A stretch of 64,000 nucleotides of DNA from Planctomycetota bacterium (lineage in GTDB: Bacteria; Planctomycetota; UBA8108; JACQVS01), in the NCBI GenBank assembly GCA_028280485.1, contig JANQLS010000148.1, positions 17,002 to 81,001 on the forward strand. The letters run 5' to 3'. The translations under genes were made by a program, and so were the position numbers. The notes below the pieces were generated by a model. It saw only the letters and a list, made by a program, of their open reading frames with translations. It was not told where the DNA came from and did not search any database. Positions 1-64,000 of this stretch are shown here, in pieces; within the stretch, counting starts at the first letter, position 1; each line of letters starts with the position of its first letter.

Positions 1-749
1 AATTGACGTTCGTATCTCTTTTTCCTCATCACATCCCAGCCCTTGAGATACTTTCCTCGATAATTGGCGATATCATCGGGCAAAGCATGTAAGGGATAAT
101 GAGGAGCGGTGTAAGTTAAATGTAAAAAGAAGGGTCTCTTTTTTTCTACGTACTTTCCGATCGTTTCGATGGCGTGATCGGTAAATGCATCGGTTGTGTA
201 ATAGTCTTTCGGAAATTCTTTGACAGCCTTATCATTGTGACCAAAACTTCGAATCCTCCCCCCTTTGTACTTAGGATCCGGTTGCACGGGATTGAAAAAA
301 TTGGAACAACCGTCCAACAATCCATAGAACTCATCGAATCCTCGATGGAAAGGATGGGTATCTTTACCTTTTCCTAAGTGCCATTTCCCACTCAAAACCG
401 TCTGGTATCCGGCGAGTTTCAAGGCCTCACCCAAGGTCACCATATTGCGTCTCAGAAGACCTCCTTTCCCGCGACGTGGATAAAGACCAGTCACTAAACT
501 GGCTCGCGTCGTGGTGCATTTCGCATTGTTGTAAAACTGACGAAAGCGCAAACCTTCGGCTGCGAGTCGGTCTAAATGAGGAGTACGAACTTCACCTCCG
601 TAGCAACCGATATCGGACCAGCCCATGTCATCACACATGATGAGAATGATATTGGGGCGGCTTCCTTTAACATCGCTACCATCAGCCTGAAGGGAACCGA
701 GAGAAAAAGAGAAGCAGAGAAAGAAAACTAATCCTCGCAGAAGGGGCAT
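1..749 (-). CDS. Sulfatase, N-terminal part (gene runs off the window start); signal peptide, DDMGWSD metal site, atypical CTTTR in place of CxPxR
   Basis: Reverse-strand translation from ATG at 749: MPLLRGLVFFLCFSFSLGSLQA...RPNIILIMCDDMGWSDIGCYGG...QFYNNAKCTTTRASLVTGLYP...GKWHLG. Not in the ORF track because it is truncated by the window edge. Confidence 0.8.
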   Translation of the reverse strand, partial: MPLLRGLVFFLCFSFSLGSLQADGSDVKGSRPNIILIMCDDMGWSDIGCYGGEVRTPHLDRLAAEGLRFRQFYNNAKCTTTRASLVTGLYPRRGKGGLLRRNMVTLGEALKLAGYQTVLSGKWHLGKGKDTHPFHRGFDEFYGLLDGCSNFFNPVQPDPKYKGGRIRSFGHNDKAVKEFPKDYYTTDAFTDHAIETIGKYVEKKRPFFLHLTYTAPHYPLHALPDDIANYRGKYLKGWDVMRKKRYERQ

Positions 750-1108
750 CGGCGTTTTACTCCAGGACTTGAAAAAAATGAACTCGACAATTAACTAGCT
801 CGAAGCGCTAGCGAGGGGTCTTTCCATCAGACAAGTAAAACTCTTAAATTAGTGTATTCGGCTAAGAATTACGGTTTTAGTTCGGACGGCTCGAAGGTCG
901 AGCCTACCACTAGCGCTTCGGGCTAGTTAACGATCACAAATAAAGACTTGTTGGAACCATCTATTCTAAAACTAAATCAAAGATCATTTCCACCATTCAG
1001 CTCCCTGATCTCGATGGATTTGATACAATATTTAGCTCACTCTGAATGAACCTCGCAAAAACTTTAGTCCTACTTTTGTCTAAGTGTCAACCGTGACGAT
1101 CGCTTCAA

Positions 1109-2521
1109 TTGAAAGGCAAGGCAATGAATAAGCTTGTTCAAAACCTATTCTTTATTACGCTCCTCTCAACTCTCTTCAGTGTCAGTGATGCTGTTCAAGC
1201 CCATCCCCAAAAAGGCAAACCCAACTTCGTGGTGATCTTCGTCGACGATATGGGTTATGGAGATTTAGGCTGTTTCGGACACCCCACGATTCGAACGCCC
1301 GTACTGGACCGCCTCAGTGTTGAAGGTCAGCGCTGGACGAATTTTTACGTCGCAGCCAGCGTGTGCACTCCGAGTCGTGCGGGTTTGTTAACCGGTCGAC
1401 TCCCCGTACGAAGTGGGATGGCATCCAATCGAAGAAGAGTGCTGTTTCCCAACTCCAAAGGAGGCCTCCCTTCCTCAGAAATTACGATTGCGGAAGCCTT
1501 AAAGACGGTGGGTTATAAAACTGCCGCTATCGGGAAATGGCATTTGGGGCATTTGAAAAAATACCTTCCCCGCCAACACGGTTTCGATTCTTATTACGGA
1601 ATCCCCTATTCCAATGATATGGATTTTGTTCGAGGCTCCCCTCGTTACAAAAAAGATGAATCGGAATCCAAGAGCGAATACTACAACGTTCCTTTAATTA
1701 GAAACGAAGAAGTCATCGAGCGCCCGGCGAACCAAAAAACGATCGTCAAACGCTTTACTGAAGAAGCCGTTCGCTTGATCGGTGAGTACAAAGAAGAGCC
1801 TTTCTTTATTTACTTAGCTCACAACTTGCCTCACATTCCCCTGTTCCGCTCAAAAGAATTTGAAGGTAAAAGCCAACGAGGAATCTACGGTGATGTGATC
1901 GAAGAGATCGATTGGAGCGTAGGTGAAGTCGTTCGGGCTCTCAAGAAGAATAAAGTCGATCAAAATACGGTTTTGATCTTCACCTCTGATAACGGTCCTT
2001 GGCACATATTTAATACTCACGGTGGATCTGCCGGATTGTTACGGGGCGCTAAAGGAGGGACCTTTGAAGGTGGCATGCGAGAACCTACCGTCATCTGGGG
2101 ACCGGGAATCGTGAAACCCGGAGTCGTCACCGAAATGGGTGCCACTTTAGACCTGCTGCCAACCTTCTGCTCCTTAGCCGGGGCCAAAGTACCCACCGAC
2201 CGCATCTTAGATGGAGGCGATCTTTCCCCTGTCTTCAAAGGCAAAGGGGTGAGCCCCCGAAAAACCGTATTTTTCTATCGTGGCACTGACATTTTTGCCG
2301 TGAGACACGGGGCCTTCAAAGCTCACTTTAAGACTCGACCCGAATACGGGCGGTCGAAAATCACCGAGCATAATCCTCCCCTCCTCTACAATTTAGATCA
2401 CGATCCCTCAGAGAAATACGACCTCAGTAAAAAGCATCCAGAAGTGATCGAATCCCTGAAGAAGATCGTCGAAGAGCACCGGAAAGGGGTAAAGGAAGTC
2501 CCAAATCAACTGGAACTCTAA
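1109..2521 (+). CDS. Arylsulfatase-family formylglycine-dependent sulfatase (secreted)
   Basis: 470 aa with signal peptide, FVDDMGYGDLGCFG, canonical CTPSRAGLLTGR FGly motif, GKWHLG and SDNGP. Confidence 0.9.
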   Translation: MKGKAMNKLVQNLFFITLLSTLFSVSDAVQAHPQKGKPNFVVIFVDDMGYGDLGCFGHPTIRTPVLDRLSVEGQRWTNFYVAASVCTPSRAGLLTGRLPVRSGMASNRRRVLFPNSKGGLPSSEITIAEALKTVGYKTAAIGKWHLGHLKKYLPRQHGFDSYYGIPYSNDMDFVRGSPRYKKDESESKSEYYNVPLIRNEEVIERPANQKTIVKRFTEEAVRLIGEYKEEPFFIYLAHNLPHIPLFRSKEFEGKSQRGIYGDVIEEIDWSVGEVVRALKKNKVDQNTVLIFTSDNGPWHIFNTHGGSAGLLRGAKGGTFEGGMREPTVIWGPGIVKPGVVTEMGATLDLLPTFCSLAGAKVPTDRILDGGDLSPVFKGKGVSPRKTVFFYRGTDIFAVRHGAFKAHFKTRPEYGRSKITEHNPPLLYNLDHDPSEKYDLSKKHPEVIESLKKIVEEHRKGVKEVPNQLEL

Positions 2522-2715
2522 GCCAAGCTCTTGGAATCTCAGGCCTCAAGAGGTTAAACTGATAGTTTCTGTCGATGACGAGGCGCTTCATTGGGTCCCC
2601 CTGAACACTTTAAAAACGTTGAGAAACGTTGAGAAAATCTGTGTTCCCTTTTTCCAATGAAAAAATACAGCCAAAGATTCATGAATAACTTAGAGAGAAG
2701 GAAGTCTTAACGAAT

Positions 2716-3765
2716 ATGAAAACACTCTACAAATCAATCGCTTTACTGTTCATCTTTTCGATGGGCATGGGAACTGTCTTGGCCGACCACCACAAAAGCC
2801 TGTGGAACGACTACAAAGGTAAAGCCGGTCCCGGCAAAGGTAAAAAAATCGTTTTGGTTTCTGGCGATGAAGAGTATCGCTCAGAAGAAGCCCTTCCTCT
2901 ACTTGGAAAAATCTTAACGAAACACCACGGTTTCGATTGTCGAGTCGTCTACGCTATCGATGCGGATACAGGTTACGTCAATCCTAACAATCGAGGAAAC
3001 ATCCCCGGCTTAGAAGCTCTCAAAGACGCTGACTTGATGATCATCGCCACTCGCTTCCGTACCCTGAAAGATGAACAGATGCAACATATCGACGACTACC
3101 TCAAAAGAGGTGGTCCCGTCGTCGGAATGCGAACTGCAACTCACGCTTTTAACTTTAATGGTAAGAGTAAATGGCATCACTACAGCAATGGTTACGGTGG
3201 CCCGAAAAAAGGCTGGAAGGGTGGCTTCGGTGGTTCCATTTTGGGTGATTTCTGGAAAAACCACCACGGCCGTCACGGTGGCGAAAGCACTCGCGGGATC
3301 ATCCATAAAGACTTTAAAGACCACCCCATCACCCGCGGAATCACTGAAGGTAGTATTTGGGGCCCCAGCGATGTCTACGGCGTCCGCCTTCCCCTCCCTA
3401 AAGACACCAAAACCATCATTATGGGACAAGTTCTCAAGGGCATGAAAAAAGATGACCCACCTTCCGAACGAGGTAATGTCAACAGCCCCATGATGCCGTT
3501 AGGTTGGACCAAGAGTTATCAAACTCCTGATGGGAAAAAAGGAAAAGTCTTCACCACAACTTTAGGTGCCTCCACCGACTTAGTCGCTGAAGGAAGCCGA
3601 CGCATGATCGTCAACGCCGTTTACCACCTCTTGGGTATGGAAGTTCCTAAGTCAGGGACTAAGGTCGACATCGTCGGTAAATTCAAGCCTACCAAGTTCT
3701 CTTTCAAACCTAAAGATTACTGGCCAAAACTTAAGATTCGCCCTTCACAAAACAAAATGGACTAA
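2716..3765 (+). CDS. Secreted ThuA-like (class-I glutamine-amidotransferase-like fold) protein
   Basis: 349 aa with signal peptide; GKKIVLVSGDEEY...DLMIIATRF...GGPVVGMRTATHAF resembles the ThuA/trehalose-utilisation family common in PVC genomes. Assignment from motif memory only. Confidence 0.5.
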   Translation: MKTLYKSIALLFIFSMGMGTVLADHHKSLWNDYKGKAGPGKGKKIVLVSGDEEYRSEEALPLLGKILTKHHGFDCRVVYAIDADTGYVNPNNRGNIPGLEALKDADLMIIATRFRTLKDEQMQHIDDYLKRGGPVVGMRTATHAFNFNGKSKWHHYSNGYGGPKKGWKGGFGGSILGDFWKNHHGRHGGESTRGIIHKDFKDHPITRGITEGSIWGPSDVYGVRLPLPKDTKTIIMGQVLKGMKKDDPPSERGNVNSPMMPLGWTKSYQTPDGKKGKVFTTTLGASTDLVAEGSRRMIVNAVYHLLGMEVPKSGTKVDIVGKFKPTKFSFKPKDYWPKLKIRPSQNKMD

Positions 3766-3812
3766 TCGATCTCCATTCAGTTCGACTTTACAATTTCGAA
3801 TTTAAGGGCAAT

Positions 3813-3850
3813 AAAAAAAGCGCATGGATCAAAGATCCATGCGCTTTTTT
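3813..3850. terminator. Bidirectional rho-independent terminator between convergent genes
   Basis: aaaaaaa-GCGCATGGATC-aaa-GATCCATGCGC-tttttt: perfect 11-bp stem, 3-nt loop, A-run upstream and T-run downstream. Confidence 0.8.
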
Positions 3851-3869
3851 AAATTCTACTTAAAACGAC

Positions 3870-5258
3870 TCAAGCGATAATCTCAGGTTCCACTCGACCG
3901 TGAATATCGGTCAGTCGGAAATCTCGTCCGGAATACCGATAGGTTAGTTTTTCGTGATCGATGCCTAAGAGGTGCAAGATCGTCGCATGAAGATCGTGAA
4001 CATGCATCCGGTTTTCGACAGCGTGCATGCCGACCTCATCGGTTGCTCCGTGCATGTAGCCCCCACGAGTTCCACCTCCGGCTAAGAACATAGAGAAACC
4101 CGTGTTGTGGTGATCACGGCCCATCTTCTTTTTATTCTTGTTGGACTGGGAGTAAGGAGTTCGGCCGAACTCTCCTCCCCAAACAACAAGAGTATCTTCC
4201 AACAAACCTCGTTGCTTCAAATCCTGGAGCAAGGCGGCAGTCGCTTGATCACTGTCTTTACAAAGCTTTCGGTGCCCGTTGTCGTTATTGTTGTGAGTAT
4301 CCCAAGGTTGCTTCCCTGATTTCGTCACGTAGTAAGCGGTGACGAAGCGAACGCCCCGTTCTACGAGCCTTCGAGCCAGCAAGCAGGATTGCCCGAAGGG
4401 AGATCTGCCGTAATCATTTCGAACCTCTTCGGATTCTAAGCTGAGGTCGAAAGCTTCACTGGCTTCGAGTTGCATCGCTGAAGCCACTTCCAAAGCCCGA
4501 ATTTGAGCTTCTAAGCTTCGCTCGTGAGCGTGTTTTTTCTGGTGAATGCGATCTAACTTTGTCAACAGATCAAGTTGAGCATCCTCTGCCCCTCTCGGAA
4601 TGGAAGGATGTTTGAGATGCGGAACTAACTTGTCGACATCCAATTGGTTCGTATCCACCGACAAACCTTGGTGTTCACCCGGCAAAAAGCCACAAGACCA
4701 AAGCTGAGGCCCCACGACGGGTCGACCGGGTGAGATCGCCACGTAAGAAGGTAAGTTCTTATTCTCAGTTCCCAATCCATAAGAAACCCAAGACCCCAAG
4801 CTGGGTCTCACGGGTTGTTGATTTCCGGAGTGCATCAAGAGCAAACCCGGTTCGTGGTTGGGAGTATCGGTGTGCATCGAACGCAACACACAAAGATCGT
4901 CGGCGAGCTTGGAAAGATGAGGGAAGAGCTCACTCATCACAACCCCGTTCGAGCCATGAGCTGCGAACTTAAACGGCGAAGGCATAAAACCGGTGGTTTT
5001 ATTCTTGGCCTTACCGGGATTCTTCCCTTCGTACTTTTTGAGAGCGGGCTTGGGGTCGAAGGTATCGACATGAGATGGAGCGCCGTTCATGAAGAGAAAG
5101 ATAACTCTTTTTGCCTTCGGACGGCCGACGAGGTAACTCTCGGAAGCTTGAGCTTCACTGAGGGCGGCGGCTAAGCCCACCATTCCCATCCCAGCGCTCG
5201 TGGATTTCAGCCAGCGTCGACGGGAAATTTTAGATTGAAGCAGAGAATCGTAGTTCAT
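3870..5258 (-). CDS. DUF1501 family protein (sulfatase/alkaline-phosphatase-like fold) with Tat signal
   Basis: 462 aa; SRRRWLKSTSAGMGMVGLAAA twin-arginine signal; conserved DUF1501 body (DTHxNN, WGGEFGRTP); downstream partner of the PSD1 gene. Confidence 0.85.
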   Translation of the reverse strand: MNYDSLLQSKISRRRWLKSTSAGMGMVGLAAALSEAQASESYLVGRPKAKRVIFLFMNGAPSHVDTFDPKPALKKYEGKNPGKAKNKTTGFMPSPFKFAAHGSNGVVMSELFPHLSKLADDLCVLRSMHTDTPNHEPGLLLMHSGNQQPVRPSLGSWVSYGLGTENKNLPSYVAISPGRPVVGPQLWSCGFLPGEHQGLSVDTNQLDVDKLVPHLKHPSIPRGAEDAQLDLLTKLDRIHQKKHAHERSLEAQIRALEVASAMQLEASEAFDLSLESEEVRNDYGRSPFGQSCLLARRLVERGVRFVTAYYVTKSGKQPWDTHNNNDNGHRKLCKDSDQATAALLQDLKQRGLLEDTLVVWGGEFGRTPYSQSNKNKKKMGRDHHNTGFSMFLAGGGTRGGYMHGATDEVGMHAVENRMHVHDLHATILHLLGIDHEKLTYRYSGRDFRLTDIHGRVEPEIIA

Positions 5259-5455
5259 TCTCGATACACGGGGGTAAAGTCATCGTTTGCGCGCGATTGA
5301 CAGTTTGGACGCGTAGCAAATCTCGCCGTAGCAAATCTCGAAATAGCAAATCTCGCCAGAGATTTGACGACGGATTCCAAGCCCTAAATGTAACAACCAA
5401 AACACCTTCGGAGCAAGCATTCCTTACTCCACAAGCAGATTTTCTTTCCCACCTC

Positions 5456-7579
5456 CTAATCCAAATAAAGCATTTCGTTCGACGCCAAGAGCGCGTGAGC
5501 GTACTCCACCCGGAAATCTCTTTTTGTATCCCCTGATTTTTGACTGAGATACTCGATTCCCAGCTTCAGCTCAGCTGGGACTGGCTTACGCTGGAATAAA
5601 TGCTGATAAATCGCCTGTACGTAACTCTCAGCAGTGGCTTTTTCCTTTAATTTATTCGCCAAAGCCTTGGCTTGCTCCACCATAAAGGGGCTATTTAGGC
5701 TAAAGAGTTTTTGAAGCGGAGTGGTGGTCTCCACTCGTCGAGCAGCGTGGATATTCGGATCAGGGAAGTCATAAAGAGCCAACAGCTTGTTCAACTGGAA
5801 TCGACTCACCTTGGCGTAAATGGTTCGGCGACGGGATTGAGGATTATCGATTTCAACCGACGGCCCCCCCAACTTCTCTTCTAATCCTCGACTCACCATC
5901 AATATGGAATCCCGCCAAGTCTCGATCGATCTTCGTCGAAGATGTGCTCTTCCCAGCCAACGGTTTTCAGGATCGAGCTCAACGTAAGATTTTTCGGTTT
6001 GATTCGACTGTTTAAACGTCTTCGACAAAACCAATTCTCGAAGAAACTTTTTAAACGACCAACCGTTCTTTTGAAACTTAGTAGCGAGGTGATCGAGTAA
6101 CTCGGGGTGGCTTGGCTTTTCGCCTAACACTCCAAAGTTACTCGGAGTGCCCACGATGGGTTTTCCAAAAGCCCAAGCCCAAAGTCGATTCACGATGACA
6201 CGCGAAGTTAAGGGATTCTTGGGATCTAAAATGGCCTCGGCAAGTTCTTGTCGGCCACTTCCTTTAGTGAAGGCTTTTTCTTCACTACCTCCCAGGATAC
6301 TCAAGAAACGACGCTTCGCGAGCTCACCTAAATTTTTGTGGTCACCGCGAATATAAACTTTTAAATCTGTCGGTCGGCCCTCTTGAATGATGTGCATCGC
6401 CCCACCCGGAGACTTACTCTTGGACTTGTCTGTTTTAGAATCCGTTTCTAAGGGCCTGTTGTACATTTTGACACTCGCGTAAACTCCAGCGAGTGCGTAG
6501 TAATCTTTAGAAGTGATCGGATCAAACTTATGATCGTGACAGCGGGCACAAGCAACCGTAAGCCCCAATAAACCTCGAGACAAAGTATCGATTCGGTCTT
6601 CCCACTCATCGGCTTTGACGACGGGATTGTTTCGGTTGTAGTACTTTGGCCCCAAGCCCATAAAACCCAATGCCGCTAAATCCTTTTTATTATCGGGTTC
6701 GATCAAATCTACAGCTAATTGAAGCCGAAGGAAACGATCGTAGGGAAGGTCCCGATTTAAGGCCTCGATGACCCAATCTCGATAAATATAAGCATTGGGG
6801 AAGAAGAGCGATTTGTTATTCCCGACGATATGAGCTTGGTCTTCGGCGTAACGGGAAAGATCCAACCAAAGTCGAGTGATATGTTCACCGTAACGCGGCG
6901 AGCTCAATAATTTATCGACCAGCACTTCGTAAGCCTTTTCAGAGGGATCATTCACGAAGGCTTCAACTTCTTCCGGAGTCGGTAAGAGCCCCGTCAAGAC
7001 CGAAGTCACCCGCCGAATTAAGGTGCGGCGATCGGCTTCTTTGCTGGGCTTAATCCCCTCTTTTTCTAAGCGAGCCAAAATGAAATGATCGAGATCACTC
7101 TTCGGCCAAGGTTTCAATCTTACGGAAGGAAGAGGAGGATCTTGAATCGCTTGAAAAGCCCAGTGATCTTTTCCGTCTGGCTTTTTACTTAGCTTCGCTT
7201 CGAGCTTTTTCGTTCGCGGATCCGGGGCCCCCATCGAGATCCACTTTTCGAAGTTTTCGATCACTTCATCTGAGAGCTTTTGCTTCGGCGGCATCTCCGG
7301 CCCCTTGTACTTCAATGCCGCTAAAATCTTACTTTTATCCGGATTTCCGGGAACGACGGCGGGATGACCCGAGTCCCCTCCTCTAAGCATGCCTGCTTTT
7401 AAATCTAAGCGTAATCCACTTCGAAGCTTCTTCGCTTGATCGGAGTGACACGAATAGCATTGCTCAACTAACACCGGGCGAATTTTTCGCTCAAAGAAAT
7501 CTACCCCTTTTTCGGGGTTGTTCTCTAGGCCTGGAGATCCCGTTTGAAGGATAGTCAGCAGCAAGAGGTAAGAGGTCAA
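5456..7579 (-). CDS. PSD1-type protein: Planctomycete cytochrome c (PSCyt) + DUF1549 + DUF1553
   Basis: 707 aa; CYSCHSD and CARCHDHKFDPI CxxCH motifs; typical DUF1549/DUF1553 architecture directly upstream of DUF1501. Confidence 0.85.
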   Translation of the reverse strand: MTSYLLLLTILQTGSPGLENNPEKGVDFFERKIRPVLVEQCYSCHSDQAKKLRSGLRLDLKAGMLRGGDSGHPAVVPGNPDKSKILAALKYKGPEMPPKQKLSDEVIENFEKWISMGAPDPRTKKLEAKLSKKPDGKDHWAFQAIQDPPLPSVRLKPWPKSDLDHFILARLEKEGIKPSKEADRRTLIRRVTSVLTGLLPTPEEVEAFVNDPSEKAYEVLVDKLLSSPRYGEHITRLWLDLSRYAEDQAHIVGNNKSLFFPNAYIYRDWVIEALNRDLPYDRFLRLQLAVDLIEPDNKKDLAALGFMGLGPKYYNRNNPVVKADEWEDRIDTLSRGLLGLTVACARCHDHKFDPITSKDYYALAGVYASVKMYNRPLETDSKTDKSKSKSPGGAMHIIQEGRPTDLKVYIRGDHKNLGELAKRRFLSILGGSEEKAFTKGSGRQELAEAILDPKNPLTSRVIVNRLWAWAFGKPIVGTPSNFGVLGEKPSHPELLDHLATKFQKNGWSFKKFLRELVLSKTFKQSNQTEKSYVELDPENRWLGRAHLRRRSIETWRDSILMVSRGLEEKLGGPSVEIDNPQSRRRTIYAKVSRFQLNKLLALYDFPDPNIHAARRVETTTPLQKLFSLNSPFMVEQAKALANKLKEKATAESYVQAIYQHLFQRKPVPAELKLGIEYLSQKSGDTKRDFRVEYAHALLASNEMLYLD

Positions 7580-7713
7580 AGTGAGCTCCTTTTAAGAAAG
7601 TTCGAGTATTAGACGTTGATCCGAACCAGGGTATTATCGAAAATACATAGATTCTGAAAGATTGTATTCTACCCGAAAACGAATTGACCTAAAACGATTA
7701 GAGAAGCCGAATA

Positions 7714-8982
7714 ATGAAGGATGGCCCCATGCGAATTCTGAATGCTTCAATCACTGGTATGATCCTCGCTTGTTTCTTTACCAACTCAAGCCTCCATGGT
7801 GAAGAATGGAACCAATTTCGCGGCCCTGGGGGTCAAGGTGCAAGCTCTGCTAAAAACCTGCCCGTAAAATGGGATAATAACTCCAACATTGCCTGGAAGA
7901 GAAAACTCCCTGGTGCGGGCGCTTCGAGCCCAATTTCTCTGAATGGAAAACTCTACTTGACCTGTTACAGCGGGTACGGGACTTATCCTGAAACTCGAGG
8001 CACACTCGAGAAGCTGACCCTCCATTTGGTTTGTGTCGATGCGAAGTCGACTAAGATCGTCTTTGATAAAAAAATTCCTCCCGCTCAACCGGAATCGAAA
8101 CGAGTCCGAGATCATGGCTACGCCGCTCCCACTCCAACGACGGACGGAAAGCATTTGTTCGTCTTCTTCGGGAAGAGCGGAGTCTTCAAATTTGATTTAG
8201 AGGGAAATCAAATTTGGAAAACCTCTGTCGGCACCCAAACTCACGGCTGGGGCTGCGGAACTTCTCCCGTTCTTTACAAAGATATCGTCATCGTCAATGC
8301 CAGCGTCGAGAGCGGAGAGTTAGTCGGTATCGATAAAAAAAGTGGCGATGTCAAATGGAGACAAGAAGGCATACGTCGTGCTTGGAACACTCCCCACATC
8401 GTGAAATTAGAAAACGGTAAATCAGAAGTCGTCGTTAGTGTTCAAGGTAAAGTTCTCGCCTTCGATCCCGAAAGCGGAAAGAAGCTTTGGGAGTGTTACG
8501 GCATTCAAGATTACGTTTGCCCCAGTATCATTTCAAAAGACGGCATCGTTTACGCCATCGGCGGTCGTAAATCTCAAGCGATTGCAATCAAAGCTGGTGG
8601 GAGCGGCGATGTCACTGAAACCCACCGAAAGTGGGTTGCCAATGCCGGGGCCAATGTTTCAAGCCCCATCATTCACGACGGTCACTTGTATTGGGTCAGC
8701 GATCGAAATCGTACCGCCTATTGCTTGAAACTCTCAAACGGCGAAGTCGTTACGAAAAGACGGTTTCCCGCCCAGCCCTACGCCTCAGCCCTCTTCGGAG
8801 ACGGCAAAGTTTACATCGTCACTCGAAGTAGTGGAACCTACGTTTTAGAGGCAAAACCCGACTTTCCCATCCTTTCCCACAATGATATCGACGATGGAAG
8901 CACTTTCAATGCGAGCCCCATCGTAGCGGATGGTAAACTTTACTTACGAAGTGATAGTTACCTTTACTGTATCGGAAAATAA
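7714..8982 (+). CDS. Secreted PQQ-like beta-propeller repeat protein (BamB-like fold)
   Basis: 422 aa; signal peptide; WNQFRGPGGQG...WKRKLPGAGASSPI repeated W/G blade motifs; paralogous to 45560..46834 and 53870..55177. Confidence 0.75.
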   Translation: MKDGPMRILNASITGMILACFFTNSSLHGEEWNQFRGPGGQGASSAKNLPVKWDNNSNIAWKRKLPGAGASSPISLNGKLYLTCYSGYGTYPETRGTLEKLTLHLVCVDAKSTKIVFDKKIPPAQPESKRVRDHGYAAPTPTTDGKHLFVFFGKSGVFKFDLEGNQIWKTSVGTQTHGWGCGTSPVLYKDIVIVNASVESGELVGIDKKSGDVKWRQEGIRRAWNTPHIVKLENGKSEVVVSVQGKVLAFDPESGKKLWECYGIQDYVCPSIISKDGIVYAIGGRKSQAIAIKAGGSGDVTETHRKWVANAGANVSSPIIHDGHLYWVSDRNRTAYCLKLSNGEVVTKRRFPAQPYASALFGDGKVYIVTRSSGTYVLEAKPDFPILSHNDIDDGSTFNASPIVADGKLYLRSDSYLYCIGK

Positions 8983-9019
8983 GCCCGATTCTCACTGAAG
9001 TTTAAAACGATTCTCTCGG

Positions 9020-10942
9020 ATGCCCTTTCAACGACTCATTGACTCTTCAATCCGATGCTCTACTTTGCTCTTCCTCTTTTTGGGAATCAGCGCGGCGGGC
9101 TCTACCTCCCTCCTCGCTGAGACTCAGAAAAAGGAAGGGCAAAAGTTGTTAGAGAAATACTGCTTCAAGTGCCATCGCGGAAGACGGGCTAAGGGTGAAC
9201 TCGATCTCAAAGAAATCTTAGAACTCAAACCGCTCGTCATCAAATTGGACCGTTGGAAGCATATCGCTCAGGTCCTCGATGAGGGTTTCATGCCTCCTGA
9301 AGATGAAGAGCCTCCCACGAAAGTAGAGAAAGATAAAATCCTCGGGTGGCTAAAGAAGGAAGTCTTCGAGTTCGATTACTCCACCGTCAAAAGCCCGGGT
9401 TACGAGCCGACTCGCCGAATGACCCGCCATGAATACGAGCGTACCGTTCGCGATCTATTCTATCGACCCGACTTAAAACTCGAAGCTCAGTTCCCCACCG
9501 ATCTCAAAGGAAAAAGTGGATTCTCGAACAGTGGTAATACCCTCTTCATGAATCCTCTCACCTTAGAGCGATTCATCAGTGCCAGCGATGAAGTCTTGAG
9601 ACTCTGCTTGCCCGACAATCCTAAAACGGAATCCGAACTCTTAACTGAAAAAAGAATCTTTCAGCCTGAGGAGTTCAATGAAGGAACACCCACCCTAGAG
9701 ATGGCTAAGACCATCCTTACAAAATTCTTACCCCGTGCTTTCAGGCGGCCGATTACTGAAAGTGAATTGAACGACTTCCTAAAGCTCGTTCAAACGGCTC
9801 TGGATGAAGGACTCACCCTGAAAGCTGCGATGAAAAGAGCGTTTGCGGGAGCTCTCATCTCTCCCTTCTTTCTCTTCAAAATCGAAAACCACCAGAAAAC
9901 CGATCAACCCTACCGCATTTCATCTTACGAGTTAGCGAATCGCTTATCTTATTTTCTTTGGGCTTCGATGCCGGATCAAATCCTGAGAGATTTAGCTAAA
10001 GAGAATAAGCTCCAGCAACCTGAAGTCTTGAAAAAACAAGTCATCCGTATGCTTGAGGATCCACGCTCGGAAGCTTTAGGAAGTATCTTTTGTGCCCAAT
10101 GGTTTGGCTATGAAATCTTGGGGACGCGAGTACGCCTCGATCCCATCGACAAGCCTTGGTGTACCGATTCCTTGATGAAAGCGATGCGAGACGAATCGGG
10201 ACTCTTCTTCTCTTCGTTAGTTCGGGAAAATCGTCCGATCGATGATTTGATCAAAGCCCGCTACACTTTCCTCAATGAAGAACTTGCCAAGCACTACCGA
10301 ATTCGTGGGGTTAAAGGCGACCACATGCGCAGAGTTGAACTCTACAGCTCAAAAAGAGGTGGCCTCATTGGGCAAGGTAGTATTTTGGCGATCACCTCGT
10401 TCCCCGGTAGAACCAGTCCGGTGGTTCGTGGTCGTTGGATTTTAGACACCTTGCTCGGGACTCCCCCCCCGCCTCCTCCCCCGGATGTCAGTGAACTTTC
10501 AGAAGAGATCGAGGAAAGGGAACGACTGAGCCCTCGTCAAAAATTAGAACTCCATCGGGACAACCCCAAATGCGCGAGTTGCCACGATCAGATCGATCCC
10601 CTGGGCTTCAGCTTAGAAAACTACGACTATTTCGGACGATGGCGTGAGAAGCATCGAGGCAAGAAGATCGACACTCAAGCCAAATTACCCGAAGGGGTTG
10701 AATTTGAAGGCCCCCGCGGTTTAAGGAGAGCCCTGCTCAAAAATCGAAAAGACGATCTGAGAAAGCAGCTGGTTCGAAAACTCCTGGCGTACGCCCTTGG
10801 ACGCCAGTTAGAGTATTACGATGAAGCCACGATTCGAGAAGTGTCGCAAAAAGTTAAAGCGAGTGGAGATCGCTTCCATACTGTGATGTTTGAAATCACA
10901 TCAAGTGATGCTTTTCAAATGAAACTCAATCCTAAAGAGTAA
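9020..10942 (+). CDS. DUF1592/DUF1595/DUF1587/DUF1588/DUF1585-family protein with two CxxCH motifs
   Basis: 640 aa; signal peptide; CFKCHRG and CASCHDQIDPLGF; poly-Pro linker; immediately followed by a DUF1552 gene (the conserved pair). Confidence 0.7.
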   Translation: MPFQRLIDSSIRCSTLLFLFLGISAAGSTSLLAETQKKEGQKLLEKYCFKCHRGRRAKGELDLKEILELKPLVIKLDRWKHIAQVLDEGFMPPEDEEPPTKVEKDKILGWLKKEVFEFDYSTVKSPGYEPTRRMTRHEYERTVRDLFYRPDLKLEAQFPTDLKGKSGFSNSGNTLFMNPLTLERFISASDEVLRLCLPDNPKTESELLTEKRIFQPEEFNEGTPTLEMAKTILTKFLPRAFRRPITESELNDFLKLVQTALDEGLTLKAAMKRAFAGALISPFFLFKIENHQKTDQPYRISSYELANRLSYFLWASMPDQILRDLAKENKLQQPEVLKKQVIRMLEDPRSEALGSIFCAQWFGYEILGTRVRLDPIDKPWCTDSLMKAMRDESGLFFSSLVRENRPIDDLIKARYTFLNEELAKHYRIRGVKGDHMRRVELYSSKRGGLIGQGSILAITSFPGRTSPVVRGRWILDTLLGTPPPPPPPDVSELSEEIEERERLSPRQKLELHRDNPKCASCHDQIDPLGFSLENYDYFGRWREKHRGKKIDTQAKLPEGVEFEGPRGLRRALLKNRKDDLRKQLVRKLLAYALGRQLEYYDEATIREVSQKVKASGDRFHTVMFEITSSDAFQMKLNPKE

Positions 10943-10953
10943 GTAATCAACCG

Positions 10954-12306
10954 ATGAATTTTTCTACGAATCCTGCCAAGCGAATTTCACGTCGTACTCT
11001 CCTAAAAGGTTTAGGGGCAACGATTGCACTTCCCTTGTTGGATATCATGGAACCTTTGGCGGCTACCACTAAGAATTCAAGCCAAACTCCAGTTCGATTA
11101 GCTTATCTCTATTTCCCCAACGGCGCACCCGAAGGGACTTGGGAACCGGAAAAAGTTGAAGCCAAATCAAAGCTTCAAAAACTCAATGAATGGATGAGTC
11201 CTCTCGAAGATCTGAAACAAGACATCAATGTGTTCAGCAACTTTTGGACTCCTCGAGGTAACGGTCACGGTGCGGGTACAGCCACATGGCTCACCGGAGG
11301 CGGATACAATGGTCGAGAAGTGAATGCGGGAGGAATCTCCTGCGATCAAATCGCCGCCGAATATTTAGGTAAAGATACCCTCGTTCCTTCCTTGGAACTC
11401 TCGACTCAAGGGGAAGGCTACTTCTCAAACGACCTCCCCCGAAATTCGATCTCCTGGAGCCGGAACAACACTCCACTCCCCCGAGAAACTCAACCTCGCT
11501 TGGTCTTTGATCGCATGTTCCGCAGTACTGATCAAAATCTCAATAAGAGTGTTTTAGATTTAGTCATCGCCCAAGCGAAAACTCTTGCCCAACAATCGAG
11601 CCAATCCGATCAACGCAAAATTGAAGAGTATTTAGAGTCCATCCGCTCAGTCGAACGAAGGCTCGCTTTCGCAGATAAGCAATCTAAGGAAGCCAAAAAA
11701 GATAATGCTCTCACGGAAACGTTAAGCCGTCCCCAACCTGGAATCCCCCTTCAGCATCAGGAGTATATGCGTCTGATGCTCGACCTCTGCGTCTTGGCGT
11801 ACTGGGGAGACGCCACTCGTGTCACCAGCTTCATGTTGGATCACGGCCAAAGTAATCGCTACTTTAACTTTATCGATGGGGTGGAAGGAACTTGGCACGC
11901 CCTCAGCCACTGGAGAGACATCAGTGGAGAAACGGAAGATGACGACGGCAAAACATCTTGGAAGTCGAGAACTTCTAAAAAATCGATGTACGCCGAAGTG
12001 GTGAAATGGCATCACCAACAAGTGGCCTACTTCCTCAAGAAGATGAAGTCGGTCCAAGAGGGCGAAGGCTCTTTACTCGACAACTCGCTCATCCTTTACG
12101 GGTCGAGCTTAGGTGACGGACACGAACACTCTGAGACCAACCTGCCTCTCATTCTTGCGGGTGGAGGTGGAAAGACTCAAACAGGCCACCTTCTCAATCC
12201 GAAGAAACGAGTTTCCGTATCTAAAATCCATTTGATGATGCTTCAACGTGCCGGCGTGAGGATCGATGAATTTAAGGATGAGGATCAACCCCTTAACTCC
12301 ATTTAA
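10954..12306 (+). CDS. DUF1552 family protein with Tat signal
   Basis: 450 aa; RRTLLKGLGATIALPLL twin-arginine signal; downstream partner of the DUF1592-family gene. Confidence 0.75.
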   Translation: MNFSTNPAKRISRRTLLKGLGATIALPLLDIMEPLAATTKNSSQTPVRLAYLYFPNGAPEGTWEPEKVEAKSKLQKLNEWMSPLEDLKQDINVFSNFWTPRGNGHGAGTATWLTGGGYNGREVNAGGISCDQIAAEYLGKDTLVPSLELSTQGEGYFSNDLPRNSISWSRNNTPLPRETQPRLVFDRMFRSTDQNLNKSVLDLVIAQAKTLAQQSSQSDQRKIEEYLESIRSVERRLAFADKQSKEAKKDNALTETLSRPQPGIPLQHQEYMRLMLDLCVLAYWGDATRVTSFMLDHGQSNRYFNFIDGVEGTWHALSHWRDISGETEDDDGKTSWKSRTSKKSMYAEVVKWHHQQVAYFLKKMKSVQEGEGSLLDNSLILYGSSLGDGHEHSETNLPLILAGGGGKTQTGHLLNPKKRVSVSKIHLMMLQRAGVRIDEFKDEDQPLNSI

Positions 12307-12323
12307 AATTCGTCTACGAACAA

Positions 12324-13301
12324 TTACCTTACGTAATTCTGCAGCCGGAGTAATTTCGAATGAGGATTGAGGTAAGACTGAATTCTTAAATATTCCACTT
12401 CAAACACATTCACGAAATGGGCCAACAGAGTGAGAGGAGTATTGAGTGGAATCAGACCGCTTGTATAATCATCGATAACCTTTATTAATTCTTTCTTCTG
12501 AGTTGAAGAAAGCAATTTCTTTAAAAATCCCATGAAGTGTAGCAACACATTTCGGTGTTTCTTGGGAGAAGTCAATTGAGACATACCTTCCATATAGATC
12601 TGAATATAACGCTCCTTAATTTCTTCTCGATTTTTCCCCTTGGCTTGAGCAACCCAGCGGCCGAGTTCTCTGTACATCTTTTCATCATGAGCCAAAAGCA
12701 GAAATTTTTCTTGGGCATGAAAAGAACTCAAGCTCCCGATGGACCAATTTGAGTTAAAAAAATCTTGAAGCCGAGAATAGGCAAATACTCGTTCAAAGAA
12801 ATTTTCTCTTAGCAAAGGATCATTCAGTCGACCTTCGTCTTCCATCGGTAACCAAGGAAAGGCGTCCTCTAGGGCTTGAGCAAAAAATCCCTTCCCATTC
12901 TTGGCTGGAATTCCTTTCGAGCTATAAACTCTCACTTTGAACAGACCACAACTAGGAGAGTCTTTTTTCAAAATAAATCCGTCTAAGTTCAGTTTCTGAA
13001 TCTCTTCGACTTTAGATTCTGTGAAAGAAATCATCCTCTCTGTATGATCGATCTCATTTTTATTATCAACGAGTCGAAGTCCCTCAGGCTTCTTCTGAAT
13101 TTGGAGGGACGGACGCGGTATCCCCAAACCCATCTCAAATTCAGGGCAAACCTTGTGGTAATCCACTAAGCCAGCTAAATCATTGACTAAAAAATGACTT
13201 CTCTTATGACCCCCATCGAATCGCACTCGATCCCCTAAGAGGCAGCTTGAAATTCCGATTTGTAACTTGCGTTTCATGGATAAACCTGTTTTAGATTCCA
13301 A
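12324..13301 (-). CDS. ybgA: YbgA-like protein (DUF523 + DUF1722)
   Basis: 325 aa; N-terminal IGISSCLLGDRVRFDGGHK (DUF523-like) plus C-terminal DUF1722-like region; divergent from the photolyase gene, recalling the E. coli ybgA-phr association. Confidence 0.55.
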   Translation of the reverse strand: MESKTGLSMKRKLQIGISSCLLGDRVRFDGGHKRSHFLVNDLAGLVDYHKVCPEFEMGLGIPRPSLQIQKKPEGLRLVDNKNEIDHTERMISFTESKVEEIQKLNLDGFILKKDSPSCGLFKVRVYSSKGIPAKNGKGFFAQALEDAFPWLPMEDEGRLNDPLLRENFFERVFAYSRLQDFFNSNWSIGSLSSFHAQEKFLLLAHDEKMYRELGRWVAQAKGKNREEIKERYIQIYMEGMSQLTSPKKHRNVLLHFMGFLKKLLSSTQKKELIKVIDDYTSGLIPLNTPLTLLAHFVNVFEVEYLRIQSYLNPHSKLLRLQNYVR

Positions 13302-13470
13302 TTAATAAACCTGTTCTCTGCTATTCAATCGTTCATGATCGCAATTAATTACAAATATTAAGGCGTTTTAATAAAATTATTAAAAACGAAGTTAGTTCTC
13401 TTAAATCTATACAGTTTATATACTTTAGAATTCTTCCTATCCTCGAACCTGGCCGAAAAAAACTCCTCAC

Positions 13471-14895
13471 ATGAGAACATTAATTTGGTTTCGAAGAGAC
13501 CTCCGAATCAAGGACAATCCCGCCCTCACTGAGGCTTGTCGACGAAGTAGCGATGGAGTTATCGCTCTTTACCTCATCTGTTCGAAACAATGGAAGCTTC
13601 ACGGAGACTCACCCCGTAAAATCCATTTTTGGCTTCGAGGTCTTCGCGAACTCTCCCAATCACTCAGCGAAAAGAACATTCCACTACTGATTAAAAATTG
13701 CGATAGCTATTCAGATGTTCCATCCACCATTCTGAAAATCACTGAGAAGCACAAGGTCTCTGGAGTTTACTTCAACAAAGAATATGAGATTAACGAAAAG
13801 ATCCGAGACAGTAAGGTCATTCAAACACTGACTCAAAACCAGATCGAATGCCAAGACTTCACCGATCGGGTGATTGTCGAACCGGGTAAACTCCTCACGG
13901 CGAATCATTCTCCATACTCCGTTTTTACCCCTTTCAAAAACTCATGGTTAAAAACAGTTGAAGCGAGTTGGAGCCCACCTTTAAAAGCTCCGAGGGCTCA
14001 GTCTAAAATCAGCCTCACTCCTGATCCCATACCTGAAACGTGTTCTCATTATCAATTTGAAAACGTACGAGAGGACCTCTGGCCTGCAGGTGAGGAGGAA
14101 GCTCAGAAAAGGTTGAAGCGATTTGTTAAGAATAAAGCCCTTCGTTATCAATCCGACCGAGATATTCCATCAGTGCCGGGAACGAGTTTACTTTCCCCTT
14201 ACTTAGCCGCAGGTTTTATATCTCCCCGCCAAGCAGTAGCCAGTTTATTGAAAAATGAAGCTAAGATATTCAAGGAAAGAGATACGGGGCCCGCAACCTG
14301 GCTAAACGAAATTATTTGGAGGGAATTTTATACTCATGTCTTGGAACTCGTGCCTCGAGTTTCGAAGAATCGCCCGTTCCAACTCAAAACTGAAAATCTC
14401 AAGTGGAGCACTTCTATAAAAGATCTAGAACGCTGGCAAAGGGGGAAGACCGGATATCCCATAGTAGATGCCGCACAGCGCCAGTTATTACAAACGGGCT
14501 GGATGCACAATCGATTACGCATGATCTCTGCCATGTTTTTAACGAAACACCTTTTGATCGATTGGCGTGAAGGAGAAAAACACTTTATGTCCCACCTGAT
14601 CGATGGAGACTTAGCCGCAAATAATGGAGGTTGGCAATGGTCAGCTTCGACAGGAACCGATGCCGCCCCTTATTTCCGTATTTTTAATCCGAGCTCCCAA
14701 AGCTCAAGATTTGATCCTCAGGCTAAATTCATACTTCGATTTTGTCCTGAGTTAGAGGGGCTACCTCTAAAACAAATTCATCAACCAGAACTCATATCCA
14801 CCGCTGAACTCAGAAAGAGAAACTACCCCGAAAGAATCGTTGATCATAAAGAAGCGAGAGAACGAGCGATTCAGGCCTTCAAGGATTTAAAGTAG
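13471..14895 (+). CDS. phrB: Deoxyribodipyrimidine (CPD) photolyase, class I
   Basis: 474 aa; MRTLIWFRRDLRIKDNPAL; FAD-binding core TGYPIVDAAQRQLLQTGWMHNRLRMISAMFLTKHLLIDWREGEKHFMSHLIDGDLAANNGGWQW. Confidence 0.95.
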   Translation: MRTLIWFRRDLRIKDNPALTEACRRSSDGVIALYLICSKQWKLHGDSPRKIHFWLRGLRELSQSLSEKNIPLLIKNCDSYSDVPSTILKITEKHKVSGVYFNKEYEINEKIRDSKVIQTLTQNQIECQDFTDRVIVEPGKLLTANHSPYSVFTPFKNSWLKTVEASWSPPLKAPRAQSKISLTPDPIPETCSHYQFENVREDLWPAGEEEAQKRLKRFVKNKALRYQSDRDIPSVPGTSLLSPYLAAGFISPRQAVASLLKNEAKIFKERDTGPATWLNEIIWREFYTHVLELVPRVSKNRPFQLKTENLKWSTSIKDLERWQRGKTGYPIVDAAQRQLLQTGWMHNRLRMISAMFLTKHLLIDWREGEKHFMSHLIDGDLAANNGGWQWSASTGTDAAPYFRIFNPSSQSSRFDPQAKFILRFCPELEGLPLKQIHQPELISTAELRKRNYPERIVDHKEARERAIQAFKDLK

Positions 14896-15130
14896 TCGGC
14901 TCAAGGTAGTCCGCAGGCTCCGCGTGCGGATTGTATTCGACTCACGGGGTGAACCGAACCGCTCCAATCGAACGATTTAAAAACAAACATCATCCTTATA
15001 TTCATTCTTTTTCGTATCATGATAAAAATTAATCTTTACCAGTTTTCTCTCATACCATCCCGGCTCACGGGGTGAGCCGACTACTGTACCCGCACCCGGC
15101 GGGTGCGGACTACCTTGAGCCGACTACTTT
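14891..15130. mobile_element. MITE-like element, family A: terminal inverted repeats TTAAAGTAGTCGGCTCA...TGAGCCGACTACTTTA around an AT-rich core
   Basis: Left arm agtagtcggctcaaggtagtccgcaggctccgcgtgcgga; right arm ggctcacggggtgagccgactact...gtgcggactaccttgagccgactacttt in inverted orientation. It fills the whole phrB-garD spacer, and the phrB stop TAG (14893-14895) lies inside the left terminus. Confidence 0.6.
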
Positions 15131-16669
15131 ATGTTCCTACAACTCCATCCCAACGACAACGTTCGAGTTGCTACTGCTTCGCTCAAGCAAGGCGAATGTA
15201 TCGCTGATCAATTCGAACTTCTCAGTCCCATCCCCCAAGGCCATAAATTCGCCCATCATCCAATCCAAAAAGGAGATTGGGTCTACAAGTTCGGTTCAGC
15301 CATCGGAAAAGCGACTCAAGCCATCCAGCAAGGCGAATGGGTCCACACCCACAATCTCAGTGCCGAAAAATTTGATCTTCCACCACGATCTGATTTCTCA
15401 TCCCAAGAGAGTCAGATAAAAAAGGACTTCTCCTCAAAATCCTTTCGAGGCTTCCTTCGTCCCGATGGTCGAGTCGGAACACGCAATTATTTAGCCATCG
15501 GCTCCACTGTCAATTGCTCAGCCTTTGTCGTCAAAGAAGCCGTTCGTAAAGCCCAAGAGAAGTACAAAGGAAAACTCGAGAACGTTGACGGCCTTTTTCC
15601 AATCACCCATCCCCGAGGTTGTGGCATCGATCGAGGGAGCTCTTCTCACCACCTCATGAATCGAGCTCTCGCCGGTGTACTCCACCACCCCAATGTGGGA
15701 GCGAGATTGCTCGTCGGTTTGGGTTGTGAAAAAAATCAGGCCGAAGCCTTCATAGAAGAACATAAGTTAGTTCAGATTGAACTGCCCAACGCTTCCTCTC
15801 GAACAAACTCAATTCCCCTCAAAGTGACGATTCAAGATGAAGGCGGCACGGAAAAAACGATTCAAACGATTTTAGAGCACGTCGACCGCCTTCTTCCGAT
15901 CATCGACCCATTCCAGCGCTCAGAACAATCCATCGAACATTTAACTCTGGGAACTCAATGTGGAGGCTCCGACGGATTTAGCGGCATCACCGCCAATCCT
16001 CTCATCGGAACCGTGAGCGATTTTATCGTGACTTCAGGGGGAAAGTCCGTATTCGGAGAAACCTCTGAAACTTTCGGTGCATCTGAAATCATCACTCAAC
16101 GAGCTTCGACTGATGAGGTAGCCAAAAAGTATCTCAAAATCCTCCATGATTACCGTAAATACCTTCAATCCTTTGGCACGGACTTCCATGCTAATACGGC
16201 GGTCGGTAATTTTATGGGAGGGATCTCAACAATCCCTGAAAAGGCCTTAGGTTCGGTGATGAAATCGGGACAAGCTCCCCTCAATGCTGTTTATGATTAC
16301 GCAGATTCCATCGAAGAAGCGGGCTTAGGGTTTATGAACACCCCGGCCTATGATCCGGCCTCCTGCACTGCAATGCACGCCGGTGGAGTCAACATCGGAT
16401 TATTCTCTACGGGAAGAGGAAGTTGCTATGGCTCGAAGCCAGTTCCATGGATCAAGATCGCGAGCAACTCAGATTTATTCCATCGACTGAATCGCGATAT
16501 GGATTTTAATGCGGGCCGGCTCCTTGAAAGTGAAAAGGATCTTCCCAACTTAGGTGAAGAGTTGCTCGACTATCTGATTGAAGTAGCCAGCGGGAAACAA
16601 ACCTGGAGTGAAGTTCACGGTTACGGCGATGATGAGTTCGTCCTTTGGGATACGGGGCCGATGACGTAA
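15131..16669 (+). CDS. garD: Galactarate dehydratase / altronate dehydratase family enzyme (SAF N-domain + UxaA/GarD C-domain)
   Basis: 512 aa; LQLHPNDNVRVATASL...PQGHKFA...GEWVHTHNL N-terminal SAF domain, C-terminal dehydratase domain. The KdgD-like neighbour favours GarD over UxaA. Confidence 0.8.
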   Translation: MFLQLHPNDNVRVATASLKQGECIADQFELLSPIPQGHKFAHHPIQKGDWVYKFGSAIGKATQAIQQGEWVHTHNLSAEKFDLPPRSDFSSQESQIKKDFSSKSFRGFLRPDGRVGTRNYLAIGSTVNCSAFVVKEAVRKAQEKYKGKLENVDGLFPITHPRGCGIDRGSSSHHLMNRALAGVLHHPNVGARLLVGLGCEKNQAEAFIEEHKLVQIELPNASSRTNSIPLKVTIQDEGGTEKTIQTILEHVDRLLPIIDPFQRSEQSIEHLTLGTQCGGSDGFSGITANPLIGTVSDFIVTSGGKSVFGETSETFGASEIITQRASTDEVAKKYLKILHDYRKYLQSFGTDFHANTAVGNFMGGISTIPEKALGSVMKSGQAPLNAVYDYADSIEEAGLGFMNTPAYDPASCTAMHAGGVNIGLFSTGRGSCYGSKPVPWIKIASNSDLFHRLNRDMDFNAGRLLESEKDLPNLGEELLDYLIEVASGKQTWSEVHGYGDDEFVLWDTGPMT

Positions 16670-16715
16670 GATCTATTCACATTCCTGTTACTCCCGGTCT
16701 CTTGGAGCATTCAAA

Positions 16716-17630
16716 ATGACTACACTTCTTCTACCAGAAGATCTTTCAACCGTTCATTTAGTTCCTCTCACCCCATTTACTCCCTCGAGTGAGGTGAACC
16801 TCGAAACGCATTCGATTCACATTCAACGGTTGCACCAACAGGGAATCGAAGTTTTCTTACCGGCAGCGGCCACCAGTGGGTTTTATCAACTCACTGCCAA
16901 CGAGATCAGTTCCATTGTCAAAGCCACCGTTGAAGCAACTCACGGCCAAGCCAAGGTTTTTGCTCCTCTCGGCTTAAATTTGCTGGAGGCAATTCAAATC
17001 GGGAAGCAGGCAAAAGAAGATGGAGCGACGGGAATCATGTTCATGCCCGCGACGGCTCCTTACTTAAGCGATGAAGGATTGAAAGCCTATTACATCAAGG
17101 TCATGGAAGAAGTGGGCTTACCCACATTGATCTACAAAAAGGCTGCGCTCCCCAGTAACAACTTACTTTTGATTCTTTCGGACCACAACCAACTGGTGGG
17201 AATCAAATACGCCTCTGCCGACATCGAAGCCTTCCACCAAGTCGTTCAACAAGATCAAGGACGCTTAGCTTGGCTCTGTGGGTTAGCGGAGCGGTATGCG
17301 AACGCTTTTATGGCTCAAGGCGCGGGCGGCTATACCAGTGGCGCAGGCAATCTTGCGCCCAAAACCACATTAGCCCTCCACAATGCCCTTCAAGCGGGGG
17401 ATCTTAAAGAAGCGCGTCGGCTTCAAGAGATCTTACTCCCCATCGAACGCTACCGAGGTCGAGCGGGTGATAGTTACAACGTGAGCATGCTTCAGTATTC
17501 GATGAGGCTTTTGGATGAACCCTTAGACTATGGTTCACCGCGCTTGCCCATGCGAGAACTAACTCCAGAAGAGAAGATTGAAATCGAAGAGACGTTGAAG
17601 CCGATTTTGGAATTTGAAAGGAAATTGTAG
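16716..17630 (+). CDS. kdgD: DHDPS/NAL-family lyase, most similar to 5-dehydro-4-deoxyglucarate dehydratase
   Basis: 304 aa; pattern ...GIKYASADIE...GGYTSGAGNLAP...LPIERYRGRAGDSYNVSMLQ...GSPRLPMRELTPEE parallels the KdgD C-terminal region; 46 nt downstream of garD. Confidence 0.65.
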   Translation: MTTLLLPEDLSTVHLVPLTPFTPSSEVNLETHSIHIQRLHQQGIEVFLPAAATSGFYQLTANEISSIVKATVEATHGQAKVFAPLGLNLLEAIQIGKQAKEDGATGIMFMPATAPYLSDEGLKAYYIKVMEEVGLPTLIYKKAALPSNNLLLILSDHNQLVGIKYASADIEAFHQVVQQDQGRLAWLCGLAERYANAFMAQGAGGYTSGAGNLAPKTTLALHNALQAGDLKEARRLQEILLPIERYRGRAGDSYNVSMLQYSMRLLDEPLDYGSPRLPMRELTPEEKIEIEETLKPILEFERKL

Positions 17631-17717
17631 TCATTCTCGCCAGAGATTGGGTCAACAAGCTTTAAAGTCATTACCACCCAAATTCTGGCGAATTTGGCTA
17701 CACCTATAATTTTAAAA

Positions 17718-20700
17718 TTAAATTGTCTCTCTCAAAAATGCCAACAAATCGGCCATATCCCCCAATGACATCGATTCATCCAATTCCTCAGGCATAAACG
17801 ATCTACCCTCGGTCTCCATGTTTTGAATGTCTGCTTTTAATAAGGTAATGGATTTCCCGCTAGTGTCCTTCAAATGAATACTGGTTGCGGTCTCTTCTTT
17901 TATTAATCCCTTGTACAAAATTCCACCTTTGGTAAGCACTGTATAGTCATGAAAACGAGGATCGACCGATCGATTAGGGTCCAAGATCGATTGGAGCAAG
18001 GCCTGGGGAGATTTATCCGTTAATGCTCGTAGATCAGGGCCGATGGTCGTCCCGATGTTCCCGATCTGATGGCAAGTTGAACAATTCTTTTTAAAGACAT
18101 GCGCGCCTTCCTCCCCGCTACCATTGAGAGTCACTGAAGGCCAGTAAGCAAGAACCTTGTTTCCACCGTACGACTTTGGCTGTTTTGAAAATAAAGCTTT
18201 AGCCTTCTGAGCTATTTTTTTATCTTTCCAACGTTCAAGGATTTGACGCTGGGCGAGACTGAGGTCATGAATGGACAATTGTTGATTCTCAAGCGCGGAA
18301 AGAAAGCTCTGCGTCCAATTTCCGTTTTGGGAAATGATCCTAAATAATGCGGCTTGCTGATCGGGCAAACTCTTAGCGTAGAGGCTTATGACGTCTTCAG
18401 CTTGCCCCTTCAATTGACTTAATTTCGAAGCCACTGCCAATTGGAACTCTAATTCTGAACTTTCTAGTAACCATTTCGAAAGCAGCACAACATCTCGCCC
18501 CTTGCTATGAGGAAGGGCACCCATAAGCTTCACCAAGGCAATTCGAGTGTTTAAGGAAACCTTTCCTTCCTCAATGATCTCAGGCACTCTCAGAAGGAAC
18601 TTATCCAACGCTTGCTTTATAGCTTTGAACTTGGGATCGTCCTTAGTTAAGCGATCCAACGAACTTTGGGAATGATTCAGCTTAAAAAAAATAGATTCTA
18701 AAGCTTGGAGACGCCAGAGGTCTTTCGAAGGATCCAGCTCTCCCTCGACCAGAGCTGCAATTAACTCTCGAACAACCCCCCTATTGTTTGACTTAATAGC
18801 CGTCATGAATAGCGGAGAAAACCAAGCTTCAAATACCGGCCCTTTTTCCTGAACAACGGTCCTTGAAACTCCTTTTAGATGGGGAAGGAGTGAACTCGCT
18901 ATCGCAGAACGAAGCCATGGATTTTGATAATGAAGAACGGCTAACCGCCCTAAGGCTTCAGAACATTTTGAAGATTTAAATTCTCCGAGAGTACAAGCGA
19001 GTTGTAAGATCAACTTCAAATCTGAATGGGAGACGAGCCTTACAAGCTCGTCTTGAAGACCAGCATGCTCAGGAAATTTTTCGCTCATCCTCAAAACTTC
19101 AACCACAAATTGGGCTTCTTCATAGTTGAGAGCCGCAACCAGTTCCTCAGGCTTAAGAAGGCCCCAGCCATCTCTTAAAGACAAAAGATGAAGATCCATT
19201 AGAGCATTGTGCTCATCGACGATCTCCATACTGTCGGGCTTTTTAAGGAGAAGTGTTCGGTGAGCTAAATCTCGAAGGATGCCATTACGACTCCCCAAGA
19301 GCGACACGAGATTGCTCGGAGAACCTTTTGAAAAATCCGGTATTCGGGGAGATGGACCTTCTTTAGGAAGAACTCGATAAATTCTTCCTCGCTCTTCACC
19401 CGATCGATAAAACGGCTTGAGTTCTTCTTTACCATGAGGAGGTAACCAATCAGGATGCTCGATCATATAACGATACATATCGACGATATAGAGGGCTCCG
19501 TCGGGGCCTGTTCGCGTCATCACCGGGCGGCACCAACGATCTTCACTTGCAAAAAAATCGTGCCCGTTTTTTCCGGGAACTCGCTTCGCTTTAAAACTGA
19601 CCCCGGATGAAGTGAGAACAGTATGCTGAACAATGCCGTGAAAAGGATCACAAGTGAAAGCATGAGTACGGCCATCCTTTTCGAATAAAAGGCGGTCTCG
19701 ATAAATGCTCGGGCCACAAGCTGAAGTAAATTGGGTCGCATCGGCAAAACTGTGATAACGCTTCTGAGGAAACTTAGCGGGATAGAGCTTGGAGCTGACC
19801 TTGCGAATGAGATCTTTGGCCGAAGGAGTGGGAAGATAGGGATTCCGTTTCGCGTACCGATCCTTCAAGACGTAATACCAAAGAGGACGTGAATTTTGAA
19901 CTCCGAACCACCGGTTCCAATCATCGCGCACTCGACCGAATTGAGAGGGACCGGACTCCGGTTGCATCTCCCAAGTGACGGGATTGAAGCGAATGTCACG
20001 ACTCCCGATATGAACCTTTTTACCAGTAAGAACAGCTTCGATTTGGCGTTTTGCTCCGTACCCGGCGTGATGCCCTCCACTAGCGCAATAGATCCAATTA
20101 TCTAAACCCCATCGAAGGCCGTTGACTCGAAGTTGTTGGTTCCCAGGTAAAAAACCATCGTAGAGAATGACCTCACGATCGGCCTTTCCATCATCGTTAT
20201 GATCGGGAAGGTAAATGATATGAGGCGCAGTCGTCACTAAAACACCTCGATCCCAAACCATCAAACCGTTAGGAAAACTGAGCCCTTCAGCGTAGAGCAC
20301 CGAACGATCGTAACGACCATCGCGATCATCATCCGTTAGAATCCGAATGCGCCCTCCTGGTTCGTCGCCTCCCTTCATACCATCAGGATAGTCCGCCATT
20401 TCGGCGACCCACAATCGACCTTTGAGATCCCAATCGATCGCTACGGGATCTTTTACAAGGGGTTCTTGCGCTACCAACTCTAAACGAAATTGAGGATCGA
20501 TGTGAGTGATTCGAAGAGTCTCTTCAGGACTCTTCGGTAGGGAATCCAGCTTGAGAGTTTTCTCTGAGTTCGAATTATTGGCTGACTTGTTTCCCATTCC
20601 CGAAGCTTTGAAGTGTTCGGCAGCCTCCACCGGGCTTAAAGCTCGATCGAACAGGGAAATTTCATCGAGTAAGCCTTCCAAGCCGGGTTGGTTCTTATGG

Positions 20701-22667
20701 TCTCCTCCTAACATCAACTTCGCCGTTGGGTCGGGTTTTAATTTTACAGATCCTTCTAAATCCAATTTTCCATTGAGGAAAACTCGAACAAAGTTCTTAT
20801 CGCGAGTGAATACTAAATGATTCCAGCCCTGACCGAAGGTTTGCTTCCCTTGAAGCGATCCGATGGATAGTTTCCCTAAATTTTCACTTCCACCATCGAC
20901 GATGGTTAAGAGATCCGAACCCCAGCGAAAAATTTCTCCTCGAACTTTTCGGTTATCTTTGATGACCTTATTAGAAAACCATAGCTCAACGGAATATTGA
21001 TCTTTGATTTGCTGAGCTTGAAACTCGAGCCAACCATCGATGAGATGCAAGCAACGATTGACATGTTCATTTGAGAATGCCGGAGATTGAGGACCACGTA
21101 AGTAAAAGGCGATTCTTGGCTTTACTTTTAGTTCGTTTTTATTCCCACTCGAATCACTAACGGATTCACCACGGAATTCTTCCAATCGCCAATAAGCTAT
21201 AGGTTTCTTTGACAGGATCAAAGAGGGGTAAGCTCCCTTCGAACGAACGGGAGCCCTCTCATTCTTACCGCTGACTTTTTCCAACAACTTGACAACGCTT
21301 CTCACGATGATGGGCTCCGCCTCGATCGCTAAACCCGCCGTACGGGCGGGCCAAGTATTGTACCCACCTAAGGCGTGTTGCTCGGGTGGCGGAATGTAAC
21401 CGGCAGCCCCATTTGCCAATGAAAGGTTAAAAGTCGGTTGCAGGGGACTCCGCATTTTGAGTTCAAGACCCGTTAAAGCGTAGACTTCACAAGGTATGGC
21501 GGTGATTCCCATCGAACCAATTCGAGCGGCCTGCAACACGACTTCTTCTTTTGGATTGTCTCTCAAAAAGAAAGCTTGCTCAGCGTAAACTTGAGGCCGA
21601 TTTTTGGGACGCACGTTAGGATCAGGCCAAGTCTTCTTGGCCCACTCCAATCTCTTTTCGTCGGGAAGACGACGATTAAAAGTGATTCGCTGCTCTTCGA
21701 TCCCGATAGGAACATTTTTAAAAAAGCGAATTTGCTTGTAAGCTTTCAATGATGATTCAACGAGCTCTCGAGTGTATTTGTCGATCGGAGGATTAACTCT
21801 CGGTTTCGAATAATCCCCTCTCCATAAATCTCCACTCGTCCCCTGAGAAAGAATCCCCACAAATCCCTGAGTTTCTTTCCCGAGCTCTTTTTCAATTTGA
21901 TTCGCATAACGCCCGAAGTAATCCGCTGAGAAGCCACCACCGAAGCCGAAGTAGTGCATCGAAAAGTTACCCATAAAAAATATGGGCTTTCCTTCATAGT
22001 CTCTAGCAGCCAGGATCGAAAATCCCGCATCCTCAGGTCCCGAAGGACCGACGTAATGAGGATTTTGATAGCCCGGATGCATCATCGCTTGCACGGTGCG
22101 TTCGCCGAAAGGATCCAAGTCAGGGCGTCCCACTCTACGAATCCAACGTCGATTAGCCGTGTGGTCGGGAGCTTGAAATACAGTATGCCCGACCTCAGCT
22201 GGGCGAACTCGTTTCGATGCTTCGATGATGCTTTTTGCAATCCAACCGGGTAAGACTTTGGCGTACTCAGGATCGATTCGAGTTCCTAAGCAATAATTCA
22301 TCGCGCTCGGAGCAGTATGGGTGTGAGTTGCCGAAATTAAAACGCGGTTAGGTTCTAAGCCGATCTCAGAATGAACTCTTCGCTTCACCTCATCGCAAAG
22401 AGTCCGCGGAAGCATGCAAGAATCAACAATCGCGATCGCTAATTGTTGCTTATCATTCTTAAAGTACGCCACTCGGGAATAAAGTGGGTCAGCAACTCGG
22501 TTCGTGACTCTTTCTAAAAATCCACCATTCTGGCGCGCGGGCAAGACCTTTGGGCTAATATCTTGCGAGTAGGCTCCGACTTGAATGACTCGATTGTCCT
22601 CCTGACTTAGAAGGACTGACGAGGAGCACAGAAACAGACAGATGATGATGGTCTTTTTAATGAACAT
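17718..22667 (-). CDS. Giant secreted multidomain protein: neutral-ceramidase-like N-domain + LamG/ConA-like + membrane-bound-dehydrogenase-type beta-propeller + HEAT repeats + C-terminal cytochrome c
   Basis: 1649 aa; signal peptide; SATHTHTAPSAMN (ceramidase-like); LamG-like block; PVAIDWDLKGRLWVAEMADYPDG propeller; long helical repeat region; CSTCHQIGNIG heme motif near the C-terminus. Confidence 0.6.
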   Translation of the reverse strand: MFIKKTIIICLFLCSSSVLLSQEDNRVIQVGAYSQDISPKVLPARQNGGFLERVTNRVADPLYSRVAYFKNDKQQLAIAIVDSCMLPRTLCDEVKRRVHSEIGLEPNRVLISATHTHTAPSAMNYCLGTRIDPEYAKVLPGWIAKSIIEASKRVRPAEVGHTVFQAPDHTANRRWIRRVGRPDLDPFGERTVQAMMHPGYQNPHYVGPSGPEDAGFSILAARDYEGKPIFFMGNFSMHYFGFGGGFSADYFGRYANQIEKELGKETQGFVGILSQGTSGDLWRGDYSKPRVNPPIDKYTRELVESSLKAYKQIRFFKNVPIGIEEQRITFNRRLPDEKRLEWAKKTWPDPNVRPKNRPQVYAEQAFFLRDNPKEEVVLQAARIGSMGITAIPCEVYALTGLELKMRSPLQPTFNLSLANGAAGYIPPPEQHALGGYNTWPARTAGLAIEAEPIIVRSVVKLLEKVSGKNERAPVRSKGAYPSLILSKKPIAYWRLEEFRGESVSDSSGNKNELKVKPRIAFYLRGPQSPAFSNEHVNRCLHLIDGWLEFQAQQIKDQYSVELWFSNKVIKDNRKVRGEIFRWGSDLLTIVDGGSENLGKLSIGSLQGKQTFGQGWNHLVFTRDKNFVRVFLNGKLDLEGSVKLKPDPTAKLMLGGDHKNQPGLEGLLDEISLFDRALSPVEAAEHFKASGMGNKSANNSNSEKTLKLDSLPKSPEETLRITHIDPQFRLELVAQEPLVKDPVAIDWDLKGRLWVAEMADYPDGMKGGDEPGGRIRILTDDDRDGRYDRSVLYAEGLSFPNGLMVWDRGVLVTTAPHIIYLPDHNDDGKADREVILYDGFLPGNQQLRVNGLRWGLDNWIYCASGGHHAGYGAKRQIEAVLTGKKVHIGSRDIRFNPVTWEMQPESGPSQFGRVRDDWNRWFGVQNSRPLWYYVLKDRYAKRNPYLPTPSAKDLIRKVSSKLYPAKFPQKRYHSFADATQFTSACGPSIYRDRLLFEKDGRTHAFTCDPFHGIVQHTVLTSSGVSFKAKRVPGKNGHDFFASEDRWCRPVMTRTGPDGALYIVDMYRYMIEHPDWLPPHGKEELKPFYRSGEERGRIYRVLPKEGPSPRIPDFSKGSPSNLVSLLGSRNGILRDLAHRTLLLKKPDSMEIVDEHNALMDLHLLSLRDGWGLLKPEELVAALNYEEAQFVVEVLRMSEKFPEHAGLQDELVRLVSHSDLKLILQLACTLGEFKSSKCSEALGRLAVLHYQNPWLRSAIASSLLPHLKGVSRTVVQEKGPVFEAWFSPLFMTAIKSNNRGVVRELIAALVEGELDPSKDLWRLQALESIFFKLNHSQSSLDRLTKDDPKFKAIKQALDKFLLRVPEIIEEGKVSLNTRIALVKLMGALPHSKGRDVVLLSKWLLESSELEFQLAVASKLSQLKGQAEDVISLYAKSLPDQQAALFRIISQNGNWTQSFLSALENQQLSIHDLSLAQRQILERWKDKKIAQKAKALFSKQPKSYGGNKVLAYWPSVTLNGSGEEGAHVFKKNCSTCHQIGNIGTTIGPDLRALTDKSPQALLQSILDPNRSVDPRFHDYTVLTKGGILYKGLIKEETATSIHLKDTSGKSITLLKADIQNMETEGRSFMPEELDESMSLGDMADLLAFLRETI

Positions 22668-22775
22668 CTTCTCATTGACACTTTCTTGAGAGGGAGAATA
22701 TCGATACGATAGATATCTTGCTATCGCTCTATCGCTAAACCCATATTAAACTTATTTGATAGAAATCATCTCACC

Positions 22776-24218
22776 ATGACTCGACACCAAAGTTCAATCA
22801 TTAGAAATGTGATTCTACTCCTCACCGCACTAATTTCAGTTCAAGCCACGGCGTCCCCTGAAGGTAAACGCAATTTTGTCTTTCTTTTAGTCGATGATTT
22901 AGGGTGGGCGGATACGGGTTGCTACGGCAGTACGTTCTACGAAACACCGCACATCGATCGACTCGCCGCATCGGGTACTCGATTCACCCAAGCTTACGCT
23001 GCGGGCTCGGTTTGTTCTCCCACCCGGGCGAGCATCCTCACGGGCCGCCATCCCGTTCGAGTAGATATCACCGATTGGATCCCCGGCATGGCCACAAATA
23101 GAGCAAAAACGGCAAAGTTCAAACACATCAACGATCGAGATAATCTAGCCCTGTCAGAGGTGACCATCGCCGAAGAGCTCAAAGCGAATGGCTACCAAAC
23201 ATTCTTCGCGGGCAAATGGCACTTAGGCGACAAAGGGCATTGGCCTAAGGATCAAGGTTTCGATTTCAATATTGGAGGGAACAAAAAAGGATCACCTCCC
23301 GGTGGGTACTACGCCCCCTGGACGAATCCCACTTTAAAATCAAAACACAAAGGGGAATACCTCACCGAAAGATTGACGGAAGAATCGATCAAATTTCTGA
23401 AGACTCGTAATTCGAAAAAACCCTTCTTACTTTATCTTTCGTATTACAACGTTCACACTCCGATCACTCCCTACAAAAAGCGAATCGCACATTTCAAAGA
23501 GAAAGCAAGTAAGGTTCAATCCAAGGGCACCAGCATCGACGAACACGATGGCACTTCCAAGCTCACTCAAGACAATCCCGCCTACGCTTCGATGATTCAA
23601 GCGGTCGATGACAGCGTAGGAGAATTGATGGCAGCTCTCCAATCTCAGGGCCTAGATAAAAGCACTGCCGTCTTCTTTTTTTCTGACAACGGTGGTTTAT
23701 GCACATTGAGAAAAAACCGAAGAGCCCCTACCAGCAATTTACCCCTTCGCTCAGGAAAGGGGTGGCTCTACGAAGGCGGCATTCGTGAACCCTTGATCAT
23801 CAGTGCTCCAGGAGTTGGCAAGCCAGGATCGATTTGTAAGACTCCCGTTTTCAGTACGGATTTCTTTCCCACCATCTTAGAATTAGCCGGCCTTCCCCTT
23901 AATCCTGACCTGCATGCGGATGGGAAAAGTCTATATAAACATTTATCCAATAACGAAGATAAGAGCCCACGAAGCCTCTTCTGGCACTACCCTCACTACC
24001 ATGGTTCCTCTTGGAAACCGGGTGCCGCTATTCGTGTCGGAGACTGGAAATTGATTGAGTTTTATCACTGGGAAAAAATTGAGCTCTATAATTTGGCGAC
24101 AGACCCAGGAGAAAAGAAGGATCTGTCGAAGACCCACCCCGATAAAGCTAAAGAACTTCAAAACAAACTCAAGAGCTGGCAAAAGAAAATGAAGGCGAAG
24201 ATGCCTCAGCGAATTTAA
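22776..24218 (+). CDS. Formylglycine-dependent sulfatase (secreted)
   Basis: 480 aa; [37 protein letters not shown]. Confidence 0.9.
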
Positions 24219-24222
24219 GACA

Positions 24223-24723
24223 TCAACGCTTTATATATTTTTCAAAATCAGTGTCTTGTTTAATAAAGGCCTTCACATCGTCGATCTTGCAAGCGAGTCC
24301 ACTCATATCCTTGTTGAGTCTCTGAATGGCAAGCTTGTTATCAACATTCGTAAAAATAAAGACATTGCCCTCCTGAGGATCAAAAGATGATCCTAAATAA
24401 GTAACTTTTCCAGTGACTCCATCCTTGGAGTCTACACTGAAGGTGATACGCGTTCCATCCGCTTTTTTGAGTTCCATGGTCGCATTAGCCCCCTGGTTAT
24501 TGGTGGTCAATCTTCCACTGGTGCTCGCATCGATGTCATGGAGGAGAAGGATGCTCAGCCCCCCGCTCCATTTGTAGTAAGAGAAGGCCGCTGTTCCCAA
24601 AATAGGACTCGCTGAGCAACTGTTGACGCTCGTAGCTTTTCCCCCACCCGTATTCACTCTTACATTGCAACCGAAAGTGAGCAGGGCTATAGCCATCGTC
24701 AAGGTGATGAATGTGATTTTCAT
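24223..24723 (-). CDS. Hypothetical lipoprotein
   Basis: 166 aa; signal peptide with lipobox LLTFGC; no recognisable domain. Confidence 0.4.
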   Translation of the reverse strand: MKITFITLTMAIALLTFGCNVRVNTGGGKATSVNSCSASPILGTAAFSYYKWSGGLSILLLHDIDASTSGRLTTNNQGANATMELKKADGTRITFSVDSKDGVTGKVTYLGSSFDPQEGNVFIFTNVDNKLAIQRLNKDMSGLACKIDDVKAFIKQDTDFEKYIKR

Positions 24724-24799
24724 TTTGGTTTAAGTTTCCTGAAAAGAACTCTGATTTATAAATTATGCGAAATCCTTCGACATTTTCTCAGAATCTCTA

Positions 24800-25174
24800 T
24801 CAGTCGGAGTTCCGCATAAAATTTTCAATAAATTCTACTAACGCATTTGAATTGTTGAATCGTTCCTCTTTAGAGGCGAAAACGAGGGTAACTTTATGGC
24901 TCTTAATAAGATCGAGGAGGCCTTCTAAGCCATCAACTTGATTACTGAGTTCCTCAAAATACTTGGACTTAAATTCCTCCCACTTTTCAACATCGTGTTG
25001 AAACCATTTTCGGAGTTCAGCCGAAGGTGCTAAATCCTTTAGCCAATGATCAACCTTTGCTTTTTCTTTCGACAATCCCCGCGGCCAGAGACGCTCGACC
25101 AGAATTCTTATACCGTCATCGGGTTCAGCGGGCTCATAAACTCGTTTTAATGCGATGGGGTATCTTTTCGCCAT
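24800..25174 (-). CDS. DUF488 family protein (YeaO-like)
   Basis: 124 aa; [58 protein letters not shown] matches the DUF488 consensus. Confidence 0.7.
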
Positions 25175-25181
25175 GTAAATT

Positions 25182-26654
25182 CTAAGATCGAGACCCGAAG
25201 GCCCACAAGTGCTTCGAAGACCGAAGGTAGATCTTGTTATCTACAACCGCTGGAGTAGCGTACAAGCCTTCACCGATTTGGTTGCGCTCCAAAATTTCAA
25301 ACGGACCATCCGTTGAAAGAACAAACACGGTTCCCCGTTCAGCGGGTACGAGTAATTTATCTTTCACGAGAACGGGGGTCGCGTAATACTCTCCACCTAA
25401 GCCTAATCTCTTGGCCTGGTAAAACGGCTTACCGTTTTCTGAACTGACGCATGAAATGAGCCCACCCTTCTTAACGTAGTAGACTTTTCCCTGATGCACG
25501 ACCGGAGAAGCGACATAAGGTAAGGCTCTCTTGTGTTCCCACATTACGTGAGTTTTGGTGATATTTCCCCTTCCTCCTCCTCGTATGGCAACGAGAACAT
25601 TACGACCCGGAGCGGCCTTCTGATTAAAGAAGGGTTTCATTTCAAAATCTTCCCAATCCCCATTGCGATTTTTATCGAGGTACTTGAAGACATCTCGAAC
25701 TCGACTGTCGGGTAGTTCGCTGCGCTGAATCTTCTTATCTTTATTCTTATCAAAATGATCCACGAACTTACTCAAGTCCTTGAGGACTTCCCGGGGTACA
25801 TCGGCATCGAAACCGGTAACCAAGCGCTCGTTCCCCGGTATGTTGGAGGTCGTCCAACCGCCGAAGATAAGTTGATTGCCCGACGAAACGGGTGAGGTAC
25901 AGACGAATGCCGGGAGATTCGTCACGACCCAAATTTCTTTCCCATCCTCCGCATTAAAACTTTCAAGCTTACCGGATCCCCCTACAACGATTTCGGTCAC
26001 ACCGTTTCGCTTCCAAACGTAGGGACTTGAGTAGTTCACCCCAATTTCAGGGCGAGGAACTTCCCATTTACGTTGACCCGTCTCGGCATTCCAGCAGGAT
26101 AGGGTTGACAATCCAACGACATCTCGAAGGAGATATACCGAGTCCCCATCGAGAATAGGTGAAGCTCCGAAACCAAATGGATTTTTTGCCACGGGAAACT
26201 TCTTTTCCCAAATCATTTCCCCATCGTGGTCGAGGGCGATCAAACCATAGGCCCCAAAATAAATGATGAGTCTTTTGGAATCGACACAAGGAGTGGGAAT
26301 CGCTGGAGAGGAATCTTCATGTTGAAACTCTTCTTTCCCCTGAGCCTTAAAACTCTTTTTCCAGATTTCAGATCCATCTTTTCGATTCAAGCATAAGACT
26401 TTGAGCTCGCTTTTGGCGTAAGCCGTCAAAAAGATTCGATCTTTCCAAATCACCGGCGAAGAATGCCCCGGGAGAACTTCAACCTTCCACAACAGATTTT
26501 TATTCGGTCCAAATTGAGTTGGAACATTTTGGTCGGGTGCAACCGCCAAGCCGTCGGTACCTCGGAACTGAGCCCAGCGGATGGCTTGATCTTCAGCGAT
26601 GAGGTTAGAGAAGACGAGTAGTAAGCTGGTAAGTGAAAGTATGATAATTTTCAT
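25182..26654 (-). CDS. Secreted PQQ-like beta-propeller protein with an inserted EF-hand pair
   Basis: 490 aa; signal peptide; propeller blades; internal [13 protein letters not shown] and [12 protein letters not shown] fit the 12-residue EF-hand loop consensus. Confidence 0.65.
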
Positions 26655-26672
26655 TTTTAAATTCAGTTAAAT

Positions 26673-26830
26673 AGTAGTCGGCTCAATGTAGTCCGCACGC
26701 TCTGCGTGCGGATTGTAGTCGGCTCACCCCGTGAGCCGGAAGAGCACAGCGTTACAAATCCTGGCTTAATTATGACTGATTTGCGAAGTGACTCATACCG
26801 TCCCGGCTCACGGGGTGAGCCGACTACTTT
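26673..26830. mobile_element. MITE-like element, family A (158 bp)
   Basis: agtagtcggctcaatgtagtccgcacgctctgcgtgcgga...cccggctcacggggtgagccgactacttt; inverted termini. The TAG stop of the minus-strand 995-aa gene (26824-26826) lies inside the right terminus. Confidence 0.6.
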
Positions 26831-29811
26831 AATTCTAAATCCGCCATATAAATCGCGGTAATTCGTTTCCCCTGCGCATCTTTCTCGTGCGAAGAGTACC
26901 AAGATACAACGGCTTTCCCTTCTCCGAGGTCGATGAATCCAGGATACGAATTATCTCCTGCACTCGGCAATTCGACAAAGGGATGAAGCTCACCCCGAAC
27001 AAACCACTGTAAGACGGTCTTCGGCCCTCGGGGAGTATTCTTTCGACCACCTACTACCCAACGATTTCCCCACTGGGTGATCAATGGTCCTCCAATATAT
27101 TCCTTAAGATCACGGCGTTCCCACTCTCGGTAGGGAGGCTTGGCAGTTAAAAATTCAGCCGCACTACGAGCCCTTCTCCCGATCCCCACGATGGTACCAT
27201 CGGGCAAGAATTGAAAGGCCGTTTCATCGCCATGAGTATCTTGGAAAAAACCTCTCTTTTTCCAAATCAAACCATCCTCACTTTCAAGGATGACAGATTT
27301 CACGTCAACTCCCTCCCCTTTCGGCCCCACTCTAAAACTAAATTTTCTCCGCCCACATAAGTATGCCGTACCGTTGAAAGTATTAGCCTTCCAAATGTAG
27401 TGTCCGAAAGTACCTTCTAACAAGGTGGGTGGACTCCAATTTTTGGCATCGGGAGTCCAGACGCAATAACCTAAATGTTCATTCAAATCAAAACGGGTTC
27501 TCTTCGTTCCCGGTTTCCCGTAATACCAAGTTCCTGTGTAAACGAAAAGCTTCCCCTTAAAGGAAAGAAAGTGAGGATCGCGAGTGTCTCGCTCGGGTAC
27601 TGAAAACTGGTGAACTGGACTCCAAGATTTTAAATCAGCACTTTTCAAAATAATGATACTGGCTGTGGGTTGAACTCCGTGACCATCCGGGCAACTCCTA
27701 AATGCCAAATAATAATTATTTTGATAAAGGATCAGATCCGTAAAGGCGTTGTGTTCTCCGTTGTGAAAGACTCGACGAATATTGGCGACCTTAACCTTCG
27801 GTAGATCTTTAGCTGAAAGCTTTTCGTGTCGGACGACTCGAAAACCGATCTTTGAAAGCTCTAAGGTGGGATTGCTGAAGAAACGCCCTGCAGATTGACG
27901 ATTGTTCCCTAAAAACCAAGCCCCGGAACGCAAGCCTCTAAAAATCTTTCCTACACGCGCTTCATTCCATACCCAAACATTGTTATTTACGTTTTCGAGA
28001 CCGTAGGCCGTCACCCAATTCTTAGGGTGACTCATCAAGTTGTATCCCCCGAGGAGTCGTGGGACGAACAATTGATATTTATATTTTTTATTGGAAGGAT
28101 CACCGAGGAAATAAACAGCCTTGTACCATTCGTTTTCACTTGGAAGCGAATAACGAGCGTGAACGTTTCGAGAACTCACTTGAGTCCCTTGTATTTTATA
28201 AGCTCCATCTTCAGTCGTAGCGCTGGATTGCTCGCCCTGAGGCTTTCCATTATGTAACCAGTTCGCATAACGTGCTGCATCGTGAAAGGCAACAAACGTA
28301 ACCGGAAGTTGGGCTTTGGTGTTTTTTACATAGTATTGATATTCTCCCGAGTCCCCCATTCTGAGAATGCCCCCCTGATTTGTACCCATTCTGAGATTGT
28401 ATAAACCGTTCGGGTCGCTCTTACCGACAGCGTTGAGAAAAAAAGCATATTCAGTGTTAGTGATCTGCCGCTTGGAGATGTTGAAGCAATAAGTAACATC
28501 ACCAAACACACCACGACCTTCATTATTTCGATCGGGAGAATTACCGGCATCCCCGACTCGTACAAACTCAATCGCCTGATCTTGGGGAGAGGAATGAGCT
28601 TCTAATGCTGTTTTGATGGGGATCGATCGAGAATCCGAAACGAGTTCTCGGGGTAGATCGTAAGGGGTCTTCCAAAACCGTTCTGGATTTGGAGGCGGTT
28701 TTCCAAACCAATGCCATTGAGCAAAATCTAATTGGGCCTTCCAATCTTCATCGTTAGAAGCATGCTTACCTCCGCGATAATAAAGACCATTCTTTTTGGG
28801 CACGCCATAAAGTTCAAAGACTCTGTGAGCCGCCACCGAAGTGGCTTGAGTTCCTTCTGGATTGGCGAATTCGTCATCCACAGATTCCGTACACAACAAC
28901 AGTCGAGGAGCGACCAAGGCTTTAAGAAAATGTTGATCGAAAGGTAGGCGGTCTTCCTTTTCATCAAACCACTGAATGCGTTCGTGATACCAGTGAGGCT
29001 TATCGTTCATTCCCAAGGATTCAGCTCCCGGCCCCAGCACCCGGTAAGATCCTGCACCACCAGCCCCGGAACCATTGGGAACGACCAAGGTAAACCTTTC
29101 ATCCAAGGCCCCCGCTAAAAGTGCCATCTTTCCTCCGCGAGAATGCCCAGTGATACCGATACGTTTGAGATCCACATCCTGCCGCGTTTCTAGATAATCG
29201 ATCACTCGCATGCCGCCCCACGCCCAAACCGCCAGAGTTTCCCAATCATAGTCCGAATACTTTTGCTGGGCTGGGCCTTTCACTCCCTTTCGATCTGGAT
29301 CTAAATCGTGCCGAGCGTATTCGATGAACATGAAACCCGCATCGAGAAACATCGGCACTTGACGAGTTCCTCCGAGGTGACCTTCCTCTCGAATGATCAC
29401 GGGAAGCTTTCCCTCATTTTTGGGTCGATAGATCACGATACGCATTTCGAGAGGGCGCTGAGATCCGATCTTCAGCAGAATCCAATCCTCCGTTCCCTTG
29501 CCACTTTTATGAGGGACCGATTTAATCAAAGTTCCTGTGACTTGATCTGGACGAGGAGGAATCCGACCGTACTGGTAGTAAAGGATGATCTCTTTTAGGG
29601 TATTACGCCGTTTTTCCCAAGCCTCTTGAGTGCGGATGGATTCACCCGCCTCACCCATTAAGACATCGGGTAGGTTTGGAATCGAAGGTAAATCCTCATT
29701 CGATGCTGGGGGTTGCCATACCTTCTCCTCACTCGCCGTTGAAAGTGTGGTGATAGAACTACAGAGAAAGATGAACAAGAGGCTTAGTATATAAGACTTC
29801 AACGAGGACAT
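26824..29811 (-). CDS. Secreted three-module protein: CE15-like (glucuronoyl-esterase-like) alpha/beta hydrolase + FGE/SUMF1-like domain + BNR/sialidase-like beta-propeller
   Basis: 995 aa; signal peptide; GITGHSRGGKMALLAGALD (GxSRxG esterase motif); central ...RYSLPSENEWYKA...GAWFL... FGE-sulfatase-type domain; C-terminal propeller with repeated W/D-rich blades. Confidence 0.55.
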   Translation of the reverse strand: MSSLKSYILSLLFIFLCSSITTLSTASEEKVWQPPASNEDLPSIPNLPDVLMGEAGESIRTQEAWEKRRNTLKEIILYYQYGRIPPRPDQVTGTLIKSVPHKSGKGTEDWILLKIGSQRPLEMRIVIYRPKNEGKLPVIIREEGHLGGTRQVPMFLDAGFMFIEYARHDLDPDRKGVKGPAQQKYSDYDWETLAVWAWGGMRVIDYLETRQDVDLKRIGITGHSRGGKMALLAGALDERFTLVVPNGSGAGGAGSYRVLGPGAESLGMNDKPHWYHERIQWFDEKEDRLPFDQHFLKALVAPRLLLCTESVDDEFANPEGTQATSVAAHRVFELYGVPKKNGLYYRGGKHASNDEDWKAQLDFAQWHWFGKPPPNPERFWKTPYDLPRELVSDSRSIPIKTALEAHSSPQDQAIEFVRVGDAGNSPDRNNEGRGVFGDVTYCFNISKRQITNTEYAFFLNAVGKSDPNGLYNLRMGTNQGGILRMGDSGEYQYYVKNTKAQLPVTFVAFHDAARYANWLHNGKPQGEQSSATTEDGAYKIQGTQVSSRNVHARYSLPSENEWYKAVYFLGDPSNKKYKYQLFVPRLLGGYNLMSHPKNWVTAYGLENVNNNVWVWNEARVGKIFRGLRSGAWFLGNNRQSAGRFFSNPTLELSKIGFRVVRHEKLSAKDLPKVKVANIRRVFHNGEHNAFTDLILYQNNYYLAFRSCPDGHGVQPTASIIILKSADLKSWSPVHQFSVPERDTRDPHFLSFKGKLFVYTGTWYYGKPGTKRTRFDLNEHLGYCVWTPDAKNWSPPTLLEGTFGHYIWKANTFNGTAYLCGRRKFSFRVGPKGEGVDVKSVILESEDGLIWKKRGFFQDTHGDETAFQFLPDGTIVGIGRRARSAAEFLTAKPPYREWERRDLKEYIGGPLITQWGNRWVVGGRKNTPRGPKTVLQWFVRGELHPFVELPSAGDNSYPGFIDLGEGKAVVSWYSSHEKDAQGKRITAIYMADLELK

Positions 29812-30107
29812 TTCGAAACTTTCAATGTTCAGTATTTGTGGATTGCTGTTCTTCTGTCAGTAACCAAAAAGAGTGAAACCATCATCATGTTCAGATTCAG
29901 AGGGAGAATCAAGCTAAATGGCTTCCCAGAAGCACCCTCAAAGAAAAGTATTTTATTTCTTGCTTGTCGTTGATTCCCTTGCCACTATTGTCGCCTACTT
30001 CTTCGTATTTATTACTTTAAAAGGGTTTTAAGCTAAAGATCGAAGGAAGAGCTAAAACCCTTGTTAAAGCTGTAAAAGCTAGGAATTATTCAGCAGAGGA
30101 ACACGAA

Positions 30108-30344
30108 ATGGCGCAACGTAAAAAAAGAGCCCAACGAGACATCGAAAAAGATTATCCTAAAAAACAATTCATCGCAAAACTACGTCGCTTGGCGGATTGC
30201 CTGGAGGAAGGAAAACGCTTCCGTATCCAGGTAGCGGGTGAACGAGTATCGGTGGCCGCCGATTCCACCATCAACATCGAGCACGAACGATCTTCCTCAG
30301 AGGAAGAAATTGAGTTTCAATTGCGTTGGAAATTAGATGAATAG
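30108..30344 (+). CDS. Small protein resembling the amphi-Trp domain family
   Basis: 78 aa; FIAKLRRLADCLEEGKRFRIQVAGERVSVAADSTINIEHERSSSEEEIEFQLRWK fits my recollection of the amphi-Trp consensus. Unverified. Confidence 0.35.
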   Translation: MAQRKKRAQRDIEKDYPKKQFIAKLRRLADCLEEGKRFRIQVAGERVSVAADSTINIEHERSSSEEEIEFQLRWKLDE

Positions 30345-30454
30345 AGGCTAACGAACCAAATTCTGGCGCATAGCAAAAGACGCCAGCCATTTGGTGATTA
30401 CACTTTAAAATTTCTTGATCCAAATTCTGGCGAATTTGGCTACGGGCGAATTCT

Positions 30455-31033
30455 ATGGACGATACTCAAAATTTAAATCTTCCTAAGCGACTAAAAGACA
30501 TCGAAGAAGACACCCAGTCTCATGGATTTTCGATGGCCTCCGACCATCAAACCGGCTCCTTTCTACGAACTCTAGTTGCAAGTCGTCCGGGGGGCCAAAT
30601 CTTGGAACTCGGAACGGGTACGGGTTTAGGAGCGTGTTGGCTTCTCGATGGAATGGATAGCCAATCACATTTGACCACGGTCGATGATGATGCTGAAGTC
30701 GTAGAGATCGCCAAAAAACATCTTTCACTAGATGGTCGTATCACTTTCCACGTCAAGGATGGATCCGAATTCTTAAAAGGAGCCCAAAAAGATAGCTTTG
30801 ACCTGATCTTTGCTGATACTTGGCCGGGAAAGTACTGGGACCGAGAATTGACCTTCGACCTCTTAAAAAAAGGTGGGATCTATATCGTCGATGATATGCT
30901 CCCCCAAGAAAACTGGCCCGAAGAGCACTTCCCTAAAGCGAAAGAACTCGTTCAAATCTTGGAGAATCAAAAAGGCTTTAAAAAGACCAAACTCAATTGG
31001 TCTACCGGGATAATAATTTTAGTCAAAGAATGA
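30455..31033 (+). CDS. Class I SAM-dependent O-methyltransferase (family 3-like)
   Basis: 192 aa; ILELGTGTGLGACWLL SAM-binding motif I; DLIFADTWPGKY. Confidence 0.7.
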   Translation: MDDTQNLNLPKRLKDIEEDTQSHGFSMASDHQTGSFLRTLVASRPGGQILELGTGTGLGACWLLDGMDSQSHLTTVDDDAEVVEIAKKHLSLDGRITFHVKDGSEFLKGAQKDSFDLIFADTWPGKYWDRELTFDLLKKGGIYIVDDMLPQENWPEEHFPKAKELVQILENQKGFKKTKLNWSTGIIILVKE

Positions 31034-31036
31034 TTC

Positions 31037-31354
31037 ATGAAAATCAAACTCAATCGTCAATACGAAGATTTAGCGACAGAATATCAATTTCAACTCATCA
31101 AACTACTCGATGACGCTTTAAAAGAGTCGTCATTAAACCTCGACCAGCGCCAGGATATATGTGAGCGCTTCATGTTCGACATGGGTATGCTCCAAGATCA
31201 AGGCACCATTATCGCGAAAGGGCGCCCCTACCAACCCATGATCGCCTTTGTCGACAGCGAGGAAGTGCGCATCACAGATGGAGAGTTCGACCTCCATGAG
31301 TACGCCTTTGGGAATGTAGCCGAATATTTTGAGTCGTTGGAAGATAGATCCTAA
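31037..31354 (+). CDS. Hypothetical protein
   Basis: 105 aa ORF starting 4 nt after the methyltransferase stop; no recognisable domain. Confidence 0.3.
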   Translation: MKIKLNRQYEDLATEYQFQLIKLLDDALKESSLNLDQRQDICERFMFDMGMLQDQGTIIAKGRPYQPMIAFVDSEEVRITDGEFDLHEYAFGNVAEYFESLEDRS

Positions 31355-31451
31355 TTAGTTGAAACACTCCTCAGACTTAGTACGTCCTAATTTGCAGGTA
31401 ATTAAATTTTAACTGCTATATCTCAACGTACTCTACTAAGACTGACGGAGG

Positions 31452-31883
31452 GTGATGAAAATCCTCGCATGTTCGGCGTCCCCATCTATAGGCGAACTCT
31501 TGCTAATCTACTTAGCATTTGTTTTTCCAGTGCTCTTAACGTGCTACCTTCAACATATCAGAAAAAAATATCCCTTTCATAAATATGTTCAGATGTCTTT
31601 GTTCTTAATCGGATTCGGAATCTACTTTTGGTTAGATCCACCGAGAGCGCGAGATCCTTACGGAAAGTGGAACAGATTTGAAGATATCTTTGCGAGTGAA
31701 TGCCTCTTCTATGGAATTTTGTTCATCGTCATTATTTCGAGCATTAAGTACAAAACGATTTGGGATCTTTACATTAGATATTTTCTTTCCTCAGCAGCAA
31801 TGATCCTAATCCTATTTCTATCAGCAAAAAGCCCACCCGTTTCAAATGCATCATTTACGGATTTTTGTATTACATTTTGTTAA
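31452..31883 (+). CDS. Hypothetical membrane protein (AT-rich region)
   Basis: 143 aa with about 4 hydrophobic helices; low-GC context, so the coding call is weak. Confidence 0.25.
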   Translation: MMKILACSASPSIGELLLIYLAFVFPVLLTCYLQHIRKKYPFHKYVQMSLFLIGFGIYFWLDPPRARDPYGKWNRFEDIFASECLFYGILFIVIISSIKYKTIWDLYIRYFLSSAAMILILFLSAKSPPVSNASFTDFCITFC

Positions 31884-32142
31884 ACTCCAAGAAATCTAAT
31901 AATTGAATAGCAGTTGGGACGATGGCTCTCTGTTGGATTCAGCTCGCATTTTCAGTGCTAAATAAGTCAACCTACCGGCCTCTTTTTTTATCTGTCTTAC
32001 TTTTCATTTTTGTCATCGTTCTCTTTGCACAAGCACTCATTACAAATTACGATAACCATTTCCATCTCTGGAAAGTTCTACCCGAACACCCAACCGAAGT
32101 CCGTAGAGTCTTCGAAACTGTTAGAGATCCCAATCCTTTCAA

Positions 32143-32889
32143 GTGAATCTTCAAGGAGATTACGAACCCCCAATGAAAAACGAAATCACAATCGGCATCA
32201 TCGGAGATTTCAACCCCGACAACCCATTCCACCAAGCGACCAACGCGGTCATCGAAACCGCGGCGCGACTGAAATCTATCCCACTTAATTTTGAATGGAT
32301 TCCAACGGAGAGCCTAGAATCCTTTGACAAAGAATCGCTACTAAAATCTTTTCAGGGTTTCTGGTGCGCACCCTCAAGCCCTTACGTCAGTTTTGAGGGT
32401 GCCCTCAACGCAGTTCGTCTGGCCCGCGAATCTGGATGGCCCTTTATAGGGACGTGAGGCGGATTTCAGACGGCTCTGGTAGAGTACGCAAGAAATGTTT
32501 TAAATATCGAAAACGCCGAGCACGAAGAATCATCTCCCGATGCCGAGCGCTTAGTGGTTTCGAAATTAACTTGTTCGTTAAAAGATGTAGAGGGGAAGGT
32601 CTTCCTGAGCCCCGGCACTCAAGCCCGAGAAATTTACGGTAAAGAGGAATCCAAGGAATCGTTTCGGTGTAACTTCGGTTTGAACCCTAAGTACTTTCCT
32701 GCATTTGAAGAAACTTCATTTCGATTTTCAGGAAAAGATGAAGATGGCGCCCCTCGACTGATGGAACTCACCGATCATCCTTTTTATATGGGCACTCTCT
32801 TTCTGCCCCAGATTCGATCGGATGCTTCATATGTGCATCCGATTATCGATGCATATGTGGATGCTGTGGTAGAGAGCGCTAAGCGTTAA
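32143..32889 (+). CDS. CTP-synthase C-terminal-domain-like (class-I glutamine-amidotransferase-like) protein interrupted by one in-frame TGA (32455-32457) at the predicted nucleophile Cys position; candidate selenoprotein or point-mutation pseudogene
   Basis: ORFs 32143..32457 and 32554..32889 are in the same frame and separated only by the TGA. The joined product reads ...GWPFIGT-U/*-GGFQTALVEYARNVLNIENAEHEE..., paralleling the CTP synthase GATase GICLGMQVALIEYARNV motif, with ...DHPFYMGTLFLPQ at the HPE position. Confidence 0.5.
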
Positions 32890-33757
32890 AAGATTCAAAG
32901 AGTGTCCCCTTAACGGGAACTCGCGCTCGAAACAATCCGCCCGCATGAGGCTGCTCTTGGAGTTGCTCAGAAGTCATTCGGTCTCGAGCGGTCGTGATAT
33001 ATAGATCGTGAAGATCCTCACCACCGAAAGCACAAGCGGTGACATGAGCTGAGGGCACAGGAATTTGACTTAAGATCGATCCTGATAATGGATCGTATCG
33101 AATAACCTGAGATCCACCCCACATTCCGACCCACAGCTTATCTTCAACATCGATCGCCATTCCGTCTGGAAAACCCAAACCGTCTTCCACTTTGACTGCA
33201 GTTCGACGATTTGAGATTTCACCCGACTCTAAATCGTAATCAAAGGCATCGATTCTCTTCGTGGGGGAATCGATGTAATACATAGTTTTTGAATCAGAAC
33301 TCCACACAATACCGTTTGAAACTGAAATATCTTGAACGTGTTTTTTAACCTTACCGTCACCGTCCAATGAATACAAAATTCCATGGCCAGGGTCTTCTAC
33401 CTTCGACATGGTACCCGCCCAAAATCGTCCTTTGGGATCGCACTTACCATCATTAAAGCGATTAGTAGAAATATGGCTCTCAGGATCAGCAAGCCGTTTT
33501 AGGGTCTGGGTTCCAGGGTCAAACGAAGCGAAACCATTTTCTAATGCTAAAGCCACTCCCCCTGATCGTTGAAGCACAACTGTACCGACGGCTTCTCCAA
33601 TTTGAAAAACGTCATCGTTTTCGGATTGGGGGTCGAACCGGTGTAATTCCCCAGCAAAGATGTTGACCCACCACAGAACCTTTGCATCGGGATCCCAAAG
33701 GGGTCCTTCCCCCAATATGGCTTTAGAGTCTAAAACAAGTTCAACTTCAGTCGGCAT
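32879..33757 (-). CDS. SMP-30/gluconolactonase/LRE-family lactonase
   Basis: 292 aa; ILGEGPLWDPDAKVLWWVNIFAGELHRFDP; six-bladed propeller hallmarks. Confidence 0.85.
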   Translation of the reverse strand: MPTEVELVLDSKAILGEGPLWDPDAKVLWWVNIFAGELHRFDPQSENDDVFQIGEAVGTVVLQRSGGVALALENGFASFDPGTQTLKRLADPESHISTNRFNDGKCDPKGRFWAGTMSKVEDPGHGILYSLDGDGKVKKHVQDISVSNGIVWSSDSKTMYYIDSPTKRIDAFDYDLESGEISNRRTAVKVEDGLGFPDGMAIDVEDKLWVGMWGGSQVIRYDPLSGSILSQIPVPSAHVTACAFGGEDLHDLYITTARDRMTSEQLQEQPHAGGLFRARVPVKGTLFESFNA

Positions 33758-33758
33758 C

Positions 33759-34562
33759 TCAATCTTCAGCCACCACTGGATTCTCTAAATCGCCGATCCC
33801 TTCAATGGAAATCGTCACGTTATCCCCAGGCTTCAAGAATACTGGAGGTTTTCTTGCAGCACCGACTCCATGAGGGGTTCCTGTAAGGATGAGAGTTCCC
33901 GGTAAGAGCCTCGTTCCGGCGCTGAGAAATTCAATAAGAGTAACGACATCAAAAATCATATCGTTCGTCTTCCAATCTTGCATCGTCTCTCCGTTAAGAA
34001 CCGTTTTGATTCCTAATGATTGAGGATCCGTGATTTCATCGGAAGTCACCAAGCAAGGGCCGATCGGACAGAATGTGGCGAAGGTCTTTCCTCGACACCA
34101 TTGCCCTCCACCTCCATTTTTTTGCCAGTGTCGTTCGCTGACATCGTGGGCGCAGGTATAACCCAAGACGTAATCCAATGCATCTTCCTTAGAAACGTTG
34201 TAACATTCCTTCCCGATGATCACTCCGAGCTCACATTCGAAATCGACGGTTTCACATTTCAACTTACTGGGAATGATGATGGGATCACCTGGATTTTGAA
34301 GCGCCCCGACATTCTTCATAAAGAGAACGGGAAATTCAGGATGGGGCAAACCACTTTCATCGGCGTGATGACCGTAGTTTAAACCGATGCACAAAATATC
34401 GGTGGGAACGATGGGAGCTAGAAGCTTGGCGACATCCGCAGCCTCTCCTGAATCGGAATACTCTCCGTAGATATCTCCGTTCAAGCGCGTCGCTGAACCA
34501 TCGTTCTGTTGACAACCGTAATGGATCTCTCCGGAGGCATCTTGATATCGAATGATTTTCAT
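33759..34562 (-). CDS. Fumarylacetoacetate hydrolase (FAH) family protein
   Basis: 267 aa; ILCIGLNYGHHADE...VDFECELGVIIGKEC...LILTGTPHGVG; 1-nt spacing to the lactonase gene (operon). Confidence 0.85.
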   Translation of the reverse strand: MKIIRYQDASGEIHYGCQQNDGSATRLNGDIYGEYSDSGEAADVAKLLAPIVPTDILCIGLNYGHHADESGLPHPEFPVLFMKNVGALQNPGDPIIIPSKLKCETVDFECELGVIIGKECYNVSKEDALDYVLGYTCAHDVSERHWQKNGGGGQWCRGKTFATFCPIGPCLVTSDEITDPQSLGIKTVLNGETMQDWKTNDMIFDVVTLIEFLSAGTRLLPGTLILTGTPHGVGAARKPPVFLKPGDNVTISIEGIGDLENPVVAED

Positions 34563-34845
34563 TTCGAATCTCTCTTTAATCTATTTGAAGCTCATAAGTC
34601 GATCGTTGGAACCGACAGAGCTCACCGCAAATCAGAAGTGAAATTAAGGGTTAACGTCTGGTTTAAAAGAAGGATCAAGTTGAAGATCGTACCAAAAATC
34701 AATGGAGAATGATAACAAACATTGAGATCTATTGTTCACCCCGGTATCCTCATGAGTTCCAAAATTCACGAAGAAAAACACTCATATAAATCAGCTTGAT
34801 TTCTATTTATAGAATCTCGGTTAATGCATTTCGTTATTAAAGGGG

Positions 34846-35502
34846 TTGGCGATGTTGATAATATCCAAATGGCGTTTAGTGTTAATCGGAGCTGCAATCG
34901 CACTTGCCGGAATTGGGGTAGTATCAAAAGGATCTAAAGAGAGCCGGCTCTCAGAAGTCGCAATGGCAGATCCCCAGGTAATCACCTGTAAAAAATTAGC
35001 GGAGGATGGCCCCAAAGATAACGCCCACATCATCCTTACGGATTTCATCTGTAGCCCTTATTACGTCTATGAGGGTAAAAAGTCTTCAGACAGCTCCAAT
35101 TCTGCTTGGACTAAGGTTTGGATCCCGTTGATCCCTGCCGATGATCCCTGGTCGAAAGGCTATAAAGCAGCCTTGCTTCTAGGTGGGGCGGCCTTAGATA
35201 ATTATCCCCCACCAGATTCCTTCAGCGTACTTTTACGATCTTCAAATATCAAATCCGAAAAAAGCCTGGGTCAATTCGTAGATAAAAAAGAGATCCAAGG
35301 AATCATTGTCAACGAGATTGAAATGATTTACGGAGAAGAGAAAAAACTCTTAACCGAAAATTACAATTTTGACCCCAGCAAAGCGTGGATCTTGGATGAA
35401 GGTCGAACTCTTTCAAACTCCATCATCTTTTTTGCGAGCGGAGTTCTTCTGATCATTGTGGGGATCGGAGCGGTGGCCTACGCATTTGTGAGAAAAGTTT
35501 GA
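34846..35502 (+). CDS. Hypothetical bitopic membrane protein, tandem paralog 1
   Basis: 218 aa; N- and C-terminal TM helices; shares ITCKKLAEDGPKDNAHIIL...WIPLIPADDPW...YPPP...IVNEIE...LL...Y.FDP.K.W...EGR.L with the next gene. Confidence 0.5.
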   Translation: MAMLIISKWRLVLIGAAIALAGIGVVSKGSKESRLSEVAMADPQVITCKKLAEDGPKDNAHIILTDFICSPYYVYEGKKSSDSSNSAWTKVWIPLIPADDPWSKGYKAALLLGGAALDNYPPPDSFSVLLRSSNIKSEKSLGQFVDKKEIQGIIVNEIEMIYGEEKKLLTENYNFDPSKAWILDEGRTLSNSIIFFASGVLLIIVGIGAVAYAFVRKV

Positions 35503-35571
35503 GCCTGCTCTATAAATGCAGATCACTCTAGAGGATTTACGAAAACATCAACAAATAGGGACAGTTTAATT

Positions 35572-36234
35572 ATGAGTAAAATTCAAGCTATTATCAGTGG
35601 CGGTGTTGCAATCGCCATCGGTGTTATCCTTCTTAGCGAAGCTCTAAAGGATTCGACAATTGCTTCAATCGCCAAAGAAAAACCACAACGAATCACCTGT
35701 AAACAACTGATCGCTGAGGGCCCAAAAGACAATGCCCACCTGATCCTAAAAGATTTTGTGTACTGCGATAATATGTTTGTGACTCTTACGGAAGTAGACG
35801 ATAACGGAAGGGAAACCGATGATTTCTACTGGAAAGCCATTTGGGTCCCACTGGTTCCCGCCGACGATCCCTGGGTCCAAGGTTTTCTCGCTGCTCGTGA
35901 AGCGGGAGGTGACGCCTATGACAAATACCCACCTCCCAGTCAAATCAAAATTATCTTGAAGTCAAAAACAGTTCCTAAAGACGATTACTTTGCCAACCTG
36001 GATAAGAAAACCATCATCAAAGGGATCGTCATCAATGAAATTGAACAAATTTCGGGAGAAGAATTAAAACTTCTTCAAGATACTTATAAGTTCGACCCAC
36101 AAAAAGTATGGCTTATCGAAGAGGGCCGAGCCCTAAAATCCACGTCTTCTCTCATGGGGAAATACGCCATCGCCGGAGTGTTGATGCTTGGAGGATTAAT
36201 CTTCATCTCATTTAAATTTCTTAAAGGTAAGTAG
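35572..36234 (+). CDS. Hypothetical bitopic membrane protein, tandem paralog 2
   Basis: 220 aa; same architecture and conserved blocks as 34846..35502. Confidence 0.5.
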   Translation: MSKIQAIISGGVAIAIGVILLSEALKDSTIASIAKEKPQRITCKQLIAEGPKDNAHLILKDFVYCDNMFVTLTEVDDNGRETDDFYWKAIWVPLVPADDPWVQGFLAAREAGGDAYDKYPPPSQIKIILKSKTVPKDDYFANLDKKTIIKGIVINEIEQISGEELKLLQDTYKFDPQKVWLIEEGRALKSTSSLMGKYAIAGVLMLGGLIFISFKFLKGK

Positions 36235-36289
36235 CAGAGGGTCATTTCGCATTGCTCAAAGTTTTCGTTATTAACAAACGACATATTTC

Positions 36290-37495
36290 ATGGAGGCTTC
36301 GATGAAACGCAGAACATTTATCCATTCAACCCTGGGAACACTCAGCGTTTTGGGCGCCCCCGCCATTTCCATCGCAGGGCCGAGTTCTTCTCCCCCCAAA
36401 AAATATAACGTCGGCATCATCGGTCACACCGGAAGAGGAAACTACGGTCATGGTTTAGACACGGCTTGGTTAGATTTTCCTCACTGTAAGATAACGGCGG
36501 TTGCCGATGCGCATAAGGGTGGCCTTGAACAAGCTTCAAAACGACTTAAAGTCTCGAACACTTATTCCGATTATCGCAAGATGCTCGAGCAGGAAAAACT
36601 CGACATCGTCTCAATTTGTCCTCGGTGGATCGACCAGCATGCTGACATGATGCTGGAAGCCGCCCGACGGGGAATTCACATCCTTATTGAAAAACCGTTT
36701 TGTCGCGATTTGGTAGAAGCCGACAAGGTTGTTGAAGCGCTCAAAAAGAAAAATGTAAAACTCGCCTTAGCCATCCCCACTCTATACAGCCCGAAATACG
36801 AACGAGTAAAAACCCTGATCCAAGATGGAGCCATCGGTAAAGTCTTAGAGCTTCGAGGGCGAGGAAAAGAAGACCGCCGAGGAGGCGGTGAGGATTTGTG
36901 GGTCTTAGGCACTCACATCATGACCATGATTTATGGCCTGAATGGTTTGCCGAATTGGTGCTTTGCGGAAGTCACCGACAAGGGTGAAAGGGTCACTAAG
37001 AAACACGTCTATAACGGCGCTGAAGGCATCGGTCCATTGGCGGGAGATTCGATTCAAGCCACCTTCGGTATGAAAAACGGAATCACCGCTTACTTCAATA
37101 CGAATCGAAATCAAAGAGGTAATCCCAGTCGATTCGGGCTGCAAATCTTCGGCTCGAAGGGAGTCATCGAAATTTTAGAAGCCCCGATGCCCGAGGTAAA
37201 AATCCTTCAAGACTCCAGTTGGTCACCGGGGAGAAGCCGCAAGAACTGGAAAAATGTTTCGTCAGCGGGAATCGATCAGCCAGAACCCCTGAAGGGTGAT
37301 GCTTTCAAACGAAATCATTACGCTATTCAAAGCTTGTTAAAGGCAATTGAAACCGATACTCAAGCCAAAGCAGGTTACAAAGAGGGTTTGGCCGCGAATG
37401 AAATGATCGCTTCGGTTTTTGAATCTCACCGTTTAAATCAACCGGTGACTCTGCCCTTGAAGACGAGACAAAACCCGTTGAGCCTTTTGAAGTAA
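36290..37495 (+). CDS. Gfo/Idh/MocA-family oxidoreductase with Tat signal
   Basis: 401 aa; KRRTFIHSTLGTLSVLGAPA twin-arginine signal; VGIIGHTGRGNYGH Rossmann motif; EKP motif. Confidence 0.85.
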   Translation: MEASMKRRTFIHSTLGTLSVLGAPAISIAGPSSSPPKKYNVGIIGHTGRGNYGHGLDTAWLDFPHCKITAVADAHKGGLEQASKRLKVSNTYSDYRKMLEQEKLDIVSICPRWIDQHADMMLEAARRGIHILIEKPFCRDLVEADKVVEALKKKNVKLALAIPTLYSPKYERVKTLIQDGAIGKVLELRGRGKEDRRGGGEDLWVLGTHIMTMIYGLNGLPNWCFAEVTDKGERVTKKHVYNGAEGIGPLAGDSIQATFGMKNGITAYFNTNRNQRGNPSRFGLQIFGSKGVIEILEAPMPEVKILQDSSWSPGRSRKNWKNVSSAGIDQPEPLKGDAFKRNHYAIQSLLKAIETDTQAKAGYKEGLAANEMIASVFESHRLNQPVTLPLKTRQNPLSLLK

Positions 37496-37554
37496 CCCAA
37501 AATCCATTCCTCATTTCAAGCGCGAAGCGTAAGCGAGTGTTTTCCCGCATCCCC

Positions 37555-37944
37555 CCAGGGTGACGCTTCACTAAGGTAGTCCGCAGGCTCCGCCTGCAGC
37601 CCTCCCGAGGGACGGTTAGCATCCCTCAACATTCGCTTACTCCTGATCGAGTCCATCATTTGGGTTCTCAACAGCTAGTACCGCCCTTACAGGGCTCAAC
37701 ATATTCTCACATTCATCCCAGGGTGACGCTTCGCTAAGGTAGTCCGCAGGCTCCGCATGCGGCCCTCCCGAGGGACGGCTAGCATCCCTCAACATTCGCT
37801 GACTCCTGATCGAGCCCATCCTTTGGGTTCTAAACAGCTAGTACCGCCCTTACAGGGCTCAACATAATCTCACATTCATCCTGGGCGACGCTTCGCTCTG
37901 CCCTGGGCTATAAAATTAGGGCTATCAGCCCTTGGTGGTTTGGG
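37555..37944. repeat. Tandem direct repeat: 163-bp unit x2 (37555-37717, 37718-37880) plus a partial third copy
   Basis: Units are near-identical (ccagggtgacgcttc[a/g]ctaaggtagtccgcaggctccgc...cgcccttacagggctcaacat...cacattcatc). The partial copy continues as ctgggcgacgcttcgctctgccctgggctat..., which also occurs at 55420-55487. Confidence 0.8.
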
Positions 37945-38035
37945 CATCGATAGATTTTAATCGAATTTCCCTGCGCCCTCTGAATTTCAACTTAGCGCAA
38001 ATTCTCTTTCTAATGTTAATTCAAAATCTTTTGCG

Positions 38036-39475
38036 TTACTGACCGTCATCCCCCGTTAACACATTGGGCTTTGAATCTAAAATCAAACCTACCGTAATTC
38101 CAGTAGCTGCAAAGAGAAGTGAGAGTAAATAAGGATGTGGAATTGCAATAAAACCCAATGTAATACCAACGATTGAATTTAGTGAAATTCCTATAAGATA
38201 ATTTAAATAGATTGCACCGATATAACTCCCCGCCCCAAAACTCATCGCTAAAAGCGCGGTCCATTTTCCCCCGGCCTTAAAAAATAAACCGATGATTACA
38301 CAGAAAAAGACACCGGCCGTTCCAAAGGCCGAAGCTTCTTCCACTAGGCCGTACACTGAATCAGAGCTAAAGGCGAGGCCATAAGCAATAAAACCGAAGA
38401 CCACCACCGCAAACCGATTACACTTCAAACGGGTCGAATCCTTATCGATTTTAAAAGCTTGAATCAAAACGTTGTGAGCTAAAAGAGAACCAGCTACAAG
38501 CAGTGCTGAATCCACAGTTGAGAGAATGGCCGAAATCAAGGCCCCTGCGAAGATGATATACAATGGAATCGCTAATTTACTTTTAGCTAATGCCATCAAG
38601 ATTTGTTCGCCCGATTCTAAGTCCGGGATCAATACAGTTCCGGCTAAACCTAAGGCAACGACCAAAACCCCAATGCTGACATAAATGGTGCCCGCAGTCA
38701 GGGCCGCCCCTCGAGCAACGGAAGCAGACCTCGTAGCCACAATCCGCGCAACCAACTCAGCGGCGAAGACCGAGCCGCAAAGCGGGATCGCCCAACCCTC
38801 AAAAAATTCCCCCCAGCTACTGGTGGCACCTTTGAAAGTTAGTTTCTCTTCGGGTATTTCAGAAACATCAAATCCATCCGTAAAGAAATATACGACGACG
38901 AACAAAGTAACCACTCCGATGACGAGAACTAAGCCCTGAATGAAATCCGTCACGGCATCGGCTTTGAGCCCCCCAAATGCTGTGTAAATGATCACCACAG
39001 CTGCCGCACAAGTCGTCGTGATTTGACTATCCCAAGAGGAAGCATGGGAAAGAACTTCTCCGAATGCCTTGATCTGGGCTGCAGCCCAAAGAATCGACCC
39101 CGGAATTAAAAGTACCACTGATAGTTTCTCAGCGGCTGCCCCGAATCGCCTTCTAAAGAGATCTCCAAGGGTGGTTAGTTTCAATTTCCAAATACGGGCA
39201 GCGAAGAATGCCCCCATTAAAAGCACGCATAATCCGTAACCAAAGGGATCTGCTGTGTTCTCTTTAATTCCCCCATCGTAAGAAGCACCGGCTGCGCCAA
39301 TACAAGTCTCAGCCCCAAACCAAGTAGCAAAGATCGTGAAGATAGCCAGTGTTGGACCTAAACTTCTCCCGGCGACGATATAGTCTTCCTCATTCGTAAT
39401 TTTTCGAGAAACCCAGAAGGCGACGACAAGCTGAGCGAGAACATAAAGAATAATTGCGAACAGAGTCCAGGTCAT
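38036..39475 (-). CDS. Sodium:solute symporter (SSS) family transporter
   Basis: 479 aa; N-terminal EDYIVAGRSLGPTLAIFTIFATWFGAETCIGAAGASY SSS signature; about 12-13 TM segments. Confidence 0.9.
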   Translation of the reverse strand: MTWTLFAIILYVLAQLVVAFWVSRKITNEEDYIVAGRSLGPTLAIFTIFATWFGAETCIGAAGASYDGGIKENTADPFGYGLCVLLMGAFFAARIWKLKLTTLGDLFRRRFGAAAEKLSVVLLIPGSILWAAAQIKAFGEVLSHASSWDSQITTTCAAAVVIIYTAFGGLKADAVTDFIQGLVLVIGVVTLFVVVYFFTDGFDVSEIPEEKLTFKGATSSWGEFFEGWAIPLCGSVFAAELVARIVATRSASVARGAALTAGTIYVSIGVLVVALGLAGTVLIPDLESGEQILMALAKSKLAIPLYIIFAGALISAILSTVDSALLVAGSLLAHNVLIQAFKIDKDSTRLKCNRFAVVVFGFIAYGLAFSSDSVYGLVEEASAFGTAGVFFCVIIGLFFKAGGKWTALLAMSFGAGSYIGAIYLNYLIGISLNSIVGITLGFIAIPHPYLLSLLFAATGITVGLILDSKPNVLTGDDGQ

Positions 39476-39504
39476 GATAGCGGAAGGAAGGGATCTTTTT
39501 AGTC

Positions 39505-42500
39505 TTAACCATCACATCGATTGGAGCAACCGATGAATCTCTTACAGGTCGAACCCAAAACGGGAGGCTCGCCACCAATGAAAAGGTAAGAGAGTACCTG
39601 AATCGCATCGGAAAGATCTACTGTGTCATCCCCATTCGAATCTAATAATAATAAATTTCCAACACTATTGAGAGCTTCAGCTTCACACGGGAGTTCCTGC
39701 CCCTCCCCCACATAAAGGAACAGTAACAACCGAATGGCATCCCCAATTTCTAATTTAGAATCTTGATTCGCATCTCCAGGGAGACGGAAGCCCCCTTCCG
39801 TAACTCCCGTCACTTCACCTGGTGTTCCATGGAGCACGGGACTCGCCACCCAAGCCGTGGGATCACTCCATGTCTCCAACTCCTCTTCCAAATCTTCAAC
39901 TTCGAGAGAATACCCCTCGCCATCCGTGGAAGGAACCCAGGAATCTAAGTAAGTCAAATCATGTACAATCCGTCCCCTTGGGCCCTTTAGAATAATTCGA
40001 TCTTTGGCATTACTCAGCCGCCCTCTGAACTCACCGGCGATGATGGATGTATCCACGGAATACCTCAGCGAAAAGGCTTCTTGATTTTCAACCAAGAGAA
40101 TAATGTCTCCGGGAGCTAGAGACTGGATCTCGCTCGTTGAAAAATCAAATTCTACCCCACCTTCGATTCTATATTCATGGAGGTCGATCTCTTGAGAGCC
40201 CATATGAATGAATTCGATAAACTCAAAGTCGTTTTCGGAAAAATCACCCACGACTCCAAAAGGGTGGTAGTGAATTTCACTCATCCTCAGTCCAGCGTCT
40301 CGATAGAAAGAACGATACACGAGAGGACTCCATTCATCTCCGACGACTGCTCGCGCCCAGATATTTTGAGATTGGGAAATCAAAAATTGCGCTTCTTCCT
40401 CTGAAGAAAATTGAACCGCATGCTCAGCGACTTCCCCGCCTTTTAATCGAGGATCTCCTTGAGTGGAATAAAAGATGTCTCCTTCACTACCTGAAACCGT
40501 AATTTGAAGGTTATGAGTAAAAACATCATTGAGAGGTTTGATCGTGGGCGCTTCAATCTCTGAGTAAAGACCGCCAACTCTAAACTGCCCGAGAACTCTT
40601 ACCGAACGTGCGGGAAGGTGAGTCGTGGCTAATTCAGAATTCAAGGGTTCCCAATCGGTATCCGGTAAGTACCCCGGATTGGACTTACGAAAAGTTCCCC
40701 AACGCGCTGCTTCAGCCACCATCGCTTTTCGAATTTGATCGGATATATCTCGCCATGTCTCTCGCACGCCCGAAGGATTCATCGTTTGATCGATCACGTA
40801 GGCCTTATGTAAGCGGTCCGAAAACGTCACCTGAAATTCCTGGTTGACCTTGAGTGCATGAAAATATTTTGTAGGTGAAACACTATCCCGGCGATGAGGC
40901 AAAGTACGGTTGATACTGAAACCCTCGTCGAATGCGAGATCACTATCCCAACAGAAGAATCTGAATTTACCTCCGGGAAGTCGACTGGTAGTCATGTAAT
41001 AGTTTCCCGGCCAATCCAATGCTGGTGCGAACATGTTCACGATCATGTAGTCGATCAGGCTATTGACGTCGAGAACCTCCAAAACCGATTCGTAGTTGGA
41101 GTCTTGAGTCAAATTGAGCTGAATGCGATCTAGAAGCTCATTATGAGCATTCCTATTTCCCGACTGTACTTCTTCATGGTTTTTAATGACGTCATAGTCT
41201 TCTTTGTTACCACCAAAATGCTCGGCGCTGAAAGAATCATCGGGTCTTTCAACGATTTGATAAACTCCCCAATACAGTCCATTGATAAAGAGATTAACAA
41301 AGCGCCCTCGACTACTGACTTGCCCCAAGCGACTTTGAAGCGATCGCAGGTATTCATCGTAAATATACTGCGCAGTGTTGCGCCGCCCAGAGTTGGTATC
41401 GATCCAGGAATCACGGTTGTTGGAACGAAGCACTAACGTGTCGAAGCGATCGACCTCTCCGATTCCGTAGAGCGGGTAGTTTAACTTACTGCTACCGTAT
41501 TGCTCCTTGAACAAAAGCCTCATTCCCAGCTTGGGATTGTTAGAAACATTACGACTGGTGTTTCCATGAATCCTCAAACCGGCATCGATTTGAAAACCAG
41601 CGGCCTCTTCTGGAAAGATCCACTCTGCCGAAACCGGCTTCTCCCAACCAACTCCTCTTCCCCCCGGGTTTTGGTAAAGACCTTGAGAACCAAAAATATC
41701 ATCGAGTTCGAGAACCAATGAAAGAGTGTCGACACTCTCAAAGGCTTCTTCAAATCGATCTGCGTAATCGGGATCACCCACCACCGCGGGATCCATATCG
41801 TATTCCGCTGTCGCACCATTCCAGGATGTGGGGTAACCAGCGGGTCGACTTTGACTCAAAATCGAATCTAAAAATAAATACGTTTGAGTATCAGTATTTG
41901 AAGATTCCAATCCCTCCTTAAAAGCCCGAGCTCGAACAACCGTTGTTCGGTCGATCACCAGAGGGCCTTCATAGAGAGAGCTCGATCCCGCTTCCGGCAA
42001 ACTCCCATCGAGAGTGAAATAGATTTCAGCTCCCTCCGTTTCCGTACTCAATTCTAAAGAGATGGGCTCGGAGTAATATCCGCGGTCAAAATTGAATTTG
42101 GTGTCTTCGACAAATCCTAAAAGACTCCCCTGGTTGGGAGCACCAGGAGTCGCTTCAGAAAAGTATCGCGGAGCTGCTTCCAAAGGGGGAATCGCCAACA
42201 ATTCAAAGGCGACATGGAAATCTTCATCATTAGAGGAGGTATTCAAAGCCTGAACAGCGAGTACATTGGGGCCAACGTTGAGAAGACCCGCGGGATCCGA
42301 AATAAGAACGCTCTCTTGTTCGTACGGAAACTCCCGTTCGGCCGTTGCTGTCGAATCCCATTCCACATCCCCTTGAACATGATGTCGAGCCACCTCCACT
42401 CCGTTGAGATAAGCGACAAACCCAGCATCGTATTCCACATTGAGAAGGAGCCGCTCAAAGACTTGCTCTTCGTCTAAATCAAATTCCTTTCGAAAGTAGG

Positions 42501-43842
42501 CTGTGGGATGGATTTCAAAGAGATCATCTTTAAGATCGGTGGCTTCCCCCGAGCCCGGCTCCCCTAAATTCAATGGAGAACCACCCGCAGCCAAGGCTTG
42601 AATCTCCTCTTCACTCAGCGCTTTTTCCCAAACTGAAACATCGTCGATAAGACCATCAAAGTGAAAGCTATCTGAAGCTCTCAATATGGCTCCAATCGAA
42701 GTTCGATTCAGGGTCATCGCCGTTTTTGAATACGAGAAGTCTTGTCCATCCAAGATCCCATCGACATAAAGTTCGGCTTGCCCATCGCGATCGATCCACG
42801 CGAGATGATGCCAAGTATTATCGAAGGGCTGCGTTTGCGAAAGACGATGGCTTAAGGGGCGGCTACCTGAAGGGAGTCGAATAAAGAGATCGACTTCAGA
42901 ACCATTCCCAGAGTTTGTTCCAATATTGAAGACGGGTGTATTGTTCGAACTTGAACCTTCAGAAAAAACCCGTTTATCGGCCTGGGCTCCGCCCCGCACC
43001 CAAAGGGAGACGCTAAATTCTTCATGGGAATAAATCGGCAACCCTGAATCCTGATTCACTCGTACATAATCATTAGTGCCATCGAAATTGAGGGAACCTT
43101 GAGGGGCCCCATCGAATCCAGTAGCGTAAATGGCCGATCCCCCCACAAACGTGCCGTGATTTTCTCGAGCGTGATCTGAGACATCACCATCAAAAGGCCA
43201 GTACCCGACCAACTCCTCGGAAGGCCCCGCAATTTCTGAATGAGTGTAACCTGCGGGGAGAGAAATCGTCTGCCAATCGTTTCCGGGTGAATAGCTCACT
43301 TGGTTCCACTGCTCCTGATCGAGTGAGCTGGTGGGAACCCAAAATTCAACTTCGGAATTTTCTGGAATAAGAGTCAGGGGCTCAGCCGATAGTCCGTAGG
43401 TAAATCCGCTTCGTTGTTTTGGGTAAGACGGGGCGTATTCGTGATGAACCACACCTTGAGGATTCAGTAAAGCTAAATACTCGCCACTCGAATTGAGACT
43501 GAATGAAGTATGGATAGGGGAATCGATCTGATCTTTTCCCGAGGCGAGAACGACGAGATACTCTCCGGGATCGAGGTGAAGATCAGGAAAGCTCCAAACT
43601 TGGTTATGACTGGGATCATCGGTGAGCTTCCAATCGAGTAAAGAAACGGTACTCGAACCCAAGTTTTGAATCTCAATCCAGTCTTGGGGCTCTCCACTTT
43701 CATCTTCGATTCCATCAGAGGCCGTCGTCTGAATCTCTGAGATAACCAACACATCTTGAGCGTGAAGGACTTCAAAATTTGAAATCCAGACAAAAATCGT
43801 TGTGATCAATAAATGAAAATACCAAGATTTCTTATTCATCAA
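39505..43842 (-). CDS. Large secreted CotH-domain protein with two lamin-tail domains (LTD), a LamG/ConA-like domain and a C-terminal dockerin-like repeat pair
   Basis: 1445 aa; signal peptide; LTD motifs (ISEIQTT...WIEIQNLG; MSEIHYHP...EFIEF); LamG block; CotH core GLRIHGNTSRN...YIYDEY...FINGLYWGVYQIVERPDDSF; C-terminal GDANQDSKLEIGDAI...DSNGDDTVDLSDAI. Confidence 0.7.
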   Translation of the reverse strand: MMNKKSWYFHLLITTIFVWISNFEVLHAQDVLVISEIQTTASDGIEDESGEPQDWIEIQNLGSSTVSLLDWKLTDDPSHNQVWSFPDLHLDPGEYLVVLASGKDQIDSPIHTSFSLNSSGEYLALLNPQGVVHHEYAPSYPKQRSGFTYGLSAEPLTLIPENSEVEFWVPTSSLDQEQWNQVSYSPGNDWQTISLPAGYTHSEIAGPSEELVGYWPFDGDVSDHARENHGTFVGGSAIYATGFDGAPQGSLNFDGTNDYVRVNQDSGLPIYSHEEFSVSLWVRGGAQADKRVFSEGSSSNNTPVFNIGTNSGNGSEVDLFIRLPSGSRPLSHRLSQTQPFDNTWHHLAWIDRDGQAELYVDGILDGQDFSYSKTAMTLNRTSIGAILRASDSFHFDGLIDDVSVWEKALSEEEIQALAAGGSPLNLGEPGSGEATDLKDDLFEIHPTAYFRKEFDLDEEQVFERLLLNVEYDAGFVAYLNGVEVARHHVQGDVEWDSTATAEREFPYEQESVLISDPAGLLNVGPNVLAVQALNTSSNDEDFHVAFELLAIPPLEAAPRYFSEATPGAPNQGSLLGFVEDTKFNFDRGYYSEPISLELSTETEGAEIYFTLDGSLPEAGSSSLYEGPLVIDRTTVVRARAFKEGLESSNTDTQTYLFLDSILSQSRPAGYPTSWNGATAEYDMDPAVVGDPDYADRFEEAFESVDTLSLVLELDDIFGSQGLYQNPGGRGVGWEKPVSAEWIFPEEAAGFQIDAGLRIHGNTSRNVSNNPKLGMRLLFKEQYGSSKLNYPLYGIGEVDRFDTLVLRSNNRDSWIDTNSGRRNTAQYIYDEYLRSLQSRLGQVSSRGRFVNLFINGLYWGVYQIVERPDDSFSAEHFGGNKEDYDVIKNHEEVQSGNRNAHNELLDRIQLNLTQDSNYESVLEVLDVNSLIDYMIVNMFAPALDWPGNYYMTTSRLPGGKFRFFCWDSDLAFDEGFSINRTLPHRRDSVSPTKYFHALKVNQEFQVTFSDRLHKAYVIDQTMNPSGVRETWRDISDQIRKAMVAEAARWGTFRKSNPGYLPDTDWEPLNSELATTHLPARSVRVLGQFRVGGLYSEIEAPTIKPLNDVFTHNLQITVSGSEGDIFYSTQGDPRLKGGEVAEHAVQFSSEEEAQFLISQSQNIWARAVVGDEWSPLVYRSFYRDAGLRMSEIHYHPFGVVGDFSENDFEFIEFIHMGSQEIDLHEYRIEGGVEFDFSTSEIQSLAPGDIILLVENQEAFSLRYSVDTSIIAGEFRGRLSNAKDRIILKGPRGRIVHDLTYLDSWVPSTDGEGYSLEVEDLEEELETWSDPTAWVASPVLHGTPGEVTGVTEGGFRLPGDANQDSKLEIGDAIRLLLFLYVGEGQELPCEAEALNSVGNLLLLDSNGDDTVDLSDAIQVLSYLFIGGEPPVLGSTCKRFIGCSNRCDG

Positions 43843-44168
43843 CCTGAAGGAAAAATTATCACGACTATTGTGAATTGTTAGGAATTGAAATTACTGATTC
43901 GTAAAAAAGAAATCACCCGCCATTCAAGCCCGAAGCTTTAGCGAGGGATAAAAGGCTAGTAAAAATGCTGAAATTCCCAGAAAGATTAAACGGAAATACA
44001 AAATTCAGCACTCCTCCAATTTTACCCACCATAACAGCAAGAGTTGACTCTCCATTTAAAAGATTGAAAGATTTCCTAGAAATTCAACTCAATTAATAGA
44101 CTGTGAGAGTGGATCGAGAGCGATTCTCCGTGGTATAAAAAAGGCTTCAACCCCATTGGAGAAATATC

Positions 44169-45539
44169 ATGCACACTCTATGTACTACCATCTTTCGTTC
44201 TAAAAAAGTTTGGCTGGCCGCTTTATTCCTGTTTGGACTCAGCCCCCTGGCTCAAGCTAAAGAAAAAGGCTGGATCCAGCTGTTTAACGGCAAAGACCTC
44301 AAAGATTGGACTGTTAAAATTCGCGGGCATAAAGCAGGAGTCAACTGGGGAAACACTTTTAGAGTCGAAGATGGTCTGCTCAAAGTACGTTACGACGCTT
44401 ATGAAAAATTTGATCAAACTTTCGGGCATATTTTTTACAAGAAACCCTTTAAGAATTATCGACTCAGAGCCGTCTATCGATTCGTCGGCGATCAAGTCAA
44501 TGAAGGACCCGGTTGGGCGATTAGAAACAGTGGACTGATGCTCCACGGTCAAACCCCTGAAAGCATGACAGTCGGCCAAGATTTCCCGGCATCAATTGAA
44601 GTTCAACTCTTGGGAGGAAACAACGATGGAAAGAAACGCACCACCGCGAATCTTTGTACTCCCTCAACGAATGTTGTGATGAAAGGAAAGCTGTTTCGCC
44701 CTCACTGTATCCGCTCCAGTTCGGAAACTTATCATGGAGAACAATGGGTCACGGCCGAAGTTGAAGTCTTCGGAGACCGCATCAAGCATATCGTCGATGG
44801 TAAGGTTGTCTTGGAATACACCCAGCCCCAATTAGATCCTCGAGATGGTGTCGCTAAGAAGCTGATCGAAAAATACGGCACCAAGATGCTCACCGGAGGA
44901 ACGATCTCGCTTCAATCCGAGAGCCATCCTATCGATTTTAAAAAGGTCGAACTCCTCGAGCTTCCCTCTCCCCAGAAGTGGGTCGATCTCACTCCCCAAA
45001 AAAATCTCGGTAAACACTGGACGACCAAGGGAAATTGGATCGTTGATGACGAGGGAGTGGTTTCATTGGTCCCCCGAAAAGATGACCGAGGTTGGGCTCG
45101 ATTTGATGACTATCTTTGGCTAAAAGGCGAATACAAAGACTTTGAAATGTCCTTCGATTACAAAGTTAAAAAGCGCAGCAACAGCGGCTTCTATTTTCAC
45201 GTCGGAGATCGTAAGAGCCCCGTTGCTAAAGGAATTGAAGTACAAATCTACGACACTTACTCCAGACCCAAGAATCACCGCCTCAATGATCATGATTCAG
45301 GTGGAATTATCCCCGGAATCCCCCCAACGAAAAGAGCAGCAAAAGCTCCCGGTGAGTGGAATCATTTCCACATCCAGTGCTTGGGCAACCGATTGATCGT
45401 CGAGCTCAACGGTGTGATCGTCAACGATGTCGACCTGAATCACAAAAGACTTAAGAATCGACCCAAGACGGGTTCGATCGGCTTTCAGGATCATGCCCTC
45501 GAGCTTTCATTCAAGAATTTACGAATTCGTAAACTATAA
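44169..45539 (+). CDS. Secreted protein with two tandem DUF1080 domains (ConA-like fold)
   Basis: 456 aa; signal peptide; GWIQLFNGKDLKDWTV...GTISLQSESHPIDFKKVEL, then WVDLTPQKNLGKHWTTKGNWIVDDEG...GSIGFQDHALELSFKNLRI. Confidence 0.8.
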   Translation: MHTLCTTIFRSKKVWLAALFLFGLSPLAQAKEKGWIQLFNGKDLKDWTVKIRGHKAGVNWGNTFRVEDGLLKVRYDAYEKFDQTFGHIFYKKPFKNYRLRAVYRFVGDQVNEGPGWAIRNSGLMLHGQTPESMTVGQDFPASIEVQLLGGNNDGKKRTTANLCTPSTNVVMKGKLFRPHCIRSSSETYHGEQWVTAEVEVFGDRIKHIVDGKVVLEYTQPQLDPRDGVAKKLIEKYGTKMLTGGTISLQSESHPIDFKKVELLELPSPQKWVDLTPQKNLGKHWTTKGNWIVDDEGVVSLVPRKDDRGWARFDDYLWLKGEYKDFEMSFDYKVKKRSNSGFYFHVGDRKSPVAKGIEVQIYDTYSRPKNHRLNDHDSGGIIPGIPPTKRAAKAPGEWNHFHIQCLGNRLIVELNGVIVNDVDLNHKRLKNRPKTGSIGFQDHALELSFKNLRIRKL

Positions 45540-45559
45540 GCATAGACTTCTATCGGAGC

Positions 45560-46834
45560 TTGACGATGAACTGGATTCTAACTCTCATTCTTCTGTTCAC
45601 ATCCTTCGTGAACTTAAGTGTTGCGGGTGAACCTCAACCCACTAATGCGCCGAAAAAGGTCAATCGAGATTGGCCTTTTTGGCGAGGCCCCAATCGTAAT
45701 GGAAAAGTTGCCTCTCAAAACATTCCTCGAAAGTGGAGCGAAACTGAAAACGTTGCGTGGAAGATCAAGATTGCCGGCCGCGGTCACTCTTCACCGTGCG
45801 TGATTCAGAATTACGTCTTTCTCTCTACTGCCGATGAGAAAACCAAAGTTGAAACGGCTTTGGCTTTTGATCGTAAAACGGGAAACACACTTTGGGAAAA
45901 GGTACTGACGAAGGGTAAATTTGACAGCCCCAGTCAAGCTCGACGCAGTTGGTCGAATTGCTCACCGGCCTCGGATGGAGAGCGCGTCATCTTTCTTTCT
46001 TCGGGTCACTCTCGAATTTTGGCTACAGCATTCGATTTCAAAGGCAATCGGCTCTGGAAGAAAACAGTCGGCGATTTCGTTTCCCATCACGGTTACTCGG
46101 CCTCCCCCACGATCTACAAAGATTTAGTGCTCATCGCCGCTGACCACAAAGGTGGAGGTTACCTCGCAGGATTAAATCGCAAAACGGGTGATATCGTTTG
46201 GAAAACTCCTCGACCCAAAGAACCATCTTACGTCTCCCCGGCCATCTATCCCATTCACGGTAAGGACCAACTTGTGATCTCAGGCTGTGATCTCTTAGCC
46301 GGATACGATCCTCAATCGGGCCAAGAATTGTGGTCTTACAAAGCCGTGACCACTGAGTGCGTGGGAACAGTGGTCGCATACGGAGACCTCATTTACGCCA
46401 GTGGCGGGTACCCCAAACATCTCACTGTTTGTGCTGAAGCTAAAAAGGGCGGGAAAGTTCTCTGGACGAAACCCCTCAGGACGTACGTCCCATCGATGCT
46501 CATTCACGAAGGGCATCTTTATACCGTCACCGATCGTGGGATCGCTTACTGTTGGGACGCTAAAACGGGTAAAGAAAAGTGGAAGGGACGCCTCAAAGGA
46601 ACATTTATCGCTTCGCCCGTTCTCATCGGAGACACGATCATCGTTCCGAACGAACAAGGAACGACCTTCCTCTTTAAAGCGACTCCTAAAGAATTAAAAG
46701 TGGAAACCGAAAACCAACTCGGTAACCAAATCTTCGCAACCCCCGTCGTCTGCGGTGGTCAAATCTTCCTGAGAAGCACTCACGAAGGACCTAACGGGAA
46801 GCAAGAGTATCTTTATTGTTTAGAGAAGAAATAG
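45560..46834 (+). CDS. Secreted PQQ-like beta-propeller repeat protein
   Basis: 424 aa; signal peptide; WPFWRGPNRNG...WKIKIAGRGHSSP; paralog of 7714..8982; 20 nt downstream of the DUF1080 gene. Confidence 0.75.
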   Translation: MTMNWILTLILLFTSFVNLSVAGEPQPTNAPKKVNRDWPFWRGPNRNGKVASQNIPRKWSETENVAWKIKIAGRGHSSPCVIQNYVFLSTADEKTKVETALAFDRKTGNTLWEKVLTKGKFDSPSQARRSWSNCSPASDGERVIFLSSGHSRILATAFDFKGNRLWKKTVGDFVSHHGYSASPTIYKDLVLIAADHKGGGYLAGLNRKTGDIVWKTPRPKEPSYVSPAIYPIHGKDQLVISGCDLLAGYDPQSGQELWSYKAVTTECVGTVVAYGDLIYASGGYPKHLTVCAEAKKGGKVLWTKPLRTYVPSMLIHEGHLYTVTDRGIAYCWDAKTGKEKWKGRLKGTFIASPVLIGDTIIVPNEQGTTFLFKATPKELKVETENQLGNQIFATPVVCGGQIFLRSTHEGPNGKQEYLYCLEKK

Positions 46835-46851
46835 AATCTTAAATTCCGAAT

Positions 46852-46927
46852 GTAGCAAAAGACGCCAGTCTTTTGGGGAATGCGCTTCAAATACGTTCCT
46901 CGCCAAAAGACTGGCGTCTTTTGCTAC
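46852..46927. repeat. Perfect 25-bp inverted repeat hairpin (repeat family C) between convergent genes; probable bidirectional terminator
   Basis: GTAGCAAAAGACGCCAGTCTTTTGG (46852-46876) ... CCAAAAGACTGGCGTCTTTTGCTAC (46903-46927). The sulfatase stop (46924-46926, reading TAG on the minus strand) lies within the GTAGC end of the right arm. Confidence 0.7.
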
Positions 46928-48225
46928 AATTCGATCCCCAATCCTTTAAACGCCTCCAATAACAACAGCTTTGCTCCCATCGCTTGCTTAGAAAGTTTTC
47001 CCTTCAAAGCATTTTTCTCATCGGGATCGACGTTCATATCAAAGAACTTGCCGCTTTTATAAAACTTGAAGCGCTGAGTACGAACCCAACTTTTATTTTT
47101 ATGTTCAGCGTAAGCAAATCGCTTGGGCCCGGGAACTCCTTTTAACAATCTTGAAGCGAAGCTCACCCCGTCGATCTTTCCCATCCCTTGAGGATCTGCA
47201 CCAGCTAAGACACAGAAGGTCGAGTAAAGATCACTGACATCCACGAGATCTTCCACCACCTGCTTGGGCTTAATTTTCGCCGGCCAACTCACGAGCCAAG
47301 GAACTCGAGTTCCCCCATCGGTAAGCTTACCCTTGCCTCCCGGGATCTTCTTATCCCCTTTCATCGAGAAGACGGGGTCACGAATATACTTCCCATTTTT
47401 CGCCCGAATGATGGATCGCTGGGCCGTGCCGTTATCACCAACGAAGAGGACGAGGGTATTGTCTCGCAGTCCCGATTCTTTCAACGCCTTCTGTAATTTC
47501 CCCACCATGCGATCCATGTCGTGAGCCATCTCTTTGTAGTTGAGATAGCGATCCAAACCGGGAGGATACTCAACCGGTTTTTTAAGGTCATCCGTGACGT
47601 CGTGACAGAGCGCCATCGAATAAAAGGCAAAGAAAGGTTTTTTACGATCCGCCTTCATGAAATCGATGAGGAAATCGGTATAGACATCGGGTCCGTAAGC
47701 CTTCTCTAAGCCTTTTCGAATTTTCCCGTTTTGCCAAATTAAGGGATTGTGAAACCGAGGACCTTCGTGCCATCCAAAAAGACAAGATTCATCAAATCCC
47801 AATCGGTGGGGATGCTTGGGATCTTCTTTTAATAAAGTAAGTTGCCACTTCCCCGCCACCGCCGTTCGGTAACCCGCTTTCTTTAATTGCTGAGCGATCG
47901 TTCGTGACTCTTCCTTTTTGGGATAACTCCCCCACTTAGCTTTTTCCATTCGAAACGGATACCGCCCGCTCAAGATCGAAACTCGTGTCGGATGACAAAC
48001 GGCCATACTGTATCCATGGTTGAAACGAATTCCGCTTTCCGCCAGAGCATCGAGCTGGGGTGTGGGGTAAGAAGTTCCTCCGTAGCACCCTAAGACTTCT
48101 TGGCCAACATCATCGGCAAGAATCAAAAGGATATTGGGACGCGGGGCTTCACTTTTGGGCTCTAAACTTAAAACAGCGTGTTCGACAACAAGGAAACTTA
48201 GGATGATGAACAATAAGTTTTTCAT
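46924..48225 (-). CDS. Formylglycine-dependent sulfatase (secreted)
   Basis: 433 aa; signal peptide; ILADDVGQEVLGCYG; CHPTRVSILSGRYP; GKWQL. Confidence 0.9.
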   Translation of the reverse strand: MKNLLFIILSFLVVEHAVLSLEPKSEAPRPNILLILADDVGQEVLGCYGGTSYPTPQLDALAESGIRFNHGYSMAVCHPTRVSILSGRYPFRMEKAKWGSYPKKEESRTIAQQLKKAGYRTAVAGKWQLTLLKEDPKHPHRLGFDESCLFGWHEGPRFHNPLIWQNGKIRKGLEKAYGPDVYTDFLIDFMKADRKKPFFAFYSMALCHDVTDDLKKPVEYPPGLDRYLNYKEMAHDMDRMVGKLQKALKESGLRDNTLVLFVGDNGTAQRSIIRAKNGKYIRDPVFSMKGDKKIPGGKGKLTDGGTRVPWLVSWPAKIKPKQVVEDLVDVSDLYSTFCVLAGADPQGMGKIDGVSFASRLLKGVPGPKRFAYAEHKNKSWVRTQRFKFYKSGKFFDMNVDPDEKNALKGKLSKQAMGAKLLLLEAFKGLGIEL

Positions 48226-48336
48226 AATTCTTCTGAATCAATTCGTAGCCAAATTCGCCAGAATTTGGGGATTGAGAAACCATAAAGCGTATCGCTACCA
48301 AAGACTGGCGTCTTTGGCTACAGGTCATCGGCGATC

Positions 48337-49710
48337 TTATTTCGACTTCGACCTCAAAATATATTTAAAGTCGATGGCGTGCTTTTCAAAATCCGGAGGC
48401 AACTTGGGATGACCCGCGATGAGGGGAGGAGTGAATTTCGAGTTAAAAAGAAAGACTCCAATTTTGCTCGCCTTCACATCATTGTCGTGAGTGGCGATAT
48501 GACAACCCCACGTCCCATCGAATCGAACAGGAGTGAGAGCTTCATCGTAAGAAGGTTTCGTCCACCAATGCCCGCCGACAAAGACTAAAGTGGCGACCTG
48601 TACCTCTCGAGGGCGAGCATGAAGAACCATCCCTTCGATCTTGCCTTTTTTCCCATACTTAGGGTACTGAGTAATCTTCAATCTTGTTTTACCCGCGCCC
48701 TGAATTAATTTCTTGGCTTGGTAATAATTCTTATCGAGCCCCTTATAACTCAGCGGAAAGAAATTTGCCTTCAGAACGCCCTTCTCGTTCCAAAGTCCCC
48801 AGTGAGCTCCCTGCTCTCCTTCTTTGGATTTAGCCTTCCAGGCTTCATCGTAAGAAGTAAACCAAAAGCTAGGCACTTCATTGGCATAAGCCCAATTTTG
48901 AAATTCTTTAAAGAAGGTTTTAACGTTTTTCAAACTCGGAATGGATTCATCGTGTTTTTCTCCACCGCTCGGCCATCCCGTTTCAGAAATCCAAACGGGC
49001 TTACCGTGAGCGATGGCTTTGACTCGCTGGTGTCGATAATGGAATCGTGAAATGGAATGTTCAATGGGCACTCCTTCCCAATAGGGGTAGGAATTGTAGA
49101 GAACGATATCGCACTCATTCACGATCAGGGGGTTTTTGATCAAAGAGAGGTAAATATCGGCTGTCGTCACCGGAACATTTGGCAAGGCTTGCTTCACCCG
49201 TTTGATGTAAACTCGATGCTCGACGGGAGTCACATCTTCACGGTATAAAACTTCACTACCGACGATCGCTAAATCGACAAGCCCCTTCTTGCCCAATTGA
49301 ATTAAGGCTTGAATCTCAGCCTCATTCGAAGCTCGGTTTTCTCCGATCCAAGCCCCGGCGGCGAGTTTGAGTTTATACTTCTTCGCCAACATCCCCATCT
49401 TTTGCATCCCACCGCTCACGCTGAAAACTCGAACCCATCGCGTGTAAGGAGCGATCATTTTCAGGCGAGCCTCTACCTGCTCGTCAGAGATTTTATCTCC
49501 CGGTTTTTGACCGGGACCGATTGGACTAAAGTTGAGTCCTAGAAGTTTCCCATCGTTTTTCCTGAAATCCACCTTCAATGGGGTTTCTTTTCCTTCCAAT
49601 GGTAGGAAGGTCAAAACAGAACAAGTGAGAATAAGAAAGGTCAATAATCGCATTAGATTTCGATTTAGAATTGAAAATTTAGTAAAACCAAATTCTACTA
49701 TTGAGCTCAA
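48337..49710 (-). CDS. Glycoside hydrolase family 17-like (beta-1,3-glucanase-type) protein with C-terminal extension
   Basis: 457 aa; signal peptide; LLGLNFSPIG...; catalytic-nucleophile block VWISETGWPSGG typical of GH17 (xTETGWPS). Confidence 0.65.
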   Translation of the reverse strand: MSSIVEFGFTKFSILNRNLMRLLTFLILTCSVLTFLPLEGKETPLKVDFRKNDGKLLGLNFSPIGPGQKPGDKISDEQVEARLKMIAPYTRWVRVFSVSGGMQKMGMLAKKYKLKLAAGAWIGENRASNEAEIQALIQLGKKGLVDLAIVGSEVLYREDVTPVEHRVYIKRVKQALPNVPVTTADIYLSLIKNPLIVNECDIVLYNSYPYWEGVPIEHSISRFHYRHQRVKAIAHGKPVWISETGWPSGGEKHDESIPSLKNVKTFFKEFQNWAYANEVPSFWFTSYDEAWKAKSKEGEQGAHWGLWNEKGVLKANFFPLSYKGLDKNYYQAKKLIQGAGKTRLKITQYPKYGKKGKIEGMVLHARPREVQVATLVFVGGHWWTKPSYDEALTPVRFDGTWGCHIATHDNDVKASKIGVFLFNSKFTPPLIAGHPKLPPDFEKHAIDFKYILRSKSK

Positions 49711-49754
49711 ATCAACAAATAGCTGATTCCCTAAAAAATAAGTGATTTATCGAA

Positions 49755-50498
49755 ATGAGTTCCCTCATCACTCAGGACCACCGCGAACAATTCAAAGAAG
49801 AAGGCTACTTCATCCTCGAAAATGCGATCCCCGATAAACATATGAGCATTCTTGATAATGCCTGCGATCACTTAATAAAAATCATCGACGATGAATTCGA
49901 TGCCCAGGGCATCACCCGTAATCATATCACCCACAAGGGAGTTCGCTACCATATCGCCAAGCGTTACGAGGAGTATCCCCCTCTCAAAGAATACATCTTT
50001 AGTGACTTGATGGAAGAGGTGTGCAAATCAACGATCGGGGAAACGGCATACCTATTTTATGATCAGTATGTTGTTAAATGCGCAGAGAAAGGAATTTCAT
50101 TCTCTTGGCACCAAGATTCGGGCTACTTAGGATTTCCCCACGTCCCTTACGTTACGACTTGGGCTTGTGTCGATGATATGAGCCTTGAAAATGGTACCGC
50201 CTTCGTGATGCCCTTCTCCACGATCGGCATTAAAAGTTTAGTCGAGCATATCCTCGACCCCACCACCGGAGACAAAGTCGGCTATTTTGGAAAAGAAGAA
50301 GGCGTTCCTGTCATTGCGAAGGCGGGAAGCTTAGCCGTCTTCAGCTCATTGAGCTTCCACCGAAGCGGCGCCAATACTACGAATAAAATGCGTCGCGCCT
50401 ACGTCACCCAGTACGCTCCAGCCGTCATCTGCCGCCCCGGAGAAACAGAGCCGATGCACTTAGCCGTTCCTTTTTTAAAGGATGGCCAAAAGGTATAA
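49755..50498 (+). CDS. Phytanoyl-CoA dioxygenase (PhyH) family Fe(II)/2-oxoglutarate oxygenase
   Basis: 247 aa; WHQDSGY...(HxD)...[19 protein letters not shown]. Confidence 0.7.
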
Positions 50499-50657
50499 CA
50501 CTTGAATCCGAAGCCGGTCTTTGATTTTGATCTTCCTTGAGTGCTAAAATTTACAGTTCAAATTCTCTCTTAACCTGATGGAGCAAAAGGCTCCAGCCTT
50601 TTGGCCATTGCGCTTTATAGTTCTCTTTCCCAAATTCTGGTGAATTTGGCTACAAAA

Positions 50658-51812
50658 ATGCAAAACTCAAAACTCCTTTGCTTAAACATTCTTTGGGCCA
50701 TCCTTGGAATCATCATCTCCTGCTCACCCGCACTCAGCCTCGAACGCGTCACCTCAAAAGTCGTTGGCAAGCTCAAAGATGGTCGCCCCATCCATGAATA
50801 CACGCTGAAGAACAAGAACGACTTAGAAGCGAGAGTCCTCACCTACGGTGCGACTCTTACTCGTGTTCGTATGCCCGACAAAAATGGCAAGATCGATGAC
50901 ATCGCTCTCTACCTCGACACGGCCGAAGAATACGTGAAAGGGCATCCCTTATTCGGTTCAGTTGTGGGGAGATACGCTAATCGTATTTCAAATGCCAGAT
51001 TCAAAATCGACGGCAAGGTATATGAAATTGAAAAGAATGCCGGTAAGAATCATATCCACGGAGGGCGCGATGGGTTTCAGAAAAGATTGTGGACGGGAAA
51101 AGGGACATCGATTAAGGGCTCGGCCTCAGTCAGTTTAAAATTGACAAGCCCCGATGGGGATGCGGGTTATCCGGGTGAATTGAAGGTCGAAGTGATCTAT
51201 ACTCTCAATGACGATAACGAACTCAAGATGAGATATAAAGCGACTACGACGAAGGCGACTCATCTCAATCTTACCAATCATGCGTACTGGAATTTAGGGG
51301 GCGCTGGATCGGGGGATGTCTTGGGGCATATCCTCAATTTTCCTGCAAGCAAGGTCTTGGAGGCCGACCAACATCGTTATCCAACAGGAAAGATCCTAAA
51401 GGTTGATGGTACTCCCCTCGATTTTCGAAAAGCTCACAGCATTGGAAGTCGAATCAAAGAAGCAAAAGGGGAAAACTACGATGATTGTTATGTGGTCGAC
51501 AGAAGAGCAATAAAGAGTAGATTACAGTTTATTGCCACTGTCTATCACCGAAAAAGCGGTAGGTGGATGGATGTATTGACGACTCAACCCGGATTCCAAC
51601 TCTACACAGCAAAAGGCTTGAGCTCCCGCTGGAAAACCAAAGACCGAACCTACGGTCCCTATCACGGTTTTTGCTTAGAAACCCAAAACTTCCCTGACGC
51701 CCCGAATCATGCAAACTTTCCTTCATCTCTTTTACGACCCGGTGAAGTTTACGATCACGAAACCATCCATCGATTTAAGATTAATAAAAAAACGGGTTCC
51801 GCTCGAAGTTAA
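50658..51812 (+). CDS. galM: Aldose 1-epimerase (galactose mutarotase), secreted
   Basis: GATLTRVRMPDKNGKIDDIALYLD...GSVVGRYANRISNARFKIDGKVYEIEKNAGKNHIHGG...HGFCLETQNFPDAPN. The start is placed at Met 50658 (signal peptide) because the upstream ATG at 50601 overlaps a family-C repeat. Confidence 0.85.
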   Translation: MQNSKLLCLNILWAILGIIISCSPALSLERVTSKVVGKLKDGRPIHEYTLKNKNDLEARVLTYGATLTRVRMPDKNGKIDDIALYLDTAEEYVKGHPLFGSVVGRYANRISNARFKIDGKVYEIEKNAGKNHIHGGRDGFQKRLWTGKGTSIKGSASVSLKLTSPDGDAGYPGELKVEVIYTLNDDNELKMRYKATTTKATHLNLTNHAYWNLGGAGSGDVLGHILNFPASKVLEADQHRYPTGKILKVDGTPLDFRKAHSIGSRIKEAKGENYDDCYVVDRRAIKSRLQFIATVYHRKSGRWMDVLTTQPGFQLYTAKGLSSRWKTKDRTYGPYHGFCLETQNFPDAPNHANFPSSLLRPGEVYDHETIHRFKINKKTGSARS

Positions 51813-51848
51813 TTCCCACCCCGAGGGGCTGTGAATTTTTAACCGAAA

Positions 51849-52007
51849 ACCGAAGGAATTTCTTGTATCCCTCGCTAAAGCTTCGGGCTTGAGGGGCACG
51901 AATCGTTTTCAGTGTTTAATTTGTAATAAGGGATTTCACTTATTCCATCTATAAATTAGTATTGAAATCACCAACCTCCCAAGCCCGAAGCTTTAGCGAG
52001 GGATAAT
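51849..52007. mobile_element. MITE-like element, family D: inverted CCCTCGCTAAAGCTTCGGGCTTG arms around an AT-rich core
   Basis: tccctcgctaaagcttcgggcttgagg ... cctcccaagcccgaagctttagcgagggata; related copies at 786-938, 43925-43950 and 53509-53571. Confidence 0.55.
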
Positions 52008-52070
52008 GAAGTCCCAACCGTCTTGAAAATCGATTAGCCCCTAAAAATTCACCGCCTCCGAGAAAAAAAA

Positions 52071-53465
52071 ATGAAATTGAATCCTTACTCCCTCATTCTT
52101 CTTTTAAGCTTCGCCTCTCTTCAAACATTCGTAGCATCCAATACTGCGAATTCAGACGAACGCCCCCCCAACTTCGTCATCATCTTTTTAGATGACTCCG
52201 GTTGGGGAGACTTCCATCCCTTCGGAAATCCCAAATACAAAACACCTCATGTTCAACGTTTGGCTAAAGAGGGAACGCAGTTTAATAACTTCTACGTCCC
52301 ACAAGCCGTTTGTTCGGCTTCGAGAGCTGCCCTCCTTACGGGTTGTTATCCGGGTCGTACAAAAGTCTTTGGCGCTCACCCCCCGAAAGCAAAAGGCTTA
52401 GATCCAAAATTCGCCACACTAGCTGAAGTCTTGAAGAAAAAAGGTTACGCGACCTGCTTCACGGGGAAATGGCACGTTGGAGATCAAGAAGCGACTCGCC
52501 CTCAAGCCCGCGGATTCGACGAATCGAGTGGCTTGATGTATTCCAACGACATGTGGGAGTTCCATCCCGAAAATCCCAAGTACTGGGGAAAGTTCCCCCT
52601 GAAATACTGGAAGAACGGAAAAGTCACGATCGAGCGAGTTACAAAAAAGCATCAACCTTATCTCACCACTTGGTCGACGGAACATGCGGTCGATTTCATT
52701 AAGCGGAAAAAAGACCAACCCTTTTTCGTTTACGTCCCTCACTCGATGCCCCACGTCCCTCTATTCGTAAGTGAAAAATTTGCGGGTAAATCAGGGCAGG
52801 GACTCTACGGCGATGTGATGATGGAAATCGACTGGTCGGTCGGTGAAATCATGAAAGCCTTAGAAAAGAACGGCGTCGAAAAAAACACTCTCGTCGCCTT
52901 TACTTCCGACAATGGCCCCTGGATCTCTTACGGCAACCACGCTGGCACAACCCCCTTCCGAGAAGCCAAAGGTACGAGCTTTGACGGTGGAATTCGAAGT
53001 GCTTGCATCATCAAATTGCCCGGAAAAATTCCTGCGGGTCACATCTCGACTCGAGCTTTCTCTTCTATCGATTTCCTTCCCACCTTTAGCTCGTTAGCGC
53101 AGGCACAACTTCCGTCTAATCCTGTGGACGGAAAAGATGTATGGTCGATCATCACCGGGCAGAAAAATGCCAAAAATCCACACTCCTACTACCCCTTTAG
53201 CAATGGAAGGAGATTCGAAGGCATCATCAGTGGAGATGGAATTTGGAAACTCCACATCCCCCATCGCTACCGCACGTTGGTCCAACCCGCCCACGATGGT
53301 CAAGCCGGAAAGTACAAGTCGATGAACGTTGAGCTTTCACTCTTTAAGCTCGATGAAGATCCACTTGAAAGTGAAAATGTCCTAAAAAAACACCCCGAGC
53401 AAGCCGAAAAAATGCTGCAAATGGCAGAGAAGCATAAAAAGACGTTTTACCCCAAGCAGAAGTAA
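52071..53465 (+). CDS. Formylglycine-dependent sulfatase (secreted) with CSASR variant motif
   Basis: 464 aa; IIFLDDSGWGDFHPFG; CSASRAALLTGCYP; GKWHVG; TSDNGP. Confidence 0.9.
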   Translation: MKLNPYSLILLLSFASLQTFVASNTANSDERPPNFVIIFLDDSGWGDFHPFGNPKYKTPHVQRLAKEGTQFNNFYVPQAVCSASRAALLTGCYPGRTKVFGAHPPKAKGLDPKFATLAEVLKKKGYATCFTGKWHVGDQEATRPQARGFDESSGLMYSNDMWEFHPENPKYWGKFPLKYWKNGKVTIERVTKKHQPYLTTWSTEHAVDFIKRKKDQPFFVYVPHSMPHVPLFVSEKFAGKSGQGLYGDVMMEIDWSVGEIMKALEKNGVEKNTLVAFTSDNGPWISYGNHAGTTPFREAKGTSFDGGIRSACIIKLPGKIPAGHISTRAFSSIDFLPTFSSLAQAQLPSNPVDGKDVWSIITGQKNAKNPHSYYPFSNGRRFEGIISGDGIWKLHIPHRYRTLVQPAHDGQAGKYKSMNVELSLFKLDEDPLESENVLKKHPEQAEKMLQMAEKHKKTFYPKQK

Positions 53466-53508
53466 TAGGGGTGAAATCATCACCCTTCCTGATTTTTGTA
53501 AAAACCGT

Positions 53509-53571
53509 TAACTAGCCCGAAGCGCTAGCGAGAGGTTCTTTCCCCTCGCTAGCGCTTCGGGCTAGTTAATA
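53509..53571. repeat. Family D palindrome: 28-bp-arm near-perfect hairpin
   Basis: TTAACTAGCCCGAAGCGCTAGCGAGAGG-ttctttc-CCCTCGCTAGCGCTTCGGGCTAGTTAA. Confidence 0.7.
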
Positions 53572-53869
53572 AGCAAATTTTATGAATAAAAAATTCATAT
53601 GAGAGATCTAATATGACGTGCTCAACCTCTTAATGTTTCGCCTTAAGAGGTACGAGGCCCCGTCGCTCACGCTCCGGGCTTATTAAGGGATTTTACAAAA
53701 AACTAGAACTCTTAGCCAACATCACCAACTGCACCATGGACATCCGCAGCCCAATTAGGGAAAATTAATGGTTACTGAATTAACGATCTGAGGTGAATTC
53801 TCATTCAATCCAAATGTTCCTCAGAATTCTAACGACCGGACACGCAAAAGATTCTGGAGTCGACTCAAT

Positions 53870-55177
53870 ATGAATCTATCAAATTCAATTCGATTGAAAT
53901 TACTTTCTCAAGCCTTTGTGATTGCGTTACTCATCTCCCCTACCGTCAGTGCCGACAATTGGCCTTCATGGCGAGGTCCCGATGGAACAGGTGTCGCTAA
54001 AGGTTCGGCTCCCACGGAGTGGAGCGAAACTAAAAACGTGCTTTGGAAAGTCGATCTTCCTGGGCCCGCAGGCGCAACTCCCTGCGTATGGGGAGATCAA
54101 ATCTTTTTGACCAGCGCGAAAGGGAAAGACTTAGTTCTCATCGCTATTAGCAAGTCCGGTGAAAAGCAGTGGGAGAAATTGGTCGCGACGGGTGATAAAC
54201 CCGTTCGTAGAGATGAAGGAAACATGGCCTCCCCTTCTCCAGTTACCGACGGCAAGCACGTTTGGACCTTCATGGCCAACGGTATCTTGGTTTGTTACAC
54301 CGTCAAAGGTGAAGAAGTGTGGCGAATGGATGTGCCTAAAAAATACGGCAAGTTCGAAATTCAATTTGGCCTCTCGAGTACTCCCGTCCTTCATGGCAAC
54401 AATCTTTACCTTCAACTCATCCACGGCAAATGGAGTCCTTCACCCAGTAAAGGAATCGTTGTTGCCCTGAACAAAGCGAATGGTAAAGAAGTTTGGAAGC
54501 ATGCCCGTGACACCGATGCCACGGAAGAATGTAAACACTCCTACGCTTCTCCTATCCTCTACAAAGATGGTAAACAAGAATACCTGGTAACTCACGGTGC
54601 TGATTACGCCATCGGTCACAGCTTAAAAGATGGTAAAGAGCTTTGGAGATTAGGCGGATTGAACCCCCGCGGAAAGGGTATTCGTTATCACAATACTCTC
54701 CGCTTCGTCGCTTCCCCCGCCATGGGCGATGGCATCATCGTCGTTCCTACTGCCAAGCGTTCAAAAGTAGTCGCGATCAAAGGGACAAGCAAGGGCGATA
54801 TCACTAACACTGCAAATGTTCTTTGGATGCACCCTCGCCTCACTCCCGATGTTCCCACCCCCTTGGTCCACAATGGAATTGTTTATCTCTGTTCCGAGGG
54901 TGGCATGCTCTCAGCTGTCGATGCCAAAAGCGGCGAACTTTACTACACCAAAAAAAGAACGACGAGTGATCGCCACCGCGCCTCCCCCGTATTAGCCGGT
55001 GATAAGCTGTACCTCACGGCTCGAAACGGAACGGTCAGTGTTTGCCAAACAGGAAAAGAATTTAAGATTCTCTCCCAAAACACCTTCGGTGAAACGATGT
55101 CCGCTTCACCCGTCGTCGTCGACGGTGTCATCTACCTAAGAACCTGGGATCGCCTCTGGGCGGTAGGTTCAAAGTAG
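53870..55177 (+). CDS. Secreted PQQ-like beta-propeller repeat protein
   Basis: 435 aa; signal peptide; NWPSWRGPDGTG...WKVDLPGPAGATP; paralog of 7714..8982 and 45560..46834. The stop TAG (55175-55177) sits inside an AAGTAGTCCGCTCAC repeat terminus. Confidence 0.75.
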   Translation: MNLSNSIRLKLLSQAFVIALLISPTVSADNWPSWRGPDGTGVAKGSAPTEWSETKNVLWKVDLPGPAGATPCVWGDQIFLTSAKGKDLVLIAISKSGEKQWEKLVATGDKPVRRDEGNMASPSPVTDGKHVWTFMANGILVCYTVKGEEVWRMDVPKKYGKFEIQFGLSSTPVLHGNNLYLQLIHGKWSPSPSKGIVVALNKANGKEVWKHARDTDATEECKHSYASPILYKDGKQEYLVTHGADYAIGHSLKDGKELWRLGGLNPRGKGIRYHNTLRFVASPAMGDGIIVVPTAKRSKVVAIKGTSKGDITNTANVLWMHPRLTPDVPTPLVHNGIVYLCSEGGMLSAVDAKSGELYYTKKRTTSDRHRASPVLAGDKLYLTARNGTVSVCQTGKEFKILSQNTFGETMSASPVVVDGVIYLRTWDRLWAVGSK

Positions 55178-55233
55178 TCCGCTCACTCCGTGAGCGGGTA
55201 TCAGCATTCCAATTAAATTTAAACATTCATAAA

Positions 55234-55268
55234 GCCCAGGGAAACGAAACGTTCCCCTGGGCTTTTTT
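55234..55268 (+). terminator. Rho-independent terminator
   Basis: GCCCAGGGAAACG-aaa-CGTTCCCCTGGGC followed by TTTTTT: about 12 bp of stem with one mismatch. Confidence 0.75.
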
Positions 55269-55643
55269 AGTAGTAGGCTCGCTCCGCGAGTCGTATGAAA
55301 CGAAATAACGAGTCAGTATCGATTCCACCTGAAGAACATTAAGGCGAAACTCGAAGGAGATATCGCCCCTCTTTCTTGAATTCTTAGTAACGCCCTTACA
55401 GGGCTTGCTTCTTAAGATGAATTAGCCCAGGGCGCCGCTTCGCTCTGCCCTGGGCTATGAAGTTACGGGCTTTCAGCCCTTGGTGAATTAAAATACGCCA
55501 CATCCGATTGGTAATAAAACAATGTTGCTATTCCTGAGCGTTAGCTGATAAAGACTTGGCCAACATCGTTCGCATTTTGTTTAATCTTGATGATTCATTT
55601 CTATCAACTCGTTTCATACGACTCGCGGAGCGAGCCTACTACT
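55269..55643. mobile_element. MITE-like element E (375 bp): 34-bp terminal inverted repeats enclosing a family-B repeat unit
   Basis: Left AGTAGTAGGCTCGCTCCGCGAGTCGTATGAAACG (55269-55302) and right CGTTTCATACGACTCGCGGAGCGAGCCTACTACT (55610-55643) are exact reverse complements. The interior carries cgcccttacagggct...cccagggcgccgcttcgctctgccctgggctat, also seen at 37843-37937. Confidence 0.65.
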
Positions 55644-55848
55644 ATTACGTTCATTTTCAATTCAACTGTTTTAAAACAACGCTCTGTCTAATTTTTGTAT
55701 TCCCACTTGATGCTCACCTTTTAAGTAGCTAAAAAACCTTCACTTAAACTCAATTTAAACAAATATCTTCAATGTGGCCCCATCCTTGCTTTTCAGTGAT
55801 TCGATTCGTGAATCTCGTTCCATTTCAAATTCAAACTGGAGGCCGCCT

Positions 55849-56244
55849 ATGTATAAGTTTTACCGCCCTGGGGCAAGTTGTGGGTTTACGCTTTTGGAGA
55901 TGATCGCAGTGATTACGCTCATCGGAATCTTAGCGACGCTTGTTGTAATCAATCTCGATTCCCATATGAACACTGCTTGTAATATGAAAACGCAATCCGA
56001 TTTAAAAACTATAAAAAGAAGTGTGGATGTTTTCAAAATCACAAAGGGTCGCTATCCGGTAGATTTAGAGGAGCTCATCCACACTCCGGAATCGGGATTA
56101 GAAGAATTGCCCTTAGATTATTGGGAGAGACCTTATATATACGAACTCATCGATGGTAGGCCCGTGATCAGCTGCTTCGGTGAAGATGGAGTGGAAGGCG
56201 GCGAAGGCATGAATCAAGACTATCACGAACCTAAGCAGAAGTAA
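55849..56244 (+). CDS. GspG-like pseudopilin (prepilin-type N-terminal cleavage/methylation domain)
   Basis: ASCGFTLLEMIAVITLIGILA prepilin motif; C-terminal DYWERPYIY...FGEDGVEGGEG like GspG; GGAGG RBS 8 nt upstream of the ATG at 55849. Confidence 0.75.
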   Translation: MYKFYRPGASCGFTLLEMIAVITLIGILATLVVINLDSHMNTACNMKTQSDLKTIKRSVDVFKITKGRYPVDLEELIHTPESGLEELPLDYWERPYIYELIDGRPVISCFGEDGVEGGEGMNQDYHEPKQK

Positions 56245-56447
56245 GATTGTAACTTTCCGTGTAGCCGAAGACGCCAGCCGTAGCCGAACTCGTAAGAGTT
56301 TGGATCTTTAAGGCGTAATTCGCCAAAAGACTGGCGTCTTTTGCTACACGTCTTTGGCGACATTAAAGGTGTCTATCCATTCAGCCGACAGGTATTATAG
56401 GAAACTCTAAATGAACACTCTCCTGCTGGATCCTGTAAACACCTTTC

Positions 56448-57257
56448 ATGCTACCCGAACAACCTTGCCGCCCCCTACTTGCGATCAACTACTCTCCCCA
56501 GGCACTTTCGCTTCTCAACGAAGGGCTGATAAATTTTGATTTATTCAAATTGCCCGATTGGCCTGATTTGGTCAATGAAATCCAATCAAGTTTTGAGGGA
56601 GAGGTTTACGTTCACTTTGATTTTCACCTCGGAGCGCAGGGTTTTGAGAAATCGAAAATTACTGAAGCAAAAAAGCTCTTAGGAATAGGCAAGACCACTC
56701 ACATCAACACTCACTTTGCGCCTTCCAATCCGGAAGAAAGCTTGAACCAAGTGAGCGATGAAATCGAAGAACTTCTCAGCCATTTCGATCGGGATCAAAT
56801 CTTAATCGAAAACGTCCCGTGGATAAATGTTCCCGATTACCCCATCGATCCCCTGGCCTCCAAACCTCAAGCCATCGCCCGAGTCGTTCGAGAGACAGGT
56901 TGCGGATTCCTCATGGATCTCGCCCACGCTAAAATCACATGTCTTGAAGAAAACCTTCAAATCGAACCCTACTTAAGTGCGCTTCCAACCGAACACCTGC
57001 AAGAACTCCATGTCACGGGAGTCAATAGGGATTCAAACGGTAACTTAAGAGACTCGATGCCTATCACCCCTGAAGATTGGGAAACCGTGGAATGGAGCCT
57101 CGACCGGATCGCAAGTGGAGAATGGCGCTGCCCCCGTATCATCACTTTAGAATACGGAGGCATCGGCCCCAAGTTCGAATGGCGAAGTGACCCCGATGTC
57201 ATCGCCCAACAACTACCTCAATTAGAACGCTTACTCCTTGAACGGGGTCTTCGATGA
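56448..57257 (+). CDS. DUF692/UPF0276-family TIM-barrel protein (MbnB/TglH/HvfB-like), first gene of a glycan-type operon
   Basis: 269 aa; blocks LLAINYS...INFDLFKL, VYVHFDFHLG, ILIENVPW, GCGFLMDLAHAKI, ELHVTGV, RIITLEYGG align with MbnB blocks IGFNF...IDYCEI, FHVMF, YLENYP, LFDASNA, HFHVAGY, TITYERDAN (recalled from memory). The stop overlaps the next start (ATGA). Confidence 0.55.
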   Translation: MLPEQPCRPLLAINYSPQALSLLNEGLINFDLFKLPDWPDLVNEIQSSFEGEVYVHFDFHLGAQGFEKSKITEAKKLLGIGKTTHINTHFAPSNPEESLNQVSDEIEELLSHFDRDQILIENVPWINVPDYPIDPLASKPQAIARVVRETGCGFLMDLAHAKITCLEENLQIEPYLSALPTEHLQELHVTGVNRDSNGNLRDSMPITPEDWETVEWSLDRIASGEWRCPRIITLEYGGIGPKFEWRSDPDVIAQQLPQLERLLLERGLR

Positions 57258-58399
57258 GTCGCAAACGCTTAATCGTCGTTGGCGGGCCGGATGTCGATGC
57301 CCGAATTCCTCTTCTAAAGAAGTTGTCGGATTCTTACGAACCTATCGCCTTTGGTACGGATAAAACGCTAAAAGACACCTTCGACTCTCACGAAATTGAA
57401 TTCCATCACTACCCGCTCACCAGAGGCTTCCTGAGCTTGAAAGATCTTTCGGCTCAACGTATCTGTAAAGATAAGTTCACTGCTCTCAAACCGGATATCG
57501 TTCACACCTTCGATACCAAACCATCCGTCTTCGCTCGTTTAGCGGCGGATCAAGCCCAAGTGCCCACCATCATCGGAACCTTACCTGGCTTAGGAATTTT
57601 GTGGTCTGGGAATCAGTTTTCACTTAGGTGGCGACGCTCATTCTATTCCGGCCTCCACACGAAAGCCTGTAAGGTCTCAAGTTGTACTGTCTTTCAGAAC
57701 CAGGACGATATCGATCTGATGGTGCGTGAAAGGGTTGTTGAAGAATCCAAGGCTCGACTGATTCGAGGCTCGGGGATCGAAGCAGAATCTTACAACCTTC
57801 GATGGAACGAAGAAGAAAAGAGTGCCCTCAGAGAAGAGTTAGGTTTGAGTGAAAACGATTTTGTCATTACCAACTTAGGTCGGTGGACTCGTTCCAAAGG
57901 TATTCTTCAACTCATCGAAGCTCTCCCCTACCTTTCAAAAACGATTCCTCAGGCAAAACTCCTTTTAATCGGAAAAGAAGATACTAATGGTTTAGATCGA
58001 TTGACTCCGAAAGAAGTTCAAAAGATAAAAGCCCATGCGCTATGCCCGGGATACGTTTCGGATCCGAAAAAGCTATTGGCCCTGAGCGATGTTTTCGTGT
58101 TCCCTTCAACTTATAGGGAAGGTCTACCGCGAGTGTTAATGGAAGCTGCACTTCTAAAAATTCCTATCGTGGCCGCGGATAATGTTGGTACTCGAGAAAT
58201 CGTTCAGCAGGAGACGACTGGCTTGCTTCTCCCGCCCAACAATCCGCAAGCGCTTGCCGTGGGCATCATCCATATCTTTCAAAATGAAAAATTAAGCCGT
58301 AAGCTCACCACAAATGCCCACAATTTAGTTCTCAAAGAATTCACATTAGATAAAATTCAAATGGAGCACCGTCGCCTCTACGATGAATTTACCGCTTAA
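57254..58399 (+). CDS. Glycosyltransferase family 4 (GT-B, group 1)
   Basis: 381 aa; C-terminal EGLPRVLMEAALLKIPIVAADNVGTREIV...GLL nucleotide-sugar-binding motif. Confidence 0.85.
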   Translation: MSRKRLIVVGGPDVDARIPLLKKLSDSYEPIAFGTDKTLKDTFDSHEIEFHHYPLTRGFLSLKDLSAQRICKDKFTALKPDIVHTFDTKPSVFARLAADQAQVPTIIGTLPGLGILWSGNQFSLRWRRSFYSGLHTKACKVSSCTVFQNQDDIDLMVRERVVEESKARLIRGSGIEAESYNLRWNEEEKSALREELGLSENDFVITNLGRWTRSKGILQLIEALPYLSKTIPQAKLLLIGKEDTNGLDRLTPKEVQKIKAHALCPGYVSDPKKLLALSDVFVFPSTYREGLPRVLMEAALLKIPIVAADNVGTREIVQQETTGLLLPPNNPQALAVGIIHIFQNEKLSRKLTTNAHNLVLKEFTLDKIQMEHRRLYDEFTA

Positions 58400-58412
58400 T
58401 TTTTGAACTTGA

Positions 58413-59177
58413 GTGACTTTCGCTTTGAACGACCCGGATCTCTCTTCAGCCCATTCCTACCAAGACGAGCGCCAGCGCATCCTCGAAGCTTATAGAAAGC
58501 GTCAAGAGGTTCGTCCCCTGGAGTTTTCTGATCAAGGATATGAAAATCTGTCGCATCGCCTTCGCGTTGAAGAACGCTATCATGAAACTTATAAGATCAT
58601 CAAAGATCAATTCAACCCGTCCATCGCCGACTTAAAAATACTCGACTTCGGCTGTGGCGATGGTAACTTCCTGAAGAAGACATTAGATTGGGGAGCACAG
58701 GCGGAAAACCTTACAGGAATTGAGCTGAGAGAAAATGTTTTACGGGAGGCACGAAAAAAGCTTCCCCATTCCCATTGGATTCAGGCCTGTGGATCAGAAC
58801 TTCCATTGAGCGATCAAGGTATCGATATCGTCGTAGCGAACACGGTTTTCAGCTCAATTCTTTTAACTGATCTTCAAAAAGCGATCAGCGTAGAATTAGA
58901 ACGGGTTCTGAAACCCGAGGGCCTTATCATCATCTATGACTTCCACCGAAAGAATCCTCATAACATAGATGTTCAAGCGATGCCCTTAGAAAAATTCAAA
59001 CCCTTGTTTGGAGGATTTGATTTAGTTTATTCTAAGAGCATCACGTTTCGGCCCGATTGGGCGAGAAAGTTTCCTTCGATTTTTTTGAAAGCAATCTTTC
59101 CATTGCTTTCAGCCTTTCCGAGCTTTAAAACTCACCATCTCTCCGTCTTTAAGAAGAAATCCCCCAACTCAGACTAA
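58413..59177 (+). CDS. Class I SAM-dependent methyltransferase (GTG start)
   Basis: 254 aa; ILDFGCGDGNFLKK motif I; DIVVANTVF. Confidence 0.75.
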   Translation: MTFALNDPDLSSAHSYQDERQRILEAYRKRQEVRPLEFSDQGYENLSHRLRVEERYHETYKIIKDQFNPSIADLKILDFGCGDGNFLKKTLDWGAQAENLTGIELRENVLREARKKLPHSHWIQACGSELPLSDQGIDIVVANTVFSSILLTDLQKAISVELERVLKPEGLIIIYDFHRKNPHNIDVQAMPLEKFKPLFGGFDLVYSKSITFRPDWARKFPSIFLKAIFPLLSAFPSFKTHHLSVFKKKSPNSD

Positions 59178-59184
59178 ACTCTCT

Positions 59185-60390
59185 GTGAACTCAAAAAAGA
59201 TTCCCCTCGCCCGACCTTGGGTCGGAACTGAAGAACTGAAAAATCTCGAACGTGTTTTAAATCGGGGCTGGCTGACTACGGGTCCAGAGGTGAAACAATT
59301 CGAAGAAGAGTTTCGATCGCGGATCAAGGCTCAACACGCCATCGCGGTTAGCTCAGGAACTCAAGCCTTAGAACTGGCCTTGGCTTCATTAGATTTGAGG
59401 CCAGGCGAGAAAGTGATCACTCCATCTTATACTTTTGCCGCTGCACCGGAAGTCATCCTGCGTTTAGGAGCTCAAGTCGTCTTAGTCGATGCTGATGAAA
59501 GAGACCTCAATATTTCGATTGAAAAAACAAGGGAAATTCTTGAGAGAGAATCGGGAACTGTTCGTGCGATCCTCCCCGTACATTTAGCTGGACACCCTGT
59601 CGATATTCAGGGCTTAGATTCTTTGGCTGAAGAGTTCGGCCTAAAAATCATCGAAGACGCAGCTCACGCGTATCCGACTCAAGTGGGCCCCAATTGGATT
59701 GGTGGTCAACAAAACCGCCCCCATCTACACACAACCTGCTTTAGCTTCTATGCCAATAAAACTCTAACTACCGGGGAAGGCGGTATGATCACTACAGAAG
59801 ACGAGGAATTAGCTCAACGCTTAAGAAAACTGACTCTTCACGGTATGGAGAAAAACACATGGAAACGAGTTCAATCCAAGAACCAACCCTCATGGGAATA
59901 CGAGATTAACGAGCGGGGCTTTAAAGCAAATATGAGTGACCTCGCGGCCGCGGTGGGTTTAGCTCAACTTGAAAAAGCTCACCGAGCTCGGGAGCTACGA
60001 ACGGAGAGAGCAAAGCAGTATCTGTCTTTATTGAGCCATCGAAAGGATTTGATTCTGCCCCCCGATGTTGAGGGTTCCTCTTGGCATCTTTTTATCATTC
60101 GCCTCAAAAGAGAAGCATTTCCAAATTTAATGGAAAAGCGTAATCAAGTCATGACCGACTTGAGTGAAGCCGGCATCGAAACGAGTCTTCACTACCGCCC
60201 TATTCATATGCACACTTATTACAAAGATCTTTTAAAGCATCAGGATGGGGATTTCCCTGTTTGCTTTGAGGGGTATCAGGGTGCAATCACGTTACCGCTT
60301 TTTGCTCAGATGACGGAGGAGGAAGTGGAGCGGGTTGTGGAGGAGTTGGGGAAGACTTTAGCGGACTACCTACCGCCCCATCAGCGCTAA
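59185..60390 (+). CDS. DegT/DnrJ/EryC1/StrS-family PLP-dependent sugar aminotransferase (GTG start)
   Basis: 401 aa; ...AVSSGTQALELAL..., DAAHA, FSFYANKTLTTGEGGMI (PLP lysine). Confidence 0.9.
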   Translation: MNSKKIPLARPWVGTEELKNLERVLNRGWLTTGPEVKQFEEEFRSRIKAQHAIAVSSGTQALELALASLDLRPGEKVITPSYTFAAAPEVILRLGAQVVLVDADERDLNISIEKTREILERESGTVRAILPVHLAGHPVDIQGLDSLAEEFGLKIIEDAAHAYPTQVGPNWIGGQQNRPHLHTTCFSFYANKTLTTGEGGMITTEDEELAQRLRKLTLHGMEKNTWKRVQSKNQPSWEYEINERGFKANMSDLAAAVGLAQLEKAHRARELRTERAKQYLSLLSHRKDLILPPDVEGSSWHLFIIRLKREAFPNLMEKRNQVMTDLSEAGIETSLHYRPIHMHTYYKDLLKHQDGDFPVCFEGYQGAITLPLFAQMTEEEVERVVEELGKTLADYLPPHQR

Positions 60391-61752
60391 ACGAATTCGC
60401 TTCAAATTTGTAGCATGACTGGCATCATCCGGTTCCGCTTGAGCGAGGCGAGATAAAAAATAGATATGCATAGGGAAGAGCTCTGGAGCGCGGGTGTTTT
60501 GAACTAAAAGCCGTAGCGCCATCACCGATTTAGGATTTCGAGCTAACAACAATCGGGATAAAGTTTCTGATTCTTTCTTCTTACCCAGTCGGCCCGCTTC
60601 GATGAGCGCATCGTTAAGAGCAGGTTCTACGTCTTTCCAACGCGTCTTACCGATCTTCTTTAACCAAACGGGAAGGTTTTCTTGAGCTTCGGTGAATTCT
60701 CGCAATCGATCCTCCACTTTGTCTTGAACACTTTCCGTTTCATCTTCTGGAATCGCTTTCAACTCGGCGATGGCTTCCGCGAAAACACCGTGTCTTGCCC
60801 AAAATTCAGCGCGAATGAAATGAAGTTCCGTCGACGGCCATCGCCTTATACTGGTATTCAATTCTCTAAGCGCTCGATCCAATTCCCCTAATTGCTCCCA
60901 ATTTCGAGCTCTTTTAAGAAACAGTTCATAAGAGCGCCCCTGGGCCTGTAAGTGCAATGCTCGCGATGATTCTCCGAAGACCTTTCTTAAATACTCGAAT
61001 AACTTCATCGCATGAGCTGACATTCGGCTTCTCCGCAACTTAATCAACTGACGTGACGCTTGGAAGACGCAACGCCTTTCGAAGGGATTTTCTTCAAAGT
61101 AATCGAGAAGAAAGCTGAGGGAACTCTTCGGATTTCCGTGTTGACTATGAAGCAGCGCTAATTCAAAGCGGGCTTCTTGACGAGTAGTCGAATGATTTAA
61201 TGCTTCGGTTAAATGCTTGATAGCCGGCGAAACTTCTCCCGTCTTCGACAAAGCGATGCCTAAAGCGAGATGTCCACGATATTCCGGTTGAGCTTCTACC
61301 CATGCTTTTAGGGGAATGATCGCATCTTGATAACGATGCGATTTTAAATAAATAAAGCCGGCTGTTTCTTGCGCGGCCGGCCCCGGAAAATCTTTCAATA
61401 CAGATTCTACGATGGTCGCCGCCTCGGTGAGAATTTCTTGCAAGGCTAAAGTTCGAGCAAGGCGCAATCGACATTCCATCTTTTGGGTCGCCGTTAGATC
61501 TTTACTTTCACTCAATTGCCTGAGGACTTTTTCAGCCTCGGGATAATCCCCCAATTGATAGTGGCACTGCGCTTCGAGTTCTTTCAACTCAACGGAGGAG
61601 TTGGTCTTTGAAAGCTCCTGAATGTGACTTAAGGCTTTTTTGAATTCCCCTTTTTTGACATATTCACCGACAGATTTGATGGTCTCGGCCAGCGTGACCT
61701 GTGGGAGGAGAATAAGAAGGGTAAGTAACGAATAAAGGTAAGTACGGTTCAT
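60370..61752 (-). CDS. Secreted tetratricopeptide (TPR) repeat protein
   Basis: 460 aa; signal peptide; multiple TPR-like helical repeats; its 3' end overlaps the aminotransferase gene by 21 nt. Confidence 0.6.
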   Translation of the reverse strand: MNRTYLYSLLTLLILLPQVTLAETIKSVGEYVKKGEFKKALSHIQELSKTNSSVELKELEAQCHYQLGDYPEAEKVLRQLSESKDLTATQKMECRLRLARTLALQEILTEAATIVESVLKDFPGPAAQETAGFIYLKSHRYQDAIIPLKAWVEAQPEYRGHLALGIALSKTGEVSPAIKHLTEALNHSTTRQEARFELALLHSQHGNPKSSLSFLLDYFEENPFERRCVFQASRQLIKLRRSRMSAHAMKLFEYLRKVFGESSRALHLQAQGRSYELFLKRARNWEQLGELDRALRELNTSIRRWPSTELHFIRAEFWARHGVFAEAIAELKAIPEDETESVQDKVEDRLREFTEAQENLPVWLKKIGKTRWKDVEPALNDALIEAGRLGKKKESETLSRLLLARNPKSVMALRLLVQNTRAPELFPMHIYFLSRLAQAEPDDASHATNLKRIRLALMGR

Positions 61753-62205
61753 TACGGGTAACTCAAATGTAAATAATTATCGTTCAAATAGTCTTTTTAT
61801 CCTAACGCGAGAATTTGGTGTACACAAATGTTCTTGAAGAACGTCATTATCCTGTAGCGCCTGGGCCCGGCATCGGCTTCCGCCAAAGTAGGGCCAGGCC
61901 TTCACCTTAAAGCCAGATTCGATTTTTAAAATTCACTAGACCACTTAAGAATAGTCACCCACAAGGGGTGGCGCTACAGGGTCAATTCCGATTTGAGGTT
62001 AGCGTATCAGCGGTGGCGCTACAGGATTGATCTCATTTCAAAAATAAATATCGTTGCCCCTTATTCAATGGGAGTTGTATCTAAAACGAATACATCCGAA
62101 TTAGCTTAGCGATACCTCATAGCAAATTTTTACTAATTCGGCTACATCTCCCCGAATTTGGCTACAATAATCATTTAAATTTAACAATCGAAAGCACTTC
62201 CTTAA

Positions 62206-63900
62206 ATGCTCAACCTCCTCTCCATCCTCTTACTCACCATCATTCAAGCGAAGCCGGAACCAAAGCCTTTATTCCATAAGGCAAAACTCCCTTCCCCCAT
62301 CGCCTTCAATCACACTTGTGGATCGAAAGAAAAAGATTGGATCTATGAAGTCAATGGGAGTGGTATAGCCCTGTTGGATTACGATGGTGATGGGGATCTC
62401 GATATTTACTTTGTGAACGGTTCAAAGTTGGATCTCAAAGAGGATGACGAAAAACCCAAGAACGCCCTCTACCGAAATGATGGCAACTGGAAGTTCACCG
62501 ATATCACGACTCAAGCGGGCGTGGGTGATACGGGCTGGGGTTGCGGGGTAGCGATCGCCGATATTGAAAACGATGGAGATCTCGATATTTACGTCGCCAA
62601 CTTAGGGGCGAATGTTCTTTATCTCAATCAGGGGGATGGAACTTTTAAAAAAGCAGAAAACTCGGGTACAGAATCCCTATCGAATAGCTCTTCAGCGAGT
62701 TTCGGAGATTTTAACCGCGACGGCTTCGTCGATCTCTATGTCGCTAATTACGTCCCCTTCAAACTAGATCCAGAAAAATCGAGATTGAGCGGGAAGTGCG
62801 AGTACAAAGGTCGAAAGATCTTTTGCGGCCCGGGAGGCTACCCCGGACAAGCCGATCAACTTTTCCTCAATCGGGGTGAAGGAAAATTCGAAGACGTCAG
62901 TAAAGCCTGGCGCATCCAATCTTCAAAACCTTCCTTTGGCTTGGGAGTCTTAGTCGTCGACATTCAGGACGACGGCTTCCCAGATATCCTTGTTGCGAAT
63001 GACACGAATCCCAACTTTTGTTTTCTCAATCAATCCGGAAAGAGCTTCACCGAAGCCGCGCAATTTTTAGGCATCGCCTACAACGACTACGGAGTCCCTC
63101 AGGCCGGAATGGGATTAGCTTCGGGAGACTTTAGAGGTCTCGGACTCGAAGATCTGTTCGTGACAAATTTCGAAGACGACACCAACACTCTTTACCTTAA
63201 AAATCCCAATGCTCCTTTTTATACTGAAGGCACTCATATCGCCGGCTTGGGAGGAGCCAGTTACCCGTACATGGGCTGGGGAACCTTTGGATTCGATGCC
63301 GATGGAGACGCCGATCTCGATCTTTTTGTCGCCAACGGTCATATCGCCCCCCAGGTGAAGGGCCTCCGCAACAGCCCGGGCTACGAGCAAAAGAATCAAC
63401 TTTTCTTAAATGACGGCAAAGGCAAGTTCCGAGAATATTCGCCAAAAGCGGACTCAGCGGACGGTTTATCCATAAAAAAATCTTCTCGAGGCGCAGCCTT
63501 TGGAGATTTGGATGGCGACGGAGATCCCGACATTGTCGTCAGCAATATCGACAGCGCTCCTACCCTCTTAAACAACCGTTCATCGGGTCGTAAATGGATT
63601 TCTGTTGAGCTTGAAGGGGAAAGAAGTAATAAGTTCGGAATCGGTGCCAAAGTGAGTCTCATCGAAGCTACCGGGCAACAACTGAGAACGATTCAAAGTG
63701 GTAGAAGCTACGCATCCCAAGGCGAGCTCTACGCCCGATTTTCGCGTCGAAATCCAGCAACTGTCGCTCAACTCGTCGTCGCCTGGCCATCGGGCCTGAA
63801 AGAGGCCTTCGAAGTGAAAAAACAGGAAAAATCTCCCCATATCAGACTTTCTTTGAAGGAAGGCACGGGTAAACCGGTGTCGCAAGTTCGAAAGAATTAA
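62206..63900 (+). CDS. CRTAC1-family protein: FG-GAP/VCBS repeats + ASPIC/UnbV C-terminal domain
   Basis: 564 aa; six DxDGDGDxDIxVxN-type repeats (DYDGDGDLDIYFVNG, DIENDGDLDIYVANLG, DLDGDGDPDIVVSNID ...). Confidence 0.75.
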   Translation: MLNLLSILLLTIIQAKPEPKPLFHKAKLPSPIAFNHTCGSKEKDWIYEVNGSGIALLDYDGDGDLDIYFVNGSKLDLKEDDEKPKNALYRNDGNWKFTDITTQAGVGDTGWGCGVAIADIENDGDLDIYVANLGANVLYLNQGDGTFKKAENSGTESLSNSSSASFGDFNRDGFVDLYVANYVPFKLDPEKSRLSGKCEYKGRKIFCGPGGYPGQADQLFLNRGEGKFEDVSKAWRIQSSKPSFGLGVLVVDIQDDGFPDILVANDTNPNFCFLNQSGKSFTEAAQFLGIAYNDYGVPQAGMGLASGDFRGLGLEDLFVTNFEDDTNTLYLKNPNAPFYTEGTHIAGLGGASYPYMGWGTFGFDADGDADLDLFVANGHIAPQVKGLRNSPGYEQKNQLFLNDGKGKFREYSPKADSADGLSIKKSSRGAAFGDLDGDGDPDIVVSNIDSAPTLLNNRSSGRKWISVELEGERSNKFGIGAKVSLIEATGQQLRTIQSGRSYASQGELYARFSRRNPATVAQLVVAWPSGLKEAFEVKKQEKSPHIRLSLKEGTGKPVSQVRKN

Positions 63901-64000
63901 TGACGCGAGTGGGGGTTGTGATGTATAAAACTCTGCTGTCGATCGCGCCCAGTGGCCGACATGAGTGGGTTGAAATTCACCACTTCAAATCAAGTAAAGA

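Follow-up and report, generated by a model that had tools for sequence, protein, structure and literature searches.

Why should the stop codons of unrelated genes lie within the end of a repeated DNA element? In the 64-kb stretch of DNA analysed here (the window), three genes had been described as ending with AAG TAG inside the terminus of a MITE family, A, and at all three the sequence agrees. The phrB gene (13471-14895, plus strand) ends GAT TTA AAG TAG, followed by TCGGCTCA, and its TAG (14893-14895) is bases 2-4 of GTAGTCGGCTCA, the outer GTAG head of a REP cluster. The minus strand gene for a 995-aa esterase/FGE protein (26824-29811) ends GAA TTA AAG TAG, followed by TCGGCTCACCCCGTGAGCCGG, with the TAG (26824..26826) in the head of an inverted A1 unit. 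The PQQ gene (53870-55177) ends TCA AAG TAG, followed by TCCGCTCACTCCGTGAGCGGG, and here the TAG (55175-55177, plus strand) is in the head of a singleton REP (55174..55199).

The phenomenon is wider than the original prediction had it, extending to five genes of the window and one elsewhere, and a second repeat family, B, is involved. The stop codon of a DHDPS-family gene (16716-17630), a TAG at 17628-17630, is the left head of a family B doublet, and that of a minus strand sulfatase gene (46924-48225), a TAG at 46924-46926, is the right head of another. The sixth case is in a different planctomycete MAG (locus L003), where a 419-aa FGE-sulfatase ORF stops at the TAG of an A1 REP 5 residues past the end of its domain. 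In all six overlaps, the five in the window and that in L003, the TAG is preceded by G. GTAGTCCGC (60361-60369), directly 3′ of the TAG of a TPR gene, was left out of the cases because it is without a hairpin; it may be there by chance or be a remnant.

The TAG within the REP head is a functional stop codon of the adjoining genes. As for the repeats themselves, the reading preferred here, with a probability of roughly 0.85, is that they are GTAG-tagged REPs, present as singletons, as outward-facing HH or REPIN-like doublets and as clusters, and belonging to at least five families in a Pirellulaceae-like genome.

Repeat units and families

The repeated unit consists of an unpaired GTAG head and a GC-rich hairpin whose stem is 8-10 bp and whose loop is 3-4 nt. 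The A1 unit is GTAGTCGGCTCAC-CCC-GTGAGCCG, the stem being written CGGCTCAC-CCC-GTGAGCCG, and the A2 unit is GTAGTCCGCAcGCTCyGCgTGCGGA (CCGCACGCTCTGCGTGCGG). Family B units have the form (T)GTAGC-CAAAnnC-GCCA-GnnTTTGG, those of family C are GTAGGCTCGCTCCGCGAGTC and those of family E begin GTAGCGCCACC. All units of A, B, C and E are headed by GTAG or by its decayed forms GTAT and GGAG. At least five GTAG-headed families coexist in the window, where there are some 33 GTAG heads, distributed among more than 12 intergenic regions; every cluster is intergenic, and the heads are arranged as singletons, HH doublets or clusters. The window has 13 occurrences of the motif GTAGTCSGC where 0.31 would be expected, and none of 100 shuffles reached 13.

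Single units fold with −14 to −18 kcal/mol (z −4.4 to −5.3 versus shuffles) and doublets with z values of −8.6 to −12.3, the 78-nt B doublets folding as single hairpins. Six B doublets, outward-facing and of about 78 nt, were aligned over their full length. Their stems show compensatory changes (AAGAC/GTCTT versus ATTC/GAAT) and their spacers are partly conserved. A search of Rfam matched no family to the REPs, its sole match, Acido-Lenti-1, being elsewhere.

Downstream of the A1 and A2 hairpins come GAAG, ATTG or GTAT and no T-runs. The hairpins were considered as intrinsic terminators and rejected as such for want of a U-run. A TAAAG extension before the TAG is common to the outer A heads, and the inner heads are without AAAG. 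This extension is outside the canonical definition of a REP, and it hints either at a target or at an extended unit.

The genes of the window are typical of Planctomycetes (PSCyt/PSD/DUF1501 and many sulfatases), and the best named relatives of its phrB, at about 53% identity, are from Rubripirellula and Mariniblastus. Elsewhere the exact A1 hairpin is rare. Among 185,579 species, each represented by one genome, it was found at only seven loci, all in MAGs of Planctomycetes and with TCC, GCC or ACC as the loop, and a metagenome scan yielded only 3 short contigs; there are 1-2 copies at each of these 7 genome and 3 metagenome loci. The composite head GTAGTCGGCTCAANGTAGTCCGC had 0 matches in the metagenome scan.

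Clusters, doublets and singletons in the window

A composite A-type REP cluster in HH arrangement (14888..15131) fills the entire spacer between phrB and garD. Its left arm comprises a half A1 head, GTAGTCGGCTCA (14892-14903), an A2 unit (14906-14930) and a decayed A1 unit, GTATTCGACTCACGGGGTGAACCG (~14933-14958), beyond which is an AT-rich unique spacer; its inverted right arm comprises an A1 (15060-15084), an A2 (15089-15113) and a half A1 (15116-15127). As had been noticed, the ATG of garD at 15131 directly abuts this second terminus, coming immediately after CTACTTT. No earlier in-frame start is possible, and the SAF domain of the product runs from residue 9. The second A-type cluster (26670..26831), between the 995-aa esterase/FGE gene and a PQQ_2 gene, both on the minus strand, has a half A1 (26674-26685), an A2 (26688-26713) and an A1 (26715-26739), then a unique spacer and an inverted A1 (26803-26827). 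Inverted termini had been reported for both of these larger elements, and both do have complementary arms: 42 nt with 90% complementarity in the first (14888-14929 and 15090-15131) and 25 nt with 100% in the second (26715-26739 and 26803-26827). The RNA fold of the first is −101.5 kcal/mol (z = −9.2), and that of the second has a z of −11.2. HH dimers, with GTAG outward, are what was originally taken for MITE termini.

The related terminus seen near 55173-55200 proves to be a lone REP hairpin, GTAGTCCGCTCACTCCGTGAGCGGG (55174..55199, plus strand), the one that carries the PQQ gene stop. A canonical terminator, hairpin plus U-run, is at ~55232-55270, 33 nt downstream, and since the REP is upstream of it, the REP is probably transcribed, within the 3′ UTR. 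Beyond is a pair of C-type GTAG REPs, TAGTAGTAGGCTCGCTCCGCGAGTCG (55270..55642), with perfectly complementary arms of 36 nt that are 305 nt apart. Two A2-type REPs on the plus strand (37576-37599 and 37739-37762) are within a 163-bp tandem duplication (37576..37762).

Two of the B doublets are between convergent genes. The ~78-nt HH doublet at 17627..17701 (fold z = −8.6), which provides the DHDPS-family stop with its left head, has its right head 16 nt from the TAA of gene 17718-22667, and the doublet at 46852..46927 (z = −12.3), which provides the sulfatase stop with its right head, has its left head 17 nt past the stop of gene 45560-46834. One head of the doublet at 48245..48321 is 15 nt from the TAA of gene 48337-49710, and the doublet at 56261..56347, which has an extra head, starts 16 nt past the TAA of gene 55774-56244. 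That at 30371..30443 overlaps no stop codon, and that at 50581..50653 has a left head decayed to GGAG.

Placement relative to stop codons

There are five exact overlaps among the ~33 GTAG heads of the 64-kb window. A REP body is directly 3′ of 5 of the 11 TAG stops, versus none of the 33 TAA or TGA stops (Fisher p = 4e-4), and at none of these 33 does a REP body begin 0-3 nt after the stop. If heads could be anywhere in non-coding DNA, five or more exact overlaps would have a probability of about 1e-8. Under a null in which gene-end-facing heads may be anywhere 0-30 nt from the stop, it is about 1e-5. The overlap with stops is beyond chance.

The distances involved are also distinctive. Eleven heads face gene 3′ ends, and in 10 of them the distance to the stop is either 0 or 15-18 nt. 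The spacing is bimodal, at 0 nt for five heads and at 15-17 nt for four B heads; the 15-17 nts that intervene at these four non-overlapping B heads are mutually unrelated. The doublets between convergent genes occupy spacers of 87-89 nt. A bias of REP placement toward the exact position of the stop is supported, and both targeting and selection have been considered as its cause. The preference for stop-adjacent targets that was originally suggested stands as far as the bias in placement goes; targeting as what brings it about is viable but unproven.

The C-termini of the encoded proteins

Had insertions replaced the native C-termini, as one form of the original prediction proposed, the proteins should end differently from their orthologues. 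They do not. The phrB product ends AFKDLK, and its best 120 homologues, in a comparison of proteins only, finish with AFKxL and 0-2 further residues. YMADLELK is the ending of the esterase, which has only two full-length orthologues; these finish with YLADLELME and YLADLDLEP, and both have a TGA stop and no REP. The PQQ protein ends LWAVGSK, and AIG(x)K is the ending of dozens of its orthologues. At the DNA level, a REP-free orthologue of 58% identity (L016) ends TCC AAG TAG and one of 73% identity (L015) ends AAG TGA. The sulfatase (46924-48225) ends GLGIEL, and the ends of its homologues match within one residue. In all four proteins thus compared the end is 0-2 residues from that of the orthologues and the length is native, and replacement of the C-termini was rejected, the orthologues ending at the same place. 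The TAG of the REP is at the native stop position, and at most the last one or two residues could be repeat-derived. To within one or two residues the proteins are unaltered.

The junction of phrB with its repeat, TTAAAGTAGTCGACTCA, is present also in an 82%-identical relative (L001), from which it follows that the phrB-REP arrangement is old. Speculatively, comparison with L001 could mean that new units were added 5′ of an older head, with subsequent decay to GTAT, the alignment being ambiguous.

Causes of the exact placement

From the RAYT/REP literature on studied bacteria, a RAYT (Y1/HUH) enzyme would be expected to recognise GTAG together with the hairpin and to spread REPs as single-stranded DNA. 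REPs accumulate just 3′ of genes, and because TAG is part of the obligatory head, an ORF is terminated by any unit that is flush against it. By analogy with E. coli, a stop codon directly before a stable hairpin in mRNA may shield the transcript's 3′ end and delay the terminating ribosome. Mobility of the units is likewise suggested by analogy and by their multi-copy distribution. A search for the RAYT/Y1 transposase (PF01797) gave no Y1_Tnp match in the 38 window ORFs scanned, orthologues of four other large window ORFs in loci L015 and L018 are annotated as other families, and no YxxxNP/HUH motif was found in any frame of the 64-kb window or of the loci compared with it.

One explanation for the precision is selection. 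REPs would land anywhere near gene ends, the insertions that spared the protein would survive and a hairpin flush with the stop would be favoured, for compactness or for its effect on termination or mRNA stability. The two classes of spacing (five heads at 0 nt and four B heads at 15-17 nt) and the snug fit of doublets in convergent spacers of 87-89 nt are in keeping with this, as is a passage of PMC12306157, citing Liang et al. 2015, according to which E. coli REPs 15 nt or less from the stop stall ribosomes and reduce expression. However, exact substitution of a stop at unchanged length needs a precise event every time, and the numbers are small. Selection is a possible cause, with the odds somewhat against it.

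Alternatively, REPs may integrate at pre-existing (G)TAG stops, or at sites resembling (A)AAG/TAG, which is compatible with their being REPs. The native C-termini would then be expected; the REP-free 58% PQQ orthologue also has AAG TAG, a G precedes TAG in all six overlaps, AAAG precedes it in the outer A heads and not in the inner ones, and none of the 33 TAA or TGA stops has a REP body 0-3 nt after it. Against this, for the esterase and PQQ genes alike the nearest REP-free orthologues stop at TGA, and the GTAG in E. coli belongs to the REP. RAYT of E. coli (TnpA_REP) binds GTAG base-specifically and requires it for cleavage, but it cuts at CT dinucleotides rather than after GTAG, whose role is guide-like (PMC3479197). 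With a sample of five or six events, integration at existing stops is rather unlikely, though it should be kept in mind.

A bolder proposal is that the spread of the REPs is aimed at the stop, whether by integration behind (A)AG-TAG or by a portable GTAG that exactly substitutes for the native stop, and that it provides genome-wide control of termination. This is quite improbable. If it were true, REPs would explain much of the use of TAG as a stop (5/11 here), and there would be a stable hairpin within the footprint of the terminating ribosome as a genome-wide layer of control over termination and expression.

MITE insertion and coincidence

On the MITE interpretation, the elements would be classical deletion derivatives of a DDE-type IS, with TTAAAGTAGTCGGCTCA as terminal inverted repeats and a duplicated TA or TTAA, that have hit gene 3′ ends and rewritten C-termini. 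Much in the description of the elements as a MITE family holds: they are small, non-coding, repeated, palindrome-ended and exactly at gene ends, with a TAG that is the stop. Moreover, the outer ends are inverted repeats in T/A-rich flanks (TTTAAA/GTAG ... CTAC/TTTA), and over their left 66 nt the two composites share 86% identity. However, they are not one family. REP modules are all that the two composites have in common, and there is no relationship between their central spacers. What is repeated is therefore the REP module rather than the body of a MITE. At 55174, 37576 and 37739 the module stands as a single, unpartnered hairpin, and the termini are themselves composed of repeated GTAG-hairpin units. 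There is no consistent target site duplication and no exact direct repeat at the flanks of either A composite (GGATTTAAA / TTTATGTTC for one and CAGTTAAATA / TTTAATTCT for the other), no transposase with matching ends (TAAAGTAGTCGGCTCA) was seen and the C-termini are not rewritten. Lacking both a target site duplication and a conserved body, the elements are very unlikely to be MITEs, and that reading was rejected.

Pure coincidence, with TAG-bearing repeats next to genes that already ended K-TAG, is scarcely credible: many PQQ orthologues have K-final endings and LK is the ending of 16 of the best 120 phrB homologues, but five overlaps among ~33 heads have p values of 1e-5 to 1e-8 under positional nulls, the comparison of TAG with the other stops gives a Fisher p of 4e-4, a second family and another MAG show the pattern too, and the same tendency is reported in the published literature (PMC3733652). 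It had been supposed that K or LK endings in repeat-free orthologues would render the matter trivial. They were found for the PQQ protein (one at the DNA level) and, as proteins, in orthologues of phrB, but the overlap is far too frequent for coincidence to be trivial.

Significance

For the annotation of REP-rich planctomycetes, a TAG in the head of a repeat is to be taken as a real stop and the protein before it as full length. Nor should the repeat-dense regions between their genes be labelled as novel MITEs. The coincidence of heads with native stops, together with spacing of 0 versus ~16 nt, constitutes a small natural data set that bears on how REPs choose their sites and on the tuning of termination by stop-flush hairpins outside E. 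coli.

Comparison with known systems

Bacterial MITEs of the Correia type are small inverted-repeat elements at gene borders that can give start or stop signals. They have a conserved body, terminal inverted repeats of the DDE type and a TA duplication. The repeats of the window resemble them as small inverted repeats at the borders of genes, and differ in being without a conserved body and without target duplication. The REPs of E. coli are also unlike the units of the window, being bulged hairpins of 35-40 nt.

REPINs, which Bertels and Rainey in 2011 reportedly described (cited in PMC3733652), are two inverted REPs that with a short spacer form one long hairpin and replicate as a unit. The ~78-nt B doublets are similar, with inverted REPs and six copies in 64 kb, and may replicate as a unit too. 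The A composites, with their unrelated spacers, are unlike REPINs.

The closest likeness is to the GTAG-tagged short stem-loops, of 24 families, described by Di Nocera, De Gregorio & Rocco 2013 (PMC3733652). Those REPs, 20-40 bp long and dispersed through the genome in high copy number, have an unpaired GTAG, a stem of 6-13 bp and a short loop. They occur as singletons, as HH, TT or HT dimers and in groups, mainly downstream of ORFs in the spacers of unidirectional or convergent genes and in many cases under 20 bp from the stop, and their GTAG termini often supply the TAG stop. Several of the families, GTAG-20 and GTAG-21 among them, are in Rhodopirellula baltica, which has 'a plethora' of tyrosine transposase genes. 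The unpaired GTAG, the short stem and loop, the presence of several families in one genome, the location 3′ of ORFs and the TAG stops are all shared by the repeats of the window. For family B the relationship is closer. Translated in three frames it gives SQIRQNL, TQILANLA and VAKFARIW, and the peptides encoded by intragenic copies of the R. baltica GTAG-21 REP are the near-identical SRIRQEF, RILANPA and VTGFARIR (PMC3733652); from this match family B is a relative of GTAG-21. Stop codons provided by the TAG of REP heads are thus already known for this class of repeat. What the window adds are new members of it, with composite three-head arms and a shared TAAAG extension that are not described in PMC3733652, in a host that, unlike those of the published set, is an uncultured Pirellulaceae-like MAG of ~46% GC.

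REP-flanked junctions and spacers

In the planctomycete locus L001, an 82%-identical relative, both outer ends of the GTAG-tagged palindromic repeats (REPs) between phrB and garD are retained together with TTTATGTTCC (L001 2140-2480 against window 15119-15140). However, garD, which follows the REP end in the window, is missing there. The L001 DNA beyond that end is unrelated to the window and holds a tRNA-like 3′ fragment. On sequence comparison, the REP end itself appears to be the breakpoint of a rearrangement or an insertion.

The spacer between the PQQ gene and MbnB is 1,270 bp in the window (55178-56447), but only 118 bp in a syntenic locus whose PQQ-gene orthologue is 73% identical (L015 4163-4280). 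The longer, repeat-rich version is filled with REPs from three families, a type II secretion pseudopilin-like ORF (55774-56244) and a match to the Acido-Lenti-1 RNA (RF01687; 55426-55480, plus strand) that scores 40.5 bits against an Rfam gathering score of 37. A related 42-nt copy with 88% identity is present at 37880-37921, for which the Rfam search gave no match at E≤1; in this window the motif could be a dispersed repeat in its own right. A 163-bp unit is present as a tandem duplication at 37554-37879, the two copies being 94% identical. The unit includes an A2-type REP, further short palindromes and a TAGTACCGCCCTTACAGGGC hairpin, a relative of which is also found at 55385-55405.

A further family of dispersed palindromes (CTAGCGCTTCGGGCTAG / CGCTAAAGCTTCGGGCTTG) lacks the GTAG head; its loop is UUCG-like. 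It is present at 790-932, 43909-43951, 51862-52006 and 53486-53708, frequently as inverted pairs, and is shared with the 82% relative (L001 2100-2135).

Gene ends and distance to the stop codon

The minus-strand TPR gene (60370-61752) closes with the codons CGG TAG, with GTAGTCCGC, which lacks a hairpin, directly after (60361-60372). On the opposite strand these bases are the ADY codons within the DegT C-terminal tail. Beyond the end of the alignment this tail has 9 residues in the window and 5 in the L015 orthologue, the overall lengths being 401 and 398 aa respectively. The GTAGTCCGC following the TPR gene may be a REP remnant or may be due to chance. The sulfatase gene (52071-53465) has the tandem stop TAA TAG with a TAG-headed hairpin, GGGTGAAATCATCACCC, directly 3′ (53463-53486); this hairpin occurs once within the window.

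Where B-type REP heads face gene 3′ ends without overlapping them, the stop codon is 15–17 nts away (heads at 17701, 46852, 48321 and 56261). The four intervening stretches are unrelated to one another in sequence. For E. coli REPs, a 15-nt threshold for ribosome stalling is among the findings cited in PMC12306157, and the spacing of these B-type heads is near it.

Follow-up and report, generated by a model that had tools for sequence, protein, structure and literature searches.

The locus raises the question of what a single polypeptide would do that carries an esterase, a formylglycine-generating enzyme (FGE)-like fold and a sialidase-type propeller in one chain. The gene starts with ATG and yields a product of 995 a.a. 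according to the list of open reading frames of the 64-kb stretch of DNA analysed here (the window; Table 1), and the protein is identical to one in a public collection (P0001) and to a copy in a separate Logan assembly. We give about even credence to the reading that a marine planctomycete secretes it as a multi-catalytic carbohydrate-active enzyme, in which a two-module unit of a CE15 esterase and a Cys-less FGE-fold module would be joined to a copy of a standalone sialidase-type propeller enzyme.

An earlier note, made from the letters alone, had described a secreted three-way fusion of this length, and we found the reading frame to be exact, the N-terminus to be signal-peptide-like and all three modules to be supported. 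The N-terminus, with a hydrophobic stretch at residues 7–20 (Kyte–Doolittle mean 2–2.75) followed by STA/SE, where the cleavage site was placed by eye, is consistent with a Sec signal peptide; it contains no lipobox, and hydrophobic N-termini are likewise present in the two other fused proteins (P0002 and P0003). Identity among the three fused proteins is 60–71% in the CE15 module, 49–56% in the FGE-fold module and 60–68% in the propeller, well above the 23–33% of the linker, and this sequence comparison therefore shows purifying selection acting on all three modules.

Table 1. Features of the fusion gene and other genes of the window (positions within the window; residues of the fusion protein).
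Feature	Residues	Position	Strand	Basis or remark
Whole gene, 995 codons + stop	1–995	26824..29811	(-)	ORF list; stop at 26824-26826
Signal-peptide-like N-terminus (MSSLKSYILSLLFIFLCSSITTLSTA)	1–26	29734..29811	(-)	Hydrophobic core
CE15 carbohydrate-esterase module	~40–385	28657..29694	(-)	PF22244 and PDB matches
GHSRGGK: Ser224 nucleophile, Arg225 oxyanion, Lys228 uronate-binding	222–228	29128..29148	(-)	OtCE15A alignment
Asp313-Glu314-Phe315	313–315	28867..28875	(-)	Register against OtCE15A D356/W358
Catalytic His350	350	28762..28764	(-)	Aligns with OtCE15A H408; invariant
Linker 1	386–415	28567..28656	(-)	23–33% identity among three fused proteins
FGE-sulfatase-fold module without catalytic Cys pair	~416–662	27826..28566	(-)	PF03781, profile, model
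WFLGNNRQSAG, subfamily-specific loop	632–642	27886..27918	(-)	Position of the FGE Cys-x4-Cys loop
Linker 2 / fusion junction (EKLSAKDLPKV)	663–673	27793..27825	(-)	DLP(K/R)V
Sialidase-type six-bladed beta-propeller	674–995	26827..27792	(-)	
HNAFTD, at place of sialidase (Y)RIP motif	687–692	27736..27753	(-)	Manual register
Glu863 ... Arg879: equivalents of GH33 general-base Glu and second Arg	863–879	27175..27225	(-)	Alignment
Arg923, candidate third Arg	923	27043..27045	(-)	48/49 conserved; strand B of blade 5
Tyr956, candidate catalytic nucleophile	956	26944..26946	(-)	GDNSYPG against GDNQYSS of canonical GH33; 48/49
Downstream PQQ_2 beta-propeller/EF-hand gene		25182..26654	(-)	PF13360 E=1.7e-19 and EF-hand matches
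PF00884 sulfatases (four)		1109-2521, 22776-24218, 46924-48225, 52071-53465		
DUF1501 gene		3870-5258		

The CE15 assignment, proposed from the GHSRGG motif (residues 222–227), was borne out by PF22244 (E=7.8e-38; 131 bits against a curated cut-off of 27 bits) and by a PDB search in which the module matched about 20 solved CE15 structures (E 1e-16 to 4.5e-40), the best being CkXyn10C-GE15A (7nn3, 4.5e-40), OtCE15A (6syr, 1.2e-38) and the marine MZ0003 (6ehn, 8.4e-38). With these glucuronoyl esterases it has in common the alpha/beta-hydrolase domain, the GxSRxG nucleophile motif, the oxyanion Arg, the uronate-binding Lys and the catalytic His. Ser224, Arg225 and Lys228 align with S267, R268 and K271 of OtCE15A and are invariant in 35 family members, as is Asp313 at the non-canonical acid position of OtCE15A D356 (roles of these residues, W358 and H408 in PMC6937553). 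Mapped in this way, the alignment shows a complete Ser224-His350-Asp313 triad with Arg225 and Lys228 kept, the acid being supplied from Asp313 instead of from the canonical position (OtCE15A E290), which is occupied by Gly247; in CkGE15A the canonical position is likewise non-acidic, with an Asp at the D356 position. OtCE15A E305, which with K271 and W358 binds the uronate, aligns with P261, and an invariant E264 lies three residues off, in an uncertain register. Unlike the solved CE15s, the fusion protein has Phe315 in place of Trp358, which contacts glucuronate O2 in OtCE15A (PMC6937553), and it belongs to a clade of pelagic marine Planctomycetota/Verrucomicrobiota origin in which an FGE-fold module always follows the CE15 domain.

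That middle module had been likened to the FGE/SUMF1 fold, with which Pfam, profile and model agree. PF03781 matched the fusion protein above its cut-off (E=1.4e-11, spanning only positions 36–122 of the 255 in the profile) and the isolated segment (E=2.8e-13). A PDB search with the single segment returned only noise, and a family profile reached SUMF2/pFGE first (1e-5) and then EgtB, OvoA and FGE. Its AlphaFold model (pLDDT 84) recovered only FGE-superfamily structures in Foldseek (probability 1.00). In the family profile the WFLGNNRQSAG loop, which has a pLDDT below 50, aligned with the C-terminal region of SUMF2. The Cys pair is absent here and from all family members compared: none of 20 sequences has a Cys at the loop, its W, G, N, N, Q and G are invariant, and C442, the one Cys in the module, shows no conservation. 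Without the Cys pair, the sequence shows a module that cannot make formylglycine. NWLHNG, TTEDGAY, EDEWYKAAY and WFxGNNxQ, with their invariant polar and aromatic residues, are strongly conserved in the subfamily, and the GNNxQ loop could alternatively mark a catalytic or metal site. Outside CE15 proteins the nearest relatives are secreted, 63 of 110 with PEP-CTERM-like tails, and 88 of 102 lack Cys in the loop stretch. The module resembles SUMF2/pFGE (1y4j), PvdO (5hha), PorK/GldK (9p6h) and TvpA (2y3c), non-catalytic, extracytoplasmic proteins of the FGE-sulfatase fold in which the Cys pair that binds Cu is likewise missing; what sets it apart is an invariant WFxGNN(R/K)Q loop of its own and a covalent link to an esterase. 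Current annotation labels such CE15-linked modules 'nonheme iron enzyme' or 'formylglycine-generating enzyme'.

The C-terminal module had been read as a BNR-type propeller. A propeller it is, with six blades, sialidase topology and a place in the GH33 clan (GH-E) according to model and fold searches, but it is not a generic BNR domain, belonging rather to a distinct family with a remodelled sialidase-type site. Neither Pfam BNR_2 nor BNR matched it at E ≤ 1, and BNR_2 matched only some distant family members, weakly. Three degenerate Asp-boxes (S-x-D-x-G-x-x-W) are present at residues 724–730, 786–792 and 844–850, the first of which aligns with a canonical Asp-box. The family is large (2604 matches; 1524 representatives), highly conserved and without a Pfam model, and its members are mostly standalone and secreted, with signal peptides. 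A profile of close homologues (A2) reached only 5hx0, the structural-genomics structure of Dfer_1899 from Dyadobacter fermentans, a distant relative with detectable sequence similarity and the closest structural similarity to the propeller, on which our literature search found no paper; a more diverse profile (A5) reached GH33. Identity to GH33 enzymes (NanA 2vvz, PG0352 8feb, Neu2, the KDNase 4m4n and the PA2794 pseudaminidase 2w38) is 10–17%. GH143, the N-terminal DHA-hydrolase propeller of BT_1020, was rejected as an assignment on the combined test of a PF24067 match and closest structural similarity to 5mqs. Comparison by hhalign of A2 with the BNR_2 domain of a CE15-BNR_2 fusion (P0107) gave no relationship, placing the two in different propeller families.

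By sequence and profile alignments, on which the residue equivalences in the propeller rest, Glu863 and Arg879 (each 49/49) correspond to Glu-382 and Arg-398 of PG0352 (roles in PMC10553830) and, in a canonical GH33 domain, to SEC...TAR; together with Tyr956, these equivalents are shown to be kept within a GH33-clan fold. The register of HNAFTD was set by hand from the shared LAF strand and the Asp-box spacing relative to P0246_N and 5hx0 ('HAAFPS'), and in it Ala689 sits where the first catalytic Arg (RIP) is expected, a stretch that hhalign leaves uncovered. An invariant His687 (49/49) and Ala689 (48/49) for the RIP Arg, like the lack of a BNR_2 match, set the propeller apart from GH33 sialidases. 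Arg923 is not put on the canonical third Arg position by hhalign. D709 aligns with the acid/base Asp of canonical GRKD, which follows the LAF strand of the first blade, and is conserved in 52/52 of the close family and 9/49 of the wider one; D692, D742 and D745 are alternative acid/base candidates. Further invariant residues are Arg705, His711, Asp742, Arg744, Asp745 and His975. As a copy of a very large, conserved, standalone secreted family whose sialidase-type site has been remodelled, the propeller probably works as a second catalytic module and not as an accessory. Its substrate is probably not classical Neu5Ac, since the carboxylate-binding side appears remodelled (His687/Ala689 replacing the RIP Arg, along with Arg705, His711, Arg744 and His975). 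With the first Arg of the triad replaced in the manual register, and only candidates for the third Arg and the acid/base Asp, catalysis could also differ or be absent.

The earlier note knew of no described enzyme with this domain order, which is unprecedented only to the extent that the three-module form is rare: it was found in three protein clusters only (P0001, P0002 and P0003), the latter two, from other samples, being 63% and 56% identical to the fusion protein with all key residues kept. The claim does not extend to its parts, as the CE15+FGE family comprises at least 95 clusters and CE15 also occurs fused to canonical BNR_2 propellers (P0107, P0109, P0110); the CE15+FGE pair is widespread and undescribed, and rarity is confined to the three-module form. 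The CE15-FGE unit stays together in other multidomain proteins (P0039, P0048, P0060, P0080, P0096), and CE15 relatives are also fused to sulfatase and heparinase II/III-C domains. Members of the propeller family are independently fused to SGNH/GDSL esterases (P0244, P0308, P0364, P0388), an S9/BD-FAE hydrolase (P0241), PL10 pectate lyases (P0243, P0282, P0316) and canonical GH33 (P0246, P0250, P0368). In literature searches, neither CE15 with FGE/SUMF nor the pairing of sialidase-like propellers and esterases in Planctomycetes brought up anything relevant.

The join falls exactly at the mature N-terminus of the propeller, with no signal peptide between the modules: the DLP(K/R)V found in all three fused proteins is the mature N-terminus of standalone propellers, such as P0122 ('...SDLPKVRVSNIRR'). 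Because the fused propeller is ~65% identical to standalone ones, and the P0002 copy 85% identical to P0122, it can be taken from sequence to have kept the ancestral function of the standalone family. The fusion may have had a single origin: in neighbour-joining trees (no support values), the CE15-FGE halves of the three fused proteins formed an exclusive clade and the propeller halves did not. The three-module clusters share synteny (L085, L002), in which the PQQ_2/EF-hand gene holds the same position; this conserved neighbour has a possible functional link to the fusion gene. A Rosetta-stone idea, that CE15-FGE and standalone propeller genes are usually adjacent, was rejected: among 80 species-representative loci, and likewise among ~50 such genomes with CE15-FGE, a propeller, a distant one (28% identity), lay within 10 kb of CE15-FGE at L042 only, so the two activities are not generally co-localised.

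The earlier note had leaned on a locus with five sulfatases, a count that was roughly right (four PF00884 genes and one DUF1501 gene), although they are scattered across the window, the nearest on the opposite strand, and form no operon with the fusion gene. We therefore gave less weight to the sulfatases as the chief argument for function. A composite enzyme for sulfated or uronic-acid-bearing glycans remains plausible, and fusion partners and neighbours support it better than sulfatases that are only loosely nearby. The propeller family has among its neighbours GDSL and BNR_2 (L089-91), SASA (L085), and PL9-like and BD-FAE genes (L084); planctomycete gene neighbourhoods are loose, and no CAZyme theme was seen in 2/5 sampled contexts of standalone propellers. 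A promoter/terminator scan of 24000–30600 stayed at chance level and is uninformative on operon structure.

In the composite enzyme that we favour, CE15 would take an ester off a uronic or other acidic sugar, at a chain end or a branch, of an anionic polysaccharide that comes from algae or microbes and is probably sulfated; the propeller, as a retaining exo-glycosidase, would then remove an acidic sugar, and the FGE-fold module might bind substrate or act as a scaffold for the CE15 domain. One polypeptide with a CE15 esterase and a glycan-cleaving module has precedents in CE15-GH8 of Bacteroides eggerthii (PMC8417218) and Xyn10C-GE15A (PMC8280721), from which the fusion differs in having a sialidase-clan propeller and no xylanase as partner, and an FGE-fold module in the place of a classical CBM. 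The fusions and adjacency of the propeller family to SGNH/GDSL and SASA esterases also recall the pairing of sialidase and sialate-O-acetylesterase. SASA/SGNH sialate-O-acetylesterases partner GH33 by clearing from an acidic sugar the ester that stands in the way of an exo-glycosidase. The coupled ester chemistry would differ here, since CE15 hydrolyses carboxyl esters of uronic acids and not O-acetyl groups. A bolder version, which we regard as speculative and on balance rather unlikely, is that the propeller and its thousands of standalone relatives form a new glycoside-hydrolase/lyase family of the sialidase clan: the remodelled site (His687/Arg705/Arg744 for the RIP Arg) would target a carboxyl-esterified or lactonised acidic sugar on marine algal or bacterial glycans, CE15 would act on the same residue and free the carboxylate needed by the Arg/Tyr/Glu machinery of the propeller, making it an 'ester-gated' exo-glycosidase, and the FGE-fold module would be a new kind of glycan-binding module.

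Other readings assign the modules different roles. The propeller might be a non-catalytic, lectin-like targeting module that directs CE15, then the sole catalytic centre, onto an acidic glycan, which seems doubtful to us. It is improbable that the FGE-like module adds a third catalytic activity, such as a metal-dependent oxidation or another reaction, on the glycan or on whatever alcohol or aromatic moiety the esterase sets free. Its NCBI name ('SUMF1/EgtB/PvdO family nonheme iron enzyme'), its strong conservation with an invariant loop exactly at the place of the FGE active site, and its constant company with this CE15 clade would fit such an activity, but it is without the Cys pair for Cu(I), its loop is predicted to be disordered, the PDB sequence that it matches best is SUMF2, a non-catalytic paralogue, and its closest relatives, PEP-CTERM surface proteins, have no conserved Cys. 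The DinB domain, where EgtB and OvoA have their iron ligands, is missing from the fusion protein.

A classical glucuronoyl esterase, cleaving lignin-glucuronoxylan esters of terrestrial or seagrass debris with the other modules as accessories, would account for the best PDB matches being bona fide glucuronoyl esterases (CkGE15A, OtCE15A) and for the kept Ser/Arg/Lys glucuronate-binding residues. We hold this to be quite improbable: its relatives were found in MAGs from the pelagic ocean (TARA, ALOHA), no xylanase or xylan-related gene occurs in the window, Trp358 is replaced by Phe, the fusion partners indicate polyuronates, sulfated glycans and sialidase-type chemistry, and the MZ0003 authors argued that lignin esters are unlikely substrates at sea (PMC4951047). 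Finally, a junction at the mature N-terminus of standalone propellers is what read-through would give if mis-assembly, or a sequencing error deleting the stop between adjacent genes, had created the frame. Such an artefact is very hard to credit, as three independent samples yield this architecture at 56–68% identity with frames intact, the junction is conserved and devoid of an internal signal peptide, and the separate Logan assembly holds the identical protein.

CE15 genes are numerous in marine Planctomycetota/Verrucomicrobiota, where what they naturally act on is an acknowledged question, the lignin-glucuronoxylan esters that define the family being scarce at sea (PMC4951047), and Bacteroidota CE15s in pectin loci appear to act on terminal or branching uronic-acid esters (PMC10807430). 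Here, a catalytically intact-looking CE15 is physically joined to a sialidase-clan propeller, members of whose family are found repeatedly with pectate lyases and with esterases of three unrelated folds. Two large families, the CE15-linked Cys-less FGE modules and the secreted propellers without a Pfam model, are misnamed or missed by annotation. The fusion narrows the search for marine CE15 targets to acidic sugars that carry esters on polyanionic glycans, and it supplies specific proteins for testing; if true, the reading in which CE15 frees the carboxylate for the propeller would identify the long-sought physiological substrate class of marine CE15 enzymes.

We consider the chances about even that the window protein is a secreted bifunctional enzyme, in which the CE15 (glucuronoyl esterase family) module would hydrolyze uronoyl esters, the sialidase-clan propeller would act as an exo-glycosidase, and a Cys-less module with the fold of formylglycine-generating enzyme (FGE) may serve as a binding or scaffold part. 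The earlier note had proposed a secreted fusion of a CE15-like esterase, an FGE/SUMF1-like domain, and a BNR-type propeller; the exact ORF was found, all three modules were supported, and the N-terminus (MSSLKSYILSLLFIFLCSSITTLSTA-SE), read by eye from the sequence and not by a prediction tool, looks like a Sec signal peptide given its hydrophobic core (residues 7-20) and the absence of a lipobox. Each of the three modules occurs only once within the 64-kb window, where the gene content is planctomycete-like (PSCyt1/2/3, PSD1-5, DUF1501, and DUF1552 genes). The close relatives of the protein are all found in MAGs of Planctomycetota or Verrucomicrobiota, and TARA/ALOHA marine samples are the source of many of them.

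Coordinates of the fusion gene, its modules, and neighboring features (L-numbers are gene loci compared with the window)
Feature	Position	Strand	Basis or remark
Fusion gene	26824-29811	-	ORF list; 995 codons, ATG start
CE15 module	residues ~40-385	-	Pfam GCE_fung and solved esterases
FGE-fold module	residues ~416-662	-	PF03781, profile search, AlphaFold model
Propeller module	residues 674-995	-	Model, fold and profile searches
PQQ_2/BamB-like beta-propeller + EF-hand gene	25182-26654	-	Directly downstream of the CE15 gene, 170-bp gap; same position in L085 (12322-13824) and L002 (10230-11606), with or without the fused sialidase-like propeller
Four PQQ_2 paralogues	7714-8982, 25182-26654, 45560-46834, 53870-55177		In the window
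SMP-30/gluconolactonase and FAA-hydrolase, adjacent	32879-33757, 33759-34562	-	Pair conserved in L001; FAA-hydrolase also in L085
Altronate/galactarate dehydratase and DHDPS-family pair	15131-16669, 16716-17630	+	
Giant secreted LTD-Laminin_G-CotH protein, 1445 aa	39505-43842	-	Syntenic in L085, L002
Giant secreted Laminin_G-DUF7133-cytochrome c protein, 1649 aa	17718-22667	-	

The CE15 assignment rests on a Pfam GCE_fung (PF22244) match (E=7.8e-38; 131 bits, with the cut-off at 27) and on matches to ~20 solved CE15 esterases, the best being CkGE15A (7nn3, 4.5e-40), OtCE15A (1.2e-38), and the marine MZ0003 (8.4e-38). Alignment to OtCE15A, with residue roles taken from PMC6937553, places Ser224 at the nucleophile (S267), Arg225 at the oxyanion residue (R268), Lys228 and Phe315 at the residues for glucuronate O3/O4 (K271) and O2 (W358), His350 at the catalytic His (H408), and Asp313 at the non-canonical acid (D356); at the canonical acid (E290) the window protein has Gly247, and the acid is missing there. 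The Ser224-His350-Asp313 triad is complete, and the active site is very probably of the bacterial type, with the non-canonical acid in use. As Ser224, Arg225, Lys228, Asp313, and His350 show no variation among 35 family members, the module is very probably active as an esterase.

The fold proposed for the middle module was likewise borne out. The module passes the PF03781 cut-off, yet the match spans only profile positions 36-122 of 255; a PDB search with the single sequence gave no match, and a 20-sequence profile retrieved SUMF2/pFGE (the FGE paralogue without catalysis; 1e-5), then OvoA, EgtB, CarF, and several FGEs. Foldseek with the AlphaFold model (pLDDT 84, pTM 0.87) returned FGE-superfamily structures only, each with a probability of 1.00 (CarF, FGE, TvpA, pFGE, PvdO, EgtB, ToxD, and PorK). 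The defining feature of FGE is its Cu-binding Cys pair. This pair proved absent: the stretch aligned to the SUMF2 C-terminal region contains no Cys in 20/20 family members, reading WFxGNN(R/K)QxAG(R/H) in every one (pLDDT < 50 for the WFxGNN loop in the model), and the sole Cys of the module in the window protein, C442, is not conserved. Another Cys, within an RYCNW motif in 16/20 of the module family, is replaced by Ala at residue 516 here (28264-28266) and by Val in the homologous protein P0003, and is on that ground predicted to be dispensable.

When a profile of only this module was searched, thousands of standalone proteins of ~330 aa emerged as relatives, and these have signal peptides; PEP-CTERM-like tails were present on 63 of 110, the equivalent stretch lacked Cys in 88 of 102, and the GNNxQ motif appeared in only 8 of 120. 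Given the missing Cys pair and the signal peptides and tails of these relatives, we place the module in a branch of the superfamily that is exported and generates no formylglycine; it may serve in binding or as a scaffold. As statements of function, 'formylglycine-generating enzyme' and 'nonheme iron enzyme', the names that databases give the module family from its fold, are probably wrong. A very large secreted ~330-aa FGE-fold family without the Cys pair (P0396-P0509) carries the annotation 'formylglycine-generating enzyme required for sulfatase activity', likely a systematic error.

The C-terminal module matches no Pfam/NCBIfam model. Searching with it alone found 2604 proteins, mostly of 350-375 aa, ~65% identical and without a Pfam domain, and an exhaustive search among representatives yielded 1524 of them at E <= 1e-3; the standalone propellers are real secreted proteins, each with its own signal peptide. 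The module scored 33.6 against 5hx0 (Dfer_1899, function unknown), 25-31 against ~23 sialidase-clan enzymes (GH33 sialidases, KDNase, trans-sialidases, GH93 arabinanase, and GH58 endosialidase), at most 22.6 against lectins and generic propellers, and 19.8 against GH143 BT_1020. By sequence, a diverse family profile matched 5hx0 (1e-12), the pseudaminidase PA2794 (3.9e-5), and the P. gingivalis GH33 sialidase PG0352 (7.6e-5), and hhalign to a canonical GH33 domain, the N-terminal half of P0246 (YRIP and five Asp-boxes), gave 88.9% probability (E=2.4e-6, 253 columns). The module is thus a sialidase-clan propeller from a large family without annotation.

In PG0352, Glu-382 acts as the general base, and Arg-398 is the second arginine in the tri-Arg motif (PMC10553830). 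Their aligned counterparts, Glu863 and Arg879, are conserved in 49/49 sequences of a set diverging down to ~28% identity, and Tyr956, aligned to the GH33 nucleophile Tyr, in 48/49; these three are candidate equivalents of the general base, second Arg, and nucleophile. The site also departs from GH33 at the other two arginines: where GH33 has the RIP arginine, the propeller has Ala689 within an invariant H-N-A-F-T-D stretch, placed by manual register (shared LAF strand and Asp-box) outside the hhalign alignment, and the conserved Arg923 is placed by hhalign elsewhere than the GH33 third Arg. The near-invariance of Arg705, His711, Asp742, Arg744, Asp745, His975, and Glu976 suggests a pocket that is remodelled yet cationic. 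We regard the main rival, a non-catalytic propeller, as improbable; what had been read as a BNR-type propeller keeps its fold assignment and, rather than being accessory, is most likely catalytic alongside the esterase.

The domain order, which the earlier note did not recognize, is rare only in its full form. Three-module proteins occur in only 3 clusters among ~5.8 billion (P0001, identical to the window protein, P0002, and P0003), all keeping every key residue, whereas the pair of CE15 and FGE modules (620-680 aa) is found widely, in at least 95 clusters among the top matches and in ~50/80 species-representative loci, and it stays intact inside larger proteins, e.g., with CotH/EF-hand or 3-keto-disaccharide-hydrolase domains. 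Identities among the three fused proteins (CE15 60-71%, FGE-like 49-56%, propeller 60-68%) exceed that of the linker (23-33%), which indicates selection on all three modules. At the junction, the residues DLP(K/R)V correspond to the first ones past the signal peptide of standalone propellers; the upstream stop codon and the propeller signal peptide were therefore lost in the fusion. The window is syntenic with L085 (carrying P0003) and L002 (carrying the two-module P0005) across the CotH-LTD giant protein, SSF symporter, FAA-hydrolase, O-methyltransferase, CE15, PQQ_2, DUF488, and sulfatase genes. An NJ tree of 85 proteins groups the CE15-FGE halves of these three fusions exclusively with one another, which points to a single origin of the fusion. 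The propeller halves form no clade, that of P0002 being 85% identical to the standalone secreted P0122 and only 64-68% to the other fused copies, a hint of later fission, gene conversion, or repeated fusion.

Associations of both outer modules bear on the substrate. The propeller family has independent fusions with SGNH/GDSL esterases (P0244, P0308, P0364, P0388), an S9/BD-FAE alpha/beta-hydrolase (P0241), PL10 pectate lyases (P0243, P0282, P0316), and canonical GH33/BNR_2 domains (P0246, P0250, P0368). P0246 (723 aa) pairs a textbook GH33 domain (YRIP, five Asp-boxes, SEC...TAR, QYSSM) in tandem with the new propeller, and P0250 and P0368 are similar; this suggests complementary specificities of the two propellers on one substrate. 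Neighbors of propeller genes include BNR_2 and GDSL (L089-91), an HpcH/HpaI aldolase and a sulfatase-S9 fusion (L086-88), SASA (L085), and a PL9-like beta-helix with BD-FAE (L084); two further contexts offered no lead. Among CE15 relatives, the fusion partners include canonical BNR_2 propellers (P0107, P0109, P0110), a sulfatase (P0115), and heparinase-II/III-C (P0113); partners in the CE15 clade (P0108, P0112-P0115, P0117) also comprise GH127/DUF1680, GDSL, phosphodiesterase, and PQQ with cytochrome c. None of the papers we found describes this modular diversity of marine CE15s. The window also carries four sulfatases, and its gluconolactonase/FAA-hydrolase and altronate dehydratase/DHDPS pairs, which lie near the locus, belong to sugar-acid or deoxy-sugar catabolism. 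From these fusion partners, neighbors, and window genes we infer a shared theme of an esterified, uronic or otherwise acidic, partly sulfated polysaccharide, so that the earlier reading of a composite enzyme for sulfated or uronic-acid glycans appears largely right. This theme agrees with reports that lignin esters are improbable substrates for marine CE15s (PMC4951047) and that CE15s of pectin loci target unidentified terminal or branching uronic-acid esters, not backbone methyl esters (PMC10807430).

The window protein belongs with the multi-catalytic CAZymes and is not categorically new. It provides a concrete means of testing what marine CE15s act on, and its analysis exposes two large families as mis-annotated or without any annotation.

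Follow-up and report, generated by a model that had tools for sequence, protein, structure and literature searches.

A divergent, TGA-containing member of the predicted selenoprotein family NF004836 in a sulfatase-rich PVC-type bacterium

Introduction

[quoted passage not shown] The deep-Sep work of 2025 itself names a "glutamine amidotransferase (COG0504, PyrG)" selenoprotein in Desulfosediminicola ganghwensis (PMC12013277). Neither paper gives experimental verification or a function for the family, whose Sec status is computational. [quoted passage not shown] Complete Sec machinery is known in some Planctomycetes (PMC4807772).

Here we describe a gene at 32173-32889 of a 64-kb stretch of DNA (the window) which is, by sequence comparison, a divergent member of this already catalogued, computationally predicted selenoprotein family. 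We consider it very probable that the gene is an intact, expressed-type selenoprotein gene of NF004836 in which UGA recoding is directed by a hairpin.

Results

One reading frame with a single internal TGA

Read on the forward strand from its ATG to its TAA, the gene occupies one frame whose sole internal stop is the TGA (Table 1). Each of the listed ORFs (32143..32457 and 32554..32889) corresponds to one half of this frame, and reading through the TGA yields ...ESGWPFIGT-TGA-GGFQTALVEYARNV... and, further on, ...GTLFLPQ..., with FLPQ at residues 210-213 of the read-through product. A first-pass annotation of this stretch had claimed that the two ORFs share a frame and are split by this TGA alone, and both the frame and the read-through were reproduced. 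The ATG is the likely start codon, because homologs open with an aligned MxxxIGIIGDF and a Shine-Dalgarno-like AAGGAG precedes it; the GTG at 32143, where the first listed ORF begins, is less likely.

Table 1. Positions of the predicted selenoprotein gene, its candidate RNA signal and other features of the window
Feature	Position	Strand	Remarks
Predicted selenoprotein CDS	32173..32889	+	238 codons including Sec95, then stop TAA at 32887-32889; from translation, NF004836 and dN/dS
In-frame TGA, predicted Sec95	32455..32457	+	Nucleophile position; E. coli CTPS Cys379 by alignment
AAGGAG, Shine-Dalgarno-like	32153..32158	+	14 nt 5' of ATG 32173; read from sequence
Candidate SECIS core	32470..32488	+	Homologous to the 8-bp family hairpin, nt 16-34; from folds, codon freezing and covariation
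Possible extended SECIS	32463..32496	+	AUUUC 32463-32467 pairs with GAAAU 32492-32496; from MFE structures
Uncalled 74-codon ORF	31922..32146	+	Contains a hydrophobic segment; 27 nt separate its end from ATG 32173
SMP-30/gluconolactonase-like gene	32879..33757	-	Convergent; overlaps the last 11 nt of the selenoprotein gene
Sulfatase	1109..2521
Sulfatase	22776..24218
Sulfatase	46924..48225
Sulfatase	52071..53465
PVC-type heme-binding CxxCH protein	17718..22667	-	1649 aa
FGE-sulfatase-domain protein	26824..29811		995 aa
DUF523 (PF04463) plus DUF1722 protein	12324..13301	-	325 aa; 2-thiouracil desulfurase-like; no in-frame TGA
Tandem paralog 1	34846..35502	+	218 aa
Tandem paralog 2	35572..36234	+	220 aa
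Acido-Lenti-1 RNA (RF01687)	55426..55480	+	40.5 bits against a gathering threshold of 37
GspG-like pseudopilin gene	55774..56244
Gene with weak MNIO/DUF692-type RiPP maturase matches	56448..57257	+	E 7e-13 to 5e-6, far below cutoffs
ARAGORN "tRNA-???"	284..384	-	101 nt, four-base anticodon; probably a false positive
CRISPR-DR36 match	281..307	+	Sub-threshold only, 23.7 bits against 38

Cysteine or TGA at the nucleophile codon in relatives

Among the best 120 full-length homologs, the column that holds the TGA contains Cys in 117 and "W" in three, and the DNA of those three "W" homologs has TGA at that codon. A search with the C-terminal fragment retrieved two more split genes, on contigs L007 and L008, both with TGA at the same codon and a frame that is otherwise open; TGA stands at this codon throughout L007-L011. 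When metagenome contigs were scanned with the pattern P-F-x-G-T-TGA-G-G-F-Q, at least 120 metagenomic loci with TGA at exactly this codon were found, and in nearly all of the listed TGA loci the frame is open for about 95 codons ahead of the TGA and for 140-160 beyond it. The alignment of orthologs that had been proposed as a check on Cys or Sec at this position thus gave Cys in 117 of 120 and TGA in the rest as well as in at least 120 further loci, which puts the placement of the TGA far beyond chance. In a rough neighbor-joining tree the Sec and Cys forms are intermixed, with at least six switches between them. A scan of genome contigs with the protein retrieved only four distant matches (26-31% identity) and no close relative.

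One locus, L127, ceases to resemble the family just past the 5' arm of the hairpin described below (…GGFQYAL, then PPRQAKTG…) and meets a stop after 21 codons. Whether a truly decayed copy or a chimeric contig, it shows what a real pseudogene of the family would look like.

Purifying selection on both sides of the TGA

The protein encoded in L007 is 93% identical to that of the window, and the two genes differ at 80 of 690 nt, with a dS of about 0.62. Over the whole gene there are 66 synonymous and 14 nonsynonymous differences (dN/dS 0.043), of which 26 and 7, respectively, lie upstream of the TGA (dN/dS 0.054) and 40 and 7 downstream (dN/dS 0.036). Six differences fall within the 96 nt that separate the TGA from the GTG at 32554, each of them a synonymous third-position change. 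The low dN/dS and these six synonymous differences indicate that strong purifying selection has acted in this frame on the segment after the TGA ever since the split of the two lineages. This excludes a fresh pseudogene and disfavours separate translation of two pieces.

The first-pass annotation had held a selenoprotein and a fresh pseudogene to be equally plausible. The selenoprotein half of that statement is borne out by membership in NF004836 and by the Cys and TGA orthologs, while the pseudogene half fails on a TGA that is shared at a dS of about 0.6, a dN/dS of 0.036 downstream of it and six of six synonymous differences.

A CTP-synthase-type glutaminase fold with an altered active site

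With Cys substituted for the TGA, the protein scores 304.6 bits on the NF004836 profile (cutoff 260), a full-length match in which residues 5-232 cover profile positions 1-227 of 228; the (seleno)protein family named in the first pass exists, and the protein scores above its cutoff. PyrG (CTP synthase) models give only 116-119 bits against cutoffs of 308-463, and Pfam GATase (PF00117) is marginal at 24.1 against 22.8. The protein falls outside CTP synthase proper: it is 238 aa long, aligns only to PyrG residues about 288-542, and is without the N-terminal ATP/UTP-binding synthetase domain that is fused to the glutaminase domain. The AF2 model of P0001, the closest full-length Cys homolog (50% identical to the window protein), has a pLDDT of 94.4 and matches CTPS glutaminase domains with a TM of 0.85-0.88. 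From the alignment to solved CTP synthases and the match of this model, we infer that the gene encodes a stand-alone CTPS-type class I glutaminase-like domain.

When the protein is aligned residue by residue with E. coli CTP synthase (PDB 1s1m), the TGA falls on the nucleophile Cys379, as had been proposed when the TGA was first placed on the catalytic Cys codon. In the alignment to solved CTP synthases, Q99 and E119 of the window correspond to Gln383 and Glu403 of the E. coli enzyme, C166 to His469, N167 to Arg470, L211 to His515 and Q213 to Glu517. The Cys-His-Glu triad of class I GATases (PF00117) is therefore represented by its nucleophile, as predicted Sec, and not by its other two members. 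The same is true family-wide: the His515 column holds V, L, Q or I and nowhere His, in Cys or Sec forms, and the Glu517 column holds Q, with E instead in roughly one in five Cys forms. With no His in that column, the family as a whole lies outside the Cys-His-Glu definition of triad amidotransferases. FLPQ in the place of the HPE-like region had been taken as a hint of decay; since the whole family, Cys forms included, carries this substitution, it is a family feature.

The family-invariant residues W42, T45, G76, R85, P90, G93, T94, G96, G97, F98, Q99, E104, E119, C166, N171 and P212 are all present. Across 203 family members, all invariant residues are kept and the window protein departs only at K34, V81, L83, T100 and V221. 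Position 100, Thr in the window, is His in 119 of 120 Cys forms and His or Tyr in Sec forms. A second cysteine, C166 of the motif C-N-F/Y-G, occurs in every one of the 203 sequences, and C134 is nearly invariant.

A conserved hairpin downstream of the TGA in TGA forms

In the TGA forms of the family, an 8-bp hairpin begins 12 nt past the TGA. With the T of TGA as nt 1, its two arms are nt 16-23 and nt 27-34, on either side of a 3-nt loop that reads GGU (71), GUU (29) or GAU (3), and the canonical form is CAUACUCU-GGU-AGAGUAUG. Its geometry, with a loop that leads with G, a stem of at least 4 bp and a spacing of 20 nt, fits the bacterial SECIS model. Among 113 distinct TGA forms, synonymous choice is frozen at codons +4 to +10 only (CAA CAT ACT/GCT CTG GTA/TTA GAG TAT), with an entropy of 0-0.66 bits, as opposed to 0.86-2.2 bits at the degenerate codons of the nearly free flanks, codons -10 to +3 and +11 to +24. 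In an alignment of 109 sequences (A3), 97.8% of the stem cells are paired, compared with 14-61% in controls with slid partners. The same alignment shows covariation, pair 18:32 changing from U-A to C-G in nine sequences and pair 19:31 from A-U to G-C in three, at a level reached in 0 of 500 shuffles. No such hairpin was found in the two Cys-form genes checked at the DNA level, which is a small control.

A subclade of nine loci (L013, L014, L026, L043, L052, L090, L105, L107 and L117) has TAC (Tyr100) and TGT (Cys105) where the other TGA forms have CAT and TAT at codons 100 and 105. These codons turn pair 18:32 from U-A to C-G, a compensatory change in the RNA that costs the protein a Tyr105 to Cys replacement. 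At residues 102-103, Leu-Val/Leu is found in Sec forms and Val/Ile-Ile is favoured in Cys forms. The forced change at Tyr105 and this residue usage indicate that the RNA signal shapes the protein sequence.

The hairpin of the window

The hairpin of the window has a 5-bp upper stem (32473-32477 with 32481-32485) and a GGU apical loop at 32478-32480; at the base, A32486 is bulged, and G32472-C32487 and C32471-G32488 pair in an alternative register. The segment, ACGGCUCU-GGU-AGAGUACG, is identical in the window and L007. The loop and the upper five pairs are thus kept from the family, and the lower three family pairs are mismatched because the His100 codon CAU became the Thr codon ACG; C32487 arises from a synonymous TAT to TAC change. 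A further lower stem (the possible extended SECIS of Table 1) is specific to the window and without family conservation, and L007 breaks one of its pairs (TTC for TTT).

The loop, the 5-bp upper stem and the 20-nt spacing agree with the bSECIS criteria. The core hairpin has an MFE of -4.4 kcal/mol, compared with a family median of -8.5 kcal/mol; core plus lower stem reaches -6.5 to -7.4 kcal/mol, borderline with respect to the -7.5 criterion, and -9.5 kcal/mol is obtained only when the UGA itself pairs. The folding energy is no better than that of shuffled sequence (z about 0). The rebuilt lower stem thus makes this hairpin weaker than that of the family. The identity of the segment in the window and L007 despite a dS of about 0.6 concerns about five synonymous sites and is weak, with an estimated P of about 0.07.

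It is homology to the strongly conserved family hairpin that argues for the window hairpin working as a SECIS. The first-pass annotation had seen no convincing bacterial SECIS hairpin. One of this type is present at 32471-32488, with a GGU loop and homologous to that of more than 100 TGA-form orthologs, albeit weaker; since comparative data and not energy single it out, it is understandable that it was missed. In the lineage of the window and L007, the RNA signal and the protein site may constrain each other, as the His100 codon forms part of the 5' arm and its swap for Thr accompanies the re-registered lower stem.

Genomic context and gene content of the host

The gene, apparently monocistronic, has a 143-aa membrane-protein ORF about 290 nt upstream; an uncalled ORF with a hydrophobic segment lies closer (Table 1) and could be a small membrane protein gene that shares its transcript. 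Downstream, the convergent SMP-30/gluconolactonase-like gene is followed by a FAA-hydrolase gene. No conserved neighbour was found among 45 TGA-form loci or three Cys-form loci, so the gene context offers no functional clue. No selA, selB, selD or tRNA-Sec was found in the 64-kb window (39 ORFs of at least 150 aa, ARAGORN, Rfam).

Sulfatases and BamB-like beta-propellers are abundant in the window, which contains at least four sulfatases, a FGE-sulfatase-domain protein and a large heme-binding CxxCH protein, a sulfatase/CxxCH gene content that is typical of the polysaccharide-degrading type of the PVC superphylum. The named relatives of the window photolyase are Planctomycetota (50-53% identity), and this together with the PVC-type gene content points to a PVC-type bacterium as host.

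Several other features of the window were recorded. The ARAGORN "tRNA-???" is not a tRNA-Sec and has no Rfam tRNA match; the stretch around it has a single sub-threshold CRISPR-DR36 match (Table 1), and no direct repeats were found in 1-1200. A window scan for other TGA-interrupted genes gave a sole further candidate, 34825-36234, which consists instead of two tandem paralogs, 39% identical and without a family match, that share a frame and are separated by a TGA plus 69 nt and so mimic an interrupted gene. DUF523, which is found together with DUF1722 in one window protein, is among the families with predicted Sec members elsewhere (PMC12013277). The Acido-Lenti-1 RNA lies just upstream of the GspG-like pseudopilin gene, and the gene with weak RiPP maturase matches is followed by glycosyltransferase, methyltransferase and aminotransferase genes.

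Discussion

Proposed decoding and alternative explanations

We propose that the UGA at 32455-32457 would bypass termination during translation. The mRNA hairpin that starts about 14 nt downstream, with its GGU apical loop 20 nt past the UGA, would be the bacterial SECIS and would recruit SelB-GTP-Sec-tRNA(Sec), upon which selenocysteine would be inserted and a 238-residue protein made.

One rival is that the TGA is a fresh nonsense mutation (TGC/TGT to TGA) in an ordinary Cys gene. One substitution would suffice for this, and the weakness of the window hairpin, the Thr in place of the near-invariant His100 and the lack of Sec machinery genes within the 64-kb window could all be counted in its favour. 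However, the TGA is common to L007, 80 of 690 nt apart, with the frame intact and an omega of 0.036 downstream; the same TGA recurs in at least 120 orthologs; and every family-invariant residue is kept, so that we regard a pseudogene as extremely improbable. A sequencing or assembly error at 32457 has nothing specific in its favour. The region 26805-37538 of the window, TGA included, is 100% identical in the Logan assembly of SRR20820735, the reads of which are possibly not independent, and the base call is further supported by the same TGA in L007, a diverged relative from another assembly (ENA ERZ27279858). We take the chance of such an error to be negligible.

It might also be that the UGA simply ends a 94-residue N-terminal piece and that the C-terminal piece is translated separately from the GTG at 32554. 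Gene callers do give 94-aa and 111-aa products, and the GTG is indeed there; nevertheless, the 96-nt gap between them encodes invariant family residues (GGFQ, Glu104, Glu119) and differs from L007 at six synonymous third positions only, which speaks for coding selection in frame, and the Cys forms are single polypeptides. We therefore consider two separate pieces very unlikely. Hardly any weight, in our judgement, falls on a UGA that is read as some amino acid other than Sec, whether through a reassigned code (Trp or Gly, codes 4 and 25) or near-cognate suppression. JGI pipelines did give Trp at this codon in three orthologs, but the aligned residue is Cys and never Trp or Gly from their own codons, standard-code ORFs tile 86% of the window, and the conserved RNA hairpin follows the TGA in TGA forms only (with a Cys control of two genes). 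TGA ends six of the 39 long ORFs, i.e., it is an ordinary stop in this genome, and a reassigned code is thus not the explanation. Against these alternatives, a selenoprotein gene with hairpin-directed recoding remains our preferred reading.

Possible chemistry

The predicted Sec95 occupies the nucleophile elbow of a class I glutaminase fold of the CTP-synthase type. The protein would stand alone, without the triad His and Glu (Leu211, Gln213) and without an equivalent of Arg470, and would keep the equivalents of Gln383 and Glu403 as well as the invariant Cys166 on a strand that lines the pocket. We take this strand to be the counterpart of the R-H-R-Y-E strand of CTPS, whose residue 470 contacts glutamine and which lines the active-site pocket; by this analogy, a Sec95/Cys166 redox pair is conceivable. 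With the triad His and Glu absent and Sec/Cys95 and Cys166 kept, a (seleno)thiol-centred enzyme with a chemistry other than canonical glutamine hydrolysis is to be expected, most likely nucleophilic or redox chemistry on a small substrate that resembles an amino acid. More tentatively, and with some doubt on our part, the family might not be a glutaminase at all and might instead use the glutaminase scaffold of CTP synthase for redox chemistry or for forming a selenenylsulfide. If so, its chemistry would be undescribed for class I GATase folds. That the triad His and Glu are missing family-wide makes the chemistry of the family a question for biochemistry.

For annotation, the consequence would be that the 94-aa and 111-aa "hypothetical" fragments should give way to a single selenoprotein of 238 aa. 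The presence of this gene also makes it probable that the PVC-type host uses selenocysteine. TGA forms are common in the family (at least 120 metagenomic loci) and share one short, nearly invariant putative SECIS, which would dictate codon choice in the active-site helix and also part of its amino acid sequence (Leu-Val/Leu-Glu, residues 102-104). Existing knowledge of selenoproteins in general is unchanged by these results.

Comparison with known systems

With bacterial SECIS elements (E. coli fdhF type; bSECISearch model as given in PMC13188914), the candidate shares its location within the reading frame directly downstream of the UGA, a 3-nt loop starting G-G-U, a UGA-to-loop spacing of 20 nt and an upper stem of at least 4 bp. 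Unlike the fdhF element, it is much shorter, and its free energy in the window lies at or just short of -7.5 kcal/mol.

With the PyrG glutaminase domain (E. coli 1S1M, S. solfataricus 3NVA), the window protein has in common the fold (TM 0.85-0.88, for the model of the 50%-identical homolog), the nucleophile in a G-x-C-x-G-x-Q elbow, the counterparts of Gln383 (Q99) and Glu403 (E119), and a C-terminal HP(L/I) motif. In contrast to PyrG, it has no N-terminal synthetase domain and a predicted Sec in place of Cys; His515 is replaced by Leu211, Glu517 by Gln213 and Arg470 by Asn167, and an extra invariant cysteine, C166, is aligned to His469. The scaffold is thus the same, with the PyrG-like elbow kept, and the replaced His and Glu place the protein outside the triad definition.

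Its closest described relatives remain the members of NF004836, with which it shares the full-length HMM match, the G-T-U-G-G-F-Q motif, the invariant residues, a TGA at the Sec/Cys position and a SECIS candidate in the corresponding position, whose GGU loop and upper stem are those of the family. It differs from them in being at most about 50% identical to any member except L007, in having Thr100 where the family has His or Tyr, and in its hairpin, where the lower three pairs are gone and partly replaced in a shifted register with a bulged A. Its host, too, is different, being a sulfatase-rich PVC-type bacterium and not a deltaproteobacterium or a soil lineage.

Follow-up and report, generated by a model that had tools for sequence, protein, structure and literature searches.

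The characterised MNIOs of the DUF692 family, such as the PF05114 enzymes MbnB, TglH, and HvfB, all act on peptides or proteins (PMC12452194, PMC13056109). Two surveys, each covering ~13,500-14,000 PF05114 proteins, sought precursors or partners beside every member (PMC12257519, PMC12452194). MNIOs that do without a partner protein have been described, namely DybH, MovX (which has an extra wHTH domain), and ChrH (PMC13056109); these adjoin a precursor peptide gene. A non-peptide MNIO, or a link between an MNIO and a GT4 glycosyltransferase, is described in no paper found in our literature search.

Here we analyse a four-gene unit from a Planctomycetota bacterium. It is located in a 64,000-nucleotide stretch of contig JANQLS010000148.1, which as a whole is referred to as the window and which carries planctomycete-specific domain families. 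The first gene of the unit codes for a divergent relative of the MNIOs. In contrast to MbnB, TglH, and HvfB, this protein and its family are found either in an operon with a GT4 glycosyltransferase and a methyltransferase or alone.

Organization of the operon

The unit is opened by the gene for a 269-aa protein (56448..57257, + strand), which is predicted to be a DUF692/MNIO-like TIM-barrel metalloenzyme. Because the protein has more than 250 homologues and a confidently predicted fold, we consider this ORF to be real. It is followed on the + strand by the genes for a PglA-like GT4 glycosyltransferase (57254..58399), a class I SAM-dependent methyltransferase (58413..59177), and, as an accessory fourth gene, an ArnB/PseC-like PLP sugar aminotransferase of the DegT/DnrJ/EryC1 family (59185..60390). 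The first-pass annotation had described a tight operon, and all four ORFs and their junctions were confirmed. The stop codon of the DUF692-like gene overlaps the GT4 start in the sequence ATGA (57254-57257), which indicates translational coupling. The GT4 stop codon TAA (58397-58399) is separated by a 13-nt gap from the methyltransferase start codon GTG at 58413, and a 7-nt gap lies between the methyltransferase end (59177) and the DegT start codon GTG (59185). For the methyltransferase, the gene call on Logan contig L001, which is identical to the window, uses TTG at 58425 as start.

The glycosyltransferase matches both PF00534 (Glycos_transf_1, 112.5 bits) and the GT4 N-terminal domain family PF13477 (28.9 bits), and its best PDB match, over the full length, is PglA (8dqd, E 3.7e-18). 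The methyltransferase matches PF08241 with 58.7 bits. The aminotransferase matches PF01041 with 356.7 bits and has ArnB as best PDB match (E 5.5e-68). Its scores are below the equivalog cut-offs for both PseC (330.5 vs 423.5) and ArnB (296.9 vs 631), so that a specific substrate cannot be assigned. A PADLOC scan for defence systems returned only a generic methyltransferase match, and a defence function was therefore rejected.

PglA, which among solved structures comes closest to the GT4, belongs to the pgl module of Campylobacter and Neisseria, where it is found with the DegT-family protein PglE or PglC. Here, too, a DegT-family aminotransferase is encoded in the operon of the GT4, and the closest GT4 homologues outside the cassette are located in Wzx/Wzy polysaccharide clusters. 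Unlike the pgl module, the operon carries genes for a TIM-barrel metalloenzyme and a methyltransferase, and it encodes no dehydratase, acetyltransferase, initiating phosphoglycosyltransferase, flippase, or oligosaccharyltransferase. As the dehydratase, the initiating phosphoglycosyltransferase, and the flippase are missing, a complete glycan pathway cannot be written for this operon.

A repeat-rich spacer and a GspG-like pseudopilin gene had been reported directly upstream. The pseudopilin gene is present (55774-56244; T2SSG 40.3 bits, N_methyl 22.2 bits), and its score for GspG (TIGR01710) is 70.3 bits, under the cut-off of 88.85. The repeats, however, comprise one perfect 36-nt inverted-repeat pair (55268-55303 / 55609-55644) and several hairpins and do not form a repeat array. 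Located 3' of the pseudopilin gene is a terminator-like hairpin (56321..56345, + strand; CGCCAAAAGACTGGCG then TCTTTTGCTA), which sits within a larger inverted repeat (56258-56277/56331-56350) and likely represents the 5' boundary of the operon. The pseudopilin gene and the repeats are a lineage-specific insertion outside the unit; they are missing from the syntenic relative L002, and the terminator-like hairpin lies between them and the operon. The pseudopilin was also rejected as a substrate or partner of the operon proteins, its gene being missing from all other cassette loci as well.

Sequence relationships of the DUF692-like protein

HMM scores, a profile-to-PDB search, and fold comparison all place the 269-aa protein closest to DUF692/MNIO, in line with the family match named in the first-pass annotation. 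PF05114 (MbnB/TglH/ChrH) is the sole Pfam family to exceed its threshold (42.5 bits, cut-off 25). The match is partial (residues 96-221, profile positions 110-232 of 263); other members of the family score between 30 and 58 bits. An assignment to the xylose-isomerase-like enzymes (D-tagatose 3-epimerase, IolI, IolE, YcjR, Art22), which would have made this an ordinary sugar-modifying operon, is not supported: PF01261 (AP_endonuc_2) scores 23.8 bits and is thus below its cut-off of 31.1. When the sequence profile was compared to the PDB, significant matches were obtained to MNIO structures only (3bww, 7.5e-9; TglH, 7.6e-6).

Identity to MbnB, TglH, and HvfB is as low as 13-17%, and no NCBIfam MNIO equivalog reached its cut-off (ApyH 48.3/400, BufB 41.5/310, HvfB 26.4/360, MbnB 12.3/325; score/cut-off). 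The protein belongs to a separate family or branch within the DUF692/MNIO TIM-barrels, which comprises ~290 clusters at 50% identity. Longer members of this family (P0086 and P0045) have no additional Pfam domain, so that no domain fusions were seen. When a single protein was used as query, a metagenome scan gave 38 pattern matches and 0 relatives; the scan worked when redone with the alignment of the subclade.

Fold and metal sites

The AlphaFold2 model (pLDDT 94.5) adopts a TIM-barrel fold. Its best structural matches are the solved MNIOs TglH, MbnB, and 3bww; sugar isomerases score almost as high, and endonuclease IV (EndoIV, Nfo) and UVDE were also matched, with lower scores.

In an alignment of 44 homologues, residues H56, H89, E121, D157, H160, H188, and E235 are invariant. 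The Fe1/Fe2 ligands of MbnB are H54, H90, E133, D163, H192, and E239 (PMC9060507). Upon alignment to 3bww, TglH, and MbnB, the complete set is found in our protein as H56, H89, E121, D157, H188, and E235. The assignment to DUF692 thus holds, given that the protein is nearest to this group and that its six core metal ligands are present. The prediction of an MNIO-type iron centre, however, does not extend to the third site (N166, D208, and H210 in MbnB). The position of N166 is occupied by the invariant H160. In 90% of the homologues D202 is retained, while position 204, equivalent to H210, is variable (Met in the window protein). The adjacent position 203 is His in most family members and Ser in the window protein. 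It may be added that N166 of MbnB has been described as highly conserved, yet it is invariably His in this family.

The third site, with its DxxH motif (D157/H160), resembles that of EndoIV (LDTCH in the alignment to 5zhz), whereas MNIOs have DxxN. Instead of an oxidase, the protein might thus be an EndoIV-like hydrolytic tri-metal phosphoesterase with a role in DNA repair or with a sugar in phosphodiester or pyrophosphate linkage as substrate. The superfamily fold is common to both groups, and so is most of the three-site ligand pattern; for eight of the nine positions in the tri-Zn ligand set of EndoIV there are conserved counterparts, the ninth being shifted or absent. Many family members are found in stand-alone housekeeping contexts in anaerobes and aerobes, which would suit a repair enzyme or hydrolase. 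Nevertheless, we consider this explanation improbable. In sequence, the similarity to EndoIV falls short of significance (profile vs 5zhz, E 0.15), PF01261 stays under its threshold, and with a pI of 4.67 we are dealing with a strongly acidic protein. In addition, a translationally coupled GT4 gene downstream in all 11 sampled members of the subclade (see below) is unexpected for DNA repair.

D-tagatose/D-psicose 3-epimerase structures contain only one metal (E, D, H, E). The family described here also retains H56 and H89, the His pair that belongs to the second metal site.

Across phyla, and at 35-54% identity, 23 residues are invariant; these are mostly polar and include N14, D31, K34, N87, N122, E186, Y236, and R246. 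Such a pattern is more easily reconciled with a small polar substrate that stays fixed than with peptides that co-evolve. Invariant motifs specific to this family are NYS, DxxK, and EYGGxG...R.

Gene neighbourhoods in related genomes

In 11/11 sampled distinct members of the subclade, the next gene downstream of the DUF692-like one encodes a GT4 ortholog (35-50% identity): the window (=L001), L002, L024, L032, L066, L087, L088, L089, L090, L091, and L172 (=L173). The GT4 is followed by a methyltransferase ortholog (31-43% identity) on all six contigs that are long enough to show it. Cassette loci include an Acidobacteriota (L024) and a Planctomycetia (L066) genome. The DegT gene, which had been proposed as a linked component, follows the cassette only in the window, L002, and L066; elsewhere, the fourth gene codes for a CN_hydrolase or is replaced by genes for DJ-1/PfpI and a metallo-beta-lactamase-fold protein. 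We treat 56448-60390 as one operon, made up of a conserved three-gene core and a lineage-added ArnB/PseC-like aminotransferase gene.

The wider family shows a different picture, and the expected link to a glycosyltransferase is confined largely to the subclade. An orthologous GT4 is absent from ~155 other family loci. Most members (Chloroflexota, Trueperaceae, Bacillaceae) occur alone among unrelated housekeeping genes and have the same active-site residues, so the enzyme function does not need a GT4. A shared theme around the stand-alone genes was rejected: the recurrent neighbours (His_Phos_1, 3HCDH, GNAT, TsaD, CNNM, ABC) are attributed to lineage synteny, as are PanF or a mannitol operon in Bacillaceae. 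A family-wide GT4 enrichment was likewise discarded, since it is just ~2-fold outside the subclade in an internal near/far control.

It is conceivable that the protein has the same function as its stand-alone relatives in Chloroflexota and Bacillaceae and that, in one clade, it is linked to the GT4 and the methyltransferase through joint regulation or inherited synteny alone, with no pathway in common. The identity of the active sites in stand-alone and cassette clades and the lack of conserved neighbours in ~155 loci would agree with this. Furthermore, cassette-bearing sequences cluster in a neighbour-joining tree, so that the link may come from one or few ancestral events. On the other hand, the cassette is kept in distant lineages at 35-45% protein identity while all flanking genes differ, and the window, L002, L088, and L173 all show overlaps of 4-8 nt. 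Independent associations with glycan genes are found in two Chloroflexota loci, one with DUF692-like, radical SAM, GT4, and GT2 genes together (L045) and one with a DUF692-like/GT4 overlap (L086). We regard mere shared synteny as no more probable than an EndoIV-like phosphoesterase.

Search for a partner protein and a precursor peptide

The absence of a partner and a precursor, as stated in the first-pass annotation, was corroborated. No DUF2063-type partner was detected among the genes scanned in the window (44169-63900), and none of the genes listed or scanned across the related loci examined matches a DUF2063 or RRE-type partner family of Pfam. The gap at 56245-56447 contains no Cys-rich ORF. 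For 8 cassette loci, small ORFs (18-110 aa) located up to 3 kb from the cassette were compared all-against-all. None of them proved to be conserved; all cross-locus matches are alternate-frame shadows of the DUF692-like, GT4, methyltransferase, DegT, or PQQ_2 genes. The family thus resembles DybH, MovX, and ChrH in lacking a partner protein but differs from them in that no precursor peptide gene was found in the related loci.

These results bear on the possibility that we are dealing with a genuine MNIO that oxidises a peptide or protein encoded elsewhere in the genome, which the GT4 and the methyltransferase would tailor to a glycosylated, methylated RiPP or protein. PF05114 as sole Pfam family above threshold, the six conserved Fe1/Fe2 ligands, the existence of partner-less MNIOs, and the best PDB match of the methyltransferase, the RiPP methyltransferase LahSB (weak, E 1.8e-7), are in favour. 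We still consider it unlikely, if somewhat less so than the two preceding explanations. Besides the missing precursor, conserved neighbours are entirely lacking for more than 150 stand-alone family members, the third metal site deviates from that of MbnB, and the scores for the MNIO equivalogs are far from their cut-offs. Moreover, 10 of 80 genome loci are labelled Anaerolineaceae. The Anaerolineaceae are strictly anaerobic, which speaks indirectly against obligate O2 chemistry in the enzyme family.

Proposed function

We tentatively favour, at slightly less than an even chance, that the core is an uncharacterised three-gene module and that the substrate of its TIM-barrel enzyme is not a peptide but, most probably, a sugar or an acceptor that carries one. 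This reading draws on the tight gene coupling, the three-gene core conserved in the subclade and absent from the other family loci, the missing partner and precursor, the invariant polar residues, the polysaccharide clusters around the GT4 homologues, PglA as best PDB match, and the independent glycan-gene links in Chloroflexota. In the metal centre, one metal would be bound by H56/H89/E121 and the other by E121/D157/H188/E235, next to a modified third site (H160/D202). The TIM-barrel enzyme may oxidise or keto-isomerise a sugar, DegT would aminate the keto group in this lineage, the GT4 would then transfer or receive the sugar, and the methyltransferase would cap the product. O2-dependent oxidation and a redox-neutral isomerisation or elimination seem about equally likely. 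The first-pass proposal of a glycan or glycoconjugate route with a DUF692-type oxidase is supported in part, by the conserved GT4 and methyltransferase link of the subclade, but does not carry over to the wider family, which mostly lacks a glycosyltransferase.

That all characterised MNIOs act on peptides or proteins counts against a non-peptide substrate. Further points on this side are that significant PDB sequence matches are restricted to MNIOs, that the operon does not make up a complete glycan pathway, that most of the family stands alone, that the fourth gene varies, and that GT4 enrichment is weak outside the subclade. A bolder and rather doubtful proposal is that this is the first MNIO-lineage enzyme without a ribosomal peptide substrate. 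It would be a stand-alone multinuclear-metal TIM-barrel enzyme that joins a PglA-like GT4 and a methyltransferase in making or modifying a sugar, a glycolipid, or a small-molecule glycoside.

Implications

Genome mining now handles MNIOs purely as RiPP enzymes. The branch described here is well populated but has neither precursor nor partner, and one of its clades is tied to a glycosyltransferase and a methyltransferase. Either MNIO chemistry would be extended to non-peptide substrates by this branch, or the branch would show where the family grades into EndoIV-like or isomerase-like enzymes, and both outcomes would correct the annotation "DUF692 family multinuclear iron-containing protein". 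As the unit amounts to only three or four small soluble proteins, the case lends itself to direct testing. If the bolder proposal is true, the DUF692 superfamily would gain a new substrate class, and a three-gene module common to Planctomycetota-type and Acidobacteriota genomes would be recognised for the first time.

A four-gene operon and its lineage-specific upstream region

Four co-directional genes occupy positions 56448-60390 of the forward strand. The first (56448-57257) codes for a DUF692-like protein of 269 aa, and its 3' end overlaps the start of a GT4 glycosyltransferase gene (57254-58399, stop codon TAA at 58397-58399) in an ATGA at 57254-57257, as read from the sequence. A 13-nt gap separates the GT4 stop from the GTG start (58413) of a SAM methyltransferase gene (58413-59177), for which TTG at 58425 is an alternative start and the one called on L001, a Logan contig identical to the window. 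After a further gap of 7 nt, the GTG start (59185) of a DegT aminotransferase gene (59185-60390) follows. The tight arrangement described in the first-pass annotation, with its overlap and its gaps of 13 and 7 nt, is thus confirmed by the ORFs and the junction sequences. The GC content is flat across the operon region (0.46-0.47). A convergent gene on the minus strand (60370-61752) codes for a secreted TPR protein with a signal-peptide-like N-terminus and shares 21 nt (60370-60390) with the 3' end of the DegT gene.

Upstream, a PQQ_2 beta-propeller gene with its 3' end at 55177 is followed by a hairpin with a T run (55231-55265), a perfect 36-nt inverted-repeat pair spaced 305 nt apart (55268-55303 and 55609-55644), a GspG-like pseudopilin gene (55774-56244) and a terminator-like hairpin (56321-56336). 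The inverted-repeat pair, which has no further copies in the window, resembles a MITE or the ends of an IS remnant. The flanks of L002, the locus of the closest relative, match those of the window (PQQ_2 with 73% and TPR protein with 48% sequence identity, plus an FG-GAP/ASPIC gene), and its TPR gene is convergent too. There, the DUF692-like gene is found within about 120 nt of the PQQ_2 gene and a pseudopilin gene is missing. Window positions 55178-56447 (1.27 kb, comprising the inverted-repeat element and the pseudopilin gene) have no counterpart in the syntenic L002 region 4163-4280, and this stretch is best explained as an insertion in the window or a deletion in L002. The pseudopilin gene and the repeat spacer do lie directly upstream, as had been noted, but because they are absent from an otherwise syntenic locus we consider them lineage-specific and outside the conserved unit, and reject them as parts of the operon.

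To judge from its planctomycete-specific PSCyt/PSD/DUF1501/DUF1552 genes and many sulfatases, the genome is of the PVC type. Positions 1-24218 and 44169-55177 of the window are typical PVC polysaccharide-degradation territory, with at least five sulfatases, three PQQ_2 beta-propellers, the planctomycete-specific genes PSCyt1/2/3, PSD1-5, DUF1501 and DUF1552, a protein with a 3-keto-disaccharide hydrolase domain, a glucuronyl esterase/FGE-sulfatase fusion, an aldose epimerase and a PhyH dioxygenase. PQQ_2 adjoins a sulfatase gene at two places (45560-48225 and 52071-55177). A DNA photolyase gene (13471-14895) is surrounded by genes for proteins with planctomycete-specific domains and for sugar-acid metabolism, and two very large ORFs are on the minus strand (17718-22667, 1649 aa; 39505-43842, 1445 aa).

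Family placement and metal ligands of the DUF692-like protein

The 269-aa protein had been assigned to DUF692, the family of the MNIO iron enzymes (MbnB, TglH, HvfB). Its Pfam match to PF05114 (MbnB_TglH_ChrH) scores 42.5 bits (cut-off 25), although it is partial and covers residues 96-221 only, while AP_endonuc_2 stays below its cut-off (23.8 vs. 31.1 bits). Scores for the NCBIfam MNIO equivalogs ApyH, BufB, HvfB and MbnB are 12-48 bits against cut-offs of 310-400. When a profile built from 44 homologues was searched against the PDB, the only significant matches were DUF692 structures (3bww, 7.5e-9; TglH, 7.6e-6), compared to 0.013 for MbnB and 0.15 for EndoIV. The AlphaFold2 model is a TIM barrel (pLDDT 94.5, pTM 0.92), for which Foldseek places TglH at the top (E 8e-13, TM 0.72), followed by MbnB and 3bww and, below these, a putative sugar-phosphate isomerase, EndoIV, UVDE and xylose isomerases. 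The structural scores of Art22 isomerase (18.0), a D-tagatose-3-epimerase-like protein (17.9) and IolI (17.7) are close behind those of the MNIOs, and mannonate dehydratase (17.6), IolE (17.0), YcjR (16.8) and EndoIV (15.9) follow. By the sequence and fold rankings, MNIOs are thus the nearest known relatives, with a structural margin that is not wide, and the protein belongs to a separate branch at the edge of PF05114.

In MbnB, Fe1 is bound by H54, H90 and E133, Fe2 by E133, D163, H192 and E239, and Fe3 by N166, D208 and H210 (PMC9060507). H56, H89, E121, D157, H188 and E235 of the window protein are invariant in the alignment of 44 sequences, and each lines up with its counterpart in 3bww, TglH and MbnB; therefore, the dinuclear ligand set is intact. 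The third site differs. At the N166 position, 3bww, TglH and Vibrio MbnB have Asn whereas the window family has an invariant His (H160), which gives a DxxH motif shared with EndoIV (LDTCH in the Mycobacterium tuberculosis enzyme). D202 is kept in about 90% of the sequences. At position 203, most members have His and the window protein has Ser, and the H210-equivalent position is variable (Met in the window protein). Judged from these alignments, the third metal site appears to be EndoIV-like. That the protein is an EndoIV-like phosphoesterase, as this site might suggest, is nevertheless quite unlikely given that EndoIV ranks behind the MNIOs in both sequence and structure searches. A polar set of N14, D31, K34, N87, N122, E186, Y236, G237, G238, G240 and R246 is invariant in the window family and is not found in the aligned regions of canonical MNIOs.

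Conservation of the cassette

When all ORFs of 82 loci were clustered, just three of the recurrent neighbour families proved directly similar to window genes, namely the GT4, the methyltransferase and the DegT aminotransferase. A tblastn search with the window proteins in the full set of 170-odd loci showed that 11 distinct members (the window [=L001], L002, L024, L032, L066, L087, L088, L089, L090, L091 and L172 [=L173]) carry a GT4 ortholog (35-50% identity) as the next gene after the DUF692-like one; the contig ends within the GT4 in five of them (L087, L089, L090, L091, L172/L173). The two genes overlap by a few nucleotides in the window, L002, L088 and L173. A methyltransferase ortholog (31-43% identity) comes next in six of the six loci which reach far enough. 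The proposed operon is therefore conserved in its first three genes but not in its fourth: DegT follows in the window, L002 and L066 only, its place being taken by a CN_hydrolase in L088 and by DJ-1/PfpI plus a metallo-beta-lactamase-fold protein in L032. The genes flanking the cassette differ entirely among loci (sigma-54 activator, ECF sigma/anti-sigma, AraC-TPR, PRAI, SnoaL). The hosts include an Acidobacteriota member (L024, Ca. Multivoradales) and a member of the Planctomycetia (L066). A TPR gene also follows the cassette in L088 and is unrelated to that of the window. A crude, midpoint-rooted neighbour-joining tree places the cassette-bearing sequences in basal groups apart from a large stand-alone clade.

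Among proteins of solved structure, the GT4 matches PglA best (Und-PP-bacillosamine GalNAc transferase; E 3.7e-18), and the closest GT4 homologues outside the cassette (36-41% identity) sit in Wzx/Wzy polysaccharide clusters. The methyltransferase belongs to class I and is otherwise generic, its best matches, to the DVU_1556 family (55.6 vs. 155 bits) and LahSB (1.8e-7), being weak. For DegT, ArnB and PseC come closest, though it stays below the equivalog cut-off of either. PADLOC gave no defence-system match. A search for small Cys-rich ORFs found none in the gap 56245-56447, and no precursor was found within 3 kb of the cassette in eight loci. The module of an MNIO-like TIM barrel, a PglA-like GT4 and a methyltransferase is real and conserved, and has neither partner nor precursor in the loci examined.

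Stand-alone members of the family

When 1.84 billion representatives were scanned in full with an HMM, the distinct family of proteins of about 270 aa comprised 289 clusters at a limit of E<=1e-30 and 802 clusters at E<=1e-10. The 80 genome loci are mostly from Chloroflexota/Anaerolineae (10 labelled Anaerolineaceae), with Trueperaceae, halophilic Bacillaceae and a few Planctomycetota among the other hosts. About 155 other loci have unrelated housekeeping neighbours (His_Phos_1, 3-hydroxyacyl-CoA dehydrogenase, GNAT, TsaD, CNNM, ABC; in Bacillaceae PanF, a mannitol operon and a DNA topology modulation protein), and neither DUF2063 nor another partner candidate was found beside these stand-alone members. 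Virgibacillus siamensis has two paralogues on different contigs (L010, L061), one of them directly after the sodium/pantothenate symporter gene panF.

In the Chloroflexota locus L045 (=L100), the DUF692-like gene and a radical SAM gene overlap, with GT4 and GT2 following (9911-16903); a GT10-like gene is found upstream, and a Wzx-like flippase and DegT are encoded on the opposite strand. This is a second, independent tie of the family to glycan genes. In L086, the DUF692-like gene overlaps a different GT4. Measured with an internal near/far control, GT4 genes are enriched only about 2-fold around family members outside the subclade. The many stand-alone loci would fit a function independent of the cassette, with GT4 and methyltransferase linked by synteny only; considering the 11 GT4-linked members and the entirely different flanks, we regard this as quite improbable.

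Interpretation

Two surveys of about 13,500-14,000 PF05114 proteins each sought precursors and partners, and both report many small clusters whose gene neighbourhoods are diverse and unexplained (PMC12452194, PMC12257519). The characterised MNIOs all act on peptides or proteins, and a few do so without needing a partner (PMC13056109). This precedent and the intact dinuclear ligands speak for a peptide-modifying MNIO with a remotely encoded substrate, which we consider unlikely. Because polar active-site residues are invariant across phyla, no precursor was found in eight loci, and the family combines a stand-alone distribution with glycan-type partners, we infer that the substrate is non-peptide. 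The suggested glycan or glycoconjugate route is partly supported: the conserved module without partner or precursor speaks for it, the weak GT4 enrichment in the wider family against it.

In such a route, the TIM-barrel enzyme would supply or modify a sugar unit, which the GT4 would transfer and the methyltransferase would cap, and in the window lineage DegT may aminate a keto intermediate. There is a real chance that the TIM-barrel enzyme is no oxidase at all. Anaerolineaceae are strictly anaerobic. The frequency of the DUF692-like family in their MAGs, the isolate names of other MAGs with family members, which suggest anaerobic-reactor sources, and the EndoIV-like third site cast some doubt on a dependence of the chemistry on O2. 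O2-dependent oxidation and a redox-neutral isomerisation or elimination are rated about equally likely. Our literature search found no description of this DUF692-like branch or of an MNIO-GT4-methyltransferase module; the module is uncharacterised, and it is experimentally tractable.
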